In this document: one piece after another, positions 1 through 64,000 of the stretch
How positions within the stretch are numbered: the stretch's first letter is position 1
How the letters are laid out: each line of letters starts with the position of its first letter
NCBI GenBank assembly: GCA_029887765.1
Contig: JARXPF010000001.1
Span: 64,488-128,487, forward strand
From: Thermoproteota archaeon
Lineage (GTDB): Archaea; Thermoproteota; Methanomethylicia; Methanomethylicales; Methanomethylicaceae
Length of the DNA: 64,000 nt
Direction: 5' to 3'
Program-made: the position numbers and the translations under genes
The notes under the pieces: generated by a model
Seen by the model: the letters and a program-made list of their open reading frames with translations, nothing else
Database searches by the model: none
What the model was told of the DNA's origin: nothing

Positions 1-7
1 TACCCCC

Positions 8-1468
8 CTATCTAATACCAAGCTTACCTGGATTCATAATATTATTTGGATCGAGCATATCTTTTATTTTTGTCATAAGGTATACATAACCTGGATCTGC
101 AGCCGCATTAAGTTCATTCATATACTCAACTGGCGGTTTGTATGGAAGCATTCCATATGGAATTCCTACTCTTACACATTCAACCATAGCTTCTCTAGCA
201 GCTTTTACTGATTCTGGATCTCTTTTATCAAATGGAGTCATTAATCTAAGCATACCATAGTGAGCGCCTTGAAAATCAGTAAATCTAACAGCTGGAGATA
301 AGTTATGTCTTATGTAAATTTCCTTCCATTTTTCATATAATATTGGCCAATTCTTACATGGTGTAAATGTACCTGGCCAAGCAAGACCTCCACCACATGA
401 TTTAGAATAGTTCTTTGTTGATCCTACAATTCTACTTGGTAATTCTGTTCTTCCTCTCTTAGCTTCTGGTGGATATTCAAAGTCAATGAGTTTTGTACCC
501 CTAGCTCTTTCTTCTTCAACTACTTTCTTCCACATTTTTCTCTTATATTCTAATTCTTCTTCACTCCAACCACTTATTACAGTATAGCTAAACCATTCAG
601 GAGCATCTTTTGGCTTTTCTTGATATGGGAATGGAATTGGAATTTGTGCCAACCACCAACTTACAGCAGTAACTTCATCACATAATGAATAGTGACGCCA
701 ATGGACCATGTATCTTGTCATATCATGAGCAGTTTCAGCAGCAATTGTTAATACATCTCTATATGGCCTAATTGGAAATATCCAAATTCCAAGTTTTGTA
801 ACTATACCAGTAGTACCCATCCATCCTACAAATAATCCATCCATTCTTGGTAATGGTAAGAAGGAATGCCAAGAATCTGAAAATGCACAAGATCCTAACT
901 TAACAACTTCAGCAGTAGGCAAGACTACTTCCATACTTGATATTAATTGACTATTTATTCCTAATCTACCATTTAAATGTCCAATTCCATGATTTATGGC
1001 CATTGCTAAAACAGATGCTGATGCTGGATGTACACCCCAACCAAATTCAAAACCTTTTGAAAATTCATAACCTTCCCATTGTGGATTTGTTGCTTTTAAA
1101 GCTGCAGAAAGTTGAGCATGACTTACTCCTGGTTCTATTACAGCATAACAAGTTTCTGGATCAATCTTTATTATTCTATCCATTCTTTTTAAGTCTATAA
1201 CTATGCCACCTTCTTCTGGTATACATAATCCTCCAATATTTGTTGCATTAACATATGGTATAACTGGTATCTTCAAATGATTTGCAAGACGTAATATACG
1301 CTGAATTTCTGTCACAGTTTTTGGCATTACGACATAGTCAGGCATTCTTGGATCTGCCCATGTTAAATCCCAAGAATATGGTAGTAGAACTGCTTCTTCA
1401 TTACTTACATAATCTGGACCTACAATTTGTTCAAGTTTTGCAAGAACTTCCTTATTTCCTCTTGCCAA
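8..1468 (-). CDS. FAD-linked oxidase (GlcD / D-lactate dehydrogenase family, FAD_binding_4 plus C-terminal oxidase domain)
   Basis: 486-aa ORF. N-terminal PCMH-type FAD-binding region. C-terminal 'DPNNIMNPGKLG' tail typical of FAD-linked oxidases. Paralogous to 20863..22440 (same C-terminal 'DPNNIMAPWLG'). Confidence 0.6.
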   Translation of the reverse strand: MARGNKEVLAKLEQIVGPDYVSNEEAVLLPYSWDLTWADPRMPDYVVMPKTVTEIQRILRLANHLKIPVIPYVNATNIGGLCIPEEGGIVIDLKRMDRIIKIDPETCYAVIEPGVSHAQLSAALKATNPQWEGYEFSKGFEFGWGVHPASASVLAMAINHGIGHLNGRLGINSQLISSMEVVLPTAEVVKLGSCAFSDSWHSFLPLPRMDGLFVGWMGTTGIVTKLGIWIFPIRPYRDVLTIAAETAHDMTRYMVHWRHYSLCDEVTAVSWWLAQIPIPFPYQEKPKDAPEWFSYTVISGWSEEELEYKRKMWKKVVEEERARGTKLIDFEYPPEAKRGRTELPSRIVGSTKNYSKSCGGGLAWPGTFTPCKNWPILYEKWKEIYIRHNLSPAVRFTDFQGAHYGMLRLMTPFDKRDPESVKAAREAMVECVRVGIPYGMLPYKPPVEYMNELNAAADPGYVYLMTKIKDMLDPNNIMNPGKLGIR

Positions 1469-1516
1469 TTTCTCAACTCCTAATCATTTTTTAAGAAAAA
1501 TAAAAATGAATACTTA

Positions 1517-1606
1517 AATATAAATTTCGGTGATGAAAGTCTAATATAATTAGACATATGTAATATAAATTTCGGTGATGAAAGTCTAATATAATTAGAC
1601 ATATGT
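1517..1606. repeat. 45-bp direct tandem duplication (2 units, 1517-1561 and 1562-1606), each containing the palindrome GTCTAAT-ATA-ATTAGAC
   Basis: Read directly: 'aatataaatttcggtgatgaaagtctaatataattagacatatgt' occurs twice back to back. Inverted repeats lie at 1539-1555 and 1584-1600. It sits between divergent gene starts 1468 (-) and 1664 (+). Confidence 0.85.
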
Positions 1607-1663
1607 AAAGCAATATGTTTAAAAACTAATATTCTTAATCTACTCTAAAAAAGGGGGAAGCAA

Positions 1664-3067
1664 TTGTTAAAAGTCATAGATACTACTATAAGAGATGGAC
1701 AACAATCTCTCTTTGCAACAAGAATAAAAATAGAAGATATACTTCCAATATTAAGTAAAATGGATGAAGTAGGTTTCTATGGTTTAGAAGCTTGGGGAGG
1801 GGCCACATTTGATGTTGCAATAAGATATTTAAATGAAGATCCTTGGGAAAGATTAAGAAAAATTAAAAGAGCTTTAAAGAAAACAAAAGTAGTAATGTTA
1901 TTAAGAGGAAAGAATTTAGTTGGTTATAAACATTATCCTGATGAAGTTGTGGAGGTTTTTGTTAAAAAAGCATATGAAAATGGAGTGGATGTTTTTAGAA
2001 TTTTTGATGCACTTAATGATATAAATAATTTAAAGAAAGCTATAAAAACAGCAAAAGAAGTAGGAGCTGAAGTTCATGGAGATGTAGTATATACTCGTAG
2101 TCCAATTCATTCAGTCAATTATTTTATTGATGTAGCAAAACAATTAGCAGAATTAGAAGTAGATGCTATAAGAATAAAGGATATGGCTGGACTACTATCT
2201 CCAAGAGACGCCTTTGATTTAGTAAGAGGAATAAAAAAAGAAACAGGTCTTCCTGTTGGACTTCATTCTCATTATTCATGTGGATTAGCAGCACTATCTT
2301 ATATGAAAGGAATAGAGGCAGGGGCTGATTTTATTGATACTGCATTACATCCTTTTGCATTTGGCACTTCTCAACCATCAATAGAAGTTTTATATGATGC
2401 TTTAAAAGATACTGGATTATTGTCACATTTAAAAATAGAATTAGTATATGAATGTGCAGAATACTTTGAAAAATTAAGAGATAGATACAAAGGCTATTCT
2501 TCAGAATATACAGATAGAATAGATCCAAAAGCTTTGAGACATCAAATACCTGGTGGAATGATGTCTAATTTAATTGCTCAATTAAAAGAATATAATGCAT
2601 TATTTAAATTAAATGAAGTTTTAAATGAAGTCCCTATTGTTAGAAAAGATCTTGGATATCCTCCATTAGTAACTCCAATGAGTCAAATTGTTGGAACACA
2701 AGCAGTTATAAATGTTATTACTGGAAAGAGATATAGTGTATTAATAAAAGAAGTAGAAGATTATATAAGAGGATTTTATGGAAGACCACCTGGTGAAATT
2801 AATAAGGAATTGTTAGAAAAAGTAAAACCTACAAATCCTCCTAAAGAATTAACATTTAAAGATATACCTGAAGATGTTAAGGCTTTATTTAAAAAAGAAG
2901 AGGATGCCCTTACTTATCTTCTATTTCCACAAATAGCAGTACAATTTTTAAAAGGTGAAATAAAAAACATTCTTCCAGAAAAGAAGGAAGAAAAGAAGAA
3001 AGAAATTAAATGGTTTAGGATTAAAATTGGTGATGAAGAAATTGAAGTGAAAATTGAAGGACAATGA
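1664..3067 (+). CDS. Carboxyltransferase-domain protein (pyruvate carboxylase subunit B / oxaloacetate decarboxylase alpha-like TIM barrel); no clear biotinyl (AMKM) domain
   Basis: 467 aa. N-terminus 'VIDTTIRDGQQS' and 'IKDMAGLL' match the PycB/OadA carboxyltransferase domain. TTG start at 1664 preceded by 'aagggggaag' SD. C-terminus lacks the AMKM biotin attachment motif. Confidence 0.6.
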   Translation: MLKVIDTTIRDGQQSLFATRIKIEDILPILSKMDEVGFYGLEAWGGATFDVAIRYLNEDPWERLRKIKRALKKTKVVMLLRGKNLVGYKHYPDEVVEVFVKKAYENGVDVFRIFDALNDINNLKKAIKTAKEVGAEVHGDVVYTRSPIHSVNYFIDVAKQLAELEVDAIRIKDMAGLLSPRDAFDLVRGIKKETGLPVGLHSHYSCGLAALSYMKGIEAGADFIDTALHPFAFGTSQPSIEVLYDALKDTGLLSHLKIELVYECAEYFEKLRDRYKGYSSEYTDRIDPKALRHQIPGGMMSNLIAQLKEYNALFKLNEVLNEVPIVRKDLGYPPLVTPMSQIVGTQAVINVITGKRYSVLIKEVEDYIRGFYGRPPGEINKELLEKVKPTNPPKELTFKDIPEDVKALFKKEEDALTYLLFPQIAVQFLKGEIKNILPEKKEEKKKEIKWFRIKIGDEEIEVKIEGQ

Positions 3068-3108
3068 ATTTAAATAATATTAAAATAAATTCTTAAAGGG
3101 GATTAATT

Positions 3109-4149
3109 ATGGAATTATTGAAAAAAATAAGTGAGGCCCCAGGAATCTCAGGATTTGAATATGGAATTGCTGAAATTTTAAAAAAAGAGTTAAAGGATTA
3201 TGTAGATAAAATAGAAGAAGACAAATTTGGAAATTTATATGCTTATAAAGGAGAAGGATTAAAAACCATAATGATTACAGCACATATGGATGAAATTGGA
3301 CTTATAGTAAAACACATAGATAATAAAGGATTCATAAGATTTGCAAAAGTTGGAGGAGTGCCGGATCATGTATTATTAGGTCAAAGAGTACAAATACATG
3401 GTAAATATAAAAGAGTATATGGAGTAATAGGATGTAAAGCAATACATGTAATGAAGGAGGAAGAAAGAAAACAATTAGTAACATATGATAAGATGTTTAT
3501 AGATACTGGAGCAACAAAAGAACAATTAGAAAAATATGGAATTAAAATAGGCACTCCAATAACTATAGAAAGGAATCTTATTGAAATAGAAAATGGTCTT
3601 ATAGTTGGTAGAGCTATGGATGATAGAGCAGGATGTTATATTTTAATTGAAGCTTTGAAAAAAGCAAAACCAGTTAATAAAATAGTAGCAGTATTTACTG
3701 TTCAAGAAGAAGTTGGTCTAAGAGGAGCCACTGTAAGTTCCTTTGCAGTAAAGCCAGATATAGGAATTGCCATAGATACAACCATTGCAGGAGATCATCC
3801 AGAAATAGGAGAAAGTGAAGCTCCAGTAAAATTAAGTCAAGGACCTGTGATAGTAGTTGCTGATGGTAGAAGAGAATCCTTAGGAGGGGGGTTATTGGCA
3901 AATCCATTAGTAATGAATTGGATTTTAGAAATTGCAGAAAAATCAAAAATAAAATATCAATTAGAAGTATTAGAAGGAGGTACAACTGATGCTGCTGCTA
4001 TTCAATTATCAAGAGAGGGCGTGCCATCTGGTTGTATTTCAATACCAGCAAGATATGTGCATACTTTTAGTGAAGTAATATCAAAAGAAGATCTTGAAAA
4101 TGCAATTAAACTATTAGTAAATATAATGGAAAGTAGTACACCACTTTAG
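3109..4149 (+). CDS. M42 family (TET/FrvX-type) aminopeptidase
   Basis: 346 aa. 'ITAHMDEIGLIV' and overall M42 glutamyl-aminopeptidase-like architecture. Confidence 0.65.
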   Translation: MELLKKISEAPGISGFEYGIAEILKKELKDYVDKIEEDKFGNLYAYKGEGLKTIMITAHMDEIGLIVKHIDNKGFIRFAKVGGVPDHVLLGQRVQIHGKYKRVYGVIGCKAIHVMKEEERKQLVTYDKMFIDTGATKEQLEKYGIKIGTPITIERNLIEIENGLIVGRAMDDRAGCYILIEALKKAKPVNKIVAVFTVQEEVGLRGATVSSFAVKPDIGIAIDTTIAGDHPEIGESEAPVKLSQGPVIVVADGRRESLGGGLLANPLVMNWILEIAEKSKIKYQLEVLEGGTTDAAAIQLSREGVPSGCISIPARYVHTFSEVISKEDLENAIKLLVNIMESSTPL

Positions 4150-4159
4150 TGTGAAATAA

Positions 4160-4858
4160 ATGACTTTGCGTTATTATTTACAAAAAATTATTGAAAGTCA
4201 TGAAATAGGTTTAATAAGTGATGATATTTTCAAAGAATTTTTCAATATACTACCTAAGGTAGATAATATTATAAATGAAATTGAAAAAATTTTTGATTTA
4301 AAATTTCCGCCAATTATTATTGATCCAAATTTAATAATAATAAAATATCCTTCAAGTTTTACTAAAACAGTTGTTTATGCATTAACAAAAATACAAAAAT
4401 TAAATAGTGAATATAGACTTTGTATTGAAATTAGTCTTCCTTTCATATTATTTGCAAAGGAAGATTTGCTCAAAGCTTGCTTAATACATGAATTTTTACA
4501 TTATATATATGCAACTATAATAATTGGAAAGAAAGATATTGAAAAATTATCAAGTCAAAAACCCATATCACCAGAAGTGTTAATAGGTTTTGATGATGTA
4601 TATATGGTCAAACCTGAAGATTGGATAAAAAATAGTGAAATTATAAATTTACTTAAGAAATATTTTAATCCCATTATAAAAGATAGTGATTTAGAAGAAA
4701 AAATTAATGAAAATTGGATTAAGAAATCGCTTCCAATAAAAGAGATTAAATCTGAAAATCTTCAAATTAGAATACCAATTCTTGAAGTTGATAAAATATT
4801 ATTAGATAATAAAATATTAGAACGTGTAAAGAATATTGACAAATATTTTATTAAATAG
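4160..4858 (+). CDS. Hypothetical protein with HExxH motif (possible zinc metallopeptidase)
   Basis: 232-aa ORF; 'LIHEFLHYIY' contains HEFLH. No further recognisable family. Confidence 0.3.
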   Translation: MTLRYYLQKIIESHEIGLISDDIFKEFFNILPKVDNIINEIEKIFDLKFPPIIIDPNLIIIKYPSSFTKTVVYALTKIQKLNSEYRLCIEISLPFILFAKEDLLKACLIHEFLHYIYATIIIGKKDIEKLSSQKPISPEVLIGFDDVYMVKPEDWIKNSEIINLLKKYFNPIIKDSDLEEKINENWIKKSLPIKEIKSENLQIRIPILEVDKILLDNKILERVKNIDKYFIK

Positions 4859-4869
4859 AATTAGAATAA

Positions 4870-6129
4870 TTGACTATTATGGACTATGTTATAAAAGACA
4901 TAGGATTAGCTGAAAAAGGAAAGAACTTAATAAAGTGGGCAGAAGATCATATGCCAGTAGTAATGGAAATAAGGAAAAGATTTTTAGAAGAAAAACCTCT
5001 TGAAGGTATAAGAATAGGAGCTTGTTTACATGTAACAAAAGAGACTGCAGTTTTAATTAAAACACTTAAATTAGGAGGGGCAGATATTGCACTTACTGCT
5101 TCAAATCCATTATCTACACAAGATGAAGTAGCAGCAGCACTTGTATTAGAAGGAATAAGTGTATATGCAATAAGAGGAGAGAGTAGAGAAGAATATTATG
5201 AATTTATAGATAAAGTATTAAAAACAGAGCCTATGATAACAATAGATGATGGTGCAGATTTAGTAACATCACTTCATCAAGGAAAAGGAAATTTAAAAAA
5301 AGTAATTGGTGGAACTGAAGAAACCACTACTGGTGTTCTAAGACTTAAAGCTTTAGCTGAAAAAGGATTATTAAAATATCCAATAATTGCAGTAAATAAT
5401 GCTGAAACTAAGTGGGATTTTGATAATGTTTATGGAACAGGTCAAAGTACTATAGATGGAATTTTAAGAGCAACTAATGTATTAATATCTGGAAAAAAAT
5501 TTGTAGTAGCTGGTTATGGACATTGTGGTAGAGGAATAGCAATAAGAGCAAGAGGTATGGGTGCTCGAGTTATAGTCACTGAAGTAGATCCATTTAGAGC
5601 TTTAAAAGCAATTATGGATGGATTTGAAGTTATGCAAATGGAAGAAGCTGCAAAATGTGGTGATATTTTTGTAACTGCAACTGGAAATAAAAATGTTATT
5701 AGAAAAGAACATTTTGAACTTATGAAAGATGGTGCTATACTTGCAAATGCTGGACACTTTAATGTTGAAATAGATGTAAAAAGTTTAGAAGAAATAAAAA
5801 TTTCTAAAAGAAAAATAAGAGAAAATGTAGAAGAATATATTCTAAGAGATGGAAAGAAAATATACCTAATAGCTGAAGGAAGGCTTGTAAATCTTGTAGC
5901 TGCAGAAGGACATCCAAGTGAAGTAATGGATATGAGTTTTGCTAATCAAGCTCTTTGTATTGAATTTTTAAAGAAAAATGCTGAAAAATTAATGCCAAAA
6001 GTTTATGATGTTCCAAGAGAAATTGATGAAATTGTAGCGAAATTAAAATTAAAGACTATGGGGATTAAAATTGATGTAATGACTGAAGAACAAATAAATT
6101 ATATAAAGAGTTGGTGGGAAGGCACTTGA
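4870..6129 (+). CDS. ahcY: Adenosylhomocysteinase (S-adenosyl-L-homocysteine hydrolase)
   Basis: 419 aa, archaeal-length AhcY. N-terminal substrate domain and NAD-binding Rossmann '[13 protein letters not shown]'. Conserved 'HFNVEID' region. Confidence 0.8.
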
Positions 6130-6869
6130 TGGAGAAATTAAATTTCATATATAATTATTTGAAAGTTAAATCAAAAGTTTTAGGAATTAAATTATTTGAT
6201 TCTGAAATAAAAACTAAAATCCAAAGAAGACCAAGGAAAAGATTAACTATATGTCAAATTATAAATGCTTCAAGATTATATGGATGGGCTTGGACTGTTT
6301 TATCAGAAGATGTGGAATGTGTACTAGGAGCTATAGCACTAGGATTAGAAAATACAAACTTTGTCGATAATAAAGAAATCTTTATGAGATTAGGATATGT
6401 AAATGATGATGAAAGTGCTAAAAGATTTGCAAGTTCAATTCCAAAAATTAATAAATTAAATAAAGGATTTATAATAGGACCTTTAGATACTTTTGATATT
6501 GAACCAGATCTTTTCATAATTTATGGAAATAGTGCACAAATGATGAGACTTATACAAGGAGTAGTATATGCAATGGAAGGTGAAAGATTGGTTTTTAGTA
6601 CATCAGGAGATTGTGGAATCTGTGGTGATGGTATTGCTAATGGTTATAATACTCAAAAACCTCAAATTGTAATACCATGTTATGGAGAGAGAAGGTTTGG
6701 ACATTCTCAAGATGATGAATTAGCAATGGTAATACCATTTAGATATTTGGAAAAAATTATAGAAGGTTTAGAAAAAACTCATAATGTTGGTATTCGCTAT
6801 CCAATTCCTATAGCAGCTGCTATTTCAGAATTAGAAATCCCTGAAATCCTTAAGATAAGACGGCCCTAA
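6129..6869 (+). CDS. DUF169-family protein
   Basis: ORF track frame 6111..6869. ATG at 6129 overlaps the ahcY stop as TGATG (translational coupling), so 6129 is preferred. Cys-rich 'DCGICGDG' region. Family assignment by recollection only. Confidence 0.4.
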   Translation: MEKLNFIYNYLKVKSKVLGIKLFDSEIKTKIQRRPRKRLTICQIINASRLYGWAWTVLSEDVECVLGAIALGLENTNFVDNKEIFMRLGYVNDDESAKRFASSIPKINKLNKGFIIGPLDTFDIEPDLFIIYGNSAQMMRLIQGVVYAMEGERLVFSTSGDCGICGDGIANGYNTQKPQIVIPCYGERRFGHSQDDELAMVIPFRYLEKIIEGLEKTHNVGIRYPIPIAAAISELEIPEILKIRRP

Positions 6870-7839
6870 CCATAGCTTTTATATTTCTTGTTGGAGTACG
6901 AGGAGCAATTCCACAACTAGGTGCTACAATATCTACTCCTAAGGACATAGCTTGTTTAGTAGCATTAAAGACTTCTTCTTCAGTTCCATTAAGCAATACT
7001 CCAGCAGAAGGTATATTACCAATTATTGCAACTTTCTTTTCTTTAAGAATTGATTTAGCAGTAGGTAAATCAACTTTTTCCTCAATACTTAATCCAGAGA
7101 AACCACAATCAGCCATATGATGAATAATAGGAGTGGCATTTCCACAAATATGAAGAACTGATCGTTTTGAAATTTTTGCTATGGATTTTAATGGTTCTTT
7201 TGAAAATTTTTCAAACATTTTTGGACTTATTACTGATGGGGATGCTGTTGGATCCGCAGGAGCAATAATATCAGCACCTTCTTTTATTAATTCCTTAGCA
7301 TATATAACACAAGCTTCTTCTGCTTTTTCTAAATAAGTTTTAACTTCATCAGGCTTTCTTATCATCATGAGACACAAACGTTCTACACCTAACATATGAC
7401 CAGCTAATGTTGTTGGACCTTCAAAACCAACAATTAATGGAACGTTTAATTTCATTTCTTTTATTCTATGGATTGCATCTAAAATTACTTGAATTCTATA
7501 ACTATCTAGAAGTTTTTCTGTATTTGGTATTTTTCCTTGATCATATAATGTTTTTGCTACAGATGGTTGTCTATCTTCCCTTCCTTTTTCTATAATACAA
7601 CCCATTGATTCTGCTAAAACTGTAAGACAAAAAGGAATTCTAACACCTTCTAATCCTGCAATAGTATGAGCAGCTATGGCTAATTTTGCCATTAATTCTC
7701 CATTAAAATGAGCTTCTGGCCAATATGCTCCTGAGGCAGTCATAAGTTCAACAGTACCAGTTTGTGTCATTGAAAGTACAGAAGGTCGATCTACAACTTC
7801 TCCATCTAATATTTTAAAAGTTCTTTCTTTTGGACTCAT
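6850..7839 (-). CDS. URO-D family methylcobamide:CoM methyltransferase (MtaA/MtbA/MtsA-like)
   Basis: 329 aa. Uroporphyrinogen-decarboxylase-fold methyltransferase features. Similar in length and architecture to 14763..15803. Confidence 0.6.
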   Translation of the reverse strand: MSPKERTFKILDGEVVDRPSVLSMTQTGTVELMTASGAYWPEAHFNGELMAKLAIAAHTIAGLEGVRIPFCLTVLAESMGCIIEKGREDRQPSVAKTLYDQGKIPNTEKLLDSYRIQVILDAIHRIKEMKLNVPLIVGFEGPTTLAGHMLGVERLCLMMIRKPDEVKTYLEKAEEACVIYAKELIKEGADIIAPADPTASPSVISPKMFEKFSKEPLKSIAKISKRSVLHICGNATPIIHHMADCGFSGLSIEEKVDLPTAKSILKEKKVAIIGNIPSAGVLLNGTEEEVFNATKQAMSLGVDIVAPSCGIAPRTPTRNIKAMVRAVLS

Positions 7840-7875
7840 AATTATATTTAAAATAAAAAAATTATAAAAAAGTTT

Positions 7876-9561
7876 TTAGAATTGTTCAAATTTAAGAAAG
7901 GCTTCTCTTTCTTCAGGTGTATAGCCTTTTCTCCATCTTTTTCTTGCCCATTCGAATACATATATCAATGTTATAATTGCAGCCATTAAAGATACAGTGC
8001 CAGGAACTACTGCACCTGCACTATAATTCCACCATGCTCCATAAATTGAAGCTGGAAGAGATATACCAAATAATGTTACAAATGTTGCAATTCTCCAAAA
8101 TATTGGGTTTTTACCATGTAACCTCGCCCATTCTCCAACAATTATGAATGAAAATACTGCCAATGATGTTGAAAGAATTGGGAATAATGCCCAAATTTGT
8201 AGATAAGCACCGCTAAGTGCTAATCCTATTACAACAAAGGCAGTTATTATAGCAGCAATCCATCTAGATGCTGTAACATATTTTGTTATTCTCTTCTTTG
8301 TTAATAATTGAACAAATTCTAATCCTAATACTCTCATATTTCTAAAACCTGAATAGAATGTACTCATAATGAATACAAGTACAATCCACATACCAAATAG
8401 CATAAGTAATTCCCTATCTAATGGTAATATTGCTCCTACAATTTTTGCAAAACCAAGTCCATAAGCTGCAGTCCAACCTGCTTTTAATGCTGGAATATAT
8501 TCAGTAACAGGAATTACTAACATAGCTAAAAATGCAGTCCATAAGCCTACACTTTCTAAAACTTCTCCTCCATAACCAATTATTCTAACCCATCTTTCTT
8601 CTGGAAAACGTTTACAAGTATATGCACCAATCCAAAATACATGCATGCCAGTAAGAGCTCCACATGAAACCATCATAGTAATTCCAGGATAGAACCAACC
8701 ACTAGGGGTCAATGCTTTATCATAAAATATTAAAGCAGGATAATCAGTTATTGGCATATTGGCAACTAATGCACCAATGAACATTAAAACAACTCCTGTT
8801 GCCATATATAGGAACATCATGAAGTTGGCAGGTTCTGAATATAACCAATTGGGTAAGCATGCAGCCAATATACCAATTATTGCAAGAATTAAATACCATG
8901 CTTCTGCTGGTAGTTTAACAGGATACATCATTCCTACATATAGAGCAATTAAAAATATTATGTACTGTATAATTCCAACTAACCATACAGGCCATCCTTT
9001 TCTATAAAGTAAATATCCTGATGGAGGACCTATTATTGCTAAAAGAATTATAGGTATGAATAAACTTGGTCTTGCAGTAGTTCCAGCAATTACTAATCTT
9101 ACAAAAGCAGCACAAAAGCTTACTATTGCTATATAACCAATAAAAGTAAATAGAAGCCCAGAAAGTGGAGTAATCCATCTATAAGAAACTTCACTCGCTG
9201 TTTGACCACGTTGTCTCATCATAACAAATCCAGTTGCATAATCATGCACAGATCCTAAGAAAATGTTAACTGGTAATACATATAATATACCAGAGGCCCA
9301 TCCCCATTGTGCTATAGCCACACCTCCAGCTAAAGGAGCCCCTCCTGCAGTTGCAGCCCAATGATCGCCGAATAGAGAATAGGGATTAGCAGGATAAAAG
9401 TCAAAGTCATCTCTAAAAGCTACTGCAGGTGTTTTTCTAGAAGGATCAGGTGTAAAATAAACCTTTTCCAATCTCTTTGATACTACGAATACACCAAATA
9501 GCCAGAAAGCCAATCCTATAATAACCAATAAGCCAGTAGTCATTTGCATATACAAGTCCAC
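7876..9561 (-). CDS. cstA: CstA family (carbon starvation protein A-type) transporter
   Basis: 561 aa polytopic membrane protein. 'GDHWAATAGGAPLAGGVAIAQWGW...GSVHDYATGF' matches the CstA signature region. Confidence 0.65.
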   Translation of the reverse strand: MDLYMQMTTGLLVIIGLAFWLFGVFVVSKRLEKVYFTPDPSRKTPAVAFRDDFDFYPANPYSLFGDHWAATAGGAPLAGGVAIAQWGWASGILYVLPVNIFLGSVHDYATGFVMMRQRGQTASEVSYRWITPLSGLLFTFIGYIAIVSFCAAFVRLVIAGTTARPSLFIPIILLAIIGPPSGYLLYRKGWPVWLVGIIQYIIFLIALYVGMMYPVKLPAEAWYLILAIIGILAACLPNWLYSEPANFMMFLYMATGVVLMFIGALVANMPITDYPALIFYDKALTPSGWFYPGITMMVSCGALTGMHVFWIGAYTCKRFPEERWVRIIGYGGEVLESVGLWTAFLAMLVIPVTEYIPALKAGWTAAYGLGFAKIVGAILPLDRELLMLFGMWIVLVFIMSTFYSGFRNMRVLGLEFVQLLTKKRITKYVTASRWIAAIITAFVVIGLALSGAYLQIWALFPILSTSLAVFSFIIVGEWARLHGKNPIFWRIATFVTLFGISLPASIYGAWWNYSAGAVVPGTVSLMAAIITLIYVFEWARKRWRKGYTPEEREAFLKFEQF

Positions 9562-9724
9562 CCATAGATTATTAATAGTTAATCAAATATTTAATAATTT
9601 CCAAAAAATTTAAAAATTAATTATTAATATAACATACTTATATTAGTAGTTTTTGAAAATTTTGGAAAAAAAATTAAATATATTTAATTTTTTACAATAT
9701 TAAAAAAAGAATTATAATATAACA

Positions 9725-10612
9725 TTATATTAATTCAAAACCCCTCAATTTTCCACTATATACCTTATACTCTATAATTAATTGTTGAAGTAGAGTTTGA
9801 AAACTATAAGAAATAGAGGATTTTCTATTTCCTTCCCAACATTCTACAATTGGTCTTTTTCTTTTACCAATTTCAATTATTGCTTTTATCATAGGAAATG
9901 TTTCATCATTTTTTAAACTATAATCAGGATTTATTCCAAGTGATGTTAATAAATGGAAAGTTTCTCTGCCAAAATCCCCAAGATATCTACATGCAATTTC
10001 AATTGAATTTTCTTTACTTGAAATATTTAATATTATGAGATCAATTCTCTCTTTTAACCTATCTTTAATATATTCTTTTAATGGTAATAATTCATTATCA
10101 TATAATAAAATTGGAACTTCTTTTTCAAAAATTGGTCTAAAAGAAATTCTATTCAATAAACTTAATTGCATAGCTCTCATAGCAGAATAAAGTGAAGAAA
10201 ACAATCCTAATCCATTTGATAATAAAAATGTATAAAAAATTTTTACATTTTCTATCTGACTTATTGGGAATATAATTGCAATCAAAGTTCCAATAAAGAA
10301 TCCAATAATTGAAAGTGACCAAATTCTAAGTATTGTTAATCTAAAAATATCAGATGGAGATGTGCCTATATTTATTAATACCATAATTTCATCCTTTGTA
10401 TCATATTCAAAAGCGAAAGATGTAATTAATGTAATGAATAAAGTCAAAATAAATACAATTATGAGATTTATTGTAAGTGCTTCATAAAATATGAAAATAT
10501 AAGTAAGTATTGCAATACTTAAAACTAAACATATTGTCAATGGAAGACGTTGAATTGTTTTCTTTAGAACAATATTTAAAATTATTTCAGTTTTAGGATC
10601 GATTATATTCAT
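9725..10612 (-). CDS. Integral membrane protein (permease-like), function unknown
   Basis: 295-aa ORF with multiple hydrophobic segments. Its stop abuts the start of the upstream membrane ORF. Confidence 0.3.
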   Translation of the reverse strand: MNIIDPKTEIILNIVLKKTIQRLPLTICLVLSIAILTYIFIFYEALTINLIIVFILTLFITLITSFAFEYDTKDEIMVLINIGTSPSDIFRLTILRIWSLSIIGFFIGTLIAIIFPISQIENVKIFYTFLLSNGLGLFSSLYSAMRAMQLSLLNRISFRPIFEKEVPILLYDNELLPLKEYIKDRLKERIDLIILNISSKENSIEIACRYLGDFGRETFHLLTSLGINPDYSLKNDETFPMIKAIIEIGKRKRPIVECWEGNRKSSISYSFQTLLQQLIIEYKVYSGKLRGFELI

Positions 10613-11670
10613 TATTCAACATCTCTAATTATTTTACGTATTATTAACCAATTAATTAATACTAAGAAAGAAACTAAATAAAATATACTCCTATAATCTA
10701 TGCAATTCCATAATAAAAAAGAGAGAATAGGTCCAAGAGTAGAGAATAGTGATGTAAGAGTAATAAACTTATATTCATTAAACTTTTTTATACTTCTATT
10801 GACAATTATAATAAATGAATTGAAAAAGCTTATATCAATTAAAGCTAAAGTCCAAAGAATTAGTAGAATTAAAATGTCACTTGTAAAAGACATTAATAAA
10901 ATTGAAAAGAATAGTGAAGTATTTATAAAACTTCCTAAACTTCTATGAATCTTATCATATTTACTAATTTTCCATCCTATTAATTGAATTATAATTAATG
11001 AAATTGTAATGGCTAAACCTATATAAATGACGTTGCTATTGAATATAGTTAAAGCTATTATCGGAATTAATAGATTTATAATAGATCCACTTAAGCCCAT
11101 TCCAAATGCTAAAAAAATGCCTTCTAAAGTTAAACTATTATTAGTTTCTTCAATAAGTTTTGGTTTAGCCACTATTATTTTAAAAGAAAATAGCAATAAA
11201 AGTGAAAATAGAAAAGCTAGAAGTGCTGAAAATAATAATATTTCATCAAAACCATAATGAAAAATGATAATAGCACCCAAAAGTGGAGTAAATGAAATTA
11301 TGAAATTTATTGGAGGTTTAGCAATTGTATATGACGGAAGAGATAATAAACCTCCTGTAGTTATTCCTATTATTAATGAAAAGAATATAGAAAAAATGCC
11401 ATAACCATAAATCGCAAAAATTAATGATGAAATTACATGAGCTGAAAGAAATGTTCCTGCAATTCTTGATAAAGAAGCTTTAGATAATAAAACATATTGA
11501 TTTCCAATAAAAAAACCAAAATAGTAGATTGTTAAAACAATACATGATAAAAGTAAATCTTGAAGTTTTAACCATGAAATTATTGGTATGAGATGATGAA
11601 CTATTCCAGCTATAGGAAAACTCATTAAGATTATGAATTTAAATAATCTGATATGCTTCACAGGCATCAC
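10612..11670 (-). CDS. Integral membrane protein, function unknown
   Basis: 352-aa strongly hydrophobic ORF co-oriented with 9725..10612. Confidence 0.3.
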   Translation of the reverse strand: MMPVKHIRLFKFIILMSFPIAGIVHHLIPIISWLKLQDLLLSCIVLTIYYFGFFIGNQYVLLSKASLSRIAGTFLSAHVISSLIFAIYGYGIFSIFFSLIIGITTGGLLSLPSYTIAKPPINFIISFTPLLGAIIIFHYGFDEILLFSALLAFLFSLLLLFSFKIIVAKPKLIEETNNSLTLEGIFLAFGMGLSGSIINLLIPIIALTIFNSNVIYIGLAITISLIIIQLIGWKISKYDKIHRSLGSFINTSLFFSILLMSFTSDILILLILWTLALIDISFFNSFIIIVNRSIKKFNEYKFITLTSLFSTLGPILSFLLWNCIDYRSIFYLVSFLVLINWLIIRKIIRDVE

Positions 11671-11719
11671 AATAAATTTTTATACATTTTTATCACTATA
11701 TATATTATGTGAGAGATGT

Positions 11720-12055
11720 ATGGAGAAGCCAAAGTTTACAATTATGCAAGAACTTATAATTGAAGGAATTCTTAAAAAAGTAGGGGATGAAAGTAAAATT
11801 GAGTCTATTGAAATTAGTAGTGGAGATATTCTTGCCTATGTTACTAATGAAATGACTAAAAGAAAGGACAGTGGGATTAAAGGTACTGCAGCAGGAACAA
11901 AAGGTTGGGCAGATATGTTTAGATTAGCATTGAGAGATCTTGTTTCTATGGGTTATATTAAGGAGAAAAAAGGACTTATATCTTCAAAAATTTCGCTTAC
12001 AAAAGAAGGTCTCGAAGCTTATAAAAAATACAAAGAAGGGAAGGGAGGGTCCTGA
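11720..12055 (+). CDS. Small hypothetical protein (possible winged-helix)
   Basis: ORF track frame 11633..12055. An internal ATG at 11720 ('MEKPKFTIMQ') is preferred because the upstream part is hydrophobic, low-complexity and overlaps the neighbouring gene. Ends 'KEGKGGS'. Confidence 0.35.
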   Translation: MEKPKFTIMQELIIEGILKKVGDESKIESIEISSGDILAYVTNEMTKRKDSGIKGTAAGTKGWADMFRLALRDLVSMGYIKEKKGLISSKISLTKEGLEAYKKYKEGKGGS

Positions 12056-12057
12056 TT

Positions 12058-12675
12058 AATAAATTAATAAAATTACAAAAGAGATTTCCAAAAATTTTTA
12101 ATTTTTATGAAAAATTAACTACTAAACTTGGGTTAATCTCAGTACCATTTATCTTAACAATAATAACTTTTTTTATAGCTTATGGAGAAATACCCAAGAT
12201 TCTTCTACCAACAGTTAATGATTTAATATCATTTTTAACAATTATATTTACATTCATATTAAGTCTTATTTTTCATGAAATTTCTCATATAATCGTTCTT
12301 ATAAATCATGATGTAAAAGAAATTTCTCTTAAATTATCAATGCGTGGAATTTTAGGGTTTTTTGTTAAAGCTGATGTAGATTCAAAAAAATGTGAAGAAG
12401 TAATTCCATTTTTTTACTCTATTGGTTTAGGAAGTAATTTGCTTCTTTTTTTAATTTTCTTACCATTCTTTGAAATTAATCCATATCTTCACATAATTTC
12501 AATAGTAAATTTTTGGTTATTGTTTATAAATGGAATACCAGCTCCATTACTTGATGGAGGAAGAATTTTTGAAATCTTACTTAAAAAATTAAAAATAGAA
12601 AAAAATATTGAACTTATTTCAATAAGCTTATTAATTATTTGGCTTTTACTTCTTATTTTGAGAATTTACACTTGA
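12058..12675 (+). CDS. M50 family (site-2-protease-like) intramembrane metalloprotease; start codon uncertain (no ATG/GTG/TTG upstream of the HExxH motif)
   Basis: The frame is open from 12056. 'FHEISH' (HExxH) at 12271-12288 sits in a TM helix and 'PAPLLDGG' (LDG motif) lies downstream. The first canonical start is only at 12340, after the HExxH. GGAGGG at 12043-12048 is followed 9 nt later by an in-frame ATA at 12058. Confidence 0.5.
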   Translation, partial: NKLIKLQKRFPKIFNFYEKLTTKLGLISVPFILTIITFFIAYGEIPKILLPTVNDLISFLTIIFTFILSLIFHEISHIIVLINHDVKEISLKLSMRGILGFFVKADVDSKKCEEVIPFFYSIGLGSNLLLFLIFLPFFEINPYLHIISIVNFWLLFINGIPAPLLDGGRIFEILLKKLKIEKNIELISISLLIIWLLLLILRIYT

Positions 12676-13388
12676 ATCTTTTTACCAATAGGACATACTT
12701 TTATACAAATCCCACAAACTGTAGCAGCATAAGATTGTTTTGATAGTAAATCCTTCATTTCATCCAATCTTGCAGAACATTTTTCAGCATCAAGTATATC
12801 CTCTCTTTTTGCAGGATAGTATTCAAACTCAGCATATTTCAACGCTCCTGAAGGACATGAGTCTATGCATATTCTACAATTTCCACATTGATTTTTCATT
12901 GGTTTCCCTGGCTGTAGAGGCATGTTTGTAAGAATTGTTCCAAGACGAAGTCTAGGTCCATATATTGGATTTATTAATGAGCCATTACGACCAATCCATC
13001 CTATACCTGCTGCATGAGCAACAGCTCTATGTGATATATGACCTGCTAATTTAGTGATTCTGTAGGAAGCAGGTATTTGTAATGCTAAATAGCCCTCGCT
13101 TGTTATCCATCCAGCTATTCTAAGCAAAATTATATCTATTAGAGTATTAGCCAAATGATAGGCATGAGCATAAAGTACACCAGGATTATCTACTTCAATC
13201 ATCTCTACAGCAAAATTGGGAAGAGGAACACCAATGGATATTCCATATGAAAATTTGTTCATAGGAACTGAGTATGTATGAAGGTCCTTTAAAAGAGATA
13301 AATCAGCCACTCCTACAACTCCCGCTCCTGCATTCTTTGCAATAGAAAATAAGTTTTGCGTATTTCTTTCATTAAGCAAAAATTTCAC
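12666..13388 (-). CDS. Fe-S protein of the epoxyqueuosine reductase (QueG) / DUF1730-like family with two 4Fe-4S ferredoxin motifs
   Basis: 240 aa. 'CGNCRICIDSCP' and 'CGICIKVCP' cluster motifs. N-terminal region resembles the QueG/reductive-dehalogenase-like domain. Confidence 0.4.
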   Translation of the reverse strand: MKFLLNERNTQNLFSIAKNAGAGVVGVADLSLLKDLHTYSVPMNKFSYGISIGVPLPNFAVEMIEVDNPGVLYAHAYHLANTLIDIILLRIAGWITSEGYLALQIPASYRITKLAGHISHRAVAHAAGIGWIGRNGSLINPIYGPRLRLGTILTNMPLQPGKPMKNQCGNCRICIDSCPSGALKYAEFEYYPAKREDILDAEKCSARLDEMKDLLSKQSYAATVCGICIKVCPIGKKIQV

Positions 13389-13406
13389 CTAAATAGTTTT
13401 TATTTT

Positions 13407-14093
13407 TTAAATATTAAAAGGCTTTTCAAAAAGTTTACCATTAAATAGATAATATATTTTATCAGCACCTTCTATAAGAGATTCTTCAATAGTAGTTACT
13501 ATATAAACAGAATTACTTTCTCTCTGTTTTTTCTTTATTATATTAGCAACTTTTTTTGAAGTTTCTAAATCTAAATGTGCAGTTGGCTCATCTAATATTA
13601 CAATAGGAGGGGCGCCTATAATTGTTTGAGCAACACTTACACGTTCATATTCTCCTCCGCTTAATTGATTAGGTTTATGATAAATTCTTTCTGAAAGTTC
13701 GAATTCCTCTAATAGCTCTTTTGCAGCTTTAAATGCTTTTTCTTTTTCTACATAATTTAGTAGTAAAGGTAATGCAACATTTTCAATAACTGATAATTGA
13801 GGTATTAATATAGGATCTTGAGGTTTAAAACCAATTTTCTTTCTTCTAAACCATGCAAGTTCATAAGCACCTAGTCGAGAAATTTCAACACCATCTATGA
13901 ATACTGATCCTGAAGATGGAGTAATTAAGCCAGCAATAATTTGTATTAAAGTAGTTTTACCTACTCCAGATCTACCTGCAATAACTATAATTCCTTTTTC
14001 AGGAAAACTTATAGAAATAGAGTCTAATACCTTTATAGTTCTTCCAGCAGCTTTATAGGTTTTTGATATAGAATCTAAAATTATTTTTGACAT
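13407..14093 (-). CDS. ABC transporter ATP-binding protein
   Basis: Walker A 'GRSGVGKTT', signature 'LSGGEYERVSVAQ', Walker B 'ILDEPT'. Confidence 0.75.
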   Translation of the reverse strand: MSKIILDSISKTYKAAGRTIKVLDSISISFPEKGIIVIAGRSGVGKTTLIQIIAGLITPSSGSVFIDGVEISRLGAYELAWFRRKKIGFKPQDPILIPQLSVIENVALPLLLNYVEKEKAFKAAKELLEEFELSERIYHKPNQLSGGEYERVSVAQTIIGAPPIVILDEPTAHLDLETSKKVANIIKKKQRESNSVYIVTTIEESLIEGADKIYYLFNGKLFEKPFNI

Positions 14094-14108
14094 AAAAAAT
14101 AAAAAAAA

Positions 14109-14762
14109 TTATTGTGATATAAGTTTCCTTATTATATCAACGGCTTCAGAGGCGTCCTTACCCCAAGCATCAGCACCTATTGATTTTGCATAATCTAATG
14201 AAGTTGGTGCTCCTCCAATAATAACTTTTACTTTATCCCTTTGTCCTTCTTTTATAAGCAATTCAATTACTTTTTTCATTCCAGGCATGGTTGTTGTCAT
14301 TAAAGCAGACATACCAAGAATTTCAGCATTATATTCTTTTACTGCTTCAATAAACTTTGTAAGTGGTACATCTTTTCCTAAATCAATTACTTTAAAACCT
14401 GCACTATCTAACATTATTTTTACTAAATTCTTTCCAATATCATGTATATCTCCTTCAACTACGCCTAGTACAACAGTTATGGGTTTGGCTGTTTTATCTA
14501 CTTTGATGTGTGGTCTTAAAATCTCCACAGCAGCATTCATCGCACATGCAGATAATAATACTTCAGGGACATAATATTCTCCTTTTTCATAAAGCTCACT
14601 CACTTTCTTCATTCCTTCTGCTAATCCATTCATTATAGCTTCATAAGCATCTATGCCTTGCTTTATTGCTTCTTCAGCCCACTTTTTTGCCCCTTCTTCA
14701 TCTCCATCTATTACACATTTAGCAAGATTTTTTAAAATCTCTTCTTTTTCCATAATTATCAC
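14109..14762 (-). CDS. Corrinoid (B12-binding) protein of methyltransferase systems (MtaC/MtsB-like)
   Basis: 217 aa. B12-binding 'GDIHDIGKN' (DxHxxG) motif. Cap domain plus Rossmann-like B12 domain. Immediately downstream of a URO-D family methyltransferase, with directly adjacent stop and start. Confidence 0.75.
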   Translation of the reverse strand: MIIMEKEEILKNLAKCVIDGDEEGAKKWAEEAIKQGIDAYEAIMNGLAEGMKKVSELYEKGEYYVPEVLLSACAMNAAVEILRPHIKVDKTAKPITVVLGVVEGDIHDIGKNLVKIMLDSAGFKVIDLGKDVPLTKFIEAVKEYNAEILGMSALMTTTMPGMKKVIELLIKEGQRDKVKVIIGGAPTSLDYAKSIGADAWGKDASEAVDIIRKLISQ

Positions 14763-15803
14763 CTAATATACACCATATTTTTTAGCAGCTTCAACCATAG
14801 CAGCTATATTTTCACCTGGAACTGCAGCAGGAACAATACAACCAGATGCTAAAACAAATCCTCCACCAGCCATGGCTTTTTCTAAAGCTACCTTACATTC
14901 TTCTTCAACATCTTTTGGTGTTTTTTGAAGTAAAGTTACACCTGGACTAATATTACCCATTATGCAAACTCTATTTCCTACAAGAGATTTTGCTCTAGCT
15001 AAATCTACTTTTTCATCTACACTTATAGCATCTGCACCAGTATCAGCCATAATTTCAAGACGATCATTTACATTACCACAGATATGTAAAAATACTTTAA
15101 CCCCCATTCGTTTTATTGCCCTTATTTCTCTTCTTAAATAAGGAAAGACAAATTCTTCAAATGCTTTTTTTGATATCATATCACCTGATGATGTTGGATC
15201 AGATACCCATATTAAATCTGCACCAGCTTCAACAACAGCTTCAGCATAAACAATTAAACTTTCAGTTGCTATTTCAATCAATTCTTTTAATGGCTCTGGA
15301 TTTTTCTTCATATCTAAAAGAGCTCTTTCCGTACCCCTTAACATACATGTATGTCTCCAACATGCTTGTACATATCCCATTACTGGAATATATCCGCCAA
15401 CTGCTTCTTTAAGTCTCCTAATTCCTTCTAATATTATTGGAAGGCGCCCATCTTTTCTTGGATGAGGTATTTTTAACTTAGGTAAATCTTTAGAATAATC
15501 ATTAACTGCTGGCGTTTTAACTGAAGGAGCAGCATCATCAGGTATATGGAGTACACTTCCCATGGCTTCGGATTCTGCATGAACTGCAAGCAAGTCTAAA
15601 ACCATATCATAACCATATTTTCTTATAGCATATAATTGAGAATATACATATTTTTCAGGATTTGACATAACTTCAGAGAATTTAAAACCAGCTTGTCTTA
15701 TTGCCCATTCTCTTACAAGAGGAGTTACAGGAACTCTATCAGGCTTTTTAAGTTCAAAAGCAGTCATTAAGCGCTCATAAGGAGTCATCTCTTCTTTTGC
15801 CAT
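14763..15803 (-). CDS. URO-D family methylcobamide:CoM methyltransferase (MtaA/MtsA-like)
   Basis: 346 aa, URO-D fold. Forms a two-gene unit with the corrinoid protein. No MT1 (MtaB/MtbB/MttB-type) gene nearby. Confidence 0.65.
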   Translation of the reverse strand: MAKEEMTPYERLMTAFELKKPDRVPVTPLVREWAIRQAGFKFSEVMSNPEKYVYSQLYAIRKYGYDMVLDLLAVHAESEAMGSVLHIPDDAAPSVKTPAVNDYSKDLPKLKIPHPRKDGRLPIILEGIRRLKEAVGGYIPVMGYVQACWRHTCMLRGTERALLDMKKNPEPLKELIEIATESLIVYAEAVVEAGADLIWVSDPTSSGDMISKKAFEEFVFPYLRREIRAIKRMGVKVFLHICGNVNDRLEIMADTGADAISVDEKVDLARAKSLVGNRVCIMGNISPGVTLLQKTPKDVEEECKVALEKAMAGGGFVLASGCIVPAAVPGENIAAMVEAAKKYGVY

Positions 15804-15849
15804 TCAATTTTCCCCAATAAATATTTATGATATAAGATTTAATTAAAAC

Positions 15850-16116
15850 TTATCCTCCCTCTACCATTGGAAGAATGGCTATTTCTTCTCCACCCTTTAT
15901 TAAGGAATTAGAAAAAGGTGTTCTTCCATTTATTAATATTATAGCAGAACCTTTATTTTCAAAATCTTCTAATATAGGTTTTAATTTTTGATAACGTTCT
16001 GAAAGTAATTTTAGAAAATTGGAAAATTCTAATGGATTTTCTATTTCTATTTCTGCTACTGAAGTTCCAATTAATTCACGAAAATCTTGAAAAAATTTTA
16101 CAATTACTTTTGGCAT
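15850..16116 (-). CDS. MoaD/ThiS-like ubiquitin-fold sulfur-carrier protein
   Basis: 88 aa ending in 'GG'. Located directly downstream of the aldehyde:ferredoxin oxidoreductase gene. Confidence 0.45.
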   Translation of the reverse strand: MPKVIVKFFQDFRELIGTSVAEIEIENPLEFSNFLKLLSERYQKLKPILEDFENKGSAIILINGRTPFSNSLIKGGEEIAILPMVEGG

Positions 16117-16151
16117 GATAAAAATTATAAAGAAAGAAAATAAAAAGTTTT

Positions 16152-18029
16152 CTAATATGGAAGCTTTCCTAATTTTTCTAATTCATCTGCAATATCTTTT
16201 AAGCCAAGTTCTTCTAATTTAGCCCTAGTTGGTAAACCAGTTTTCACATCCCAACCTCTAGCTTCATAGTATTGATTTAATAAAGGTTCAAGTTCAAAAA
16301 TTTGTCCTGCTGATGGTCCTGAAGGTATTGGTTCTTTTAAGAATCTAGCTGGAAGTGTATCATGTCTTCTATCAAAACCTTCTCTTACATTAAATGCTTT
16401 TTCCACATTCCATACTCTTTCGCCTATCTTTACTGCTTCTTCAAATCCTCCAAAATCAATTCCAGTAGCAGCATTTACTATTTTTGTAAGTAAATCAGGC
16501 TTGTGCCATTCGGATCTTGTTGGAAATGTACACCATATACAACATTCTCCCCAAGTTAATCTATTTTGGTTATATGCAGCAAGTGCACCTTTACCCTCGA
16601 GACTAAATCTATCTACTTTAGTTGGAAGACCAAAGACTTCTTGTGTTCCATAACCTAATGCATGACTTCCACCAATATTAGATGTAACCATATTAAGTCC
16701 ATGAGCTTTTACTGGTCTTGGATCGTATGCTGGAAGTTCTAATCCTTTTATATGAATTGCAAATTCTTCAGATCCTTTTCCAATTCTTTCTGAAGCTATT
16801 TTAACACCTTCAGCTAATAAATCGCCAATTCCTTCTCTAAATGAAATTTTTCTAATTAATTCCATTAAGACTTTTTCATCTCCCCACTTCAATTCCATTC
16901 CATCAGTATCTTTAGTTGTTAAAATTCCACGTTCAAATGCTTCTATTGCAAAAGCTATAGAAACTCCAGCAGATATTGTATCAATACCATAATTATCAGC
17001 AAGCATATTAGCATAAATGACAGCATCCAAGTTTGGTATATCTAGTAAACCACCAAAAGTACAGAATGTCTCATATTCTGGACCATCTACCCATGCTCCA
17101 GCATAAGGACCTTCTCTTACATAAGTAAATTTCCAACACATTATCATACAATTTGGACAACCAGCATTTCTTATTGTACGTTTGACTTTTCCTTCACCAT
17201 TAAGTTTTTCATGATCTGGGTAAAATGTTTCTCTAAAGTTCTTGTATGGATAGTCTCCAATTTGATTTATAAGTGCATGAATTGCAGCAGTTCCATATCT
17301 TTGCATTCTTTTAGTACCATGAGCTGCTGCAAGTTGTTTAACTTGTTCTTTAACCAATTCTTTAAGTAAATCTTCATTAGCTATTGGAATTGATTTTTCA
17401 CCATAAACTGCAACTGCTTTTAGATTTTTAGCCCCCATTATTGCACCCATTCCGCCTCTTCCTAATTGTCTTGTACCACATTGAACTATAGCATATTTAA
17501 CTAAACGTTCTCCAGCAGGACCTATAACAGCTGTTTCTGCTTTAGGATTTCTTAAAATATGTTCTTTTAGAATATATTGAGCTAAATCTGTTGTAGTACC
17601 CCAAATAGAAGAGGCATCTCCAAAATCAACTTCTCCATTTTCTATGTAAATATAAGTGGGTTTTTCAGCTTTTCCCTCTATTATCATAAAGTCATAACCA
17701 CATTTCTTTAGCATTATTCCAAGATTACTTACGCATCTAGATCTAAAGTAAGTATTAGTAAGAGGAGATTTTGTAACTACTAACCAACCACTAGAAGCTG
17801 CTTGAACTGGAAGACCTGTTAATGGTCCTGTTCCCCAAACCATTTTATTTTCTGGTGATAGTGGATCTACACCTGGTTTCATTTCATCAAAAAGAAGTTT
17901 TGCAGCAATTCCTCGACCACCAATAAATTTTCTATAATAATCTTCAGGTACTTCTGTTTCCCAGACTTTTTTGTCTGTAAGATTTATGTGTAAAATTTTT
18001 CCCATGTATGCACCTTTCAAAAAACTCAC
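16152..18029 (-). CDS. aor: Aldehyde:ferredoxin oxidoreductase (tungsten-pterin AOR family)
   Basis: 625 aa. N-terminal 'GKILHINLTDKK...KFIGGRGIAAKLL' and overall AOR length and architecture. Confidence 0.85.
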   Translation of the reverse strand: MSFLKGAYMGKILHINLTDKKVWETEVPEDYYRKFIGGRGIAAKLLFDEMKPGVDPLSPENKMVWGTGPLTGLPVQAASSGWLVVTKSPLTNTYFRSRCVSNLGIMLKKCGYDFMIIEGKAEKPTYIYIENGEVDFGDASSIWGTTTDLAQYILKEHILRNPKAETAVIGPAGERLVKYAIVQCGTRQLGRGGMGAIMGAKNLKAVAVYGEKSIPIANEDLLKELVKEQVKQLAAAHGTKRMQRYGTAAIHALINQIGDYPYKNFRETFYPDHEKLNGEGKVKRTIRNAGCPNCMIMCWKFTYVREGPYAGAWVDGPEYETFCTFGGLLDIPNLDAVIYANMLADNYGIDTISAGVSIAFAIEAFERGILTTKDTDGMELKWGDEKVLMELIRKISFREGIGDLLAEGVKIASERIGKGSEEFAIHIKGLELPAYDPRPVKAHGLNMVTSNIGGSHALGYGTQEVFGLPTKVDRFSLEGKGALAAYNQNRLTWGECCIWCTFPTRSEWHKPDLLTKIVNAATGIDFGGFEEAVKIGERVWNVEKAFNVREGFDRRHDTLPARFLKEPIPSGPSAGQIFELEPLLNQYYEARGWDVKTGLPTRAKLEELGLKDIADELEKLGKLPY

Positions 18030-18166
18030 CTAAAGAATTATTTTAGTGCTTCTTGTATTTAAGATTTAAGAAAATGTTTTCAATTATTTTTAAAGTTTTT
18101 AAATATTGAAATAATATTCTTTTAATAAAGAATTATTTTAATATTTAAATTTCTAAAAATAACATT

Positions 18167-19372
18167 ATGGCATGGAATGCTTATGGAGCATTATTTGATC
18201 CAGATGAAGGTATTGATTCAATAAATAATAAAATTAATAGTATCATAAATGAAAATAGACCAAAAAATCCTTATAGAGAGTTTTTAAAATTAAAAGAAAT
18301 ACAAGGAATTGATATTAAAGATAATGGAGAATTGTCAGTTGAAAGTTGGTTATCCATATATCCAACTGAAGATGATTTAATAATGTTAACTCAAATTAAC
18401 TTTGAAGTTTTTTTAGATTATGATGGTTGTAGAGAATATAGAGAAAAAATAAAAAATTTTGTAAAAGAATTAGAAAAACCTTTAATGATTGGAATAGATC
18501 ATTGTTTAACAGGAGGAGTTATTGAAAATCTTGTAAATAAATTTGAAGAATTTACATTGATAGTATTTGATTCTCACTTTGATGCTATTCCATCTCCTAT
18601 TAGAAATAATTTAATTGGCTATATGCTCGAAAATCAATCAGAAAATAAAAAATTTGGATTTAGTGCTAAGGATTATGTATTTAACCCAATAGGAAGAAAG
18701 GATAGTTACAATAGTGGTTCTTTTATATATCATATTATCAAAGAAGGAATTATAGATGCTAAAAATGTAATAATTTTTGGTGCTGCTGATTATCCTTCAG
18801 AAAGTTTAGAAAAAATAGGCGACACTAGAGTAAAAGAGTATGTAAGATTTTATAAGAGTATGGAAGAAGAAGGTGTAAAAGTAATACATAGAGGAATTAT
18901 AGATGCTATAGGTCCAGAAGAAGCTATGCTAAGAATTCTTCAATACATAAGAAATAATGTTTATATATCAATAGATTTGGACATTGGTGCAAGATCTGCT
19001 CTGATTGGAGCAAGATTTATTAATGTAGAAGGATTGAAAGAAGCGGATATTTACAAATCATTGCTAATACTTTATGAAAAAGGAGTAAATATCATAGGAT
19101 TAGATATAATGGAAATTGATCCATGGAAAGCTGGTGAAATTTATGATAATATAAAAGATAGGTCTTACAATATATGTGGCAATATTGTAAGAATTTTAAC
19201 AAAAGGTGAGATTTATCTTGATGAAAAATACAAGGAGTTTTTAAAAAACTTTGAAAAAATTACTATTAAAGAAATAAAAGATAAAGACATTCTTAGTGAA
19301 TTATTGAAAATGGGATTTATAACAATGACTGGTAAGTATTTTAAAATAGCTTATAATGGAAAAATTGTTTAA
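18167..19372 (+). CDS. Arginase/agmatinase-fold metallohydrolase, divergent and extended (401 aa)
   Basis: Ureohydrolase metal-ligand motifs 'GIDHC', 'FDSHFDA', 'SIDLDIG' all retain their His/Asp ligands. The usual DP after the third motif is missing. Has an N-terminal extension. Confidence 0.45.
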   Translation: MAWNAYGALFDPDEGIDSINNKINSIINENRPKNPYREFLKLKEIQGIDIKDNGELSVESWLSIYPTEDDLIMLTQINFEVFLDYDGCREYREKIKNFVKELEKPLMIGIDHCLTGGVIENLVNKFEEFTLIVFDSHFDAIPSPIRNNLIGYMLENQSENKKFGFSAKDYVFNPIGRKDSYNSGSFIYHIIKEGIIDAKNVIIFGAADYPSESLEKIGDTRVKEYVRFYKSMEEEGVKVIHRGIIDAIGPEEAMLRILQYIRNNVYISIDLDIGARSALIGARFINVEGLKEADIYKSLLILYEKGVNIIGLDIMEIDPWKAGEIYDNIKDRSYNICGNIVRILTKGEIYLDEKYKEFLKNFEKITIKEIKDKDILSELLKMGFITMTGKYFKIAYNGKIV

Positions 19373-19435
19373 AAAAAGAGAAAAGAATTATGCATATGGT
19401 GCTATAAATTGTTTAAAGTTAGACGATGGTAGTAG

Positions 19436-19543
19436 CTTAGTATTATGAGAACCACACTTTGGACATTTTATAGCTGAAGAAATCCTGTTTGAAGACCATT
19501 CATGTCTACAGTCTCTACACTTGATTCTATAATCAAAACCCAT
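19436..19543 (-). CDS. Small zinc-ribbon protein (35 aa, CxxC...CxxC)
   Basis: Read on the minus strand: MGFDYRIKCRDCRHEWSSNRISSAIKCPKCGSHNN. Not in the ORF track (below length cutoff). Confidence 0.25.
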
Positions 19544-19548
19544 TTATG

Positions 19549-20862
19549 TCACCTCAAGGATTTTTCTAGTAATTGAACAATATCACCAATTTCTAAGCCA
19601 AACTTTCCAGCTTCTTCTGCTCTTTTTAAATTTAGAACACAGAATGGACATGCTGAAGAAACATATGAGGCACCTACTACTTTTGCTTCTTTTAATCTTT
19701 CTGTAGCAGCAAATCTTGCCAATTCAGGATAACCAGACATAACTCCAGCTCCTGCTCCACAACACCATGCATGATGAGCTGTTCTTTCAAATTCTACAAA
19801 TTTAATTCCAGGAATATTTGCCAATACTTCTCTTGGTTCATCAAATATACCTATATGTCTTCCAATATGACATGGATCATGATATGTAACTACTTTATCA
19901 GTTGGAACAGATTTTGGTTTTATTTTTCCACTATTAATGTATTCACAGAGCAATTGAGAAGCATGAAGAACTTCAAAGGATGGTTTTGAAAGCCCTAATT
20001 TCTTATATCCTTCATATAATTGTCTAAAACATCCTGCACAAGCAGTTACAACACGAGATATGCCTAAATCTTCCATTACAGCTATATTATGTTCAAGTGT
20101 TTCTTTAGCTTCTTCCCAAAGTCCAATCATATAAAGTGGAGATCCACAACACCATTCATCTCCATACAATACAGTAAAATCTGCATTTGCAGCTTCTAAA
20201 AGATTTACAGTAGATTCGCAGACTTCTGGTGTTCTAAATGGACCTGTACAACCTGCAAAGTAAACTATATCAGCCTTCTTCTTTTCTACTTTTTTCTTTA
20301 ACCATGCAAATCTATTTTCATTAGGCTCTCCATATGGATTATGATATTGTTTTATAAAATTAGCAAATCTTTTATGAGCAGGAAGTGGGGCCATTCCAAG
20401 TTTTACTAAAGTTCTTCTTAAAGCCATTACTGATACTACAGGATCACTTCCAATACCCATGCTACATTGTAATGTACAATTTCCACATAAATTACAGAAA
20501 TATGCAATTTCTACTAATGCAGGAGAAGGTTCTATAAAACCTTGTAGAAGTCCTAATACAGACATGTGTTTTCCTTGACCTCTAAATGAAGCTTCTCTAT
20601 AATGGCTAGGAAATGTTGCTGTTGGACAATTCATCGCCCAAGTTGCCATGGCAGATAATTCACATTGACCACAAGCCCAACATCTTACTGCTTCGAATTT
20701 GGCTGCAGCTAAATCAGGATATTCTTCTTCCTTTGGGAATTTTATATTCACCCATTCTCTTGGAGTTTTATCTAAACTTGCATGTGTTATAAATGGCACA
20801 AATTCTATATTTTTATGATATACGAATGGGATTTTTCTTTCTATTTCAGCCATATCTCTCAC
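19549..20862 (-). CDS. HdrD-like / GlcF-like iron-sulfur protein with two CCG domains
   Basis: 437 aa. 4Fe-4S motifs 'CWACGQCELS' and 'CNLCGNCTLQC'. CCG-domain cysteines 'EWCCGSPL' and 'HAWCCGAGAG'. Co-oriented and abutting the FAD oxidase at 20863. Confidence 0.65.
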   Translation of the reverse strand: MRDMAEIERKIPFVYHKNIEFVPFITHASLDKTPREWVNIKFPKEEEYPDLAAAKFEAVRCWACGQCELSAMATWAMNCPTATFPSHYREASFRGQGKHMSVLGLLQGFIEPSPALVEIAYFCNLCGNCTLQCSMGIGSDPVVSVMALRRTLVKLGMAPLPAHKRFANFIKQYHNPYGEPNENRFAWLKKKVEKKKADIVYFAGCTGPFRTPEVCESTVNLLEAANADFTVLYGDEWCCGSPLYMIGLWEEAKETLEHNIAVMEDLGISRVVTACAGCFRQLYEGYKKLGLSKPSFEVLHASQLLCEYINSGKIKPKSVPTDKVVTYHDPCHIGRHIGIFDEPREVLANIPGIKFVEFERTAHHAWCCGAGAGVMSGYPELARFAATERLKEAKVVGASYVSSACPFCVLNLKRAEEAGKFGLEIGDIVQLLEKSLR

Positions 20863-22440
20863 CTATTCATATTCAAAAGGTATATTAAATCCTAACCATG
20901 GAGCCATTATATTATTTGGATCGAGCGCTTTCTTTATTCTACGATAAAGTTCATAAAATCCAGGATCCATATGTTGAGAAACTATTTTTGCCCCTAATCC
21001 AAAGCATCTAGCTGGAACAAAACCGCCTTCTCTAATTACTTTAGGAATAACTTCACCAAAGAATCCAGCATATCTTCGAACTCCTTCATCATCGCCACGT
21101 TCTATTGGTACCATATATCTTACATGTGAGACTCTTCCTTCATTTATTGGAATGACATGTAAAGCTGGTATAAGACCATATTTTCTTCCAGTATTCCAAG
21201 TAATTTCATGAAGTTTTGGTAAAGCAGCATTTCCTACACTACCATAAAAGCTCCATATATGTCCTGGAGTCCAACCACAATATCTTATGCGTTGATTGCC
21301 TGGTTCTCCTTCACCTATTCCTCCATACATTTTAATAGTTGCTTCAATTTCACCAAATTTTACTCCAGGACAATTTTCTGGTGTAAGTTCTACAACTTCT
21401 GGATTAGAAGATAAGTATTTTTCCCATTCTTTTTCACAAATCTTTGCTTCATCTTCAGAAAGATAATGAGGAGTACATGCAAGCATATAGAAGTATTGAG
21501 TACCATTTCCTGGAAATCCATAATATTCTCGCATTTTTACGATATCTTCATCTGTTATTTGATATAATTTCTTATTATAATCAAATCCCCAATATGGAGC
21601 TATATTAGTTCCATGGAGAACTAATAATAACCAATGTCCCCCTGAAGAGTTTGGAGCAAGTTTTTTATACATAATTTTTGGTAAGTGTTTTGCTAATTCT
21701 TCAATTTTATTAACACCAAGTAATTTTACAGTTAAGGCTTTTGGTTTTGGCCATAATTTTATTGCTGCTTTTGTTACAATTCCAAGAGTTCCTAATGCAC
21801 CTACAAATATTCTTGATAATTGTGGACCAAAACCTAAATCAAAAGTATATTTACATGAGGCTGTTTGTAATGCCCATGATCCTGTATGAACAATTTCACC
21901 AGTAGGAAGAACAACTTCCATAGCCATTAATGCTTCTTGATTTCCATCACTTATGGAAGTCATATTCATTCCTATGCCTTTGAATAAGAAATTAGCTACA
22001 ATAGAAGTACCTGGAGGGGCTGTTGTTGTTGGTACTGTTAAATCTATATTCCTAGATCTTAAATATCTGTAAAATTGACCAAAAGTAACTCCTGCATCTA
22101 TAACAGCATAACCTTCATCAACATTTACTTCATGTATCCTATTCATTCTTACAGTTTGTATTAATATTCCTGTATAACAAGGTAATTTATAACTATAAGC
22201 ACTTGCAACATGAATTGGTATTTTATATCTATTTGCCATTAATACAATATCTTGAACTTCGAGCTCATTAGCCGGTCTTACAATATATTTGGGCATTTTT
22301 GGAGGTTTTCCTGGAAATATTTGAAGCCATGCATCATATACTTCAGCGAAAATCCTTGCAGGATCTGATATAACATTTGCCGGACCTACTATAGCTTCTA
22401 ATTCCTTTAGAATTTCATCGGTAATTTTCGGCACCTCCAA
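20863..22440 (-). CDS. FAD-linked oxidase (GlcD / D-lactate dehydrogenase-like)
   Basis: 525 aa. FAD_binding_4 region and C-terminal 'LDPNNIMAPWLG'. Forms a pair with the HdrD-like gene. Confidence 0.65.
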   Translation of the reverse strand: MEVPKITDEILKELEAIVGPANVISDPARIFAEVYDAWLQIFPGKPPKMPKYIVRPANELEVQDIVLMANRYKIPIHVASAYSYKLPCYTGILIQTVRMNRIHEVNVDEGYAVIDAGVTFGQFYRYLRSRNIDLTVPTTTAPPGTSIVANFLFKGIGMNMTSISDGNQEALMAMEVVLPTGEIVHTGSWALQTASCKYTFDLGFGPQLSRIFVGALGTLGIVTKAAIKLWPKPKALTVKLLGVNKIEELAKHLPKIMYKKLAPNSSGGHWLLLVLHGTNIAPYWGFDYNKKLYQITDEDIVKMREYYGFPGNGTQYFYMLACTPHYLSEDEAKICEKEWEKYLSSNPEVVELTPENCPGVKFGEIEATIKMYGGIGEGEPGNQRIRYCGWTPGHIWSFYGSVGNAALPKLHEITWNTGRKYGLIPALHVIPINEGRVSHVRYMVPIERGDDEGVRRYAGFFGEVIPKVIREGGFVPARCFGLGAKIVSQHMDPGFYELYRRIKKALDPNNIMAPWLGFNIPFEYE

Positions 22441-22548
22441 AATATAATTATTTCATCATCAATATTTAAAAGCTTCTATAATCTCTCATTAAATTTTAAA
22501 AGAAAATTATAAATTTAAAAATACTTATTAAGAATCTTTATAATTCAG

Positions 22549-23442
22549 GTGAAAAAATTGAAGGAACAATTAATATACATAAATGGAGAGCTTGTACCAA
22601 AATCTGAGGCAAAAATATCAGTATTTGATCATGGATTCTTATATGGTGATGGGGTATTTGAAGGAATAAGAGCCTACAATGGCTATGTATTTAAATTATA
22701 TGAACATTTAGATAGACTTTATGCATCAGCACATACAATAATGCTTCCCATTCCTTTAACTAAAAAAGAAATGGCAGAAGCTGTAATAAATACTTTAAGA
22801 GTCAATTCTTTAAGAGATGCTTATGTGAGATTAGTCGTAACAAGAGGAGAAGGAGATTTAGGACTTGATCCTAGAAAATGTAAAAAACCAAATATCATAA
22901 TAATAGCAGGAGAATTAACAGTCCTTCCAAAAGAAGTTTATGAAAGAGGTGTTAGAGCAATGATATGCTGGGTGAGAAGAGATAGAATAGATGCCACTTC
23001 ACATGAAGTAAAATCCTTGAATTATTTAAATAGCATACTTGCAAAAATTGAGGCAAATATTGCAAATTTTGATGAAGCAATTATGTTAAGTTCAGATGGT
23101 TATGTATGTGAAGGTACTGCTGAAAACATATTTCTAGTAAAGAATAATGAATTATATACACCTCCTACATATACTGGAGCTCTTCCTGGAATAACAAGAC
23201 AAGTTGTAATAGAAATTGCTAAGAATAATAATATAAATGTAAAAGAAAAGTTGTTGACTGTACATGAACTTTTTAATGCTGATGAATTATTTTTCACTGG
23301 TACAGGTGTTGAAATTATACCAGTAGTAGAAGTTAGTGGAAGAAAAATAGGAAATGGAAAACCTGGAGAAATTACAAGTTTTATAATTGAAGAATTCAAA
23401 AAGTATACATGTGATCCAAAGAATGGAGTCCCTATTTATTAA
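22549..23442 (+). CDS. ilvE: Branched-chain amino acid aminotransferase (class IV aminotransferase)
   Basis: 297 aa. 'GELVPKSEAKISVFDHGFLYGDGVFEGIRAY' matches the classic IlvE N-terminus. GTG start. Confidence 0.8.
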   Translation: MKKLKEQLIYINGELVPKSEAKISVFDHGFLYGDGVFEGIRAYNGYVFKLYEHLDRLYASAHTIMLPIPLTKKEMAEAVINTLRVNSLRDAYVRLVVTRGEGDLGLDPRKCKKPNIIIIAGELTVLPKEVYERGVRAMICWVRRDRIDATSHEVKSLNYLNSILAKIEANIANFDEAIMLSSDGYVCEGTAENIFLVKNNELYTPPTYTGALPGITRQVVIEIAKNNNINVKEKLLTVHELFNADELFFTGTGVEIIPVVEVSGRKIGNGKPGEITSFIIEEFKKYTCDPKNGVPIY

Positions 23443-23984
23443 GCCTTCCACCAATCAAACATATAGTATAGTACCTTTTTTTGAATTTCATCTAATGTAG
23501 CTATAACGAATTTCTTTCTAACAGTATGAGATAAACGACCTGCTCTTACAATTTCAATTGGATCTATTTCAACTGAATTTGGAATTACATGAACTATAAA
23601 AGGAGCATGATCAATTCCAGGCCCATATTTATATACAGCAAAATCTGCTCCAAATTTTAGAGCAGGTCTAACTACATAACCTCTTTCTCTAAGATCTCTA
23701 TATACAGAATATAATTCTTCAAATAAACGATATGACTTCTTAGATAATTCAAATAATTCTTCTTTTGTAAGGATTTTATCATTTGACTTAACTATAATTT
23801 TCCCTTTTTCTAAAAGATAATTAGCTTCTAATAATGAAAGTTCAAGATAAGTATTAATCTCAGATGGATCTTTTGGCTTACTTATATTTACTGGTTTTCC
23901 ATAGAAACCAGAGCCATATAACTTTTTAGCATCTTCTTTTGACCATACAATTACTCTTGAGCCATATAGGTATGCTTCTATCAT
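23439..23984 (-). CDS. endA: tRNA-splicing endonuclease (homotetramer type)
   Basis: 181 aa. 'LELSLLEANYLLEKGKI' and 'RPALKFGADFAVYKYGPG...HAPFIVHV' match the archaeal EndA catalytic domain. Confidence 0.7.
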   Translation of the reverse strand: MIEAYLYGSRVIVWSKEDAKKLYGSGFYGKPVNISKPKDPSEINTYLELSLLEANYLLEKGKIIVKSNDKILTKEELFELSKKSYRLFEELYSVYRDLRERGYVVRPALKFGADFAVYKYGPGIDHAPFIVHVIPNSVEIDPIEIVRAGRLSHTVRKKFVIATLDEIQKKVLYYMFDWWKA

Positions 23985-24050
23985 AATATTCCCTAAAAAT
24001 TTAAAAAAGAATTATTCTTAAAAATATTCCCAATAAAGAGGACTTAGAAA

Positions 24051-25073
24051 ATGAAGATAAGTGCTACTAATATAATGCTCATTACTGGTATCATAATATT
24101 TGTAATATATTTACAAACTATAGGAATAGAAAGTCTAATTACTGAAATAATGAGTATTAATTTATTTATATTAATAATAGCAATATTGATAGATATAGTG
24201 TGTATTGGTTTATTTACACTTGGTTGGTGTGTTTTTTTAAAAAATCCAGGTATTGAATTTAAAAAATGTTTTGAAATTGTTTTAATAAGTATATTTGGAG
24301 ATCTCATGATACCTACTGCATCGATTTCTGGTGAGTTTTTAAGAGTAAATCTAACAGCTAAAAAAGGTAAAATTTCAATTAGTGAAGCATTGTCAAGTGT
24401 AATAATTCATAGAATAATTTTAGCTTTAACATTTGGTTTTTTGTTATTAATTAGTGGCTTATTATTGATTAGCCAAAGCATTAATATTATAGGAGGATAT
24501 ACAATCTTAAGTATAGCAATTATAGACATCACAGTTATACTCATACTAACGTATGCTGTAATGAAATTATGTAAATTTAGAAAATATATTGAAGCATTTG
24601 GATTAAAAATTGGAAAATTATTGAAAAAAATTAGAAGAAATTATAACCCAAATGATTTAAAAGTTAAAATTTCAAATAATTTTGAAAAATTTGAATTATG
24701 CATTAGAAGTATTAAGCTTAATACTTTCATAATTTCTTTTATAGTATTAACTCTAAGATGGTTTTTAATTGCTCTAATACCATATGTGATGTTCATATCC
24801 CTAGGTTACGATGTATCTTATTGGATTGTAGTTTCTGTTTCTACTTTAGTAAGCATGGTACAAATGATACCAATTGGAATTCCAGGAATGATAGGAGTTA
24901 TGGAGGTATCAATAACTGCCTTTTTTATTAGCTTTGGAATCCCTTCTTCAATAGCAGCTTCAGTAACAATATTAATGCGTATTGTTACTTTTTGGTTTGA
25001 ACTTTTCATAGGAGCTATAGCTACATCTATTCAAGGAATAAGAGGAATAAGAGAATTAAGCAATTCTGTGTAA
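24051..25073 (+). CDS. Polytopic membrane protein (flippase-like / UPF0104-type)
   Basis: 340 aa, about 8 hydrophobic segments. Family guess only. The antisense ORF 24044..24307 was rejected. Confidence 0.35.
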   Translation: MKISATNIMLITGIIIFVIYLQTIGIESLITEIMSINLFILIIAILIDIVCIGLFTLGWCVFLKNPGIEFKKCFEIVLISIFGDLMIPTASISGEFLRVNLTAKKGKISISEALSSVIIHRIILALTFGFLLLISGLLLISQSINIIGGYTILSIAIIDITVILILTYAVMKLCKFRKYIEAFGLKIGKLLKKIRRNYNPNDLKVKISNNFEKFELCIRSIKLNTFIISFIVLTLRWFLIALIPYVMFISLGYDVSYWIVVSVSTLVSMVQMIPIGIPGMIGVMEVSITAFFISFGIPSSIAASVTILMRIVTFWFELFIGAIATSIQGIRGIRELSNSV

Positions 25074-25733
25074 AGCAAGAACTCTTAAATCATCAGAAGC
25101 ATCTTCTATAAAGTCGCTTAGATTTTCTAATAGATTAAGTAAATCTCGATATAACATTAGTTTTCTAATATCCTCAACTTCAATAAATAATTTAAATTCA
25201 ATATCATGATATATTTCATCTATTTTTGATTCAATATTATGTACTATAGTCACAAGATCAAGTACACGTTTTGGATTAAATGGAAGGACCATTATTGCTT
25301 CTCTTAATCGATCGTATTCTTCCAAAATTTTAGTTAATATTGGTTCGAATAAATTAAGTGAAATAGTGGTAAATTTACTTTCAGAAATTCTTACTAATTG
25401 TCTTATAAAAGATTGTACTAGTTCAATTAATTCATCAGATACTGTTACGAATCTGAAAAAGTCTTCTCTATATAGAAATGCTGGAGCGCTTCTTGTAAGT
25501 TGTTCTATAAGTTCTCTCTTTATTCCATCTGCTTCTTCTTCAATTATACATATTTTATTATAATTTTCCTTTAATTCATTATATTTATAATTTGAGAAAT
25601 TTTCTACTCCATTAATCATAAGTTGTAATGCTTCACGAATTTTTCTAGAATGTTCTATAATTAAGTCAATGGATTTACGATATATCTCATTACTTATGAA
25701 AGTAATATCATTGGATATTGTCAAGTAATACAC
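25056..25733 (-). CDS. Hypothetical protein (DUF47/PhoU-like helical protein?)
   Basis: 225 aa, predicted helical, Glu/Leu-rich. Assignment weak. Confidence 0.3.
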   Translation of the reverse strand: MYYLTISNDITFISNEIYRKSIDLIIEHSRKIREALQLMINGVENFSNYKYNELKENYNKICIIEEEADGIKRELIEQLTRSAPAFLYREDFFRFVTVSDELIELVQSFIRQLVRISESKFTTISLNLFEPILTKILEEYDRLREAIMVLPFNPKRVLDLVTIVHNIESKIDEIYHDIEFKLFIEVEDIRKLMLYRDLLNLLENLSDFIEDASDDLRVLALHRIA

Positions 25734-25772
25734 CTAAAGTTAAAGATATGTAGGATTTTTATAAAGATTTTG

Positions 25773-26054
25773 TTATTTTATTAAGGCTCTAATGGTTGCA
25801 ATAGAATTATCTGCAAGACCTACCATTTTCATTTCATCAGGATTTGCCCAAACTTCATTTTCAGGAACTTCAGATGAAGGTATTGCATTAAGTTCAAGTT
25901 TTTTCTTTCCAGCAACTACAACTTCAATTTTATTAGATATTTGTAAATATTTATAAGTTTCAGAATTCATTTTACAAGTTCCTTTTTCAATTCCATCAAT
26001 TCTTCTTATTCTAAGTCTTTTTTCAGGAAGTTTCTTAGACATGTGGTTCACCAA
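25773..26054 (-). CDS. Small beta-barrel protein (VAT-N / double-psi barrel-like?)
   Basis: 93 aa. Pattern 'LRIRRIDGIEKGTCKMNSETYKYLQISNKIEVVVAGKK' resembles a CDC48 N-domain-like barrel. Weak. Confidence 0.3.
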   Translation of the reverse strand: MVNHMSKKLPEKRLRIRRIDGIEKGTCKMNSETYKYLQISNKIEVVVAGKKKLELNAIPSSEVPENEVWANPDEMKMVGLADNSIATIRALIK

Positions 26055-26057
26055 AGT

Positions 26058-27761
26058 TTATTTACTAAAAAAGTTCTTTAAATACTCTATCAATTCACTT
26101 ATAGGAATTCTAATTTGTTCCCATGTATCTCTATCTCTAATAGTAATAGTATTATCTTCCATAGTTTTATAATCTATGGTAATTGCTAATGGTATTCCAA
26201 TTTCATCTGCTCTTGCATATCTTCTACCTATTGATCCATCATCATCAAAATCAGCAAGAATACCATTAGATCTAATAAGTTTATAAATTTCAATTGCTTT
26301 TTCTCTTAAGCCATCTTTATTAACAAGTGGAAATACAGCAACCTTTATAGGTGCAATATCTTTTGGAAGTGAAAGTATAATTCTACCTTCTTTTTCCTTA
26401 TATGCATACTCCATAGTTATATAAACAAGTCTTTCTGCTCCAAAAGATGGTTCAGCAACATGTGGTATGAAACGCTCTCCTGTAATAGTGTGAGTTTCAT
26501 ATTTGAAATTTACAAATTCAGGTTTTATTTCTATTCCATCTACTATAATTGGACCTTTTTCCAATGCTAATTTAAGTTCTTTTGGATTCATATTCTTAAT
26601 TTTTGAAATTATTGTACCAGTATTTTTACCTACTTCCTTAGCTATATTATCTATATTAGGAATGACTATGAGAATTTCTTCTTTTTTTGGAGAATCAAAT
26701 TTTCTAAATACTTTAAGATCATGACCACTATAAATTTGATGTCTAGATAAATCATAATCTGTTCTATAAGCATGTCCAGATACTTCAATCCATCCCCAAC
26801 GTTCTAACATTACAACTTGATCAAAAGTTTGTACAGAATAATGAGCTCTTTCATTAGGAAGTTTTTCAATAAACATTTGTTTATCATTCGGAATACCAAG
26901 TTCAGAAATAAACTTTTTAGAAATTGCCATAAAATAAGCTAACCATTCAGAACGAATTAATTTATTATTAATGGCCTCAATTACTGTAATTTCAATAGGT
27001 TTGTCTTCTCCAGCTAGTATTCTTTCTTCAGTTAATAGTTTTACTTTTTCATCACTTACTTCATTTATTAAATTGCACATTGGCTTTAAAGGATCAAAGA
27101 AAAACTCTATTTCCATTATAGTAAATTCTCTTAATCTTATAGGTCCTTGTCTAGGAGAGATTTCATTTCTTAAAACCTTTCCTATTTGAGCTAAACCTAT
27201 TGGTAAACGTTCTCGCATAATATTGTATATATGTTTAAAATTAACAAACATACCTTGTGCAGCTTCAGGTCTCATATATGCAATATTTTCAGTATAAGGC
27301 CCTATATTGGTTCTAAATAATAAATTAAACTTACTAACTTTTCCTAATTCACCATTACACTCTGGACATCTTATATTTCTCTCATGAATTATTTCTTCTA
27401 ATTCTTTCTCAGATTTTCCTTCAAGACTACCAATATCTTTTATTTGATCAGTTATTAAATGATCAGCTCTAAATTTTCTATGACAAGATAGACATTCTAC
27501 TATATAATCAGTAAAATGTTCTACATGACCTGAAGCTTCAAAAACTTTAGAAGGCATTACAATTGGAGTTTCAATTTCATAAATTAAACCATGATGTTTA
27601 TAAATAAAGAATTCTCGCCATTTATTTTCAATATTTCTTTTAAGTAGACTTCCCATTGGACCAAAGTCTAAAAATCCTGCAACACCACCATAAATTTCAC
27701 ATGAAGTATAAAAGAATCCTCTTCTTTTAGCAAGATCAATAACTTTATCAAACTTATCCAA
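26058..27761 (-). CDS. glyS: Glycine--tRNA ligase (archaeal/eukaryotic-type class II)
   Basis: 567 aa. N-terminus 'RRGFFYTSCEIYGGVAGFLDFGPMG' is diagnostic for alpha2-type GlyRS. C-terminal anticodon-binding domain. Confidence 0.85.
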   Translation of the reverse strand: MDKFDKVIDLAKRRGFFYTSCEIYGGVAGFLDFGPMGSLLKRNIENKWREFFIYKHHGLIYEIETPIVMPSKVFEASGHVEHFTDYIVECLSCHRKFRADHLITDQIKDIGSLEGKSEKELEEIIHERNIRCPECNGELGKVSKFNLLFRTNIGPYTENIAYMRPEAAQGMFVNFKHIYNIMRERLPIGLAQIGKVLRNEISPRQGPIRLREFTIMEIEFFFDPLKPMCNLINEVSDEKVKLLTEERILAGEDKPIEITVIEAINNKLIRSEWLAYFMAISKKFISELGIPNDKQMFIEKLPNERAHYSVQTFDQVVMLERWGWIEVSGHAYRTDYDLSRHQIYSGHDLKVFRKFDSPKKEEILIVIPNIDNIAKEVGKNTGTIISKIKNMNPKELKLALEKGPIIVDGIEIKPEFVNFKYETHTITGERFIPHVAEPSFGAERLVYITMEYAYKEKEGRIILSLPKDIAPIKVAVFPLVNKDGLREKAIEIYKLIRSNGILADFDDDGSIGRRYARADEIGIPLAITIDYKTMEDNTITIRDRDTWEQIRIPISELIEYLKNFFSK

Positions 27762-27813
27762 GTCTAATCCCTCGGTAGATTCAAGTATTTCAAATTATTT
27801 ATATTTCTTTATA

Positions 27814-28707
27814 GTGAGTATTATGAATAACTTCTATATTAATAATCAGAATAAATACTTTGGAGGTTTTAATAGAAGTTTTTCAGAGGCAAAATTTATA
27901 ATTTTTGGAGTGCCCTTTGATAGTACAACAAGTTATAGACCAGGTTCAAGATTTGGACCTACTGCAATAAGAGAAGCTTCAGCAAATATAGAAACTTGGT
28001 CATGGAGGACAGAGATAGATTTTGAGGATGTAAAAATTCATGATCTTGGTGATGTTTCAATAGTTCATGGAGATTGTATTGAAACATTAAAAAGAGTTAA
28101 AGAAGTAATAGAAGAAATTTATTCATATAAAAAAATTCCGATAATGATTGGAGGAGAACATACAATAACTTTAGGAGCAATAAGAGGTCTTAAAGACATA
28201 GCTATAATTTCATTTGATGCACATTTTGATATGAGAAATGAATATTTATCAAATAAATTTTCTCATGCATGTGTAATGAGAAGAATTGTAGAAGAAATAG
28301 GTAGAGAAAAAATTATGATTGTAGGAGTGAGAGCAACTTATAAAGAAGAAATAGATTATGTAAGAAAGAATAAAATCTCTTATATTACATCAAATAAAAT
28401 AAATAATTCGAAAATTAATGAAATAATCAATGAAATTAAAGATTTTTTAAATAATTTTGAAAAAGTGTATATTTCAATTGACATGGATGTTTTAGATCCA
28501 TCTTATGCACCAGGAGTGGGCAATCCTGAACCTGAAGGAATATCAACTTCAATTTTATTAGATATTCTTAATAAAATATCCAATAAAAAGATTATAGGAT
28601 TCGATTTAGTTGAAGTTTCTCCACCTTATGATAATGGTATAACTTCAATAACAGCTTCAAAAATAATATATGAACTATGTTGCTCAATTACTTCTAATAT
28701 TACTTAG
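27814..28707 (+). CDS. speB: Agmatinase (ureohydrolase family)
   Basis: 297 aa. 'GGEHTITLG', 'SFDAHFDMR', 'SIDMDVLDPSYAPGVGNPEPEG' canonical motifs. GTG start. Confidence 0.75.
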   Translation: MSIMNNFYINNQNKYFGGFNRSFSEAKFIIFGVPFDSTTSYRPGSRFGPTAIREASANIETWSWRTEIDFEDVKIHDLGDVSIVHGDCIETLKRVKEVIEEIYSYKKIPIMIGGEHTITLGAIRGLKDIAIISFDAHFDMRNEYLSNKFSHACVMRRIVEEIGREKIMIVGVRATYKEEIDYVRKNKISYITSNKINNSKINEIINEIKDFLNNFEKVYISIDMDVLDPSYAPGVGNPEPEGISTSILLDILNKISNKKIIGFDLVEVSPPYDNGITSITASKIIYELCCSITSNIT

Positions 28708-28846
28708 CTTTGACTTCTTTTACTATAGACGGTCTAACTTTATAAAGTATTTTATAACCACAAAATGGACATCTTACACCTGGTAGAGCAAATAGTTCAT
28801 TCATATCAACAATTTTTCTACATTTACTACACATGTAGTGAGGCAT
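28700..28846 (-). CDS. rpoP: DNA-directed RNA polymerase subunit P (Rpo12/RpoP) zinc-ribbon protein
   Basis: 48-aa minus-strand ORF MPHYMCSKCRKIVDMNELFALPGVRCPFCGYKILYKVRPSIVKEVKAK. The 'CxxC...GVRCPxCGYKIL(Y/F)K.R' pattern matches RpoP/Rpb12. Overlaps the speB 3' end by 8 nt (convergent). Not in the ORF track. Confidence 0.55.
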   Translation of the reverse strand: MPHYMCSKCRKIVDMNELFALPGVRCPFCGYKILYKVRPSIVKEVKAK

Positions 28847-28885
28847 AAAGTTTTTAAAAAAAATCTTATTTAAATATTTTTTGAA

Positions 28886-30838
28886 TTATTTAGATAGTAA
28901 GTTTTTAAATTCATTATAAACTTTCTTTACTTCATCTATACTTGTCTCATCTTCAATTGTAGTTATATCTCCAATACTTCTATCTTCTACTATTGCACTA
29001 AGAACTCTTCTCATAATTTTTCCACTTCTAGTTTTTGGAAGTTTTTCTAAGAAGTAAATAGTGTGTGGAGTAGCTATTGAACCTATAGTCTCTCTTATGT
29101 GTTTAATAAGCTCCATTCTTAATTGAGGAGATGGTTCATGACCAGGACGAAGTACAATAAAAGCGACTGGTACTTGCATCTTTACTGGATCAGATTTTCC
29201 TACAACTGCAGCTTCAGCAACTGCCTTATGTGAAAGAAAAGCAGCTTCTAATTCTGCAGTACCTATTCTATGACCTGCTACTTTCAATACTTCATCAGCT
29301 CTACCAAGAAGCCAGAAATAGCCATCATCGTCTTTAACAGCAAAATCTCCAGTGTAATAAACCCCTGGAAAGCGCTTATAATAAGTATTTATAAATCTTT
29401 CTTCATCTCCCCATATATTAATAAGACAGCCTGGCCATGGCTTTGTTATAACTAAATATCCTTTTTCACCCGGCTTGGCTGGTTTTCCATCTTCACGAAA
29501 TACATCAGCTTCAACACCAGGTAGTGGTAATGTAGCAGATCCTGGCTTTAGTGGAACTAATGCCAATCCTGGTTGAGGTGAAATCATTATTCCACCAGTT
29601 TCTGTTTGCCACCAAGTATCAACAATTGGTGTTCTCTCTTGACCTACATATTTATAGTACCAATTCCAAACTTCAGGATTAATAGGCTCGCCCACACTTC
29701 CAAGAATTCTAAGTGATGATAAATCATGACGTTTTATCCATTCTTCACCATATTTCATATGCATTCTTATTGCTGTAGGTGAAGTGTAAAGTATTGTAAC
29801 ACCATAATCTTCAATTATTGACCACCATCTATCAGGCCTTGGATAATCTGGTGCACCTTCATAAATAATAGAAGTTAGTCCCATTAGTAGTGGACCATAA
29901 ACCACGTATGTATGTCCCGTAATCCATCCAATATCTGCAGTACACCAGAAAATATCTTTATCATTAACATCAAATACTGTTTTTAAAGTAAAGTATGCCC
30001 ATACCATATAACCACCAGTACTATGAGTAATTCCTTTTGGTTTTCCAGTAGTTCCTGATGTATAAAGTATGAAACTAGGATGAATTCCTTCAACTTTCTC
30101 AGGTTCTATATATGGAATAGTACTTGGGGCAAGTTCATAATACCAATAATCTCTATCTTCTATAATATTTACATCATTACCTGCTCTTCTTATTATTAAA
30201 ACTTTTTCAACACTTTTAGTATGATTAAGAGCATCATCTACAATACTTTTTGTATCAATTAAACGACCTCTCCTAAAAGCACCATCTGTAGTTATTACAA
30301 TCCTACTTTGACAATCATTAATTCTATCAGCTAAAGCATGAGAAGCAAATCCACTAAATACAACAGAATGAATAGCACCCAGTCTTACTGTAGCAAGCAT
30401 AGCAATAGGAAGTTCTGGAATCATTGGCATGTAAATTGTGACTCTATCTCCTTTTTTAATACCTAAATTCCTTAATACATAAGCAAATCGATTAACTTCT
30501 TTATATAAATCATAATAAGTAAGCGTTCTTCTTTCTCCACTTTCACTTTCCCAATAATATGCTACTTTATTCTTTCTCCAACTTTCTATATGTCTATCTA
30601 ATGCATTATATGAAATGTTTGTCTTCCATTGTTTAAACCAATAAGCATATGGAGGAGATTCTTTTGGTTCATAAGCAGGTCCATTTTTTTCATACCAAAA
30701 TAAATCTTCAGCTATTTTACGCCAAAAAGATTCAGGATCTTCTATACTTCTTTTATAAATTGACTTTAATATATTAACATCTGGATGAATATTTTTTGAA
30801 AGTGGGAGAGCTTTTATTTCTTCTATTATTTCTTCCAT
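28886..30838 (-). CDS. acs: Acetyl-CoA synthetase (AMP-forming)
   Basis: 650 aa. 'YTSGTTGKPKG' AMP-binding motif. Acs-typical length and C-terminal 'SGKIMRR'. Confidence 0.85.
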   Translation of the reverse strand: MEEIIEEIKALPLSKNIHPDVNILKSIYKRSIEDPESFWRKIAEDLFWYEKNGPAYEPKESPPYAYWFKQWKTNISYNALDRHIESWRKNKVAYYWESESGERRTLTYYDLYKEVNRFAYVLRNLGIKKGDRVTIYMPMIPELPIAMLATVRLGAIHSVVFSGFASHALADRINDCQSRIVITTDGAFRRGRLIDTKSIVDDALNHTKSVEKVLIIRRAGNDVNIIEDRDYWYYELAPSTIPYIEPEKVEGIHPSFILYTSGTTGKPKGITHSTGGYMVWAYFTLKTVFDVNDKDIFWCTADIGWITGHTYVVYGPLLMGLTSIIYEGAPDYPRPDRWWSIIEDYGVTILYTSPTAIRMHMKYGEEWIKRHDLSSLRILGSVGEPINPEVWNWYYKYVGQERTPIVDTWWQTETGGIMISPQPGLALVPLKPGSATLPLPGVEADVFREDGKPAKPGEKGYLVITKPWPGCLINIWGDEERFINTYYKRFPGVYYTGDFAVKDDDGYFWLLGRADEVLKVAGHRIGTAELEAAFLSHKAVAEAAVVGKSDPVKMQVPVAFIVLRPGHEPSPQLRMELIKHIRETIGSIATPHTIYFLEKLPKTRSGKIMRRVLSAIVEDRSIGDITTIEDETSIDEVKKVYNEFKNLLSK

Positions 30839-30970
30839 AATAGCCCACCTTTTACAATATTATAATATTATTTTTACATTATTCTTAAATATATTATATT
30901 TTTGGCAAATAGTATATTTCATAAAGAAAAATGAAAGTAAATAACTAGTATTTAAATTTTTTTTATAACT

Positions 30971-30988
30971 ATAATTATTAATAATTAT
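30971..30988. promoter_or_regulatory. Perfect 18-bp palindrome ATAATTATT|AATAATTAT in divergent intergenic region
   Basis: Read directly between acs (minus, start 30838) and the coiled-coil gene (plus, start 31034). The AT-rich context lowers its significance. Confidence 0.3.
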
Positions 30989-31033
30989 AAAAATATAAAT
31001 TATAGATGAAGTATTTACTCTTGGGATGGAACA

Positions 31034-32635
31034 TTGCGAAAAATATGTTTTTCATTTCTTAAAGAAAAAAATGGAAAATTGTTTCCTCTTCCAGATGTTG
31101 CAGAAGATGTAATATCACTTATGAAAGCTTTTAACATACTTGATAATAAATTTAAAACAATTATTGGATTTTTAAATGATGATAGTATTGAAAAAATAGA
31201 ATTGTTTTACAAAATTTACTATCCAGTTTATATAGTAAAAATGGAAAATATGATTTTGTGTATTGATGCTTTAGATTTACAGAAAACAAAGATTATTAAT
31301 TTTCTTGATTCAAATGGACATAATCAAAAGATATATGAATTTGCACTTTTGAGAGTAAAGGACTTGCTAGATTGGGAGTGTGCAACTTTTGAAGGAGAAA
31401 TAGATGATGGATTTGCTATTCCATATTTATTAAAAAAAGAAGATGCTATTTTGATTGCAAAAGAAGTTATTATAATTTATAAATCTTTAAAAGAAAAAAT
31501 AGAAAATTTGAAGAAAGAGAAAATAAAAGAAGAAGAAGAATTTCAAAAAAATATTCAAGCTATAGAAGAAGAAAGAAAGAAAATAGAAAAGGAATTTGAA
31601 GAAGAAATATGTGAAAAAAGAAAAAAAGTTGAAAAACTTCTTAGTACTTATGAAAAAGAAGCTATTAAAAAAATTCATGAAAATTATAGAAAACAAAAAC
31701 AATTACTTGAAAGTAAGAAAAGAGAATTCAAAGAATTACTTGATTGTTTACAGAAAGAATTGATAAAAACAGATGAAGAAATTTTGGAATTGAAGAGAAG
31801 CTTAAATGATATAAAGAGAAAACTTTTCGATTTAAATAAAAAAAGAGAAGAAATAATAACTAAAGAAAAATCTGAAAATAAATTTAATGAAATAAAAAAA
31901 GTTTTAGAAGTTTTGGAAAAAAGCAATGTTTCTATAAATGAGTTAAGGGCTTTGGAGGAGGAAAAATTAAGGAAATTAGATAATTTGGAAAAAATGCAAG
32001 ATAGAGTAAAAAGTAAAATTGAAGAAATTAAAGAAATTATTTCTAGATTAATAAACAATATTAATGATATACCTATAAGAGAAGAATTAGAATGTAGAAA
32101 AGCAAAAGAAGAATTTCTAAAAAATAGAATAAATTTAATTAATGAATTAAATTTATTATTAGAAGAAAGAAATAAAAAATTATATGAATATTATATAAAA
32201 GAAGAAATTTTAAAATTTGAGTTTAACTTAATTAAAAATAAAATTAATGAAAGTTTACAACTATTAGAAGATAATAAGAAAAAATTAGAAAAATACATAT
32301 TGATAACAAATAATGAAATAGAAGATAATATAGAATTATTATATGTACCTTTCTATTTAATATTCAAAGAAAATGATGTAAAAATAATTGAACCAATTAT
32401 AATATTGAAAAATAGAGGGAAATCAGAACATATAAAATTAGGATTAGATTCAGAAATTGTAAAATTTGCTTTAATAAAACATCTTCCCTTACTTATTTTT
32501 GAAGCAAAGGATGTATTTAATATATTGAATAAAAGAAATAAAGATAGAATATTGCAAGGAATTTCCATATTGAAAAATAAAAAAGCAATTAATAAGCTTC
32601 AGGAGGATATACTATTAAGACGAATTGAGGTGTAA
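31034..32635 (+). CDS. Long Lys/Glu-rich coiled-coil protein with globular N- and C-terminal domains; function unknown
   Basis: 533 aa. About 300 aa of heptad-like K/E-rich sequence between non-repetitive terminal domains. Stop is 2 nt before the GTG start of the GT4 gene. Confidence 0.5.
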   Translation: MRKICFSFLKEKNGKLFPLPDVAEDVISLMKAFNILDNKFKTIIGFLNDDSIEKIELFYKIYYPVYIVKMENMILCIDALDLQKTKIINFLDSNGHNQKIYEFALLRVKDLLDWECATFEGEIDDGFAIPYLLKKEDAILIAKEVIIIYKSLKEKIENLKKEKIKEEEEFQKNIQAIEEERKKIEKEFEEEICEKRKKVEKLLSTYEKEAIKKIHENYRKQKQLLESKKREFKELLDCLQKELIKTDEEILELKRSLNDIKRKLFDLNKKREEIITKEKSENKFNEIKKVLEVLEKSNVSINELRALEEEKLRKLDNLEKMQDRVKSKIEEIKEIISRLINNINDIPIREELECRKAKEEFLKNRINLINELNLLLEERNKKLYEYYIKEEILKFEFNLIKNKINESLQLLEDNKKKLEKYILITNNEIEDNIELLYVPFYLIFKENDVKIIEPIIILKNRGKSEHIKLGLDSEIVKFALIKHLPLLIFEAKDVFNILNKRNKDRILQGISILKNKKAINKLQEDILLRRIEV

Positions 32636-32637
32636 AT

Positions 32638-33927
32638 GTGAAGATACTTTATGTAAGTCAGTCTTTTTTCCCAAGTACAGGAGGAGTATCTTATTACTTA
32701 ATATGGCTTGCAAGAAAATTAAGGGAAATGAATCATGAAATTCTTTTCATAAATTTAGGATTCCCAAATTCATTAGAAATAGAAGAAATAGAAGGTTTCA
32801 AAGTTTATAGAGTATGGGGATATGAAAAAATTTCAAAAGAGATTTTAGATGAATATAGTAAGTTTAAGGAGCTTATTTTAAAAGTATTTCATGATAGAGA
32901 TGTTCCAATTAATCGACTGTATAATAAGCATTTATATGGCTACAATGGTTATATAGCAGTAAATAGACTATTTGAAAAATTAATAAGAAAAGTAATAGCA
33001 GAAGAAAAACCAGATATTCTTCATATACATGATTTTCAATTATTACCATTAGGAGAAATACTTTATGATATTAATTTACCAAAACTTTTTACTTGGCATA
33101 TTCCATTTACAGAAAAAGCAGATTTAGCTTGGAAGAATTTTATAATAAGTTATTTGAGAAAGTATGATTACTGTATTTTTTCAACAAAACCTTATATTTG
33201 CGCTGCATTAAGAGGAGGACTTGAATGGAACAAAGTTGTATACATTCCTCCATTTATAGAAGTCGAGGATTCAAATTTTGATTTTAGAAAAGCTTATGGT
33301 GTAAATGAAGATGAAAAATTAATTTTATGTGTTGCAAGAATTGATAAATTAAAAGGACAAGATATACTAATAGATGCTGCATCTAAATTAAAAATAAAAT
33401 TTAAAACAGTATTTATAGGAAATGGTTCTCTTAGTAAAGAAGTATTAAAAATAAAAGAAAAAGAAGAATATTTAAAAGAATTACAAAGAATTGTATCATT
33501 AAGAAAGATTAAAGATAAAGTGATTTTTACAGGTAATGTATCAAGAGAAGTTTTAATGGCTGCTTATAAAACATGTGATGTAGTAGTTTTACCATCAATT
33601 CAAGAAGGATTTGGACTTGCCATAACTGAAGGCATGGCTTTTGGAAAGCCAGTAATAGGAAGTTGTGTTGGAGGAATACCTGCTCAAATATGGCCAGGAA
33701 TAAATGGATTTCTAGTACCACCTGGAGATTCAAAAGCATTAGCCAATTGTTTAGAATATATTTTAATGAATGATGATATTGCTAAGAAAATGGGTAAGGA
33801 AAGTAGAAAAATATTTGAAAGATTCTTTTCTTCAGAAAGAGGAGCAAGGGATCATATTATGTTATATGAAAAAGTGCTTGAAGGAGAAAGAAACCATGAA
33901 TATAGATATTGTAGTAATGGACTATGA
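32638..33927 (+). CDS. Family 4 glycosyltransferase (GT4, GT-B fold)
   Basis: 429 aa. 'EGFGLAITEGMAFGKPVIGS' EX7E-type GT4 motif. GTG start. Confidence 0.7.
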   Translation: MKILYVSQSFFPSTGGVSYYLIWLARKLREMNHEILFINLGFPNSLEIEEIEGFKVYRVWGYEKISKEILDEYSKFKELILKVFHDRDVPINRLYNKHLYGYNGYIAVNRLFEKLIRKVIAEEKPDILHIHDFQLLPLGEILYDINLPKLFTWHIPFTEKADLAWKNFIISYLRKYDYCIFSTKPYICAALRGGLEWNKVVYIPPFIEVEDSNFDFRKAYGVNEDEKLILCVARIDKLKGQDILIDAASKLKIKFKTVFIGNGSLSKEVLKIKEKEEYLKELQRIVSLRKIKDKVIFTGNVSREVLMAAYKTCDVVVLPSIQEGFGLAITEGMAFGKPVIGSCVGGIPAQIWPGINGFLVPPGDSKALANCLEYILMNDDIAKKMGKESRKIFERFFSSERGARDHIMLYEKVLEGERNHEYRYCSNGL

Positions 33928-34558
33928 TAGAACAATTGCTGATGAAGAAAGTTTAATGATAAATGAAGAATTAAAAAGTTTTTTAAAGATAATTCCACAA
34001 AAGAAAATCTTAGCAACTGGAAGAACTTTGAATAATATACCAGATAAAAGTGTTTTTAAAATATTTGATGCTATTGTTGCTGAAAATGGAACTGTAGTTG
34101 TTATTAATGGAGTTAAGGAAATACTTCCAAATAAAAATTGGAATATATTAAAAGAATTGATTATAAAAGCTTCAGAAAAAAGAAATTTAAAATTATTATA
34201 TGGTGAAGTAATTATTTTTGGTAGAATAGAGGATTATGAAAAAACTTTAGATTTATTAGAAAAAGAAGGAATGTTGAAAGAAATTTTTATTGATTTTAAT
34301 AAAAATAACTTTATGATCTTACCTAAATACTGGAATAAAGGAAAAGGAGTAAAAATAGTAATTGAAAAAATAGGAGGAGGTAAAGTAATGGCAATAGGAG
34401 ATGAATTAAATGATTTATCACTTTTTGAAATTGCTGATATTAAAGTAGCAGTAAGTAATGCAATTCCTGAAGTTAAAAGTAAAGCAGATATAATATGTGA
34501 AGAAAAGAATGGAAAAGGAGTATTACAAATTTTAAAAAAATATTTGAGGTGTAAATAA
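33896..34558 (+). CDS. HAD-superfamily phosphatase (Cof / sugar-phosphatase-like)
   Basis: ORF track frame 33770..34558. The ATG at 33896, preceded by 'aaggagaaag', gives 'MNIDIVVMDYDRTI' (HAD motif I DxD). 'GDELNDLS' is motif IV. Stop overlaps the HMGR start (TAATG). Confidence 0.6.
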   Translation: MNIDIVVMDYDRTIADEESLMINEELKSFLKIIPQKKILATGRTLNNIPDKSVFKIFDAIVAENGTVVVINGVKEILPNKNWNILKELIIKASEKRNLKLLYGEVIIFGRIEDYEKTLDLLEKEGMLKEIFIDFNKNNFMILPKYWNKGKGVKIVIEKIGGGKVMAIGDELNDLSLFEIADIKVAVSNAIPEVKSKADIICEEKNGKGVLQILKKYLRCK

Positions 34559-35817
34559 TGAAAACATCAAGATTACCTGGATTTTATAAAATGAATATAG
34601 AGGAAAGAAGAAGAATTTTAAAAGAGTTTGCTAATTTAACAGATGAAGAAATAAAGCTACTAGATAATGGACTTGAAATATCATTAGCTGATAAAATGGT
34701 GGAAAATGTTGTAGGAACAATTCAAATACCTTTAGGAATAGCAGTTAATTTTAGAATTAATGGAAAAGATTATTTAATACCAATGGCAACTGAAGAGCCT
34801 TCAGTTATTGCTGCAGCAAGTCATGCTGCAAAATTAGCACTTCCTGATGGATTCATAGCAGAAAGTACAGATTCTATAATGAGAGGACAAATTCAAGTAT
34901 TAAATGTTTCAAATCCAGAAAAAGCGATTAATGAACTTTTAAAATATAAATTTGAATTAATAGATAGAGCAAATTCATTTGTTAAGAGTTTAGTTACAGT
35001 AGGAGGAGGAGTTAGAGATTTAAATGCTAGAATTGTAGGTCCAAAAGAAGATGAAATGTTAATAGTGGAATTTTTTGTTGATTGTAAAGATGCTATGGGA
35101 GCGAATACAGTCAATACTATAGTTGAAAAAATGGCACCATATATTGAATCAATAACTGAAGGAAAAGTACTTTTAAGAATTTTATCAAACTTAGCCACTG
35201 AAAGAATAGCTAGAGCAAAAGTAGTATACAAAAGAAGTGTAATTGGAGAAGATGTTGTAGAAAATATAATAAAAGCATATAAACTTGCATATTATGATGT
35301 TTATAGAGCTACTACACATAATAAGGGAATTATGAATGGAATTATAGCTGTAGCTTTAGCAACTGCAAATGATACAAGAGCTATAGAAGCAGGAGCTCAT
35401 GCTTATGCTTCTTTATCAGGGAGATATCTTCCACTATCAAAATGGTATAAAAATAAAGAAGGGGATCTTGTAGGAGAACTTGAATTACCTTTAGCAGTTG
35501 GTACTGTGGGTGGTGCTATTGGAGCAAATCCTATTGCTAAACTATGCTTAAAGATTTTAGGCATTAAGACTTCTAAGGAATTGGCTGAAGTAATGTGCTC
35601 TGTTGGATTGGCTCAAAATTTTGCTGCACTAAGAGCTTTAGTTACTGAAGGTATACAAAGGGGACATATGGAGCTCCATGCAAGAAATATAGCCATTATG
35701 GCAGGAGCAAAAGGAGATTTAATAGATAAAATTGCAGAAATATTAGTAAAGGAAGATAAGATAACCATAGAAAGAGCAAAGGAAATTTTAGAATCAATTA
35801 AAAATAATTCTCAATAA
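34558..35817 (+). CDS. hmgA: Hydroxymethylglutaryl-CoA reductase (NADPH)
   Basis: 419 aa. 'IPLGIAVNFRINGKDYLIPMATEEPSVIAAASHAAK' and 'DAMGANTVNT' match class I archaeal HMGR. Confidence 0.85.
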   Translation: MKTSRLPGFYKMNIEERRRILKEFANLTDEEIKLLDNGLEISLADKMVENVVGTIQIPLGIAVNFRINGKDYLIPMATEEPSVIAAASHAAKLALPDGFIAESTDSIMRGQIQVLNVSNPEKAINELLKYKFELIDRANSFVKSLVTVGGGVRDLNARIVGPKEDEMLIVEFFVDCKDAMGANTVNTIVEKMAPYIESITEGKVLLRILSNLATERIARAKVVYKRSVIGEDVVENIIKAYKLAYYDVYRATTHNKGIMNGIIAVALATANDTRAIEAGAHAYASLSGRYLPLSKWYKNKEGDLVGELELPLAVGTVGGAIGANPIAKLCLKILGIKTSKELAEVMCSVGLAQNFAALRALVTEGIQRGHMELHARNIAIMAGAKGDLIDKIAEILVKEDKITIERAKEILESIKNNSQ

Positions 35818-36030
35818 ATATTAGTTATGATTTTTTAATAATTTCAATGATTTGATTATTTCCTTCATAGTTTTCTCCTATAATAATATATCATTATGTA
35901 CTTTTCTGAAGTTTATAATCTAGGTCTAAGGCTAATATCAAATAATATCAATAATCATTAAGAAAATTCCTTAAAATTATTTTGATTTAATATCTCTACC
36001 ATAGATTTTTATATCTATAGTTTATAGATA

Positions 36031-36270
36031 ATGATTGTGGAAAAAAAGAAATATCTAATGCCCATACCTGCTGGAACGCCTTATTCTATAATATCTGAAG
36101 CTGTAAATAAGTTTGGAGTAGAACTTACTGAAGTACCAATAAAAGAAGCTATGATAGATGATGGAAATCCTCCAATGATGTGGGTATTGAAAGGAGATTA
36201 TGAAAATCTTGTAAAAGCTAAGGAATTTATAATAGAAAAATTAAAGGAAGTTTTAAAGAAGTTTGAATAA
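36031..36270 (+). CDS. Small hypothetical protein (79 aa)
   Basis: ORF only. Non-repetitive composition. No recognisable motif. Confidence 0.3.
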   Translation: MIVEKKKYLMPIPAGTPYSIISEAVNKFGVELTEVPIKEAMIDDGNPPMMWVLKGDYENLVKAKEFIIEKLKEVLKKFE

Positions 36271-36272
36271 TA

Positions 36273-36710
36273 TTAATGTAATGAGGATAAAAATTTCTTA
36301 ATTTTATTTACCATAATTTTTGCTTCTTCTTCTGTAGATGGATAAGGTACAACAATATAAGGAATGCCTCTCTGTTTTACTAAATATATTAAAAATTCAT
36401 TAGCTCTTGCACAACTTGTACATCCAAAACCAATCTCTGGATCATCAATTATTATTGCTGCATCTGCTTCTTCAATTATTGGACCAATTAATGCCAGTCT
36501 ACCTCTAACACCAGAAGGAACTTCTATGGCTACATACTTTAATCCTCTTCTAGGAAATTCAGGAGTTATGTTCATTGGAGGAGAGTCTATTTCTGGTTTA
36601 TTCACATTTTTTGAAACTTCTTCTCCTAATCCTAATGGAGTATGCCCAAATCTTTTAACTAAATCAAATAAAATAATACTATTTGGAGGAAATATGAATA
36701 CTTTAGCCAC
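36273..36710 (-). CDS. Small Mcr-cluster protein, family not assignable by eye (methanogenesis-marker-type?)
   Basis: 145 aa. Start overlaps the mcrC stop by 8 nt (coupled). The antisense ORF 36364..36714 is S-rich and low-complexity and was rejected. Confidence 0.4.
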   Translation of the reverse strand: MAKVFIFPPNSIILFDLVKRFGHTPLGLGEEVSKNVNKPEIDSPPMNITPEFPRRGLKYVAIEVPSGVRGRLALIGPIIEEADAAIIIDDPEIGFGCTSCARANEFLIYLVKQRGIPYIVVPYPSTEEEAKIMVNKIKKFLSSLH

Positions 36711-37350
36711 TTAATTTCACAACTCCTTCTTCTATTTTATTTAACCAAAATCTTACTTTTAATATTATTTCATTTAATTTATCTCTTTGAATACTCACTC
36801 CTCTAACTACACCAGTAACAATATCCACAATTATTCCAAGACATTCTACTTTATCAGGAGGTGGACGAACTATCCTTGTAATTATACCAACTTTTGCAAA
36901 ATCTTCATAATCCACAGGTGCTTCACAAACAATAATAACAGGAATATCAATATATCTTAAAAAAGTTCTTGCTTTATATACAACATGACCTAATATACCA
37001 CCTAAATGAAGAATTGCAAGTTTGAATCTTTTTATTTGAAGAATTTCTTTTTCATTTATTCCTGCCATTGTTCCTCCTGGTGCTCCACCATATGGTGAAT
37101 CAGGAGGTACGCCTGATCCTGATTCTAATACTAATACACTAGTCCTTATGCCTTGTTCTCTAAGTCCATAAGTTATTTCACATATTGGTTTTGTAATATG
37201 CCTCTTAGAAGGAGACATAGCTATTGCAATAACATCGAATCGCTCAGATTCTGATATAGTTCCTCTTTGAGCTAAACCTCCACCTATACCAACTCCTTGT
37301 GCTTCTCTACAATCTACTATTTGCGAACTTCTTCCAATGATTCTTTCCAA
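36703..37350 (-). CDS. mcrC: Methyl-coenzyme M reductase operon protein C (McrC)
   Basis: 215 aa. '[20 protein letters not shown]...[28 protein letters not shown]' matches the McrC N-terminal signature as recalled ('[20 protein letters not shown]...RHITKPVCEIT'). Confidence 0.7.
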   Translation of the reverse strand: [215 protein letters not shown]

Positions 37351-37670
37351 TAAACTGCACCCCTAATATAGTCTGAAACTGTGGGCCTTGGTTTTGTAAA
37401 CTTTCCTATTCTAATATCAAAGCCATATGGCATCATTTGTTCACAAATTGGAGTTATTTTTTCTATAACTTCCTCAGGGGTTACTCTATTAATTAGTAGA
37501 ATAAATCTTCCTACCAAATATCGCCCATCATAATATTTATGTTTATATAATAATACTTCGTTTATTAGACCTGTAGATTTAATTAAATTAACAAATTCCT
37601 CAGCTTTATCCATAGACATTAAACGTCTTGGCATTATTTCTATTTCTTGTTCACTCAATATAAGCACCAT
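37317..37670 (-). CDS. McrD-like small protein
   Basis: 117 aa immediately upstream of and overlapping mcrC. 'IEIMPRRLM' resembles the McrD N-terminal 'IEIFPHR.L'. Weak. Confidence 0.35.
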   Translation of the reverse strand: MVLILSEQEIEIMPRRLMSMDKAEEFVNLIKSTGLINEVLLYKHKYYDGRYLVGRFILLINRVTPEEVIEKITPICEQMMPYGFDIRIGKFTKPRPTVSDYIRGAVYWKESLEEVRK

Positions 37671-37702
37671 TTATAAATTAGATAATTCTGATAAATAATT
37701 GT

Positions 37703-39217
37703 TTGGTGTATTCTATGAAAATAATAATTGATGGAAAGGAAGTTAATGTTCAAGAAGGTGTTACTATTAGAGATTTTTTACCTGAAAAGAAAAATGAATT
37801 CATTATAGCAGTTAAAAAAATAATTGATGTAAAAAGTGTTATTACAAATCTTTATGAAGTTATAACAACAAAAGGTAAAATGATAATAAAGTGGGAATGT
37901 GAAAAAGCATTAGATAAATGGAGACAAATTTATAAAAACTTTGAAGGATGTAAAGTAAGATGGGCAACAAATGAAGCCATAGCTTTTGGTCCTACAATTA
38001 CAAATTTTAAACCATCAATTAAAGAGGTTGAACTTAAGAAAAATGAAGTTACAATAAGTCTTTCTGGAATGAGTTCTGAAGAATCTCATTTAATATTTAG
38101 TAAAAAATTACATACTGGACTATATTTTCCCCCAAATGATGGAGATGTTATGGGAAGAGTTGTCTATGGAAAACATTTACTTGATTTTTTAAAAATAGGA
38201 GATATGATAAAGAAGATTTCTCCAATAATAGAGAAAAGAGGAGGATTTCAATTAATAAGAGCTAATTTGGATTATATACCAAATGATGGAGATGAAATTA
38301 TAACTAAGATGGAAATTAATTTAGATTATGAATCTCCTAAAAATGGAGAACATTTATACAATATGTTAGAAAATGGGTTTTTTGTTTCAAGAAAAACAAG
38401 TAGGTTCATAGCATATGATAAACAAGTAGTATCATTAGAAAGTGAAAAAATTGGAGTAAGAGAAAGAGGAATAGTTTCTATTAGAAATAATGGGAATAAA
38501 GCAGGTTCAATTTACATTTATATTAATAATGCCCCTATATCTATGAATCATACAATAGTAGGAAAAGTTGTAAGAGGATTAGAAATTGCTGATGTAGCTT
38601 TAGAAGGAGATAAAATAGATTTAGTAATAAATCCAATTAGAATAGAATTATTAGGAAGGACTCAAAAAGAAGCTTCATTAATTTTAGAAAAATTGGGAAT
38701 AAAACATATTAGAGATGGAGATGAAAGAGATGATGCAATAATAGTTGATCATTCACCATCAACAACTTTAGAAATTTTTAAGAAAAAAGAAGTAATTTGT
38801 AAAGGTGTACCCAAAGAAAGAATTTTGAAAATAAAATTATATAGAAATTTAGCACCATCAACTATTGATTATTTTGAGAAAGTTTCTAATATAAATATTA
38901 GAAAAATAGGAAAATTGAAAGTATTTTTTACAACAAAAGACGTAGTACTGTTTAAAGGAAATTTAGAATTAGGAAAGATATTATTACCTGAAAATATTCC
39001 AAAAGACTTTGTTTCTCCTGGAATTATAGGAGTGACTAATTCTGTGAAAAAATATTCAGGTATTATTGGAATAAGAATTTCTAAAAGTGATAGATTTGGT
39101 CCAACAGCTGAGGGATTTGAAGGTAGTAATATAATAGGTGAAGTAATAGAAGGATTAGAAAATTTGAAAAATGTTAAGGAAAATGATGAAGTTTATATTA
39201 TGGAGGTAGATAAATGA
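37703..39217 (+). CDS. UPF0288 / methanogenesis marker protein 3-like
   Basis: 504 aa, matching the family's about 500-aa size. Position in a cluster with the McrC paralog and the A2 paralog. Confidence 0.4.
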   Translation: MVYSMKIIIDGKEVNVQEGVTIRDFLPEKKNEFIIAVKKIIDVKSVITNLYEVITTKGKMIIKWECEKALDKWRQIYKNFEGCKVRWATNEAIAFGPTITNFKPSIKEVELKKNEVTISLSGMSSEESHLIFSKKLHTGLYFPPNDGDVMGRVVYGKHLLDFLKIGDMIKKISPIIEKRGGFQLIRANLDYIPNDGDEIITKMEINLDYESPKNGEHLYNMLENGFFVSRKTSRFIAYDKQVVSLESEKIGVRERGIVSIRNNGNKAGSIYIYINNAPISMNHTIVGKVVRGLEIADVALEGDKIDLVINPIRIELLGRTQKEASLILEKLGIKHIRDGDERDDAIIVDHSPSTTLEIFKKKEVICKGVPKERILKIKLYRNLAPSTIDYFEKVSNINIRKIGKLKVFFTTKDVVLFKGNLELGKILLPENIPKDFVSPGIIGVTNSVKKYSGIIGIRISKSDRFGPTAEGFEGSNIIGEVIEGLENLKNVKENDEVYIMEVDK

Positions 39218-39618
39218 AAACTTATGTTGTAATGTTATCACCAGACTCAAACTTAACACCATCAATGTTAGTAGAAAAAATTTCAAAAATAAGTGGAATA
39301 GTATATAAGGAAACTTGTTATGGTCTATTAATAGAAGGTGAAGAAGAAGTAATTGAAGAAGCTATAAGAGAATTGAAAAGTATGGACCCTAATAGAATAT
39401 TCATTAAAATAAGAGGTTATAGAATTGGAGATGAAAGAATTTGTAGAGCAAAAAGAGGAGGGGGGCCAAGGCCAGGATTTTTCATGTTAGGACAAGAAAG
39501 AAGTGTTTTAAAAAATGTTGTAAAAGCTTTAGAAAGTAAAGAAGAAATTTCAATAAAAAAAGAAAAAAAGAAACTAGATTATAACAAACTTAAAAAAATA
39601 ATAAAGGAGGAAATTTAA
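39214..39618 (+). CDS. Small methanogenesis-marker-type protein (Mmp6-like?)
   Basis: 134 aa. Start overlaps the Mmp3-like stop (ATGA). Gly-rich 'RGGGPRPGFFMLGQE'. Family by size and context only. Confidence 0.35.
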   Translation: MKTYVVMLSPDSNLTPSMLVEKISKISGIVYKETCYGLLIEGEEEVIEEAIRELKSMDPNRIFIKIRGYRIGDERICRAKRGGGPRPGFFMLGQERSVLKNVVKALESKEEISIKKEKKKLDYNKLKKIIKEEI

Positions 39619-39619
39619 A

Positions 39620-40171
39620 ATTAAACTCGTTATAGATTCTTCAGACAAGAAAGGAGGAGAAGTTTATAGACATATAATAGAAAGAAGTATTGAAGACTTA
39701 GCTTTAGGTGGAAGTATTAAATGGATTTATGCATATATAAGGCCAGAAATTCCACTTTTTATAGTTAAAATAAATTATAGAGAATATGAAAGAAAAAATA
39801 TACTCAAAGATTTAGCAAAATTTGAAGTTAAATCAAATGCAATAAAGATTATTTTAAATAATGAATTAGATTTATCAGATGCTTTAAGAGCTCTCTGGAG
39901 TGAAATAGGAAGAGATAGAGTAGAACAGATAGGAAGACAAGAAATATTAGTAAAAAATACTGATTTGGAAATTTTAAAGAATCTAAAAATTAGAGAGAGA
40001 ACAATTAGTATATCAGATAAAATTATTGAATTAATAACAAGAATATTGCCTGAAGGTTTTAGAATTAGGCATTTTATAAAAGAAAATGATGTATTAATTG
40101 TATTAGCATCTGAAGATCCGATTAAGAAAGATTGGATTGATATGGCATTAGGGATGATTGTTGATGCTTAA
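39620..40171 (+). CDS. Hypothetical protein (Mmp5/Mmp17-class size); 183-codon open frame with no ATG/GTG/TTG until codon 116
   Basis: The frame is open from the stop at 39602-39604 to 40171. The ORF track only calls the TTG at 39965 (68 aa). AAGGAGG at 39604-39610 is followed 9 nt later by an in-frame ATT at 39620. The upstream 115 codons are non-repetitive and protein-like. Confidence 0.35.
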   Translation: MKLVIDSSDKKGGEVYRHIIERSIEDLALGGSIKWIYAYIRPEIPLFIVKINYREYERKNILKDLAKFEVKSNAIKIILNNELDLSDALRALWSEIGRDRVEQIGRQEILVKNTDLEILKNLKIRERTISISDKIIELITRILPEGFRIRHFIKENDVLIVLASEDPIKKDWIDMALGMIVDA

Positions 40172-41078
40172 ATATTTAATATTTGAAGGAGGGGTTTATA
40201 AACATGAGCTTATTACTGAATTTGTAGAAGATGTTGGCGGTTTTATTATTCAAAAAAATATTATTGGATTAGACTTAATTATGCATATAGCTATTCCTGA
40301 AGATGATTATAAAAAAATTATAGAAATTGCTAATGAAATAAAAGGCAATTTGAAAGAAGCTCCATTAATAGGTATAGAAATTGCTGTAGTAGCTCCAACA
40401 TTATCTAGACATCATTTACCACATCCAGCATGTGATATTGCAGAAAATTTAAGAAGACATGGAGCAAAAACCAATTTAATAGGATTATCTAGAGGAGTTG
40501 GTCAGAAAATTGCTCATATAAATAAAGATGATATTGAACTCATAGAAGAACATGATATTGCAGTTTTTGTTCTTGGAAATTTTGAATATTGTATTAAGAA
40601 TTTCAAATATAAATTGTTTAAGGATATTTCCATACCAATTATTGTAACTGGTGGACCTGAAGAAATGGATTTACCTGGAATTGAAGGATACGTAGGAGGA
40701 ATTGGAAGATATCCTGAAAGATTTAGAATAAATGAAATGATAGAAAAATTAAACTTAATATCTAAATTAGCAGGAGATATAGCTGAAAAAAGAAGAAAGG
40801 AAATGGACTTAGACCCTTTAATTATAGAACCTGCACTTGTAAAAAAAGAAATTGAAAGACAAATACCAGAAGTATTAGAAGCTTTATCACCTAATCCAGT
40901 TACATTAAAGATAGATGGAGTAAGAATAAAATTACCATATGAAGAATACAAGGATAAAGTAAGTTCCATAAATATTGAAGGAAAAAACTTAAAAGATTTT
41001 GCCATTATTAAAAAATCATTAATGAGAGATTATATATTAGTAAAAATTTTACCAGAATCCTTCTTTATTAAGGTGTGA
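40158..41078 (+). CDS. McrC-family paralog (methanogenesis marker protein 7-like)
   Basis: 306 aa. 'LSRHHLPHPACDIAENLRRHGAKTNLI' aligns by eye with McrC '[26 protein letters not shown]'. Confidence 0.5.
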   Translation: MLMLKYLIFEGGVYKHELITEFVEDVGGFIIQKNIIGLDLIMHIAIPEDDYKKIIEIANEIKGNLKEAPLIGIEIAVVAPTLSRHHLPHPACDIAENLRRHGAKTNLIGLSRGVGQKIAHINKDDIELIEEHDIAVFVLGNFEYCIKNFKYKLFKDISIPIIVTGGPEEMDLPGIEGYVGGIGRYPERFRINEMIEKLNLISKLAGDIAEKRRKEMDLDPLIIEPALVKKEIERQIPEVLEALSPNPVTLKIDGVRIKLPYEEYKDKVSSINIEGKNLKDFAIIKKSLMRDYILVKILPESFFIKV

Positions 41079-41082
41079 ATAA

Positions 41083-42756
41083 ATGCTATTGTGTGAAAAT
41101 ATTGTTAAAGTATTTCAAAATGGAGTTAAAGCTTTAGATTCAATATCATTAGAATTAAAAAGAGGAGAAATTTTAGGAATATTAGGAGAAAGTGGTGCAG
41201 GAAAAACAACTTTATTAAGAATATTAAGAGGAGTAGAAAGTTTTAATAATGGTAGAATATTGTTTGAAGATCTTGAGATAACTCCAAATTCACCAAAAGA
41301 AGTATTTTACGAATTACAAAAAAGAACAGCTATACAACTTCAAAGAACATTTAGTCTTTGGCCAGATTCTGTTATTGACAATGTTATAAGAGCTTTAAGA
41401 TATCAAGATATACGAGAAGAAACTCTACCTCAAAGTGAAGGAGAATATGAAGAATATAAAATTAAAGCTTTAGAAATATTAAAAATTGTAGGACTTGATG
41501 GAAAAGCAGATTTATGGTCTATGATATTAAGTGGAGGAGAAAAACAGAGGCTAATTTTAGCTAGACAAATTGCAAGAAAACCTAAAATTTTATTACTTGA
41601 TGAACCTGGTACAATGACTGATGTTAAAAGTAGAGAAGATTTGATAAATGCATTAAAAAAAGTGAGAGAAGCTTATAATACAAGTATTCTCTTTGTTTCT
41701 CATAATCCTCAAACTCATTTAAAACTTGCAGATAGAGCAATACTTATTGAAAAAGGTAGGAAAATAATGGAAGGAAAAACAGAAGATGTAATAAATGAGT
41801 TTCTTTCAAAATTAGAAAAACCATTGGAAAAGACAATTATAAAGGGAAAAGAAATTCTTAAAATGGAAAATGTTAATAAAATATATAAAATTATTCCATA
41901 TGGAAAAATATTTGAATTAAAAAATGCTAATTTAACTTTTAGAACAGGAGAAATAACTGCAATTATAGGCCCTTCTGCTGCTGGAAAAACAGTACTCTTG
42001 AGAATGTTAGCAGGATTAGAAATGCCAAATTCTGGAAATATAATGTTATATCATAAAGGTGAATGGATTATTTTAAATAAGCTTTGTAAAAAAAGTTTGA
42101 GAGCTAGAAGAAAAATAAGCATAATGCATCAAGAATTTGATCTACCATATTGGTCTGAAGTATTAAGTTTATTTTCTTCAAGACTTGGAATAAAAGATTA
42201 TAAATTATTAGAAAGAGCAATTAAAAAAGCTGAAAAAATGGGATTAAGTGAAATTCATATAGATTTTCTAAGTAGAATTATGGATTTGCCTGAAAATGAA
42301 TTAGAAATTAAATTAAATGAATTAGAAATTGATAGAAATTTCTTAAAAGAAATTTTTAAGGAAAAAAATCTTGAAAAAAGTAAAGAAATTGCAGAAAAAA
42401 TTTTGAGTTGGTTTAATATAAATCCAGAAATACTTAATAGAAAATCTTATGAACTTTCAGGTGGTGAAAAAATAAGAATTGCACTTGCTTTAGCAATAGC
42501 ATCAAATCCTAAAGTATTATTACTTGATGAGCCTTTTGGTGATTTAGATCCATTAAACTTAAGAAGAGTTGCAAATATTTTAAAAAGAATTAAATTACTT
42601 TTCAAACCAGCAATAATATTAGTAAGTCATCAACTTGATTTTGTAGAAGAAGTAGCAGATAGATGTATATTAATTATTAATGGTAAAATTTTAAGTGATG
42701 GCAATCCTTCGATGGTTATTAAAGAATATATGAGGGTAAAAGAAAATGGAATTTGA
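41083..42756 (+). CDS. Twin-ABC ATPase, Mcr component A2-like (paralog 1)
   Basis: 557 aa with two ABC ATPase domains (Walker A 'GESGAGKTT' and 'GPSAAGKTV'; signatures 'LSGGEKQR' and 'LSGGEKIR'). Confidence 0.6.
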   Translation: MLLCENIVKVFQNGVKALDSISLELKRGEILGILGESGAGKTTLLRILRGVESFNNGRILFEDLEITPNSPKEVFYELQKRTAIQLQRTFSLWPDSVIDNVIRALRYQDIREETLPQSEGEYEEYKIKALEILKIVGLDGKADLWSMILSGGEKQRLILARQIARKPKILLLDEPGTMTDVKSREDLINALKKVREAYNTSILFVSHNPQTHLKLADRAILIEKGRKIMEGKTEDVINEFLSKLEKPLEKTIIKGKEILKMENVNKIYKIIPYGKIFELKNANLTFRTGEITAIIGPSAAGKTVLLRMLAGLEMPNSGNIMLYHKGEWIILNKLCKKSLRARRKISIMHQEFDLPYWSEVLSLFSSRLGIKDYKLLERAIKKAEKMGLSEIHIDFLSRIMDLPENELEIKLNELEIDRNFLKEIFKEKNLEKSKEIAEKILSWFNINPEILNRKSYELSGGEKIRIALALAIASNPKVLLLDEPFGDLDPLNLRRVANILKRIKLLFKPAIILVSHQLDFVEEVADRCILIINGKILSDGNPSMVIKEYMRVKENGI

Positions 42757-44638
42757 AGTAAAATTTTTACCTGAGGGTAAGAAAACTTTAGTAAAAGAAG
42801 GAGCTACAGTTTTTGAAGCAGCTCTAAAAGCTGGTGTTGATCTTATAGCATTATGTGGTGGTAAAGGATTTTGTGGAAAATGTTTAATAGAAATTATAAA
42901 AGGAGAAATTCCTCCACCTACAGAACAAGAATTACGTAAAATTGGTAAAGAAAAAATTGAAAAAGGAATTAGACTAGCATGTCAATTAAAAGTATACGAT
43001 AATTTAATAATAGGAGTGCCAAATCAAAGTAGAATAGGAAAACAGAAATTAGTTATAATGGGCGTAGAACCACCAATTAAAATTAATCCAAATGTTAAGA
43101 AATTTTATTTTGAAATTACTCCTCCATCATTAGATGACCCTAGAGGAGATGATTTAAGAATAAATGAAATTTTATCAAATATAAACAATATTTCATTTAA
43201 TTATTCATTAGTTAAAGAAATGCCATCAATTCTAAGAGAAAGTAATTGGAAAGTCACTTTAACAATAGTAAATAATGAATTAATAAATATACAACCTGGT
43301 GATAAGACAAAAGATTGCTATGGAGTTGCAGTAGATATTGGAACTACAAAACTTGCAGTATTCATAGTAGATTTGTTAAGTGGTGATATATTATTTGCAG
43401 ATGGAATGATGAATCCACAAATAAAATATGGAGAAGATGTGATTTCAAGAATACAATATGCATCTCAAAGTAATGAAAATCTTAGAGAAGTTCAAAATGC
43501 AATAATAAATGGAATAAATGGATTAATAGAAAAAGGATTAAAGGAAACTGGTATAAATAAAGAGGATTTATATGAAATGGTCGTAGTAGGAAATACTGCT
43601 ATGCATCACTTATTCTTAGGATTAAATGTAAAATGGCTTGGTTTAGCACCTTATGCTCCAGTAATAGGAATGGGATATAATGTTAAGGCAAGAGAAATTG
43701 GAATTAACATAAACCCTTCTGGTAATGTTTATACATTACCAAATGTAGCAGGTTTTGTAGGTGCTGATGCTATAGCAGATATCTTAGCATCAAAAATATA
43801 TGAAAAAGATAATTTAACACTACTCATGGATGTTGGAACAAATACTGAAGTAATATTAGGGAATAAATATGAGCTTTTATGTTGTTCCACAGCTTCTGGA
43901 CCGGCATTTGAAGGAGCTCATATAAAATTTGGTATGAGAGCTGCAAGTGGGGCAATAGAAAGAGTGAAAATAAAAGAAGATTTTGAAGTTGAATATTCTA
44001 CAATAGATGATGAAAAAGCAAGAGGAATATGTGGCTCAGGTATTATAGATGCTATTGCTGAAATGTTAAGAACAGGAGTAATAGATACTGCTGGTAGAAT
44101 TGTATTAGAAAATCATAAAAGAGTACGAAAAGGAGAATTTGGTAAAGAATTCATTATTGTATTTAAAGAAGAAACAGCTACAGGTGAAGAAGATATTGTA
44201 ATAACTCAAGAAGATATTAGAGAAATACAGAAAGCAAAAGCTGCAATGTATGCTGGATATATGACACTTATGAGAGTAGGAGGTTTTAAGAAAGAAGATT
44301 TATTTGAAATAATAATTGCAGGAGCTTTTGGAAGTTATATTGATCCATTAAGTGCAAAAATCATAGGAATGATACCTGAATTACCAATATCTAAAATATC
44401 ATTTTTAGGTAATACAGCAGGATCAGGTGCAAGAATATGTTTAAAATCAATTGATTATAGAAAAAAAGCTGAAGAAATTGCTAAAAAAATGAAGTATATA
44501 GAGTTAGCTGTAATGCGAATTTTTGAAGAAGAATATATAAACGCAATGTTTTTACCAAATAGTAGAATTGAAGATTTTCCAGAAGTAATGAGTATTATAA
44601 AAGCACCAATAAATGTGAAAAGATATGTTAAAAAATGA
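42746..44638 (+). CDS. RACo-type reductive activase: N-terminal plant-type 2Fe-2S ferredoxin fused to ASKHA-fold ATPase (COG3894/DUF4445)
   Basis: 630 aa. 'CGGKGFCGKC...LACQ' 2Fe-2S pattern, then a large domain with 'GVAVDIGTTK' and 'LLMDVGTNTE' ASKHA phosphate motifs. Start overlaps the A2 paralog stop. Confidence 0.6.
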   Translation: MEFEVKFLPEGKKTLVKEGATVFEAALKAGVDLIALCGGKGFCGKCLIEIIKGEIPPPTEQELRKIGKEKIEKGIRLACQLKVYDNLIIGVPNQSRIGKQKLVIMGVEPPIKINPNVKKFYFEITPPSLDDPRGDDLRINEILSNINNISFNYSLVKEMPSILRESNWKVTLTIVNNELINIQPGDKTKDCYGVAVDIGTTKLAVFIVDLLSGDILFADGMMNPQIKYGEDVISRIQYASQSNENLREVQNAIINGINGLIEKGLKETGINKEDLYEMVVVGNTAMHHLFLGLNVKWLGLAPYAPVIGMGYNVKAREIGININPSGNVYTLPNVAGFVGADAIADILASKIYEKDNLTLLMDVGTNTEVILGNKYELLCCSTASGPAFEGAHIKFGMRAASGAIERVKIKEDFEVEYSTIDDEKARGICGSGIIDAIAEMLRTGVIDTAGRIVLENHKRVRKGEFGKEFIIVFKEETATGEEDIVITQEDIREIQKAKAAMYAGYMTLMRVGGFKKEDLFEIIIAGAFGSYIDPLSAKIIGMIPELPISKISFLGNTAGSGARICLKSIDYRKKAEEIAKKMKYIELAVMRIFEEEYINAMFLPNSRIEDFPEVMSIIKAPINVKRYVKK

Positions 44639-45167
44639 TATTATTAATATATTAAATAAAATTGAAGGAATCGTAAAAATTGTGGAATTAAATGATGAAG
44701 AAAAAAAAGAAATAGAGAAATTAGAGAAAGAAGCAGAAAGTAAAGTACTTATGGGATTATGTAAAGGAATAAATATTGGTGTAAGAGAGGCCCTTAATAA
44801 AAAATTAGTCTATGCATGTTTAACAAATATGGAATTTAAATGGCCTAAAACTTCTTTAGTAAAAATAGTATGTGAAAATGAAGTAATAGCTGAAGATATT
44901 TATGATGAGGAACTTCTTAATAAAAAGAAGGAAGAGGGAAATTTAGTTTTAGGAAATTTAGTAGTTTATAAAGATAAATTAAAAATAATGAAAGAAAGAA
45001 AAGATAAATTATTAGCAATAATGCTTCCATTACCTATACCTGAATTAGAAAAAATAAATGCTATAGTAGGAAGTCCATCACCACCAGTTGATAAATATTT
45101 AAAAGTAAAGTTTGGGATTCTTGAAGAAAAGCCTGAACTTGGAACTATAATTATAGGAATAGACTAA
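44625..45167 (+). CDS. Hypothetical protein (180 aa) at the distal end of the Mcr-activation island
   Basis: ORF overlapping the RACo-like stop. No motif recognised. Confidence 0.3.
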   Translation: MLKNDIINILNKIEGIVKIVELNDEEKKEIEKLEKEAESKVLMGLCKGINIGVREALNKKLVYACLTNMEFKWPKTSLVKIVCENEVIAEDIYDEELLNKKKEEGNLVLGNLVVYKDKLKIMKERKDKLLAIMLPLPIPELEKINAIVGSPSPPVDKYLKVKFGILEEKPELGTIIIGID

Positions 45168-45199
45168 GTTTTTAAGTTATTTTTCCTTAATAATAAAAT

Positions 45200-45703
45200 G
45201 TGTGGAAAGAAATAGAAAAATTCTTTTCAAGCTCACCTGCAAAACTTAAAGTAGCTAGAATAATGGTAGAATTAGGCTTTAGTATTAATAATGAAGGTAA
45301 AATTGTATGTGGTAATGTAGAAATACCAGATAGTAGTATAGCAAGAGCCATAGCAGTAGATAGAAGAGTTGTAAGACAAACTGTAAAAGAAATTTTAAAT
45401 GATGAAAAAATGAAAAATATATTTACTAAAATAAAACCAGCAGGAAGTTTTTTAAAAGAAGTTGCTCCAGACTTAGGTTATGGTGTTATTGAAATAAGAG
45501 CTCAACCAACTGCAATTGGTGTTATAGCAAAAGCTACATCATATATAGCAGAAGCTGGTCTTAGTATTAGACAAATATTAGCTGAAGATCCAGATTTGAA
45601 TCCAGATCCCAAATTATTAATAATAACAGATAAGAAAGTACCAGGAGAAGTAATATCAAAACTTTTAACAATTCCTACAGTTAAAAAAGTGAGTATAAGT
45701 TAA
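45200..45703 (+). CDS. Putative regulator with HTH and ACT-like domain (COG2150-like)
   Basis: 167 aa. Size and N-terminal helical region suggest an ACT-domain amino-acid-metabolism regulator. Weak. Confidence 0.3.
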   Translation: MWKEIEKFFSSSPAKLKVARIMVELGFSINNEGKIVCGNVEIPDSSIARAIAVDRRVVRQTVKEILNDEKMKNIFTKIKPAGSFLKEVAPDLGYGVIEIRAQPTAIGVIAKATSYIAEAGLSIRQILAEDPDLNPDPKLLIITDKKVPGEVISKLLTIPTVKKVSIS

Positions 45704-46392
45704 ATTGATAATACTTTAGCAAATTGTCTTAGTAAATCTTCAGGATTTTTTGATTTTACAATTCCTGAAGCTATTAATACTCCTTCTGATCCAAGTTCAA
45801 TAGCCTTACTGATGTCTGAGGCATTGGTAATTCCTGCACCACATAAGACATGTACATTAGGATTGATTTTCTTAATAGATTCTACAGAATTTTTCACAAT
45901 CTCTGGCTTTGCTTTTGAAACTGAAATTCCCGTTCCTATTAACTCTGGAGGTTCTATTGCAATAATATCTGGATTTAATATAGAAAGTGCTTTAGCAATT
46001 TTTTCATTTCCTGCACATATACAACAAATTAAGTTTATTTCTTTACATCTATTCAATGATGCCTCTATTTCATCTAATCTTAATCTTCTTTCTGAATGAT
46101 TTAATAATGTTCCATGAGCTCCAGCTTCTTTAATTGATTCCGGTGTTATATGACCAGTATAAGCTCCAGGTTCGTATGAATCAACATGTTGAGCAAAAAT
46201 AGGTATGGAAACATTCTCAGCAATTGTTTTTATATCAACAAATTGAGGAGCGACTGCTATGCATACATTATATTCCATTGCAATTTTTTCAGCAATTTTT
46301 GCAAGATTTAAACCCTTATTTCCTAAAGCTTCTGTATAAGTTTTAAAATTTATGAGTAATAATGGATAAGTTATTTTCATAATTCTCACCAT
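45700..46392 (-). CDS. tpiA: Triosephosphate isomerase (archaeal short form)
   Basis: 230 aa. 'LLINFKTYTEA', 'NHSERR', 'AIEPPELIGTG' TIM motifs. Confidence 0.8.
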   Translation of the reverse strand: MVRIMKITYPLLLINFKTYTEALGNKGLNLAKIAEKIAMEYNVCIAVAPQFVDIKTIAENVSIPIFAQHVDSYEPGAYTGHITPESIKEAGAHGTLLNHSERRLRLDEIEASLNRCKEINLICCICAGNEKIAKALSILNPDIIAIEPPELIGTGISVSKAKPEIVKNSVESIKKINPNVHVLCGAGITNASDISKAIELGSEGVLIASGIVKSKNPEDLLRQFAKVLSI

Positions 46393-46419
46393 GAATTATA
46401 AAATTTAGAATTTCTATTA

Positions 46420-47235
46420 TTGTTTTTGGTGTCAAAAATGCTTGCTCCTTTACAAAATATAAATTTAAAGAAAACAAGAGAATTCATAATAAATTTTTTA
46501 AAAAATGAAGTTGGAGATAGGAAAGTAGTTTTTGGATTAAGTGGTGGTGTAGATTCTTCAACTGTTGCAGCACTTCTTGCTCAAACTTTTGAAAAAGAAA
46601 GAATTTTAGCATTAATAATGCCTGAGAAAGCTTATTATGAAGATATAGAAGATGCATTATTAATTGCAAGTGAATTTAATTTAGATTATAAAATTATTGA
46701 AATTGGAGAAATAGTAGATTGTTTCTTAAATAAATTAGGAAAGGGAAAAAGTCTAGTAGCTGAAGGAAATTTAAAAGCAAGAATTAGAATGACAATACTT
46801 TATTATTTTGCAAATATTGAAAAAAGACTTGTTATAGGATGTGGAGATAGGAGTGAATTAGCAATAGGTTATTTTACAAAATATGGAGATGGAGGAGTAG
46901 ATTTACTTCCAATTGGAGGACTTTATAAAACACAAGTTAAATTATTAGCAGAATTTATGAAAGTACCAAGAAAAATTATAGAAAAAGGAAGTACTCCTGG
47001 CTTATGGCGAGGACAAACAGCAAAAGAAGAACTTGGTATGGATTATTATGAAATTGATGAAATATTATATTATCATTTAGATTTAGGATATGATTATAAT
47101 AAACTTATAATTGTATTTGGAAAGGAAAAAGAAGATAAAATTAAATTTTTATTAAATAGAATTTCTGAAAATAAACATAAATTAAGTATGCCACCAATAG
47201 CAAAAATACCTAATGAAATATTATTTGGTAGATAA
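46420..47235 (+). CDS. nadE: NH3-dependent NAD+ synthetase
   Basis: 271 aa. PP-loop 'GLSGGVDSS'. NadE-typical 'GDRSELAIGYFTKYGDGG'. Confidence 0.8.
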   Translation: MFLVSKMLAPLQNINLKKTREFIINFLKNEVGDRKVVFGLSGGVDSSTVAALLAQTFEKERILALIMPEKAYYEDIEDALLIASEFNLDYKIIEIGEIVDCFLNKLGKGKSLVAEGNLKARIRMTILYYFANIEKRLVIGCGDRSELAIGYFTKYGDGGVDLLPIGGLYKTQVKLLAEFMKVPRKIIEKGSTPGLWRGQTAKEELGMDYYEIDEILYYHLDLGYDYNKLIIVFGKEKEDKIKFLLNRISENKHKLSMPPIAKIPNEILFGR

Positions 47236-47238
47236 TTT

Positions 47239-47748
47239 ATGAAATTAGAAGAACTTGAAAATAAATTAAAATTAGGAGAATCACTTGAAGAAATTCTTAA
47301 AAAAGAAGGATGGAAGGATTTTGAAGATCTAACTTCATTAATTTTATCAGAGAATGGATTTTTAACTATTAAAAACTTTAGATTTTCATATAATAAAAAA
47401 AGATATGAAATAGATATTATAGCTTTGGAAGAACCAAGAGCTATATTAATAGATTGTAAGCATTGGAAAGCAAGATATGGTAAAAAATCAGCTTTAAGAA
47501 AAGCAGCCTATACACATTATCAAAAATGTTTAAATTTTTCATATAAATTAATTGAAATACCCATAATTGAATTAAAAAAATGGAACAAAGTAATAATAAT
47601 ACCTACATTAATAACACTTTATGAAGAGGAAGTAAGAGAAGAAGAAAAAGTATTAATTGTGCCTTTATTTAAAATTGTATCATTTTTAGAATGTGTAAGA
47701 AATGGATTTTTTGATATGATAAAACTTAAATTCTTTAAATTAAGTTAA
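47239..47748 (+). CDS. PD-(D/E)xK nuclease-fold protein (restriction-endonuclease-like), function unknown
   Basis: 169 aa. 'EIDIIAL...AILIDCKHWK' resembles a D...(D/E)xK core. Weak. Confidence 0.3.
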   Translation: MKLEELENKLKLGESLEEILKKEGWKDFEDLTSLILSENGFLTIKNFRFSYNKKRYEIDIIALEEPRAILIDCKHWKARYGKKSALRKAAYTHYQKCLNFSYKLIEIPIIELKKWNKVIIIPTLITLYEEEVREEEKVLIVPLFKIVSFLECVRNGFFDMIKLKFFKLS

Positions 47749-49104
47749 AGAATTAGCTAATTTAATAGCTTTTAATACTGTTTCTACTGGATCTTTTCCT
47801 AATATTACTACCATAGGTTCTTTTCCATAATCTCCAGTATGATATATAATATCAGGAACTTTTCCAGTAGACTTTATTGCTTCTCTTGTACCCCATGGAA
47901 TTGTCGCTCCTTCTTTAGCTTTTATATCTTCAGGTTCTTTTGATCTATCATAATATCCTATAGTCCATCCTAATTTTTTACAAGTATCAATTACTTCTTT
48001 TGAATATTTAACATTCATAGCTGATCTTACATTTGAATCATATTCCATTACTGTTAATATTAAACTAGCCAAATGTTTTGAAGCTCCAAAAGCTGGACAA
48101 GAAGAAGGGCGTAATTTTCCACCAACATTAGTAATTCTTCCAGGAATACCACAAACCATTTCGAAACTATCTGCAAATGGATATGGAAGAGCCATTACTA
48201 AATTTATTTGACATTCAGGAGTTAGTTTAGAAAGTTGGGGTGCAGATTCTAGTAAACATAAAGCATCATTCATTTTTGAAAGTACTCTATAACGTTCTGC
48301 ATCAATTCTTAAATTACTCATAGGTTCTACTGGACCTACACCTTTTCCAATCTTTAAACCATACTTAATAGCATTTGTAACAAATTTTTTTGCTTCAGAA
48401 AAAGCTTCTTCAATTGAAAAACCTAAAGCAAGATAAGCAGCCATGGCTGCTGAAAAAGTACACCCAGTACCATGAGTTGTAATAGATTCTATTCTAGGGC
48501 TGCCTAAAATCTTAATTACTCCTTCTTTAGTACATAGAACATCTACAGCATCACCTTTTAAATGTCCACCTTTAACAATAACAGCTCTTGGTCCTAAATC
48601 CAAAATAGCTTTTCCTGCTTTTATAGAATCTTCAATAGTATTAATTTTAATTTTAGTTAAAGCTTCAGCTTCATTTAAATTTGGTGTTACTACTTCAGCT
48701 AATGGGATTAATTTTTCTTTAAGTGCATTCATTGCTTCTGGCAATAATAATGGAGCACCTGATTTTGCTATCATTACAGGATCTACAACAACTTTAATTC
48801 CAAGTTTTTTTATTACTTCAGATACTTCATTTATTATGGCTTCTGAAAATAACATACCAGTTTTTGCAAAATCAATACCAATATCGTTATGTACGACTTC
48901 TATTTGAAGACGAACCATTTCTGGTGGTATTTCATGTATTCCAAAAACTCCTGTAGTATTTTGTGCAGTAATAGCAGTAATAGCAACAGCACCATGTACA
49001 CCAATTGCAGCAAAAGTTTTTAGATCAGCTTCTATTCCTGCTCCTCCACCAGAATCTGATCCTGCAATTGTTAAAACAGTAGGTATTTTCAAAAAACTCA
49101 CCAA
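47740..49104 (-). CDS. thiDN: Bifunctional HMP/HMP-P kinase ThiD fused to ThiN-type thiamine-phosphate synthase (ThiDN)
   Basis: 454 aa. N-terminal '[20 protein letters not shown]' matches ThiD. C-terminal ThiN domain resembles the C-terminal half of 49199..50173. Confidence 0.75.
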
Positions 49105-49165
49105 ATATAAAATTCCTCGATCATCTTTATAAAGGGTAATATAAATAATTTATTAATGAAAAATA

Positions 49166-49182
49166 GTGATTATATAAATCAC
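49166..49182. promoter_or_regulatory. Palindrome GTGATT-ATATA-AATCAC between divergent thiDN and thiR-like genes; candidate operator
   Basis: Read directly. It lies 17 nt upstream of the TTG start at 49199 and 5 nt upstream of its GGAGGA RBS at 49187-49192. Confidence 0.4.
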
Positions 49183-49198
49183 TTATGGAGGATAAAAG

Positions 49199-50173
49199 TT
49201 GAATCCACCTTGTGAAATTGTCGTAAGAAAATTTTTGCCAGTACTAAGAGTTTTAGTAGCAAAAGAATTAAGCCAAACCTATAATTGGCCACAAACAAAA
49301 ATTGCTGATAGATTAGGAGTTACTCAAGCAGCAGTAAGTGGATATTTAAGTCAAGATGAGAGTACTTTAGTTAGCCCACCTTTTGATTTAGAAGAATTAA
49401 AAACAATTGCAAGAAGTATTGCAGCTGAAATTAATATGAGAAAAAAAGGACAAATTGATACAATTTATGAAGTTTGTAAGATTTGTTTAAATCTTAGAAA
49501 AGGCGGGATTATATGTCATGCACATAAAATTAAAATTCCCAATTTAGTAGAAGAAAGATGTAGTATTTGTATGCAACTTCATATAGGCGTAGCTATAGAT
49601 GTAATGGATTTAAGACGTAAAGTAATTAATGAATTAAAATCAGCTTTAGAATTGATAGAAACCACTCAAGAATTTTCTATAATATTACCAGAAGTTTTCT
49701 CAAATATTGTTATGGCTATAGATGGTGCAAAAACTATATCAGATATAGCAGGTATTCCTGGAAGAATTGTTAGATTTAGAGGAAAGGCTAAAGCTCTACT
49801 TGAACCTGAGTTTGGAGTTTCTGGTCATCTTGGAAAAGTCTTACTTAAAGTAATGAAAATTAATCCAGAATTACGTGCTGCAATTAATATATGCTATAAT
49901 AAATACGTAAAGATCGCAATAGAAAGATTAGGCTTAAAAACATATGTTTTAAAAAGAGACCCAACTTCAAGAGGAGATGAAAAAACATTATTAGATTTTA
50001 TAGATGATTTAGCTAAGAAAAATGTAGGATGGGTAGATGCTATAATTGATGAAGGAGGATTTGGAATAGAACCAAATACTTATCTATTTGGAACAAGTGC
50101 AATTGAAGTAGCTGATAGAGCAGTAAGAATTGCAAGAATGGTAAGCATAATGAAAAAAAATAATATGGTGTAA
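49199..50173 (+). CDS. HTH plus ThiN-domain protein (ThiR-like thiamine-metabolism regulator)
   Basis: 324 aa. N-terminal HTH 'QTKIADRLGVTQAAVSGYLSQ'. C-terminal domain similar to the ThiN half of ThiDN. TTG start. Confidence 0.5.
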   Translation: MNPPCEIVVRKFLPVLRVLVAKELSQTYNWPQTKIADRLGVTQAAVSGYLSQDESTLVSPPFDLEELKTIARSIAAEINMRKKGQIDTIYEVCKICLNLRKGGIICHAHKIKIPNLVEERCSICMQLHIGVAIDVMDLRRKVINELKSALELIETTQEFSIILPEVFSNIVMAIDGAKTISDIAGIPGRIVRFRGKAKALLEPEFGVSGHLGKVLLKVMKINPELRAAINICYNKYVKIAIERLGLKTYVLKRDPTSRGDEKTLLDFIDDLAKKNVGWVDAIIDEGGFGIEPNTYLFGTSAIEVADRAVRIARMVSIMKKNNMV

Positions 50174-50194
50174 TTTTTTATTAATTATAGAAAA

Positions 50195-51343
50195 ATGCCT
50201 ACAAATCTTCCTCCTCAAGCAAGAGCTGCTGAAAAAAAATACATGGAAGCAAAAACTCTACAAGAAAAAATAAAGTATTTACAAGAATTTCTTTCACTTA
50301 TTCCTGAACATAAAGGAACAGAAAAAATGAGGGGCTATCTCCGAAGAAGATTAGCTCAATTAAAAAAAGAGCTTGAAGAACAAAAAAAGAAAAAAACAGG
50401 TGGAGGGGGGACTAGCTTTTCTATAAAAAAAGAGGGGGCTGCTCAAGTAGTAATATTAGGATTAACTGGTTGTGGTAAAAGTTCATTAATTACAAAATTA
50501 ACAAATGCTAAATCTGAAATTTCTAATCATCCATTTACAACAAAAGAACCTATTCCTGGAATGATGCAATACGAAGACATTCAATTTCAATTAATAGACA
50601 CTCCTGCTATTTATGAAGGAGTACAAAATGGGAAATGGGGAACAAAGTTATTGAGTTTAGTAAGAAATTCTGATGGTTTAATTATATTATTAGATAGTAG
50701 CGATCCAATAACTCAGTATAATATTATACTAAATGAATTAAAAAATGCAGGAATAATAATTGAAAAAAAGACAAATAGAGTAGACATTGAATTAACAAAT
50801 GGAGGAGGAATTCAAATAAAATGCATGGGAAGAATCTCTTGTAAAATTGAAGAAGTAAAAGAATTATTTAAAGAAAGAGGAATAAGAAATGCTATAGTAA
50901 AAATTTGGGGAGAAGTTGAACTTGATGATTTTATAGAAGCAATTGAACAAACAAAAGTCTATAAGCCCACATTAATTTTAATAAATAAAATTGAGTTAAA
51001 TCCATGTGCTGTAGAAGAATTTAAAAAAATTACTGGAAAAAATGCTATAGGTATTTCAGTAAATACAGGAGAGGGATTATCAAAAATAGGAGAAGCATTA
51101 TTTAGTATTCTTGGAATTATGAGAATATATACAAAAGAACCTAATGGAGAAGTTGCAAAAAAACCACTCATAGTGCCTATAGGAACAAAAGTTATAGAAA
51201 TTGCAAAAATTGTTCACTCTCATTTATACAAGAATTTTAAATATGCCAGAGTATGGGGAAAATCTGTTAATTATGATGGAGAAAAAGTTGGTGCTGATCA
51301 TATACTTTTAGATAAAGATATTGTAGAAATAAGAATAAAGTAA
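50195..51343 (+). CDS. Obg/DRG-family GTP-binding protein with C-terminal TGS-like domain
   Basis: 382 aa. P-loop 'GLTGCGKSSL', 'DTPAI' switch, 'INKIE' (NKxD-like). Confidence 0.6.
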   Translation: MPTNLPPQARAAEKKYMEAKTLQEKIKYLQEFLSLIPEHKGTEKMRGYLRRRLAQLKKELEEQKKKKTGGGGTSFSIKKEGAAQVVILGLTGCGKSSLITKLTNAKSEISNHPFTTKEPIPGMMQYEDIQFQLIDTPAIYEGVQNGKWGTKLLSLVRNSDGLIILLDSSDPITQYNIILNELKNAGIIIEKKTNRVDIELTNGGGIQIKCMGRISCKIEEVKELFKERGIRNAIVKIWGEVELDDFIEAIEQTKVYKPTLILINKIELNPCAVEEFKKITGKNAIGISVNTGEGLSKIGEALFSILGIMRIYTKEPNGEVAKKPLIVPIGTKVIEIAKIVHSHLYKNFKYARVWGKSVNYDGEKVGADHILLDKDIVEIRIK

Positions 51344-51392
51344 AATAAGAATAAAGTAAAAGCATATTAATTAATTTAAGTTCTATTTTAAA

Positions 51393-52637
51393 ATGATAGA
51401 AATGCCAGTAAGAATTGCACAAATATCGTGTGGAACTGAATATAGTGGTATACAAAAAGAAATAGAAAAAGCTGCTGAAATGGTTGGAGGAAGAATAATA
51501 ATACCTGAAATAGATTTAAAAGATATAAATGAGGCAGAAGAAGAATTAGGATTTCATGCAGTTAGTAATGGATTGAAAATAATGATGGCAAGAGCAAAAG
51601 CTATTGTAGAAAAAAGAGTAGAAGTAGATGGAGCTTTTTTAGCTACATGTTTTAGATGTGCTGAAGGAGCTTTAGTAAGGAGTATTATTAGAAGATATAT
51701 TCAAAGTAAAAGCAAAATTCCAGTAGTAACATATTCTTTTACTGAAAGAACTAAAGCAGGAACTCTTTTATTGAGAATGGAAGCATTGGTGAACATAGTT
51801 AGTAAAAAACCACTTTTTGCAAGAACAAAACAAGAAGGTATTACAGCAGGCATAGATTCAGGATCAACAACAACAAAAGCTGTAGTTATGAAAGATAATG
51901 AAATTATTGGTATTGGATGGTTGCCAACAACAAGTGTTTTAGAAAGTGGTAAAAAAGCACTTGAAATTGCATTAAAAGAAGCAAAATTAAGTATTGATAA
52001 ATTAGAAGCCATAGGTGTTACAGGTTATGGAAGAAGAATATTAAAAGAATATTATAATGCACAACTTTCAATGGAAGAAGTTTCCACATGTTCAAAAGGA
52101 GCATTATATCTATGTAACAAGCAACAAGGAGATGCTACAGTAATAGACATAGGAGGTATGGATAATAAAGCTATTACACTTTATGATAGTATACCAGATA
52201 GTTTTACAGTTGGAGGAGTTTGTGCTGGAGCTTCTGGTAGATTTCTAGAGACAAGTGCAAAAAGATTAGGAATAACTCTTGATGAATTTGGAGAATTAGC
52301 ACTTAGAGGAGATTATAGAAATGTATCAATGAATGCATATTGTATAGTTTTTGGTCTTCAAGACTTAGTTGCAGCATTAGCTAGTGGAGCAAAAATAGAG
52401 GATGTTGCAGCTGCAGCATGTTATAGTGTAGCTGAACAAGTTTTTGAACAACAACTTCAAGAAATTGATATAAGATATCCAATAATTCAAGTAGGATCTA
52501 CAGCACTTATAAAAGGTCTTGTAAAAGCTATGTCTAATATTTTAAGTACAGATGTTATAGTTCCAGAAAAACCTAATTTAATAGGAGCTGTTGGAGTTGC
52601 ATTAATGGTTTCGGGTATGAAAGAACTTGAAAGGTGA
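51393..52637 (+). CDS. BadF/BadG/BcrA/BcrD-type ATPase with N-terminal extension (methanogenesis marker protein 15-like)
   Basis: 414 aa. '[14 protein letters not shown]' acetate/sugar-kinase-type phosphate-1 motif after an about 150-aa N-domain. Second motif '[12 protein letters not shown]'. Confidence 0.5.
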
Positions 52638-53832
52638 AAAAGTGATTTTAAAATCGATTAAGAAAATTTGTAAAGAAGGAACACATAGAGCTAAAGATTT
52701 CAATGAAACTTTACTTTTTTTAGAAAATATTTATCATAAAGCAGGAATAACAAGAATAGCAGATATAACTGGACTTGATATTATAGGAATACCAGTATTT
52801 ACTTCTATTAGACCTACTGCTGCTGAAGGAGCAATAACTGTCTATAATGGAAAAGGTCATACACCTGAAGTTGCTAAAATTTCAGCAATAATGGAAGGTA
52901 TTGAAAGATATTCAGCTGAACCAGATTATTCAAAGATTATAAAAGGAAGTTATGAAGAATTATCTAAATCATATGAAATTTTAAACCCTAATGAATTAAT
53001 ATTACCATACTATAGACAATATTTTTTTCATGAGGAAATAGAATGGGTATTTGGCTTTTCATTAATAAAAAATAAAGAAATTTTAGTACCTGCTGAAGCT
53101 GTTTTTCATCCATATAGAAGAAATAATCAATTATTTAGAACAAATACTAATGGACTTGCTGCAGGAAATGTTATTGAAGAAGCCATATTACATGCATTAT
53201 TGGAAGTTATAGAAAGAGATGCATGGTCTTTATATGAAATAGGAATTACAAAATCTAAAGATGTAGAAATAGATTCGAATGGACTAGTAAAAGAATTATT
53301 AAAAAAATTTGAAAAAGCTTCTATAAGCGTATACATAAAAGAAATAACTTCAGATATAGAAATTACAACAATAGCAGTAGCACTAGATGATGAAAAAACA
53401 AAAGATCCAGCATTACTTTCACTTGGTATAGGCTGTCACTTAGTTCCTGAAATAGCACTTATAAGAGCTTTAACTGAAGCTGCACAAAGTAGACTAACAA
53501 CAATACATGGAACAAGAGAAGATACTTATAGAGCTGGTTTTGCAAGAATAATAGGATATGAAAGAATGAAAAGATTAAATAAAAAATGGTTTGAAAAATC
53601 TGAGGAAAAAGTAAGATTAAGTGAAATGAAATGTTTTGATAGTTCAGATTTTCTAGATGATATAAATTATATTCTAAATAAGTTAAGAAAAGTAGGATTA
53701 AATGAAGTCATTGTAGTTGATTTAACTAAAAAAGAAATTGAAGTACCTGTTGTTAGAGTAATAGTTCCAGGATTAGAGGTATATGCATTAGATAAAGATA
53801 GAATAGGAAGACGTTGTAAGAGGAAAAAATAA
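52627..53832 (+). CDS. ycaO: YcaO-domain protein (McrA glycine thioamidation-type)
   Basis: 401 aa. YcaO ATP-binding region '[15 protein letters not shown]...EGIERYSAE'. Followed immediately by a TfuA-like gene. Confidence 0.65.
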
Positions 53833-54470
53833 TGAAAATTATAGTATTTTTAGGTCCAAGCTTACCATTAAATGAAGCTAAAAATATAATTTCAGTAGAA
53901 TATAGACCTCCAGCAGGTAGAGGAGATGTTTTGAAGGCTATGGATGAAGGAGCAAAAATTATTGGATTAATTGATGGAGTTTTTTACCAAAGAGCTGCAG
54001 TATCACATAGAGAAATTTTAAGTGCTATTAAAAATGGAGTCATGGTTATTGGAGGAGGAAGTATTGGAGCAATAAGAGCAAGTGAATTAGACATTTATGG
54101 AATGATAGGTGTTGGTGAAATTTATAAATGGTATAAACAAGGAAAAATTATTGGTGATGATGAAGTAGCTGTAGCCTTTCATCCAATAACATATCAACCA
54201 ATTTCAGAAGCATTAGTTAATATTAGAGCAACTCTTGATTTCATTAAAAATATGGGAAAAATTTCTGAAGAAGAAGTTAATTTAATTTTGCGAATTGCAA
54301 AAGAGACGCCCTTCTACTTAAGAAGTTATAATAGGATATTACAAAAAGCAATTCTTGAATTAGGAAAAGAAAGAGTAAAAGAAATTGCAGAATTAGTAAA
54401 TTACAATAAAATAGATCAAAAAAAATTGGATTCTATTGAAGTATTAAAAAAAATAAAGAGTATCATTTAA
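53832..54470 (+). CDS. tfuA: TfuA-like protein
   Basis: 212 aa. Start overlaps the ycaO stop. 'GLIDGVFYQRAAVSHREIL...GGGSIGAIRASEL' TfuA-like. Confidence 0.55.
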   Translation: MKIIVFLGPSLPLNEAKNIISVEYRPPAGRGDVLKAMDEGAKIIGLIDGVFYQRAAVSHREILSAIKNGVMVIGGGSIGAIRASELDIYGMIGVGEIYKWYKQGKIIGDDEVAVAFHPITYQPISEALVNIRATLDFIKNMGKISEEEVNLILRIAKETPFYLRSYNRILQKAILELGKERVKEIAELVNYNKIDQKKLDSIEVLKKIKSII

Positions 54471-54513
54471 ATATTGGCTATTTTAAATACAATTTGACTC
54501 ATGGGGAAAGGTA

Positions 54514-56112
54514 ATGACAGAACCATTCATTATATTAGACAATGTTTCTAAAAAATTTGGCAATAATTATGTTCTTAAAAATATATCATTTATAATAAAT
54601 GAAGGAGATTGCATTGGAATTTTAGGAAAAAGTGGATCTGGTAAAAGTGTATTAATATCAATGATTAAGGGTTTAAATAATTATGAACCTACATCAGGTA
54701 AAATAATATATAGAATAGCTTATTGTAAATTATGTGGTTTTGTTGAAAGACCAAGTAAAGCTGGAGAGAGATGCCCTAATTGTAAAAATAATTTAGAATT
54801 AATAGAAGTAGATTTTTGGAATGAAAAAACAATTGCACAACATATTAAAAAAAGAGTTGCTATTATGTTTCAAAGAACTTTTGCCCTTTATGGTAATTTA
54901 ACAGTCTATGAAAATATAGTAGAAGCATTTGGTAGAAGATGGAAAGAAGAAAATGCTGAAATTACAAAAAAAGCTTTAAAACTTATAGAAAAAATGGGGC
55001 TTTCTCATAGATTAATTCATATAGCAAGAGATTTAAGTGGAGGAGAAAAACAGAGAGTCGTATTAGCTAGACAATTAGCCATAGATCCAATATTATTACT
55101 TGCAGATGAACCAACAGGAACACTTGATCCCTCAAGTACAAAAATGATATATGATGTACTTAATGAAATAAAAGAACAAAAAATAACAATGATAATTACC
55201 TCACATTTAACAGAAACTATAGAAGCATTAAGTAATAAAGCTATTCTATTGAATCATGGAAAAATTGAGGCTGTGGGAGAACCAAAAGAAATTATAAAAA
55301 TTTTCCTATCAGAAGGTTTAGAAGAAATTAAGGAAGAGAAAACATTAGTAGAAGATGTTATATTAAAAGTAGAAAATGTTAAGAAATATTTCTTTTCCAT
55401 AGATAGAGGAATTGTTAAAGCATTAGATGGAGTTTCTTTTGAAGTATTGAAGGGACAAATATTTGGAATTGTAGGAGTAAGTGGAGCAGGAAAAACTACA
55501 CTTTCAAGAATAATAGCAGGACTAACTACACCTACTTCTGGAAAGGTATTAATAAAAATAGGTGATGAGTGGGTGGACATGAGTGAGCCAGGAATTATGG
55601 GGAGAGGAAGAGCTACTAATTATATAGGAATACTACATCAAGAATATTCTCTATATCCATATAGGACTATATTAGAAAATCTTACAGATGCTATTGGATT
55701 GGAATTACCAGATGAATTTGCCAAATTTAAAGCATTAATGACACTTAAAGCTGTAGGTTTTGAAGAGGACTATGCAGAAAGTTTATTAAATAAATATCCA
55801 GATGAACTAAGTGAAGGAGAGAGACATAGAATAGCACTTTCTCAAGTATTAATAAAAGAGCCTTTATTAGTAATATTAGACGAACCAACAGGAACCATAG
55901 ATCAAGTAACTCAAAAGTATATTATAAAATCTATAAAAAATGCAAGAAAAGAACTTAAACAAACATTTATAATAATTTCACATGATGTAAATTTTGTAAT
56001 TAAAACGTGTGATGAAGCTATTTTACTTAGAAATGGAAATATAATAGCAAAAGGACCTACTACTGAAGTTGTTAAACACTTATTACCTGAGGAAAAATTA
56101 AGTAATGCTTAA
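54514..56112 (+). CDS. atwA: Twin-ABC ATPase, Mcr component A2-like (paralog 2, with Cys4 insert)
   Basis: 532 aa. Two ABC domains (Walker A 'GKSGSGKSV' and 'GVSGAGKTT'; signatures 'LSGGEKQR' and 'LSEGERHR'). Zinc-ribbon-like insert 'CKLCG...CPNC' in domain 1. Confidence 0.65.
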
Positions 56113-57033
56113 TCCAATAACAGATTCTTTTGAAAAATCGATGAATGTAGCTCTAGATCCTTTAAATATAACTTCAAGCTTTTTATTCTCAGTAAATTCA
56201 CCAATACACTCAACAGAAAAACCAACTTCTTCTAAAATATTAATATTCTCCTCTTTAGACAATCCAAAAATAAAGCCCATTGCTGGATATGAAGTTAGCC
56301 ATTCTATAATAGATAAGTCCTTAGGAATTGGTACTTTACTGAGATCAATTAATGCACCCACATTACTTGCTTCACATAACATTGCGAGACTTCCTAATAT
56401 TCCTGGGGCACTAATATCTTTTGAACATTTCACATTATTACTATTAATGAAAGATATTAATGCTGATAACATTTCCTTAATCTTTTTTGAAGATTTTTTT
56501 ATAGTACTATCAAAGCATTTAACCCAACCTTTTTTAATTAAAAATCCATCAATGTCTATTGCTATGAAAATTTTTTGAGAAGGTCTAGCAGTATCACCTC
56601 TTACAACTTTATTTGCAATTCCAATTACTGCAGCATCTACAGAAGAATATGATGTATCTGGATGTGTATGTCCTTTAAGAAGTTTAAGTCCATACTTTTC
56701 TAATCCATCCTTTATTCCTTTTGCAATTTTACTTCTAATTTCTCTTGGTCCTGCTATTACATTTACATATCCAATTGGCCATGCTCCTTTTACAATAACA
56801 TCATTTACATTAACAAGAACAGAATAATAGCCAGCTAACCATGGATCTATAATAACTAAATCTTCAGTTATACCATCAGTTGAAACTACAATATATCTTC
56901 CATTTAAACTTATTATACCAGCATCATCATAATCTATATTTCCAAAAATTTTAATTATCTCACCAATTTCTACTTTCCTAGAAAAACCTTTGAATTCCTT
57001 TGCTATACGAATAATTTCATCTAAAGATTCCAA
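56098..57033 (-). CDS. PurM-like (AIR-synthase-related) ATP-binding protein, methanogenesis-marker-2-like
   Basis: 311 aa. 'DDAGII...VVSTDG' N-domain and C-terminal PurM-like domain. Confidence 0.4.
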   Translation of the reverse strand: MESLDEIIRIAKEFKGFSRKVEIGEIIKIFGNIDYDDAGIISLNGRYIVVSTDGITEDLVIIDPWLAGYYSVLVNVNDVIVKGAWPIGYVNVIAGPREIRSKIAKGIKDGLEKYGLKLLKGHTHPDTSYSSVDAAVIGIANKVVRGDTARPSQKIFIAIDIDGFLIKKGWVKCFDSTIKKSSKKIKEMLSALISFINSNNVKCSKDISAPGILGSLAMLCEASNVGALIDLSKVPIPKDLSIIEWLTSYPAMGFIFGLSKEENINILEEVGFSVECIGEFTENKKLEVIFKGSRATFIDFSKESVIGLSIT

Positions 57034-57084
57034 TAAAATCCCCTCAAATTAATAAGGAAAAAAGTACATATTTATATTAAGATT

Positions 57085-57372
57085 TTGGAGGTGATTAAGA
57101 TTAAAGAAGGAACTGTAGTAATTTATAAAAGAACTGGTACAATTGGAAAAATTGTAGAATTAAAAAATATAGATGGAAAAGTTTGGGCAAGACTTGATAC
57201 TACTAATCTTTTATATGATATAGATTTCTTAGAAGAAGCTAAAGAATATGAGCAAGAAATAGAAAAAATCAATCAAAAAGAAGAAAAGAAAATAGAAAAA
57301 ATCATTGAAGTAAAAGAAATTAAAGATGAAGGAACTATGGATTCTAGTGCCGGAGTGTGTGGTGCAGGTTAA
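57085..57372 (+). CDS. Small hypothetical protein (95 aa; KOW/SH3-like N-terminus, acidic linker, C-terminal 'SSAGVCGAG')
   Basis: ORF only. Located between the PurM-like gene and the HAD-like gene. Confidence 0.3.
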   Translation: MEVIKIKEGTVVIYKRTGTIGKIVELKNIDGKVWARLDTTNLLYDIDFLEEAKEYEQEIEKINQKEEKKIEKIIEVKEIKDEGTMDSSAGVCGAG

Positions 57373-58115
57373 TTTTGAAATTTGCAATAGTATTTGATAA
57401 ATCTGGAACTATTTTAAAACCATGTAGAGTGGCTTTTGACATAAAAAGAAAGAAGCTACTTTATCATATAAGTACATTAAAACTTGTAAAAGATGTTGAT
57501 GGTTATTTACTAAATATAGAAGGAGATATTAAAAAAATAAAGAGTGGAAAACAAAAACCTTTTTTCAAAATAAGTTGTACATTTTCTAAGATTTTACCAA
57601 AAATTGAAGAAGATATAATACTTAAAAAAGAAATTTTAGAAGCTTTAGAAAAAGTTGAAGAAGAAGCAAGTAGACATTGTAATTCTGAAATAGGAACTTG
57701 CACTGCATTAATATTAAACAATTATGGAGAGCCAATATATGCCATAGGACTAGGTGGTAGAATATATGAAGATTTTAAAAATATAGTAGATGAAATAAGG
57801 TCTAAAAGTGATATATTTATAGCAACAGGAAATTGTAAAAATGCTACATTAAAATTCATAAAGAAGTTAAAAATAAATAAACATTTTGTAATATATAATG
57901 CCTCTCCAAAGGAGAAAATGGAATTTGTAAAAATGCTTAAATTATTTTATGCTTATGTTATTATGGTAGGAAATGATATTAATGATTTAATGGCAATGAA
58001 GGAGGCAGATATTTCTATTTTTGTAAATAGAGAAAATGAAGATATTAATTATGATGTAGATTATATTATAAAATCCCTAAATGATCTTCCAAAAATAATA
58101 TCAGTTAAATTTTAA
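57357..58115 (+). CDS. HAD-superfamily hydrolase (P-type-ATPase-like subfamily)
   Basis: 'IVFDKSGT' (motif I) near the N-terminus. 'MVGNDINDLMAMKEADISI' (motif IV). The true start is probably a TTG just after 57372. Confidence 0.45.
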   Translation: MWCRLILKFAIVFDKSGTILKPCRVAFDIKRKKLLYHISTLKLVKDVDGYLLNIEGDIKKIKSGKQKPFFKISCTFSKILPKIEEDIILKKEILEALEKVEEEASRHCNSEIGTCTALILNNYGEPIYAIGLGGRIYEDFKNIVDEIRSKSDIFIATGNCKNATLKFIKKLKINKHFVIYNASPKEKMEFVKMLKLFYAYVIMVGNDINDLMAMKEADISIFVNRENEDINYDVDYIIKSLNDLPKIISVKF

Positions 58116-58688
58116 GATATCATAATAATGACATTGATATTCTGAATGAAAATGAGGTAAAGCTTTTGCTAATTCTATTTCCAACACTCTTAAATTTATC
58201 AATTCATAATCTTTAATTATTGATGACAATCCTTCTTGAATAGATTTAGTACAGAATATACTATGTGGAACAAATCCAGCTGTAGTTATGAAAATGCAAT
58301 TTTTATCTAATTTTATTAATTCATTAATATGTTTCTCATCAAAGCCATATCGTACTTCTTCAAAAAAAGACTTAATACAACAATTAGGATAATTCAAAAA
58401 TCTTCCAATTTCCCAATCTGAAAAATTCTTATTAAAAATTCCAATTTGTAATGATGTATAAGGATCTAAAGCAGGACGAACAGGTGGATTAAAAGATTTT
58501 ACAATTTCTAATTGTAAATTTAATCTCTCAGGAATATCAAAAAGACGATCTTCTTGAAATAATTTTGCAATATGTTCTGCAAAGTTAGGAAAATTAAAAT
58601 ATTTTTCTCTCGCTTCTTTAGGTGAAAGTGTAGAAATATCAAAAATAGTTTCAATAATTTTTTTTAAAGCTAAATAACCTCTTTTCAT
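58101..58688 (-). CDS. Uncharacterized 195-aa protein encoded directly downstream of mcrA (co-oriented, 17-nt gap)
   Basis: ORF contains 'NYPNCC' and scattered Cys/His. No family recognised. Position implies co-transcription with mcrBGA. Confidence 0.45.
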   Translation of the reverse strand: MKRGYLALKKIIETIFDISTLSPKEAREKYFNFPNFAEHIAKLFQEDRLFDIPERLNLQLEIVKSFNPPVRPALDPYTSLQIGIFNKNFSDWEIGRFLNYPNCCIKSFFEEVRYGFDEKHINELIKLDKNCIFITTAGFVPHSIFCTKSIQEGLSSIIKDYELINLRVLEIELAKALPHFHSEYQCHYYDILKFN

Positions 58689-58704
58689 AAAAAAAATAAA
58701 AAAA

Positions 58705-60372
58705 TTAATGACTTGGTATTATTAGATCTCTTTCTCCTGCAGGCATGAATTCTCTAAGAGCACCTTTTCCAAAGCAAAGTCTTGGATGTGTAAAATCAAA
58801 TTTCAAGTCTTTATCAGCAAAAGCAACCTTTATTAATGGATTTGTTGTCCAAGCGTCACCTCTTCCACCATGAGCAGCTGAAACTATTCCAGTATAAGCT
58901 GATTGATGACCTACATTCATAGCATAGTTTGGATAGTTAACTCCTCTTAAGTTAAATACTAGTCCTTCATCACTTCTCCAAGAGAAGCTATTTGCTGAGC
59001 CACATTGATCTTGACAGTCGTAACCATAAAATCCTAATCTTCCCATTTCTTCTTTATGTAATAATTGACTTAAGTACCAACCATTTACACCAGCTGTAGC
59101 ATGACCAGTTGCAAGAGCCACAGATACACCTGCTGCAGCTGCTACAACTGCAGCTCTTTGAGAACCACCAAAGTGAGTCTCCATTAATGCAGGATATCTC
59201 TCATATTGTTCTAATCCATAAATTGATACTTCTGTTGCTATATCTTTAATTATATCCCAACTTGGTTTAACTTTTGCAAATCCACCATATTTCTTCTTTA
59301 CATAGTCTGCACCATAGTAACAGAAATCATCTAATATATTGTCTGTATAAGTACAAGTTGCATATTGTGTAAAGCCTACACCACCAGACATATAACTACC
59401 AAACCAGAATTGATCATAAAGTACTGCTCCCATGGATATGGCTTCTAAAGCCACCCAAACAGGATCATCTGGTTTAACTCTTGAAGCTTGACATATATCT
59501 GCAACATAGCCTAATGGAATTCCTCCAGGTTCATTAGGACCTCTTGCTCTTCTCCAAGGTAGTAATGTGCCCATTTCAATTAGTTCTGCATGTTTTGCGG
59601 CAAATGCAAATTCTCCTACTGCAGCTTCACCTGCCATTAACTTATAAGCATTAATCATAGACATTGAAATTTGCATAGCTGCCCATCTTGACATTGTAGC
59701 ACCATCACATGTCATGGCTACAATTGTGGGCATTCTACAAACTTGATATAATCGTTTGCCAATAGCAGCTTTTAATTGTGCAGCATGATCTGGTGGAAAT
59801 TCTTTATTAATATCTATTAAGAATCTATCATCAATTTCATCAGCTAATTCATCATCACCAGTAAATACTTTAACATAACTATCTGAGACTAATCCAGGAT
59901 GAGTTTCTACCATATGTTCTTGAACTACTGCAGCACCAGGTAGAGCATGATTTAAAACTTCTAAGTAGTGATTTATAGTTTCAGGAGTTACTTCTTTACC
60001 AAGTCTCTTTGTTAGAACCATATGTGCTGCATCAAGACCTACTATAACTGTACGTCTGATATCATGCCACATTTGTTGCATTGCAGCATTATTAATAAAG
60101 TGAAGATCATCTCCTTCACAATAAATATCTGTTCCTGATAAACGATATGGCATTAAAACTCTTTGTCCTAAAGGTATGCCACCTAAGTGAAGGTCTGGAT
60201 TATAAAATGGAATTCCTCTTTCTTTCGCAATTTTTTGAGCAATTTCTACGAATTCTCTTTTCCTTTTTGATTGTTTCCATCCATCATATATATAGAATTT
60301 TGTATATTTTTCTTCAGGAGCTTCTTTAAATTTTCTTCTCAAAGCCTCTATAAACATTTTTTCTTCACTCAT
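58705..60372 (-). CDS. mcrA: Methyl-coenzyme M reductase alpha subunit
   Basis: 555 aa. '[23 protein letters not shown]', 'FGGSQRAAV', '[10 protein letters not shown]' McrA hallmarks. Confidence 0.9.
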
Positions 60373-60383
60373 AAATTCACCCC

Positions 60384-61169
60384 CTATATTCCTTTAATTT
60401 TATTTGGATTAAAACCTGCTTCTGTTCTTAACATATGAATTCTTTGTATAAACTGAATTAATTCATTATCCGTTCTAAAACTTATACCATCAACTCTGAA
60501 TTCACTTGTCCTTTTTCTTAATTCTTCTTCAGGCATAGGCTTTCCTAATGAAATTGGTTTATCTAAAGGTACGCCTACTTGATCCTTAATATATATTACT
60601 TCACCAGTAGTTTTATCATATTGATATCTTCGTAATGCATCAAACATTAGTCCATTTTCATCTAATCTTAAAGCATGCCCATGTACTGTAGCTCCTCTAA
60701 TTCCCACTCTTGCTGGATCAAAGACTTCAGTTTCAATAAGTTCTTTTGCTACTTTTTCTAAATCACGTTCTCTTGCTTCTAATGGTACTCTACCAGAGAG
60801 AACTCCAATATCTACTCCACGATATCTATAATGCCCCATCCATGCTCTCATGTATGGTGTCAATGGAGCGAAGTATACTGAGTCTGTAAATTGAACATAT
60901 CGAATTCTATCTCCTGCTTTTGCACCTGGTGTAGGTTCAACTAATTGTCTAATTGGACAATCTGGCTCTCCCATTTCTTCAAGAGGTGGATGAACACTTT
61001 TATAAGCTTCTCCTGGAGCTCTATGACCTAATATTCTAACTAAATCCTCATCACTTATTGATCTTAGTTTTTCCAATTTATAATTTGGATTAATATACTT
61101 TCTTCTATTAGCAGCTATAGCTGAAGATCCAGGATAATATTGAGGAGTATATTCTACCAATTCACACAC
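60384..61169 (-). CDS. mcrG: Methyl-coenzyme M reductase gamma subunit
   Basis: 261 aa, McrG length. 'HYRYRGVD', '[10 protein letters not shown]'. Located between mcrB and mcrA. Confidence 0.85.
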
Positions 61170-62496
61170 CTCCTTTTATAGAAACTGCAGCTTCATTTAC
61201 ATAACGCAATGGTTCTCTCAACTCAGGAACTTCACTTAAAACTTCTCCAACTATTCCACTAATTTTTTCTGGAGTGTATATAGTAGTTCCAGCATCCAAA
61301 GCTACAGCTGCAGCTACACATGGTATGGCAAAACCTTTACTATGTCTTGTAACTATGTGATTTCCATGGAATACTGCAGGATTTCCTCCTCCATAAATTG
61401 AGTGGCTAAAGAAGGCCATTTCTACACCAGTTCCTGCAACTCTTCCAAAATCAACACCAGGTAGACCTGTCTCTCTTTCAATTAAATCATTAAAGTATAT
61501 TAAAACAGAGGGCACATGTTGCATTGCTCTAGCTGCACCACATGTAACCATAGTTGCAGCCAATAATCCTGCAGCAGCATATGCATTCCACTTACTCACA
61601 TCATCTGTAGTATACAGAGTATATCCAGAAGGCATTTTACTTAATGGTCTTATTACACCATCTTCTAATGCTCTTTTAACAGTAGAAATTACCACACTTC
61701 CAAGAGTTCCATCTTTTCCATTTTCTTTTACAAGATCATAAACTAAATTATTAGCATTTAATCCTTGATATGCTAATCCTAATAGATGGTATCTTTCAAA
61801 GTTTCCAATTGCATCTCCCATTTCAAACATAGCAGTTTGCTCTAATATAGTAGCAAGTGCTGCAGCATTCATAGCATTCCTTTTTGTTATAAGTGCAATA
61901 TGAGCACATGGAATATTTCTTAATGCATAACCCATACCTTCATTTTGCTGAGGAACTGCTAATAAAGAAGAAACATTTCCTCCTAACATATCCATAGTTT
62001 GAGGATATCTACCCCAAACTGCAGTGTGTACAAGATCAGCATCCCATATGCTTACATTGAATTTTTCAATTATTGTACAACATAAAGCAGCAGCAACAGC
62101 TGTTACACCTGTTGTATATTCAACCCCTGCATCTAATCTTTTCCTTGGTACTTTGACAAGTAAATATTTTCCTCCTTTTATTGCTTTAACTTCTGTATCA
62201 TCATTTGGATCAACTTGAAGACATTTTTTCAAATCCTCTGCAATACTTTCTGCATTTTTGACTAAATCAAGTTTTAGAGATCTTCCCCTTATTATACAGA
62301 ATTTTCCTCCAACTTCACCAATGGCTAAAGCCTTCTCTATACCTTCTAAATTTACTGCAACAAATTGCTTTATATTATTAATTATTTTTTGTATTGCTGG
62401 ATTCTTTAGAGGACTTATAGCTTCTATTGGTATATTAGTATCAAAAAGTCTACCACGGTCGTCATATAGGTCGATTTTATCTGAATATTTTGCCAT
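61162..62496 (-). CDS. mcrB: Methyl-coenzyme M reductase beta subunit
   Basis: 444 aa. N-terminus '[15 protein letters not shown]' matches the canonical McrB start. SD 'gaggatgggg' about 10 nt upstream. Confidence 0.85.
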
Positions 62497-62593
62497 AAAT
62501 TTTCATCCCCATCCTCATTCTTTATCCAAAATAATAATAAATCTTAAGAGGTATTTAAGAATATTTACTAATAACAATTCTAGTTAAATTTTA

Positions 62594-63163
62594 TTATGAA
62601 GATTGTTGTGAAAGTATTTTATCTACAAGTATATCAATCGATTCTAATACGTTCTCTTCACCAACTTTTATAGAAACTATGGGCACTTTTATGAATTTTT
62701 CAATTATACTTGCAACAATAGGTGCACAAACAATTCCATGAACTTTATCTTGTGTAGCTTTTATTGCATTAATAATTGCATCTTCAATAGTTGCTACTGG
62801 ATATTCTTTAATTAGAACTTTTTTACCTTTAATAATTATTTGATGCTTTGAAAGAGTATCTAAACAAACCCTCGCAGCTATTACACCAATAACTATATCA
62901 GAAGAAGGATTTTCTAATGATTTAAAATAATTAATTATAGCTCTGAATGTAGAAACTCTCAAATCTCTTGCTTCACTTATTATTTTATTTAATGTACTAA
63001 TTGGTATTCCACATCCTTGACTTAATTCTTTTAATGAAATTTTCCTTCGCTTCATAATTGAACGTAAAGTTGAGGAAAATGCTTCATTAGAAATTAAAAG
63101 AGCTTCCATGAGTTCTTCATATGAACTTTTTTCTATCATATATTCACCCCCATATCTCTTCAT
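62594..63163 (-). CDS. HTH-type transcriptional regulator with C-terminal domain of unknown function
   Basis: 189 aa. 'ISLKELSQGCGIPISTLNKIISE' HTH. Start overlaps the stop of the ABC ATPase upstream. Confidence 0.4.
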   Translation of the reverse strand: MKRYGGEYMIEKSSYEELMEALLISNEAFSSTLRSIMKRRKISLKELSQGCGIPISTLNKIISEARDLRVSTFRAIINYFKSLENPSSDIVIGVIAARVCLDTLSKHQIIIKGKKVLIKEYPVATIEDAIINAIKATQDKVHGIVCAPIVASIIEKFIKVPIVSIKVGEENVLESIDILVDKILSQQSS

Positions 63164-63911
63164 GAAACATTTTCAATATTTTCTCTCTATAAGAAATGAA
63201 TGGAGGGCTTAATCTATCTCTTGGATATGGTAAATCTATTTTTATTATTGCTTTAGTTTTACTAGGACGTTTTGTTAAAATAATAACTCTTTGAGCTAAA
63301 AAAACTGCTTCTTCTACATTATGTGTTATAAATATTACAGTCTTATTTAATCCAGACCATATCCTAAGAAGCTCTTTTTGCATAAAAGATCTAGTTTGAG
63401 CATCAAGATCTGCAAAAGGTTCATCCATTAATATTAAATCTGGATCTATTGCTAAAGCTCTAGCAATTGCCACTCTTTTCTTCATTCCTCCTGATAATTG
63501 ATGAGGATAATACTTCTCAAAACCTTTTAGTCCAACTAAATCAATATATTTTTCAGCAATTCTAATAGCTTCTTTTTCATTTATCCCCTTTATCTCTAAT
63601 CCAAATTTTACATTATCAATAACATTTCTCCAAGGCATTAATGAGTCTTCTTGAAATATAACGCCAAATTTATGAATATTAGGATTAGGAGGTACACCTC
63701 TTATAAGAATTCTACCTGAAGTTGGAAAATCTAGTCCACATATCATTTTTAATAAAGTAGTTTTTCCACAACCTGAAGGACCTACAATACATAAAAATTC
63801 ACCTTTACTAACATTAAAAGAAAGACCATTTATTACTTCTAAATTTTGAGAATTTTGCTTAAATATTTTAGTAACTGAATCTATGATAATTTCATCTTCC
63901 AATAAAATCAC
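63144..63911 (-). CDS. ABC transporter ATP-binding protein (NitT/TauT nitrate/sulfonate/bicarbonate-type)
   Basis: Walker A 'GPSGCGKTTL', signature 'LSGGMKKRVAIARAL', Walker B 'ILMDEPF'. GTG start at 63909-63911. Confidence 0.75.
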   Translation of the reverse strand: MILLEDEIIIDSVTKIFKQNSQNLEVINGLSFNVSKGEFLCIVGPSGCGKTTLLKMICGLDFPTSGRILIRGVPPNPNIHKFGVIFQEDSLMPWRNVIDNVKFGLEIKGINEKEAIRIAEKYIDLVGLKGFEKYYPHQLSGGMKKRVAIARALAIDPDLILMDEPFADLDAQTRSFMQKELLRIWSGLNKTVIFITHNVEEAVFLAQRVIILTKRPSKTKAIIKIDLPYPRDRLSPPFISYREKILKMFHEEIWG

Positions 63912-64000
63912 CTATGTAGTTATTTCAACTCTCCATTTAAACATTCTTTTTTCTAAAGAAAGTATTATATAATTAATACATAAACCTATAATTCCTATAG
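63912..64000 (-). CDS. 3' end of an upstream ABC permease gene (partial; window edge)
   Basis: The minus-strand frame is open to the window edge and ends '...IGIIGLCINYIILSLEKRMFKWRVEITT*' at 63912-63914, abutting the ATPase GTG. Confidence 0.3.
   Translation of the reverse strand, partial: IGIIGLCINYIILSLEKRMFKWRVEITT

Follow-up and report, generated by a model that had tools for sequence, protein, structure and literature searches.

A conserved Mcr locus in a Methanomethylicaceae archaeon, with two probable lineage-restricted accessory genes

Which of the genes gathered around an mcr operon serve Mcr, and which are there by inherited gene order, is the question raised by the locus described here. 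With high confidence, we read the window (the whole stretch of 64,000 nucleotides analysed) as carrying the conserved Mcr locus of a methylotroph of the Methanomethylicaceae (Thermoproteota, formerly Verstraetearchaeota); within this locus, a HAD protein and a DUF483 protein are probably lineage-restricted accessory factors. The locus is of a known kind and DUF483 is its one modestly novel lead. Window proteins are 99-100% identical to those of GCA_038888335.1, a Candidatus Methanomethylicaceae MAG. Four transcription units make up the locus: mmp15-ycaO-tfuA-atwA on the plus strand, mmp2-like on the minus strand, DUF2098-HAD on the plus strand, and mcrB-mcrG-mcrA-DUF483 on the minus strand. 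Of the 12 genes lying at 51.4-62.5 kb, ten have matches among the Mcr or methanogenesis-marker families; HAD and DUF483 are linked to Mcr from context only. The features are as follows.

51393..52637, plus strand: mmp15, methanogenesis marker 15, a BcrAD/BadFG-type ATPase (TIGR03286 651 bits, cut-off 456; PF01869 209 bits)
52627..53832, plus strand: ycaO (Mmp1), McrA-glycine thioamidation (TIGR03266 490 bits, cut-off 365; PF02624)
53832..54470, plus strand: tfuA, YcaO partner in McrA-glycine thioamidation (NF033432 263 bits, cut-off 235; PF07812)
54514..56112, plus strand: atwA, assigned as genuine Mcr component A2, a twin-ABC ATPase (TIGR03269 767 bits, cut-off 517)
54724..54783, plus strand: Zn-binding motif of A2, CxxC-x12-CxxC (C71, C74, C87, C90; motif search)
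56098..57033, minus strand: mmp2-like, PurM/AIR-synthase superfamily, TACK-archaeal clade (AIRS and AIRS_C domains)
57085..57372, plus strand: DUF2098, 95 aa, a small Mcr activation-complex subunit (PF09871, full-length match of 70 bits)
57357..58115, plus strand: soluble P-type-ATPase-like HAD protein (PF00702)
58101..58688, minus strand: DUF483, orphan Cys/His-rich protein of 195 aa (PF04467 95.5 bits)
58689..58704, minus strand: oligo-T tract, T7-A-T8 on the coding strand, from the mcrA stop to the DUF483 ATG (sequence read)
58705..60372, minus strand: mcrA (TIGR03256 1016 bits; best PDB match 1E6V, E 3e-272)
59002..59034, minus strand: 11-residue McrA loop, residues 447-457 (ungapped alignment to 1MRO chain A)
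60384..61169, minus strand: mcrG (TIGR03259 393 bits)
61162..62496, minus strand: mcrB (TIGR03257 684 bits); mcrA, mcrG and mcrB together span 58705-62496

The family calls for Mmp15, YcaO, TfuA and A2 were judged against the NCBIfam curated cut-offs, which are exceeded by all four and also by McrA, McrG and McrB. The original prediction of maturation and activation genes lying beside and convergent with mcrBGA is thus borne out, including gene positions and strands (the PurM-like gene on the minus strand among them) and the start of tfuA overlapping the end of ycaO; in fact, the tfuA ATG shares one nucleotide with the ycaO TAA (TAATG). The likely start of ycaO is a GTG at 52642, 4 nt past the mmp15 stop, and YcaO is annotated as 396 aa in locus L001. 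By orthology, YcaO would activate the backbone carbonyl of McrA Gly450 in an ATP-dependent manner and TfuA would support the delivery of sulfur, leading to thioglycine. Mmp15 appears as a conserved marker protein of the BcrAD/BadFG family, with no place assigned in the pathway.

The residues on which this modification depends are retained. In the ungapped alignment to 1MRO chain A, Gly450 and Cys457 of McrA, held within one 12-residue segment, correspond to thio-Gly445 and S-methyl-Cys452 of M. marburgensis and both are conserved; Asp455 corresponds to Asp450. Conservation of the Gly and the Cys had been correctly anticipated, but the 12-residue motif named for them comprises residues 331-342 and is rejected as the modified site, which lies about 115 residues away. 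From its sequence and a numbering offset of +4, residues 331-342 are presumably the Phe330/Tyr333 active-site stretch of M. marburgensis. CxxxCxxC occurs in no open frame of at least 100 aa across the window, and an Mmp10-like radical-SAM gene is therefore absent from it, as had been proposed.

The ATPase at 54514-56112 had been described as a second, A2-like copy carrying a Cys4 insert. The insert is present (CKLC-x12-CPNC, residues 71-90), together with Walker A motifs at residues 38 and 321 and Walker B motifs at 194 and 452. A Zn-binding motif of this form has been published as separating A2 from its paralogs, and it is the Zn site in the cryo-EM structure. By profile score and Zn motif this protein is thus the true A2, and it is the first twin-ABC ATPase, further upstream, that is the paralog. 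The latter has only three cysteines and not one CxxC pair, and it stands next to further marker genes, found outside the unit:

36273..37670, minus strand: operon of mcrD-like, mcrC and mmp5 (TIGR03271 214 bits; TIGR03264 280 bits; TIGR03260 55 bits, weak)
37703..41078, plus strand: mmp3, mmp6, mmp17 and mmp7 (TIGR03268 479 bits; TIGR03272 133 bits; TIGR03291 45 bits; TIGR03274 397 bits)
41083..42756, plus strand: A2 paralog without Zn motif (TIGR03269 306 bits, under the 517 cut-off)

This mcrDC-mmp5 / mmp3-6-17-7 cluster, at 36.3-41.1 kb, lies about 10-15 kb upstream of the unit; mmp17 probably starts with an ATT at 39620, and its TIGR03291 match covers the C-terminal part only. The original prediction drew no link to this cluster.

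The 95-aa protein, previously held to have no established role, is DUF2098, whose ortholog profile matches chain L of PDB 8S7V/8S7X/9H1L (E 3e-8) over its whole length, the C-terminal GAG included. In M. maripaludis, DUF2098 is co-purified with the Mcr activation complex (McrC, Mmp3, Mmp7, Mmp17, A2), where it binds a loop of McrC, the other activation-complex subunits being Mmp3, Mmp17, Mmp7 and McrC. By orthology with that system, A2 would bind McrG with ATP through its two nucleotide-binding domains and Zn motif, and would act with DUF2098, McrC, Mmp3, Mmp7 and Mmp17 as an activation complex reducing F430 from Ni(II) to Ni(I) in McrBGA, the predicted methane-forming enzyme.

Divergent from DUF2098, with 51 nt between them, lies the PurM-like gene, whose 3' end overlaps that of atwA by 15 nt. 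Its PurM-type domains are as predicted, and its best family is Mmp2 (TIGR03267), which it matches with 245 bits, below the cut-off of 365. All the TACK homologs tested also fall below it, at 233-287 bits, which indicates a sister clade to Mmp2. We regard it as a conserved marker protein, likewise not assigned to a step of the pathway. Mmp2 and DUF2098 are ProPhylo methanogen markers, and the profiling of the PurM-like and HAD genes against mcrA presence that had been suggested is largely published (ProPhylo; arCOG01579).

The HAD protein has CopB/CopA catalytic fragments as its closest solved relatives, the motifs DKSGT, ATGNC and GNDIND, and conserved cysteines at 23, 108, 115 and 160; homologs are named "soluble P-type ATPase" in IMG. 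Its likely start is a TTG at 57375, 2 nt past the DUF2098 stop; stop and start are 2 nt apart or overlap, an arrangement that suggests translational coupling to DUF2098. The soluble P-type ATPase class (arCOG01579) has been reported as confined, among archaea, to methanogens, where more than 90% of those other than Methanomassiliicoccales have it.

Between the HAD gene and mcrA, directly downstream of the latter, lies DUF483, omitted when the 95-aa and HAD genes were correctly placed between the PurM-like gene and mcrA. No other member of the unit is truly uncharacterised, and DUF483 is a new candidate Mcr helper. The family is small (25 clusters among 1.84 billion proteins), with invariant YPxCC, PxSxxC accompanied by His or Cys at position 142, and LPHxH; its AF2 model (mean pLDDT 94) has no fold match in the PDB. 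The T-tract that separates it from mcrA looks like an archaeal terminator, and its equivalent occurs in 10 of 10 Methanomethylicia loci inspected, GC-richer ones included; DUF483 would probably be expressed by read-through of it. All named organisms with DUF483 are methanogens or belong to Mcr-encoding lineages; in Methanomassiliicoccales it is not reported in the searched literature.

Methanosuratincola and Methanomethylicus share the gene order, which recurs in about 60 independent loci of the Methanomethylicia. The unrelated housekeeping genes bordering the locus are equally conserved in the class: at one end a DRG-type GTPase with ThiN and ThiD, at the opposite end an ABC transporter with an HTH regulator. 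Within-class synteny alone is therefore no proof of function. HAD, DUF483 and the Mmp2-like protein might then be passengers that keep their place because gene order is inherited and the genome rearranges slowly, with unrelated functions, for example as phosphatases, in the handling of metals, or in ATP chemistry of the thiamine or selenium type. We consider this a real possibility, though the less probable reading. The HAD gene holds this position in Methanomethylicia only, and the clusters of Nezhaarchaeota, L050 and L051 lack it. Mmp2-like relatives at 46-47% in Nezhaarchaeota and Bathyarchaeota BA2 lie away from Mcr genes (those of L006 and L007 are unlinked to Mcr), and some relatives bear an acetyltransferase-type (GNAT) domain or sit far from Mcr genes. 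Moreover, DUF483 does not adjoin Mcr genes in Methanocaldococcus, a Methanopyri-labelled MAG, a Methanobacteria-like contig, L097 and L030, its neighbours in euryarchaeal methanogens being KaiC-like ATPases, a B12 radical-SAM gene and ORFs read as hemA- and sirC-like.

Rearranged loci, however, argue for accessory factors. Four further TACK lineages have DUF483 in the company of mcr and marker genes, and across at least four TACK lineages it remains next to mcr or marker genes through five different arrangements. In Nezhaarchaeota (L039) the genes run MCR-Gln-methyltransferase, DUF2098, DUF483, mmp5, mmp15, their junctions overlapping; in Bathyarchaeota (L050) they run A2 paralog, A2, YcaO, DUF483. 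In the deep-branching L098, mcrBGA-DUF483 is kept together, and the HAD, DUF2098 and Mmp2-like genes move as a single block to stand beside an McrA-modifying enzyme, the Mcr glutamine C-methyltransferase (TIGR04014, 487 bits), while A2, YcaO, TfuA and Mmp15 are found next to neither block. The tight DUF2098-HAD junction, the methanogen restriction of the soluble P-type ATPase class and the distribution of DUF483 point the same way. HAD and DUF483 would each probably act as a lineage-restricted accessory factor in Mcr maturation or activation.

It seems unlikely that DUF483 has the more specific role of a partner that handles sulfur or metal for the thioamidating YcaO, either alongside TfuA or in its stead where TfuA is missing. 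This role is suggested by L050, where DUF483 comes immediately after a bona fide McrA-type YcaO (424 bits), and by L051, where another YcaO of that type (409 bits), within a full Mcr supercluster, stands divergent from DUF483-mmp5-mmp15, TfuA being found within 10 kb in neither; in L019 YcaO flanks mcrBGA-DUF483. A metal or persulfide site would be consistent with the conserved cysteines and the His/Cys swap. Methanocaldococcus jannaschii and Methanopyrus kandleri, reported to have thioglycine without TfuA, match groups holding DUF483 (Methanocaldococcus and the Methanopyri-labelled MAG). Yet TfuA and DUF483 are both encoded in Methanomethylicia and in Nezhaarchaeota, ycaO and DUF483 lie apart in Methanocaldococcus, and sulfide alone suffices in vitro for YcaOs that are independent of TfuA. 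The original view, that the PurM-like, 95-aa and HAD genes embedded in the unit are new Mcr-linked genes without established role and the ABC ATPase a second A2-like copy, is very improbable and already largely refuted by the solved complex subunit, the true A2, and the long listing of Mmp2 and the soluble P-type ATPase class as methanogen-specific.

As for known systems, the HAD protein shares with the soluble P-type ATPase (COG4087 / arCOG01579), which we take to be the MJ0968 type, a stand-alone P-type-ATPase catalytic core with DK(S/T)GT and GxDxND-like motifs, the likeness resting on name, motifs and solved relatives; the window clade differs in having TGN instead of TGD, in its four conserved cysteines and in being always placed downstream of DUF2098. 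The Mmp2-like protein resembles Mmp2 / the sll0787 AIR-synthase-like family in its PurM-type N- and C-terminal domains, in its best full-length match and in adjoining other marker genes, as is typical of Mmp2, and differs in its sub-cut-off score.

Like the M. maripaludis activation complex (PDB 8S7V/9H1L) and the M. acetivorans "MCR activation operon", the window encodes A2 with its Zn motif, DUF2098, McrC, Mmp3, Mmp7 and Mmp17, and also Mmp5, Mmp6 and Mmp15. Here, however, the set falls into two clusters lying 10 kb apart, A2 and Mmp15 have ycaO-tfuA between them instead of sharing one marker operon, DUF2098 lies between mmp2-like and the HAD gene, and the mcr operon is mcrBGA, with mcrC and mcrD outside. 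The M. acetivorans thioglycine locus (Nayak et al. 2017) has the same overlap of ycaO stop and tfuA start, and both proteins here pass the McrA-specific equivalog models with the target Gly conserved, whereas the present pair lies between mmp15 and atwA, 4 kb from mcrA; published ycaO-tfuA contexts are mostly sulfur or molybdopterin genes and only "occasionally" methanogenesis genes, as in the Methanomassiliicoccus MCR operon. The Methanomassiliicoccales marker supercluster of about 16 kb belongs to another phylum, has another gene order and lacks the soluble P-type ATPase, but it likewise holds mcr and most function-unknown markers in one small region, a concentration that was read as functional linkage to Mcr (Borrel et al. 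2014).

Mcr is the source of nearly all biological methane, and its modification, its assembly and its reduction to the active Ni(I) state are only now being elucidated; to our knowledge, the methanogenesis marker proteins Mmp2, Mmp5, Mmp6 and Mmp15 are still without an assigned step. The original prediction described a group of Mcr maturation genes convergent to mcrBGA. It largely stands, because all the genes that it named were found by ORF listing and profile scans, with curated NCBIfam-type thresholds as cut-offs. Its gene list was incomplete in one respect: a DUF483 gene next to mcrA had been missed.

Map of the Mcr genes of the window (coordinates, strand, gene and best profile)
36273-44638, both strands: second Mcr-related cluster, with mmp5, mcrC and a weak mcrD-like gene on the minus strand and mmp3, mmp6, mmp17, mmp7, an A2 paralog and an activase on the plus strand
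51393-52637, plus: mmp15, TIGR03286, 651 bits (cut-off 456)
52627-53832, plus: ycaO, TIGR03266, 490 bits (cut-off 365)
53832-54470, plus: tfuA, NF033432, 263 bits (cut-off 235)
54514-56112, plus: atwA, encoding component A2, TIGR03269, 767 bits (cut-off 517)
56098-57033, minus: PurM-type, mmp2-like, TIGR03267, 245 bits (cut-off of 365 not reached)
57085-57372, plus: DUF2098, PF09871, 70 bits
57357-58115, plus: HAD protein, PF00702
58101-58688, minus: DUF483, PF04467, 95.5 bits
58705-60372, minus: mcrA, TIGR03256, 1016 bits
60384-61169, minus: mcrG, TIGR03259, 393 bits
61162-62496, minus: mcrB, TIGR03257, 684 bits

The genes are tightly packed. The mmp15 stop overlaps the ycaO start, or lies 4 nt from it if an in-frame GTG at 52642 is used, and the ycaO stop overlaps the tfuA start (TAATG at 53830-53834), a feature found in the published description of the thioglycine locus. 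The atwA and mmp2-like genes are convergent with a 15-nt overlap, mmp2-like and DUF2098 are divergent with 51 nt between them, the DUF2098 stop overlaps the HAD start or is separated from it by 2 nt, and HAD and DUF483 again converge, overlapping by 15 nt. DUF483 starts 16 nt past the mcrA stop, and the mcr operon consists of mcrBGA, without C or D. The upstream flank is of housekeeping type (a DRG-type GTPase, ThiN and ThiD genes, NadE and triose-phosphate isomerase), and a HTH regulator and an ABC transporter lie downstream. GC content of the window is about 29% and its proteins are 99-100% identical to those of JAWAIR010000002.1 (GCA_038888335.1), a MAG labelled Candidatus Methanomethylicaceae archaeon. 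At 58095-58115, in the HAD/DUF483 overlap, the window is without 2 bp that are present in the otherwise identical MAG contig L001 (8901-8990, TTTAACT[CA]GATATT), and both C-termini are shortened; since sister species keep the longer tails, the deletion is explained by either misassembly or a frameshift in the strain. Genes for a MtaA-type methylcobamide:CoM methyltransferase (6850-7839), a HdrD/GlcD-like pair (19549-22440) and acetyl-CoA synthetase (28886-30838), all on the minus strand, fit the H2-dependent methylotrophic lifestyle described for the class.

The second Mcr-related cluster, 10 kb upstream, ends on its plus strand with an A2 paralog devoid of the Zn motif, followed by a RamA/AcsV-type corrinoid reductive activase. 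Together with the first cluster it makes the region between 36.3 and 62.5 kb a Mcr supercluster of 26 kb, in which the structural enzyme, all known subunits of the activation complex, the thioamidation pair and the other markers without a known function are encoded. The mmp17 frame (39600-40171) has no ATG, GTG or TTG over about 120 codons; mmp17 probably starts at a rare ATT codon, in frame at 39620 and preceded by a GGAGG (39606-39610), and would then encode about 183 aa, compared with 185 in the model. A 79-aa ORF (MIVEKKKYLMPIPAGTPYS..., 36031-36270, plus strand) is similar to a 92-aa ORF beside mcrD-like in the Nezhaarchaeota locus L039 (7538-7816); no NCBIfam family was matched by either, and the window ORF may encode another small Mcr-linked protein. 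In locus L051 a 92-aa ORF (4177-4455) likewise lies beside mcrD-like; the sequence comparison was between the window and L039.

The ABC ATPase at 54514-56112, which had been labelled a second, A2-like protein, is by its profile score (767 against 517 bits) and its motifs the real A2. Both Walker A sequences (GKSGSGKS at residue 38 and GVSGAGKT at 321) and both Walker B sequences (LLLADE at 194 and LVILDE at 452) are present, and residues 71-90 form the zinc motif CKLC-x12-CPNC. According to a 2026 preprint, a CxxC-x12-CxxC zinc-binding motif sets A2 apart from its paralogs, and full ATPase activity depends on it; the Zn site is visible in the cryo-EM structure (2025 Nature paper). Mcr-stimulated ATP hydrolysis and McrG binding are the biochemical hallmarks of A2. 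The twin-ABC protein at 41083-42756 lacks these cysteines and, with 306 bits, stays below the cut-off; its counterpart is the "paralog of AtwA" included in the methanogen marker list of 2011. Mmp15 matches its model over the full length (positions 1-404 of 404) and also PF01869 (BcrAD/BadFG ATPase, 209 bits). The assignments of YcaO and TfuA were borne out, both scoring above their equivalog cut-offs. By orthology with what has been established elsewhere, McrBGA would carry out catalysis, YcaO and TfuA would thioamidate Gly450 of McrA, and A2, DUF2098, McrC, Mmp3, Mmp7 and Mmp17 would perform the ATP-dependent reductive activation.

The thioglycine and S-methylcysteine sites of McrA had been placed in a 12-letter stretch, residues 331-342, and this placement is wrong; by sequence and a +4 offset, the stretch is presumably the Phe330/Tyr333 stretch of M. 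marburgensis. In an ungapped alignment of residues 428-490 with chain A of 1MRO, Gly450 corresponds to thio-Gly445 and Cys457 to S-methyl-Cys452, so that the substrate glycine of YcaO-TfuA is present. Applied to methyl-His257, methyl-Arg271 and methyl-Gln400, these offsets point to His261, Arg275 and Gln405 of the window's McrA. The S-methylcysteine position is Ala in loci L051 and L019. Two further cysteines lie at residues 340 (about 59353-59355) and 453 (about 59014-59016): Cys340, in FTQYATCTY, is typical of Methanomethylicia, and Cys453, where M. marburgensis has Leu, is common to the closest Methanomethylicia relatives (L008-L016 and L018) and to Nezhaarchaeota, and is replaced by Gln in Methanosuratincola and Methanomethylicus. 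The statement that no Mmp10-like radical-SAM gene (McrA arginine methyltransferase) is present holds, because the CxxxCxxC motif is absent from all open frames of at least 100 aa in the whole window. The window also has no gene for the Mcr glutamine C-methyltransferase (TIGR04014), which is found directly beside DUF2098 in two classes, at 8074-9495 of L039 (505 bits) and at 16020-17375 of L098, a deep-branching lineage (487 bits).

Three genes, those for the PurM-like, 95-aa and HAD proteins, had been described as having no established role in Mcr biology, and this fails for the 95-aa protein, which is DUF2098, a structurally solved subunit of the activation complex; the other two are Mmp2-like and soluble-P-type-ATPase-like. 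The 95-aa protein matches PF09871 over positions 1-94 of 94. As a single sequence it found no relative in the PDB, and a profile of 12 orthologs from related loci, with which alone 9H1L chain L was reached, matches chain L of 8S7V, 8S7X and 9H1L end to end (residues 10-93, E 3-5e-8); a C-terminal GAG is common to the window protein and the PDB chain. In M. maripaludis, a 10.6-kDa DUF2098 protein co-purifies with McrC, Mmp3, Mmp7, Mmp17 and A2, with a flexible McrC loop holding it in place (2025 Nature paper), and the family was scored as a perfect methanogen marker by ProPhylo. The (C/S)-G-A-G carboxy terminus (57355-57372 in the window) is kept from Methanomethylicia to M. maripaludis, and in Methanomethylicia the DUF2098 gene and the PurM-type, mmp2-like gene always point away from each other.

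For the PurM-like protein the best family is Mmp2, and we call it Mmp2-like because its 245 bits are below the cut-off of 365. Eight TACK homologs, from Methanomethylicia, Nezhaarchaeota and Bathyarchaeia, score 233-287 bits against TIGR03267, and for this reason the protein is placed, by profile comparison, in a TACK sister clade of Mmp2; an artefact of the 29% GC content is rejected, since the GC-richer TACK homologs score no better. Some of the named homologs from these three groups carry a fused acetyltransferase-type (GNAT) domain, and the closest solved relatives are SelD, PurM, HypE and ThiL. The gene is Mcr-linked in L051 and L098, and no such linkage was found beyond Methanomethylicia in the Nezhaarchaeota locus L006 or in Bathyarchaeota BA2 (L007). 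The HAD protein (252 aa) has the P-type phosphorylation motif as DKSGT at residues 14-18, ATGNC, GNDIND and four conserved cysteines, and no membrane domains. Its best solved relatives are soluble catalytic fragments of CopB/CopA (E 6.5e-7), its close homologs are labelled 'soluble P-type ATPase' in IMG, and it resembles the soluble P-type ATPase COG4087/arCOG01579, reported in more than 90% of methanogens except Methanomassiliicoccales and in no other archaea (Borrel et al. 2014). When metagenomes were scanned with the HAD alignment, nearly all hits were Methanomethylicia loci of the same gene order; three others were relatives of 29-30% identity in unrelated contexts, and no DUF2098-HAD pair came up outside Methanomethylicia.

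The full gene order, housekeeping flanks included, recurs in Methanosuratincola (complete genomes of LWZ-6 and LCB70), in Methanomethylicus and in about 60 other genomic or metagenomic loci; since the flanks are conserved too, the order alone says little about function. More telling are the rearranged loci. In L098, mcrBGA-DUF483 is kept together, and HAD, DUF2098 and the divergent mmp2-like gene are kept together elsewhere, beside the glutamine C-methyltransferase, with no adjacent A2, YcaO, TfuA or Mmp15. As this trio moves as one block with the methyltransferase adjacent, we suggest that DUF2098, HAD and the Mmp2-like protein act together. In L039, the glutamine C-methyltransferase, DUF2098, DUF483, mmp5 and mmp15 follow each other with overlapping starts and stops, a few kb from mcrBGA.

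The DUF483 protein scores 95.5 bits with PF04467, against a gathering threshold of 25. A word-index search gave relatives only in Methanomethylicia, and searching 1.84 billion cluster representatives with a profile yielded 25 clusters at E ≤ 1e-3, 13 of them at E ≤ 1e-10. Members with a named source come from Methanomethylicia, Nezhaarchaeota, a Bathyarchaeota MAG, Methanocaldococcus and a MAG labelled Methanopyri; the neighbours on one further contig resemble the Methanobacteria mtxX region. All of 19 diverse members match PF04467 alone, with no second Pfam family at E ≤ 1. YPxCC and (F/Y)xP(C/H)SxxC occur family-wide, most members also having RPALDP and LPHxH, and because His and Cys alternate at position 142 a metal ligand is suggested there. 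The AlphaFold model (mean pLDDT 94, pTM 0.90) is mostly helical with a small sheet; a Foldseek search of the PDB with it gave nothing at E ≤ 0.001, and the family profile found nothing meaningful among PDB sequences.

Genomic contexts of DUF483
Methanomethylicia, L098 and L019: mcrBGA-DUF483
Nezhaarchaeota L039: DUF2098-DUF483-mmp5-mmp15
Bathyarchaeota L050 (mtr also present): A2 paralog-A2-YcaO-DUF483
L051: YcaO divergent from DUF483-mmp5-mmp15, within a full supercluster
L095 and L096: DUF483 between two KaiC-like ATPases
L097: DUF483 after a B12 radical-SAM gene
Methanocaldococcus, L099 and L030: DUF483 without nearby Mcr genes

From these contexts we infer that DUF483 is probably an Mcr accessory factor. 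That it always accompanies mcr is rejected by Methanocaldococcus, L095/L096, L097, L099 and L030, which have no Mcr genes nearby, and a radical-SAM partner is unsupported, the enzymes upstream of it in L097 and L039 being 27% identical and of different families. The L030 protein (9983-10582) is 55% identical and clusters with those of Methanomethylicia; no Mcr gene lies within 10 kb, and its neighbours are housekeeping-looking ORFs read as CDC48-, IleRS- and helicase-like.

As to expression, oligo-T runs act as termination signals in archaea. The coding strand has T7-A-T8 (58689-58704) immediately between the mcrA stop and the DUF483 ATG, and one or two T6-T8 runs occur at the same place in all ten other Methanomethylicia loci inspected, GC-richer ones included (L005, L008, L009, L012, L017, L020, L023, L026, L035 and L037). 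The tract resembles an archaeal terminator; most of the highly expressed mcrBGA transcript would end there, and DUF483 would be expressed from read-through. We tentatively propose, as a possibility we would not favour strongly, that DUF483 takes part in Mcr maturation or activation as a hitherto unrecognised accessory metalloprotein, kept mainly in deep-branching, often thermophilic methanogens and produced at a low level through read-through of the mcrBGA terminator. Its partner would be the DUF2098/Mmp5/Mmp15 module or the thioamidating YcaO. If YcaO were the partner, DUF483 could replace TfuA in lineages that have none. DUF483 adjoins YcaO in L050 and L051, where YcaO passes the McrA-specific model (424 and 409 bits) with no TfuA within 10 kb, and it occurs in Methanocaldococcus, M. 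jannaschii having been reported without TfuA; Methanomethylicia and Nezhaarchaeota, however, encode both proteins, for which reason we rate a YcaO partner or TfuA substitute as of low likelihood. The accessory metalloprotein and the DUF2098-HAD-Mmp2-like block are directly testable, because the cultured Methanosuratincola strains LWZ-6 and LCB70 have this locus too.

In the searchable literature we found neither DUF483 nor PF04467 mentioned for archaea or in relation to Mcr, and the link between DUF483 and Mcr is the one modestly novel lead. DUF483 is a candidate of shortlist quality: a tiny, Cys-rich orphan that travels with mcrA, YcaO, DUF2098, Mmp5 and Mmp15 in several classes of TACK methanogens. 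The core of the finding adds little, being the expected gene set in the Methanomethylicia arrangement; the clustering of methanogenesis markers with mcr (Borrel et al. 2014) and the occasional proximity of ycaO-tfuA to mcr are both already published, and every component except DUF483 is a member of a described family.

Follow-up and report, generated by a model that had tools for sequence, protein, structure and literature searches.

McrD and McrC are thought to serve in the assembly or activation of Mcr, and the compact mcrBGA arrangement has already been described in ANME-1 and in alkane oxidisers (PMC9081873). DUF2098, which was first flagged through its phyletic profile or gene context (PMC3226654), is, in M. 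maripaludis, a structurally resolved, McrC-bound subunit of the MCR activation complex (PMC12176620), and Mmp5 and Mmp15 are part of an essential MCR activation operon (bioRxiv 10.64898/2026.03.18.712670). DUF483 has been found with radical SAM proteins in Thermus phage modules and InterPro fusions, and its phage and cyanobacterial members occur in DNA-modification contexts (bioRxiv 10.1101/2024.08.14.607894).

We analysed a window of 64,000 nucleotides of archaeal DNA (the whole stretch under study) that carries mcrB (61162..62496, 444 aa), mcrG (60384..61169, 261 aa) and mcrA (58705..60372, 555 aa), all on the minus strand. When the proteins were scored against NCBIfam equivalog cut-offs, all three subunits passed: McrB with 683.5 bits (TIGR03257, cut-off 516.25), McrG with 392.8 bits (TIGR03259, 172.1) and McrA with 1015.7 bits (TIGR03256, 767.75). 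The overlap of 8 nt between mcrB and mcrG and the gap of 11 nt between mcrG and mcrA confirmed the coordinates and spacing of the compact mcrBGA, apart from mcrD and mcrC, that the first-pass annotation had described; compactness by itself is not new. A distance of about 21 kb to the mcrD-like/mcrC pair (36703..37670) was also confirmed. This pair comprises mcrC (36703..37350, minus; TIGR03264, 279.7 bits against a cut-off of 213.5) and the mcrD-like gene (37317..37670, minus), which scored 57 bits against Pfam MCR_D (cut-off 25) but fell short of the NCBIfam cut-off, with 55 bits where 100 are required. Upstream of mcrB lie a Shine-Dalgarno-like GAGGATGGGGATGA and, at 62594..63163 on the minus strand, a gene for an HTH (Cro/C1-type) protein (PF01381, 27.3 bits) that is syntenic throughout the Methanomethylicia class. 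AAGGAG directly precedes mcrG, and a Shine-Dalgarno sequence, GGGGGTGA, precedes mcrA.

Downstream of mcrA, an ORF of 195 aa (58101..58688, minus) begins with an ATG at the 17th nt past the mcrA stop, leaving 16 nt between, as first reported. It had been regarded as uncharacterized and as matching no family, but a profile search identified it as Pfam DUF483 (PF04467, 95.5 bits, above the gathering threshold of 25), and NCBI labels the Candidatus Methanomethylicia orthologues 'DUF483 domain-containing protein'. All 57 of its 57 homologues are DUF483 proteins, and an alignment (A1) of 19 Methanomethylicia sequences, 42-99% identical to the window protein, contained 32 invariant columns. Judged by this constraint, together with the mcrA linkage in related genomes, the ORF is a real, conserved DUF483 gene. 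The window protein contains the motifs RPALDP, YPxCC (within 'NYPNCC', residues 99-104), GF[IV]P[CH]SxxC and LPHxH. A second alignment (A2) showed that the Cys motif is invariant across the whole family, with C103, C104 and C146 invariant, H or C at position 142, and H181 nearly invariant. This Cys cluster and His181 point to a putative Zn or Fe-S site, and sequence is what suggests metal binding here. According to the AF2 model (pLDDT 93.5), DUF483 is a small, mostly helical protein with a confident predicted fold, for which Foldseek found no PDB neighbours. Among 1.84 billion representatives, full-length members form just 13 clusters (E<=1e-10), a tiny family, and every named member belongs to a lineage with Mcr-encoding archaea in it. 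Distant relatives with the core only are present in Woesearchaeota and in phages; neither sequence nor structure comparison recovered a phage match.

Compared with a 99%-identical public relative of 209 aa, the window gene carries a 3' frameshift, and a 14-aa tail, SDIIFGRSFRDFII, is still readable out of frame at about 58061..58105. Three-frame translation, with comparison to three homologues (P0001, P0002 and P0005), revealed this as what is left of a C-terminal tail specific to the clade (TDIIFGRSFRDFII and a stop; 58061..58105, minus), which overlaps the 3' end of a convergent HAD gene. Despite the frameshift, the 195-aa form retains all family-conserved positions.

The ORF had also been described as fused onto the 3' end of the operon. 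A terminator between mcrA and the ORF was looked for and, in archaeal terms, is present: a T7-A-T8 tract (58689..58704, minus), a terminator-like signal with two U-tracts, fills the entire gap. Two tracts of U4 or longer give high termination efficacy in archaea (PMC8716108). A T-run of at least 6 follows the mcrA stop in 29/29 Methanomethylicia loci, and the two-tract oligo-T signal between mcrA and DUF483 is conserved in every lineage; within about 14.5 kb, the strict two-tract pattern is confined to this gap in 8 of the 12 loci above 45% GC. T-tracts also occur 3' of mcrA where DUF483 is absent. Inspection of the upstream sequence of DUF483 revealed no Shine-Dalgarno sequence, unlike mcrB, mcrG and mcrA. 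The conserved signal and this missing element make the fusion doubtful. They also bear on the idea that an mcrBGA-X mRNA includes DUF483 as a genuine fourth cistron, encoding a stoichiometric Mcr partner or subunit. The shared strand, the 16-nt gap and the conserved adjacency would fit such a cistron, but the terminator signal lies exactly in that gap and most Mcr-encoding archaea have no DUF483, making it extremely improbable. Solved MCR structures are known to hold alpha, beta and gamma subunits only. With mcrBGA as a very highly expressed unit ended by the two-U-tract terminator, we infer that DUF483 would be made far below the Mcr level because it lies behind this terminator and has no Shine-Dalgarno sequence. 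Archaeal internal terminators reduce downstream expression without abolishing it (PMC10450193, PMC8716108), and the low expression expected of DUF483 could come from residual read-through past the mcrBGA terminator or from the gene's own weak promoter.

We then compared DUF483 neighbourhoods across lineages. The proposed check of orthologues downstream of mcrA showed that the linkage holds, with mcrA immediately preceding DUF483 in 29 of the 30 informative Methanomethylicia species loci; inside Methanomethylicia this adjacency is weak evidence alone, because the entire 14-kb block is syntenic. The junction is also kept in a deeper lineage where synteny on the opposite side of DUF483 is broken by a 6-gene insertion (a Pst operon plus a glutamine C-methyltransferase). 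In three further Mcr-encoding lineages DUF483 stands in other arrangements, always among Mcr-maturation genes. The order in Nezhaarchaeota is McrA glutamine C-methyltransferase (TIGR04014, 505 bits against 360), DUF2098, DUF483, Mmp5 and Mmp15, with 4-nt overlaps; a TTGA overlap couples DUF483 translationally to DUF2098. A second arrangement (L041/L042) has YcaO-mcrBGA divergent from DUF483-Mmp5-Mmp15, with tfuA not adjacent to ycaO or DUF483. A third (L037/L038) reads A2-YcaO-DUF483, the DUF483 frame being open from the ycaO stop, and in L037 HdrC and HdrB follow. This clustering with mcr, mmp and ycaO genes in three other lineages goes beyond inherited synteny.

These comparisons bear on whether DUF483 has a specific Mcr role at all. 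It could be a generic partner of another enzyme, such as an uncharacterised B12 radical SAM protein, and its position after mcrA could be synteny inherited in a gene-dense methanogenesis island. The class-wide synteny, the terminator-like tract parting it from mcrA, the absent Shine-Dalgarno sequence and the DNA-modification contexts of phage and cyanobacterial members are all consistent with this. In Methanocaldococcaceae, Methanopyri and other euryarchaeal-type loci, DUF483 had no mcr, mmp or ycaO gene nearby; in one Methanomethylicia-clade genome (L023) it lies amid housekeeping genes with its own Shine-Dalgarno sequence, and decayed copies occur in other methanogen-like genomes. However, four arrangements in four lineages all place DUF483 no more than two genes away from an mcr, mmp or ycaO gene, the mcrA junction survived the 6-gene insertion, and the coupling to DUF2098 is translational. 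We consider a role unrelated to Mcr somewhat unlikely.

Further genes were identified in the window. Convergent with DUF483 is a gene for a soluble HAD/P-type-ATPase-like protein (57357..58115, plus; 252 aa; PF00702, 33 bits, with partial P-type ATPase matches), syntenic across Methanomethylicia, and DUF2098 (57085..57372, plus; 95 aa; PF09871, 69.7 bits) lies two genes from DUF483. Next come a methanogenesis marker 2-like AIR-synthase-related protein (56098..57033, minus; AIRS and AIRS_C domains; TIGR03267, 245 bits, under the cut-off of 365), component A2 (54514..56112, plus; TIGR03269, 767 bits, above cut-off), TfuA (53832..54470, plus; NF033432, 263 bits against 235), YcaO (52627..53832, plus; TIGR03266, 490 bits, above cut-off) and Mmp15 (51393..52637, plus; TIGR03286, 651 bits, above cut-off). 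Around mcrC and the mcrD-like gene are Mmp5/DUF2112 (36273..36710, minus) and, on the plus strand, Mmp3 (37703..39217), Mmp6 (39214..39618), Mmp17 (about 39620..40171, non-canonical start), Mmp7 (40158..41078) and an A2 paralogue (41083..42756). No radical SAM gene was found within the window.

Alternatively, DUF483 may work with the reductive-activation machinery (DUF2098, Mmp5, Mmp15, McrC and A2) and not in the modification of McrA, for example as a small Fe-S or metal protein for activation-complex assembly or electron delivery. The Nezhaarchaeota order, the DUF483-Mmp5-Mmp15 run in L041/L042, the nearby DUF2098 in the window, itself a resolved activation-complex subunit, and HdrC and HdrB in L037 argue for it. 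Yet the proteins that co-purified with McrC from M. maripaludis, a species that may lack the gene, did not include DUF483 (PMC12176620). Moreover, activation is needed by all methanogens, most of which have no DUF483; the window set is already complete with McrC, McrD, Mmp3/5/6/7/15/17, A2 and DUF2098; and outside methanogens DUF483 goes with radical SAM and methyltransferase enzymes. An activation role is distinctly unlikely.

The L037/L038 arrangement raises a different possibility, that DUF483 is a partner of YcaO, the enzyme that thioamidates McrA, standing in for TfuA or adding to it in sulfur delivery for thioglycine. There DUF483 abuts the ycaO 3' end, the slot usually taken by TfuA; in L041/L042 the two genes diverge and tfuA is not next to them; a conserved Cys could hold a persulfide; and Euryarchaeota with DUF483 belong to TfuA-lacking lineages. 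Against this, TfuA was detected in 21 of the 26 Methanomethylicia loci that extend far enough, and the two proteins coexist in Methanomethylicia, window included. DUF483 also has no homology to TfuA (Pfam, Foldseek) and does not stand beside ycaO in Methanocaldococcus and Methanopyri, and TfuA-independent YcaOs are active in vitro on sulfide alone. We regard this partnership as quite improbable.

Taken together, the gene neighbourhood suggests a role in Mcr maturation, and we put the probability that DUF483 is a low-abundance, metal-binding, sub-stoichiometric accessory of this process at about 0.45. That it is related to Mcr at all is probable. The specific mechanism, a helper in modification, is more tentative: DUF483 would assist the enzymes that modify McrA ahead of its assembly, or serve as their adaptor, these being class-B radical SAM methyltransferases (e.g. 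the glutamine C-methyltransferase), YcaO, or both. Radical SAM partners are consistent with this, since one homologue (P0070) is a fusion of rSAM with two DUF483 domains and, at another locus (L043), an rSAM gene overlaps DUF483 by 8 nt. No DUF483 protein has an experimental link to Mcr and the window has no radical SAM gene, both of which count against such a role; DUF483 cannot be a core Mcr factor, since most methanogens lack the family. The earlier proposal of a candidate Mcr-associated factor is partly supported by the conserved mcr/mmp/ycaO linkage, but the family was already known. DUF483 is a good lead, a credible but unproven helper in building Mcr.

Compared with Pfam DUF483, whose function, structure and link to Mcr are all unreported, the window protein shows no difference and is a full member. 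In the radical SAM-DUF483 modules of phages and prophages, and in DUF483 fusions to radical SAM or methyltransferase domains, its core (GYPxCC ... PCSxxC) is paired with a radical SAM enzyme; these proteins have the core alone, with neither the LPHxH end nor the N-terminal helices, and belong to a DNA-modification and not an Mcr setting. McrD and McrC, like DUF483, are encoded by small non-catalytic genes tied to the mcr structural genes; they have no sequence relationship to it and are near-universal, here 21 kb off, whereas DUF483 is lineage-restricted and lies behind a terminator-like tract. DUF2098 is a separate family with a different predicted structure and is the only one of the two with experimental support, but like DUF483 it is a small protein named solely as a DUF, and it adjoins DUF483 in Nezhaarchaeota.

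The six-frame ORF listing and a reading of the junctions bore out the compact mcrB-mcrG-mcrA operon described by the first-pass annotation. On the minus strand of the window (29% GC), mcrB (61162..62496) overlaps mcrG (60384..61169) by 8 nt, and mcrA (58705..60372) follows after a gap of 11 nt. McrA, McrB and McrG all scored well above the NCBIfam equivalog cut-offs (TIGR03256, TIGR03257, TIGR03259). The co-oriented ORF of 195 aa containing NYPNCC (58101..58688, minus strand) was also found as described, with its ATG at the 17th nt past the mcrA stop, and the mcrC (36703..37350) and mcrD-like (37317..37670) genes indeed lie about 21 kb from it, in one operon with Mmp5. The classical mcrBDCGA order is absent from the window, as mcrC and mcrD are located at 36.7-37.7 kb and not between mcrB and mcrG, and the mcrBGA layout recurs in every related locus that includes mcrB, mcrG and mcrA. 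Directly upstream of mcrB, in the window (62594..63911, minus strand) and throughout Methanomethylicia (L001-L030), are genes for an ABC ATPase and for an HTH protein of the Cro/C1 type whose C-terminal part is PrpR_N-like; the latter is a putative regulator of mcr.

The 195-aa ORF had been said to match no recognised family, which proved wrong. A Pfam profile search assigned it to DUF483 (PF04467) with 95.5 bits against a cut-off of 25, residues 56-172 covering profile positions 1-120 of 122. All close homologues (57/57) were already labelled DUF483, and the closest, 99% identical, is labelled Candidatus Methanomethylicaceae (formerly Verstraetearchaeota), which places the window in an archaeon of this family. 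The PF04467 match rules out an orphan or a novel family, and the gene is a member of a known, uncharacterised family rather than a new kind of sequence. The profile and structure search that the annotation had proposed thus yielded a family but no fold neighbour in the PDB (Foldseek, best E = 0.61, TM < 0.2); Foldseek against BFVD gave a best E of 1.2, and a profile search of PDB sequences returned noise only.

The Methanomethylicia alignment (19 sequences, 42-99% identity to the window protein) contains 32 invariant columns. In a family-wide alignment of 14 sequences from several archaeal lineages, R71, P72, G95, Y100, P101, C103, C104, D117, T136, G138, F139, P141, C146 and P178 are invariant, H181 is nearly so, and position 142 is either Cys or His. 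The family motifs RP, G..YPxCC, D, TxGFxP[C/H]SxxC and P..H are all present in the window protein, and its CC…(C/H)xxxC pattern, with the C/H swap, appears to resemble a metal or Fe-S ligand set. The HdrB CCG-domain has a similar CC…C spacing; this likeness was dropped, as there was neither a Pfam CCG match nor a fold match. Among 1.84 billion representative proteins searched exhaustively with a profile, DUF483 has 23 clusters at E<=1e-3, of which 13 reach E<=1e-10. The only named hosts are Methanomethylicia, Nezhaarchaeota, one MAG labelled 'Bathyarchaeota', Methanopyri and Methanocaldococcus; with so few clusters and host lineages, DUF483 is not near-universal among Mcr-encoding archaea. Every named full-length member belongs to a lineage in which Mcr-encoding archaea occur. 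Distant relatives with the core motifs only occur in Woesearchaeota and, according to a preprint, in Thermus phages (bioRxiv 10.1101/2024.08.14.607894).

The window protein is 14 aa shorter than its closest relatives (209-210 aa) through a 3' frameshift, which may be a real truncation or an assembly error. The tail, SDIIFGRSFRDFII, can be read out of frame at 58061..58105 (minus strand), overlapping the 3' end of the convergent HAD gene (57357..58115). Because such a tail is confined to the nearest clade and most family members end where the 195-aa form ends, the frameshift is probably harmless, if it is not an assembly error.

The first-pass annotation had further proposed that the extra gene was fused onto the mcr operon, and had named a terminator or an independent promoter between mcrA and this gene as evidence to the contrary. 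The two genes do share the minus strand and are only 16 nt apart; however, these 16 nt read T7-A-T8, a terminator-like signal conserved in related loci. Strong GGAGG-type Shine-Dalgarno-like motifs precede mcrB, mcrG and mcrA each, and DUF483 has none, being preceded by T and A alone. Within a few bases of the mcrA stop, 29/29 related loci have a run of at least six T, usually as T6-N-T7. In 8 of the 12 loci above 45% GC, T>=5-N-T>=6 was found exactly once in ~14.5 kb (both strands), at the mcrA-DUF483 junction. T-tracts also lie behind mcrA in Nezhaarchaeota and in L041, a Thermoproteota-type locus, where DUF483 is not downstream. Because it is conserved, unique within most of the GC-rich loci and present behind mcrA without a downstream DUF483, the T-tract appears to behave as the mcrBGA terminator. 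This oligo-T analysis was used in place of a bacterial-type promoter and hairpin-terminator scan, which was uninformative for an archaeon (33 promoter-like sites vs 38 expected, no enrichment).

In the Methanosuratincola and Methanomethylicus clades, the T-tract is located where the TATA box of a leaderless DUF483 mRNA would sit. Depending on the clade, the tract is 0 to about 25 nt away from the ATG, so a consistent promoter geometry, with the tract as a fixed-distance TATA box, is not evident. From the junction sequence we conclude that DUF483 is presumably not an equal fourth cistron of mcrBGA. With the shared strand and short gap set against the terminator-like tract and the missing Shine-Dalgarno-like motif, it is scarcely credible that the protein is a stoichiometric fourth subunit. 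It would be made at a much lower level, either by read-through from mcrBGA or under its own weak promoter. Genes that lie behind such terminators inside an operon are expressed less, without being silenced (PMC10450193).

The linkage of DUF483 was surveyed by scanning one genome per species, followed by tblastn mapping of neighbours. Orthologues downstream of mcrA in related genomes, which the annotation had suggested looking for, were found: in 29/30 informative Methanomethylicia loci, DUF483 follows directly on mcrA in the same orientation (a 31st, whose sequence starts inside the DUF483 gene, was left out). This adjacency is by itself weak evidence of an Mcr link, because the whole block is syntenic within Methanomethylicia (ABC–HTH–mcrBGA–DUF483–(HAD)–(DUF2098)–mmp2–(A2)–(TfuA)–(YcaO)–(Mmp15)). 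Two further findings make it stronger. One comes from a deeper-branching Verstraetearchaeota lineage, in which the mcrA–DUF483 junction is intact despite the insertion of a phosphate-transport operon and the McrA glutamine C-methyltransferase between DUF483 and HAD–DUF2098. DUF483 also takes differing positions among Mcr-maturation genes, with four arrangements among mcr, mmp and ycaO genes in more than one lineage. The Nezhaarchaeota order is glutamine C-methyltransferase–DUF2098–DUF483–Mmp5–Mmp15, where the methyltransferase scores 505 bits against a cut-off of 360 for TIGR04014 (McrA glutamine C-methyltransferase) and the TTG start of DUF483 overlaps the TGA stop of DUF2098. At loci L041/L042, YcaO–mcrBGA is divergent from DUF483–Mmp5–Mmp15, adjoining Mmp7/17/6/3, McrC and A2; in a MAG labelled Bathyarchaeota (L037/L038), mcrD and an A2-like gene are followed by A2–YcaO–DUF483–HdrCB. 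The new element is this cross-lineage association of DUF483 with Mcr-maturation genes, and whole-word literature searches for DUF483 and PF04467 turned up no publication that connects the family with Mcr.

At L037 (8857..9001), the DUF483 reading frame overlaps the ycaO stop and stays open beyond it for 48 codons, which encode the family's N-terminal helix. There is no canonical start before the TTG called 137 nt downstream of the ycaO stop; the start may be non-canonical or mis-called, or the sequencing may be at fault.

Other loci favour the explanation that DUF483 has no specific Mcr role. The gene is not near mcr, mmp or ycaO in Methanocaldococcus indicus (L033), a Methanocaldococcaceae-like MAG (L032), a Methanococcales-like contig (L043), locus L044 or Methanopyri, where it is flanked by two KaiC-like genes. 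In the Methanomethylicia-clade locus L023, it lies amid CDC48 and IleRS genes and is preceded by a ribosome-binding site of its own, GGGAGG. Weighed against the four arrangements among maturation genes, we consider this explanation somewhat unlikely. Decayed copies of DUF483 were seen at L049/L050 (7950..8315), the L049 copy being frameshifted, stripped of its N-terminus and repeated identically on at least 24 contigs from a methanogen-like organism. The L044 gene (9001..9530) carries two frameshifts, with errors possible at a coverage of 1.9x. In L033 (6953..8704), only 12 nt separate DUF483 from a U32-family gene downstream of it that resembles TrhP, a prephenate-dependent, O2-independent hydroxylase (263 bits, below cut-off); this pairing is not kept in L032. 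MCR III of Methanocaldococcaceae contains 6-hydroxytryptophan, for which no enzyme is known (PMC7581889), and a connection of the DUF483–U32 pair to this modification is speculative.

The window has a full maturation set, which includes McrC, McrD, Mmp3, Mmp5, Mmp6, Mmp7, Mmp15, Mmp17, DUF2098 and two A2-type ATPases, whose presence rules out DUF483 as a substitute for a missing Mmp; it further holds YcaO, TfuA and an Mmp2-like gene. No gene for an McrA-modifying radical SAM enzyme was found within the window. The Mmp17/DUF2113 gene (39605..40171, plus strand; 149.9 bits), between Mmp6 and Mmp7, was missed by the ORF listing. Its first ATG, GTG or TTG comes only at codon 121, and AGGAGG at 39605-39610 is followed 9 nt on by the non-canonical ATT (39620) at which it probably starts. 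Immediately behind Mmp7, at 41083..44638 (plus strand), come the second A2-like gene, for a double-ABC ATPase scoring 305 bits to TIGR03269 (below cut-off), and then a gene for a RACo-type corrinoid reductive activase; A2-like paralogues adjoin mcrD at the Nezhaarchaeota, L037 and L041 loci too. DUF2098 overlaps a soluble HAD / P-type-ATPase-like gene by 16 nt (57085..58115, plus strand), a pair that is syntenic across Methanomethylicia and kept beside the glutamine C-methyltransferase in the deeper lineage (L045-L048). Methylotrophic-methanogenesis and energy genes occupy 6850..22440, namely two MtaA/URO-D-type methyltransferases, a corrinoid protein, an aldehyde:ferredoxin oxidoreductase, and an HdrD-like CCG protein adjoining an FAD-binding (GlcD-like) protein.

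DUF483 also has links to radical SAM enzymes. The protein P0070 is a fusion of a radical SAM domain with 2xDUF483; we found it independently of the preprint reporting DUF483–radical SAM phage/prophage modules and InterPro fusions outside methanogens (bioRxiv 10.1101/2024.08.14.607894). A B12-type radical SAM gene overlaps DUF483 by 8 nt in L043, and another lies two genes from it in L032. No phage homologue was detected by tblastn with the window protein or two core-only relatives as queries, so the phage link rests on the cited preprint. These radical SAM links and the genes with which DUF483 travels, taken together, best support a modification-helper mechanism: DUF483 would be a small metal-binding helper of protein-modifying enzymes, recruited to McrA maturation in Mcr-encoding Thermoproteota and supplied in sub-stoichiometric amounts. 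Judging from gene context, we estimate a probability of about 0.65 that DUF483 has any Mcr-related role, and on the same basis we propose the helper mechanism itself tentatively.

The neighbours also bring the MCR activation machinery into view as a possible partner of DUF483. DUF2098 was co-purified with McrC and is a resolved component of the MCR activation complex of M. maripaludis (PMC12176620), and Mmp5 and Mmp15 are part of an apparently essential 'MCR activation operon' (bioRxiv 10.64898/2026.03.18.712670). Set beside the radical SAM links, work with this machinery seems unlikely to us.

A different partner is suggested by YcaO, which installs the thioglycine in McrA; Nayak et al. reported that M. 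kandleri and Methanocaldococcus are without TfuA, yet have thioglycine, and left the YcaO partner open (PMC5589413). That DUF483 is a TfuA-like YcaO partner is attractive, because TfuA-less Methanocaldococcus and Methanopyrus are the euryarchaeal lineages where DUF483 is found, and because two Thermoproteota-type lineages (L037/L038, L041/L042) have it beside ycaO without an adjacent tfuA. However, TfuA and DUF483 are both present in Methanomethylicia, DUF483 does not adjoin ycaO in Methanocaldococcus or Methanopyri, and it has neither a TfuA family match nor a PDB fold neighbour, which leaves the idea weakly supported and very doubtful. It feeds into a wider proposal, marginally less doubtful, that DUF483 is the partner or catalyst of a lineage-specific McrA maturation step having no assigned protein. 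DUF483 would then either assist a TfuA-independent YcaO in thioglycine formation or serve as the cofactor-binding subunit of a radical SAM or U32-type enzyme in an orphan McrA modification (didehydroaspartate, hydroxytryptophan or further C-methylation). If this were true, DUF483 would found a new metalloprotein fold partnering modification enzymes from phages to methanogens.

Mcr is the source of nearly all biogenic methane, and too little is known of its maturation factors for it to be produced in a heterologous host. For several of the modifications of McrA, no enzyme is known (PMC7581889). DUF483 is, from its gene context, a new candidate among Mcr accessory proteins, and we regard it as a concrete, testable lead in an active field, with real counter-evidence. 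The analysis adds a short list for testing, consisting of DUF483, its invariant Cys residues and the partners DUF2098, Mmp5, Mmp15, YcaO and the glutamine C-methyltransferase. Since L010 (LWZ-6) and L015 (LCB70) are cultured Methanosuratincola strains, direct experiments are possible.

The compact mcrBGA layout was already known from ANME-1 and alkane oxidisers, and a review assigns a complete mcrBDCGA to Verstraetearchaeota and states that methanogens always retain mcrC and mcrD in the mcr operon (PMC9081873). Every Methanomethylicia locus examined, those of the cultured strains LWZ-6 and LCB70 among them, has an mcrBGA operon from which both mcrC and mcrD are absent, a minor correction to this review. 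Even if DUF483 is unrelated to Mcr, the conserved two-U-tract terminator would still show where the mcrBGA unit of these archaea really ends. A pair of tracts of U4 or longer is the smallest motif that aCPSF1 of Methanococcus maripaludis binds efficiently, and it terminates with the highest efficacy; the mcrA-DUF483 T-tract of the window matches this high-efficacy archaeal terminator motif (PMC8716108).
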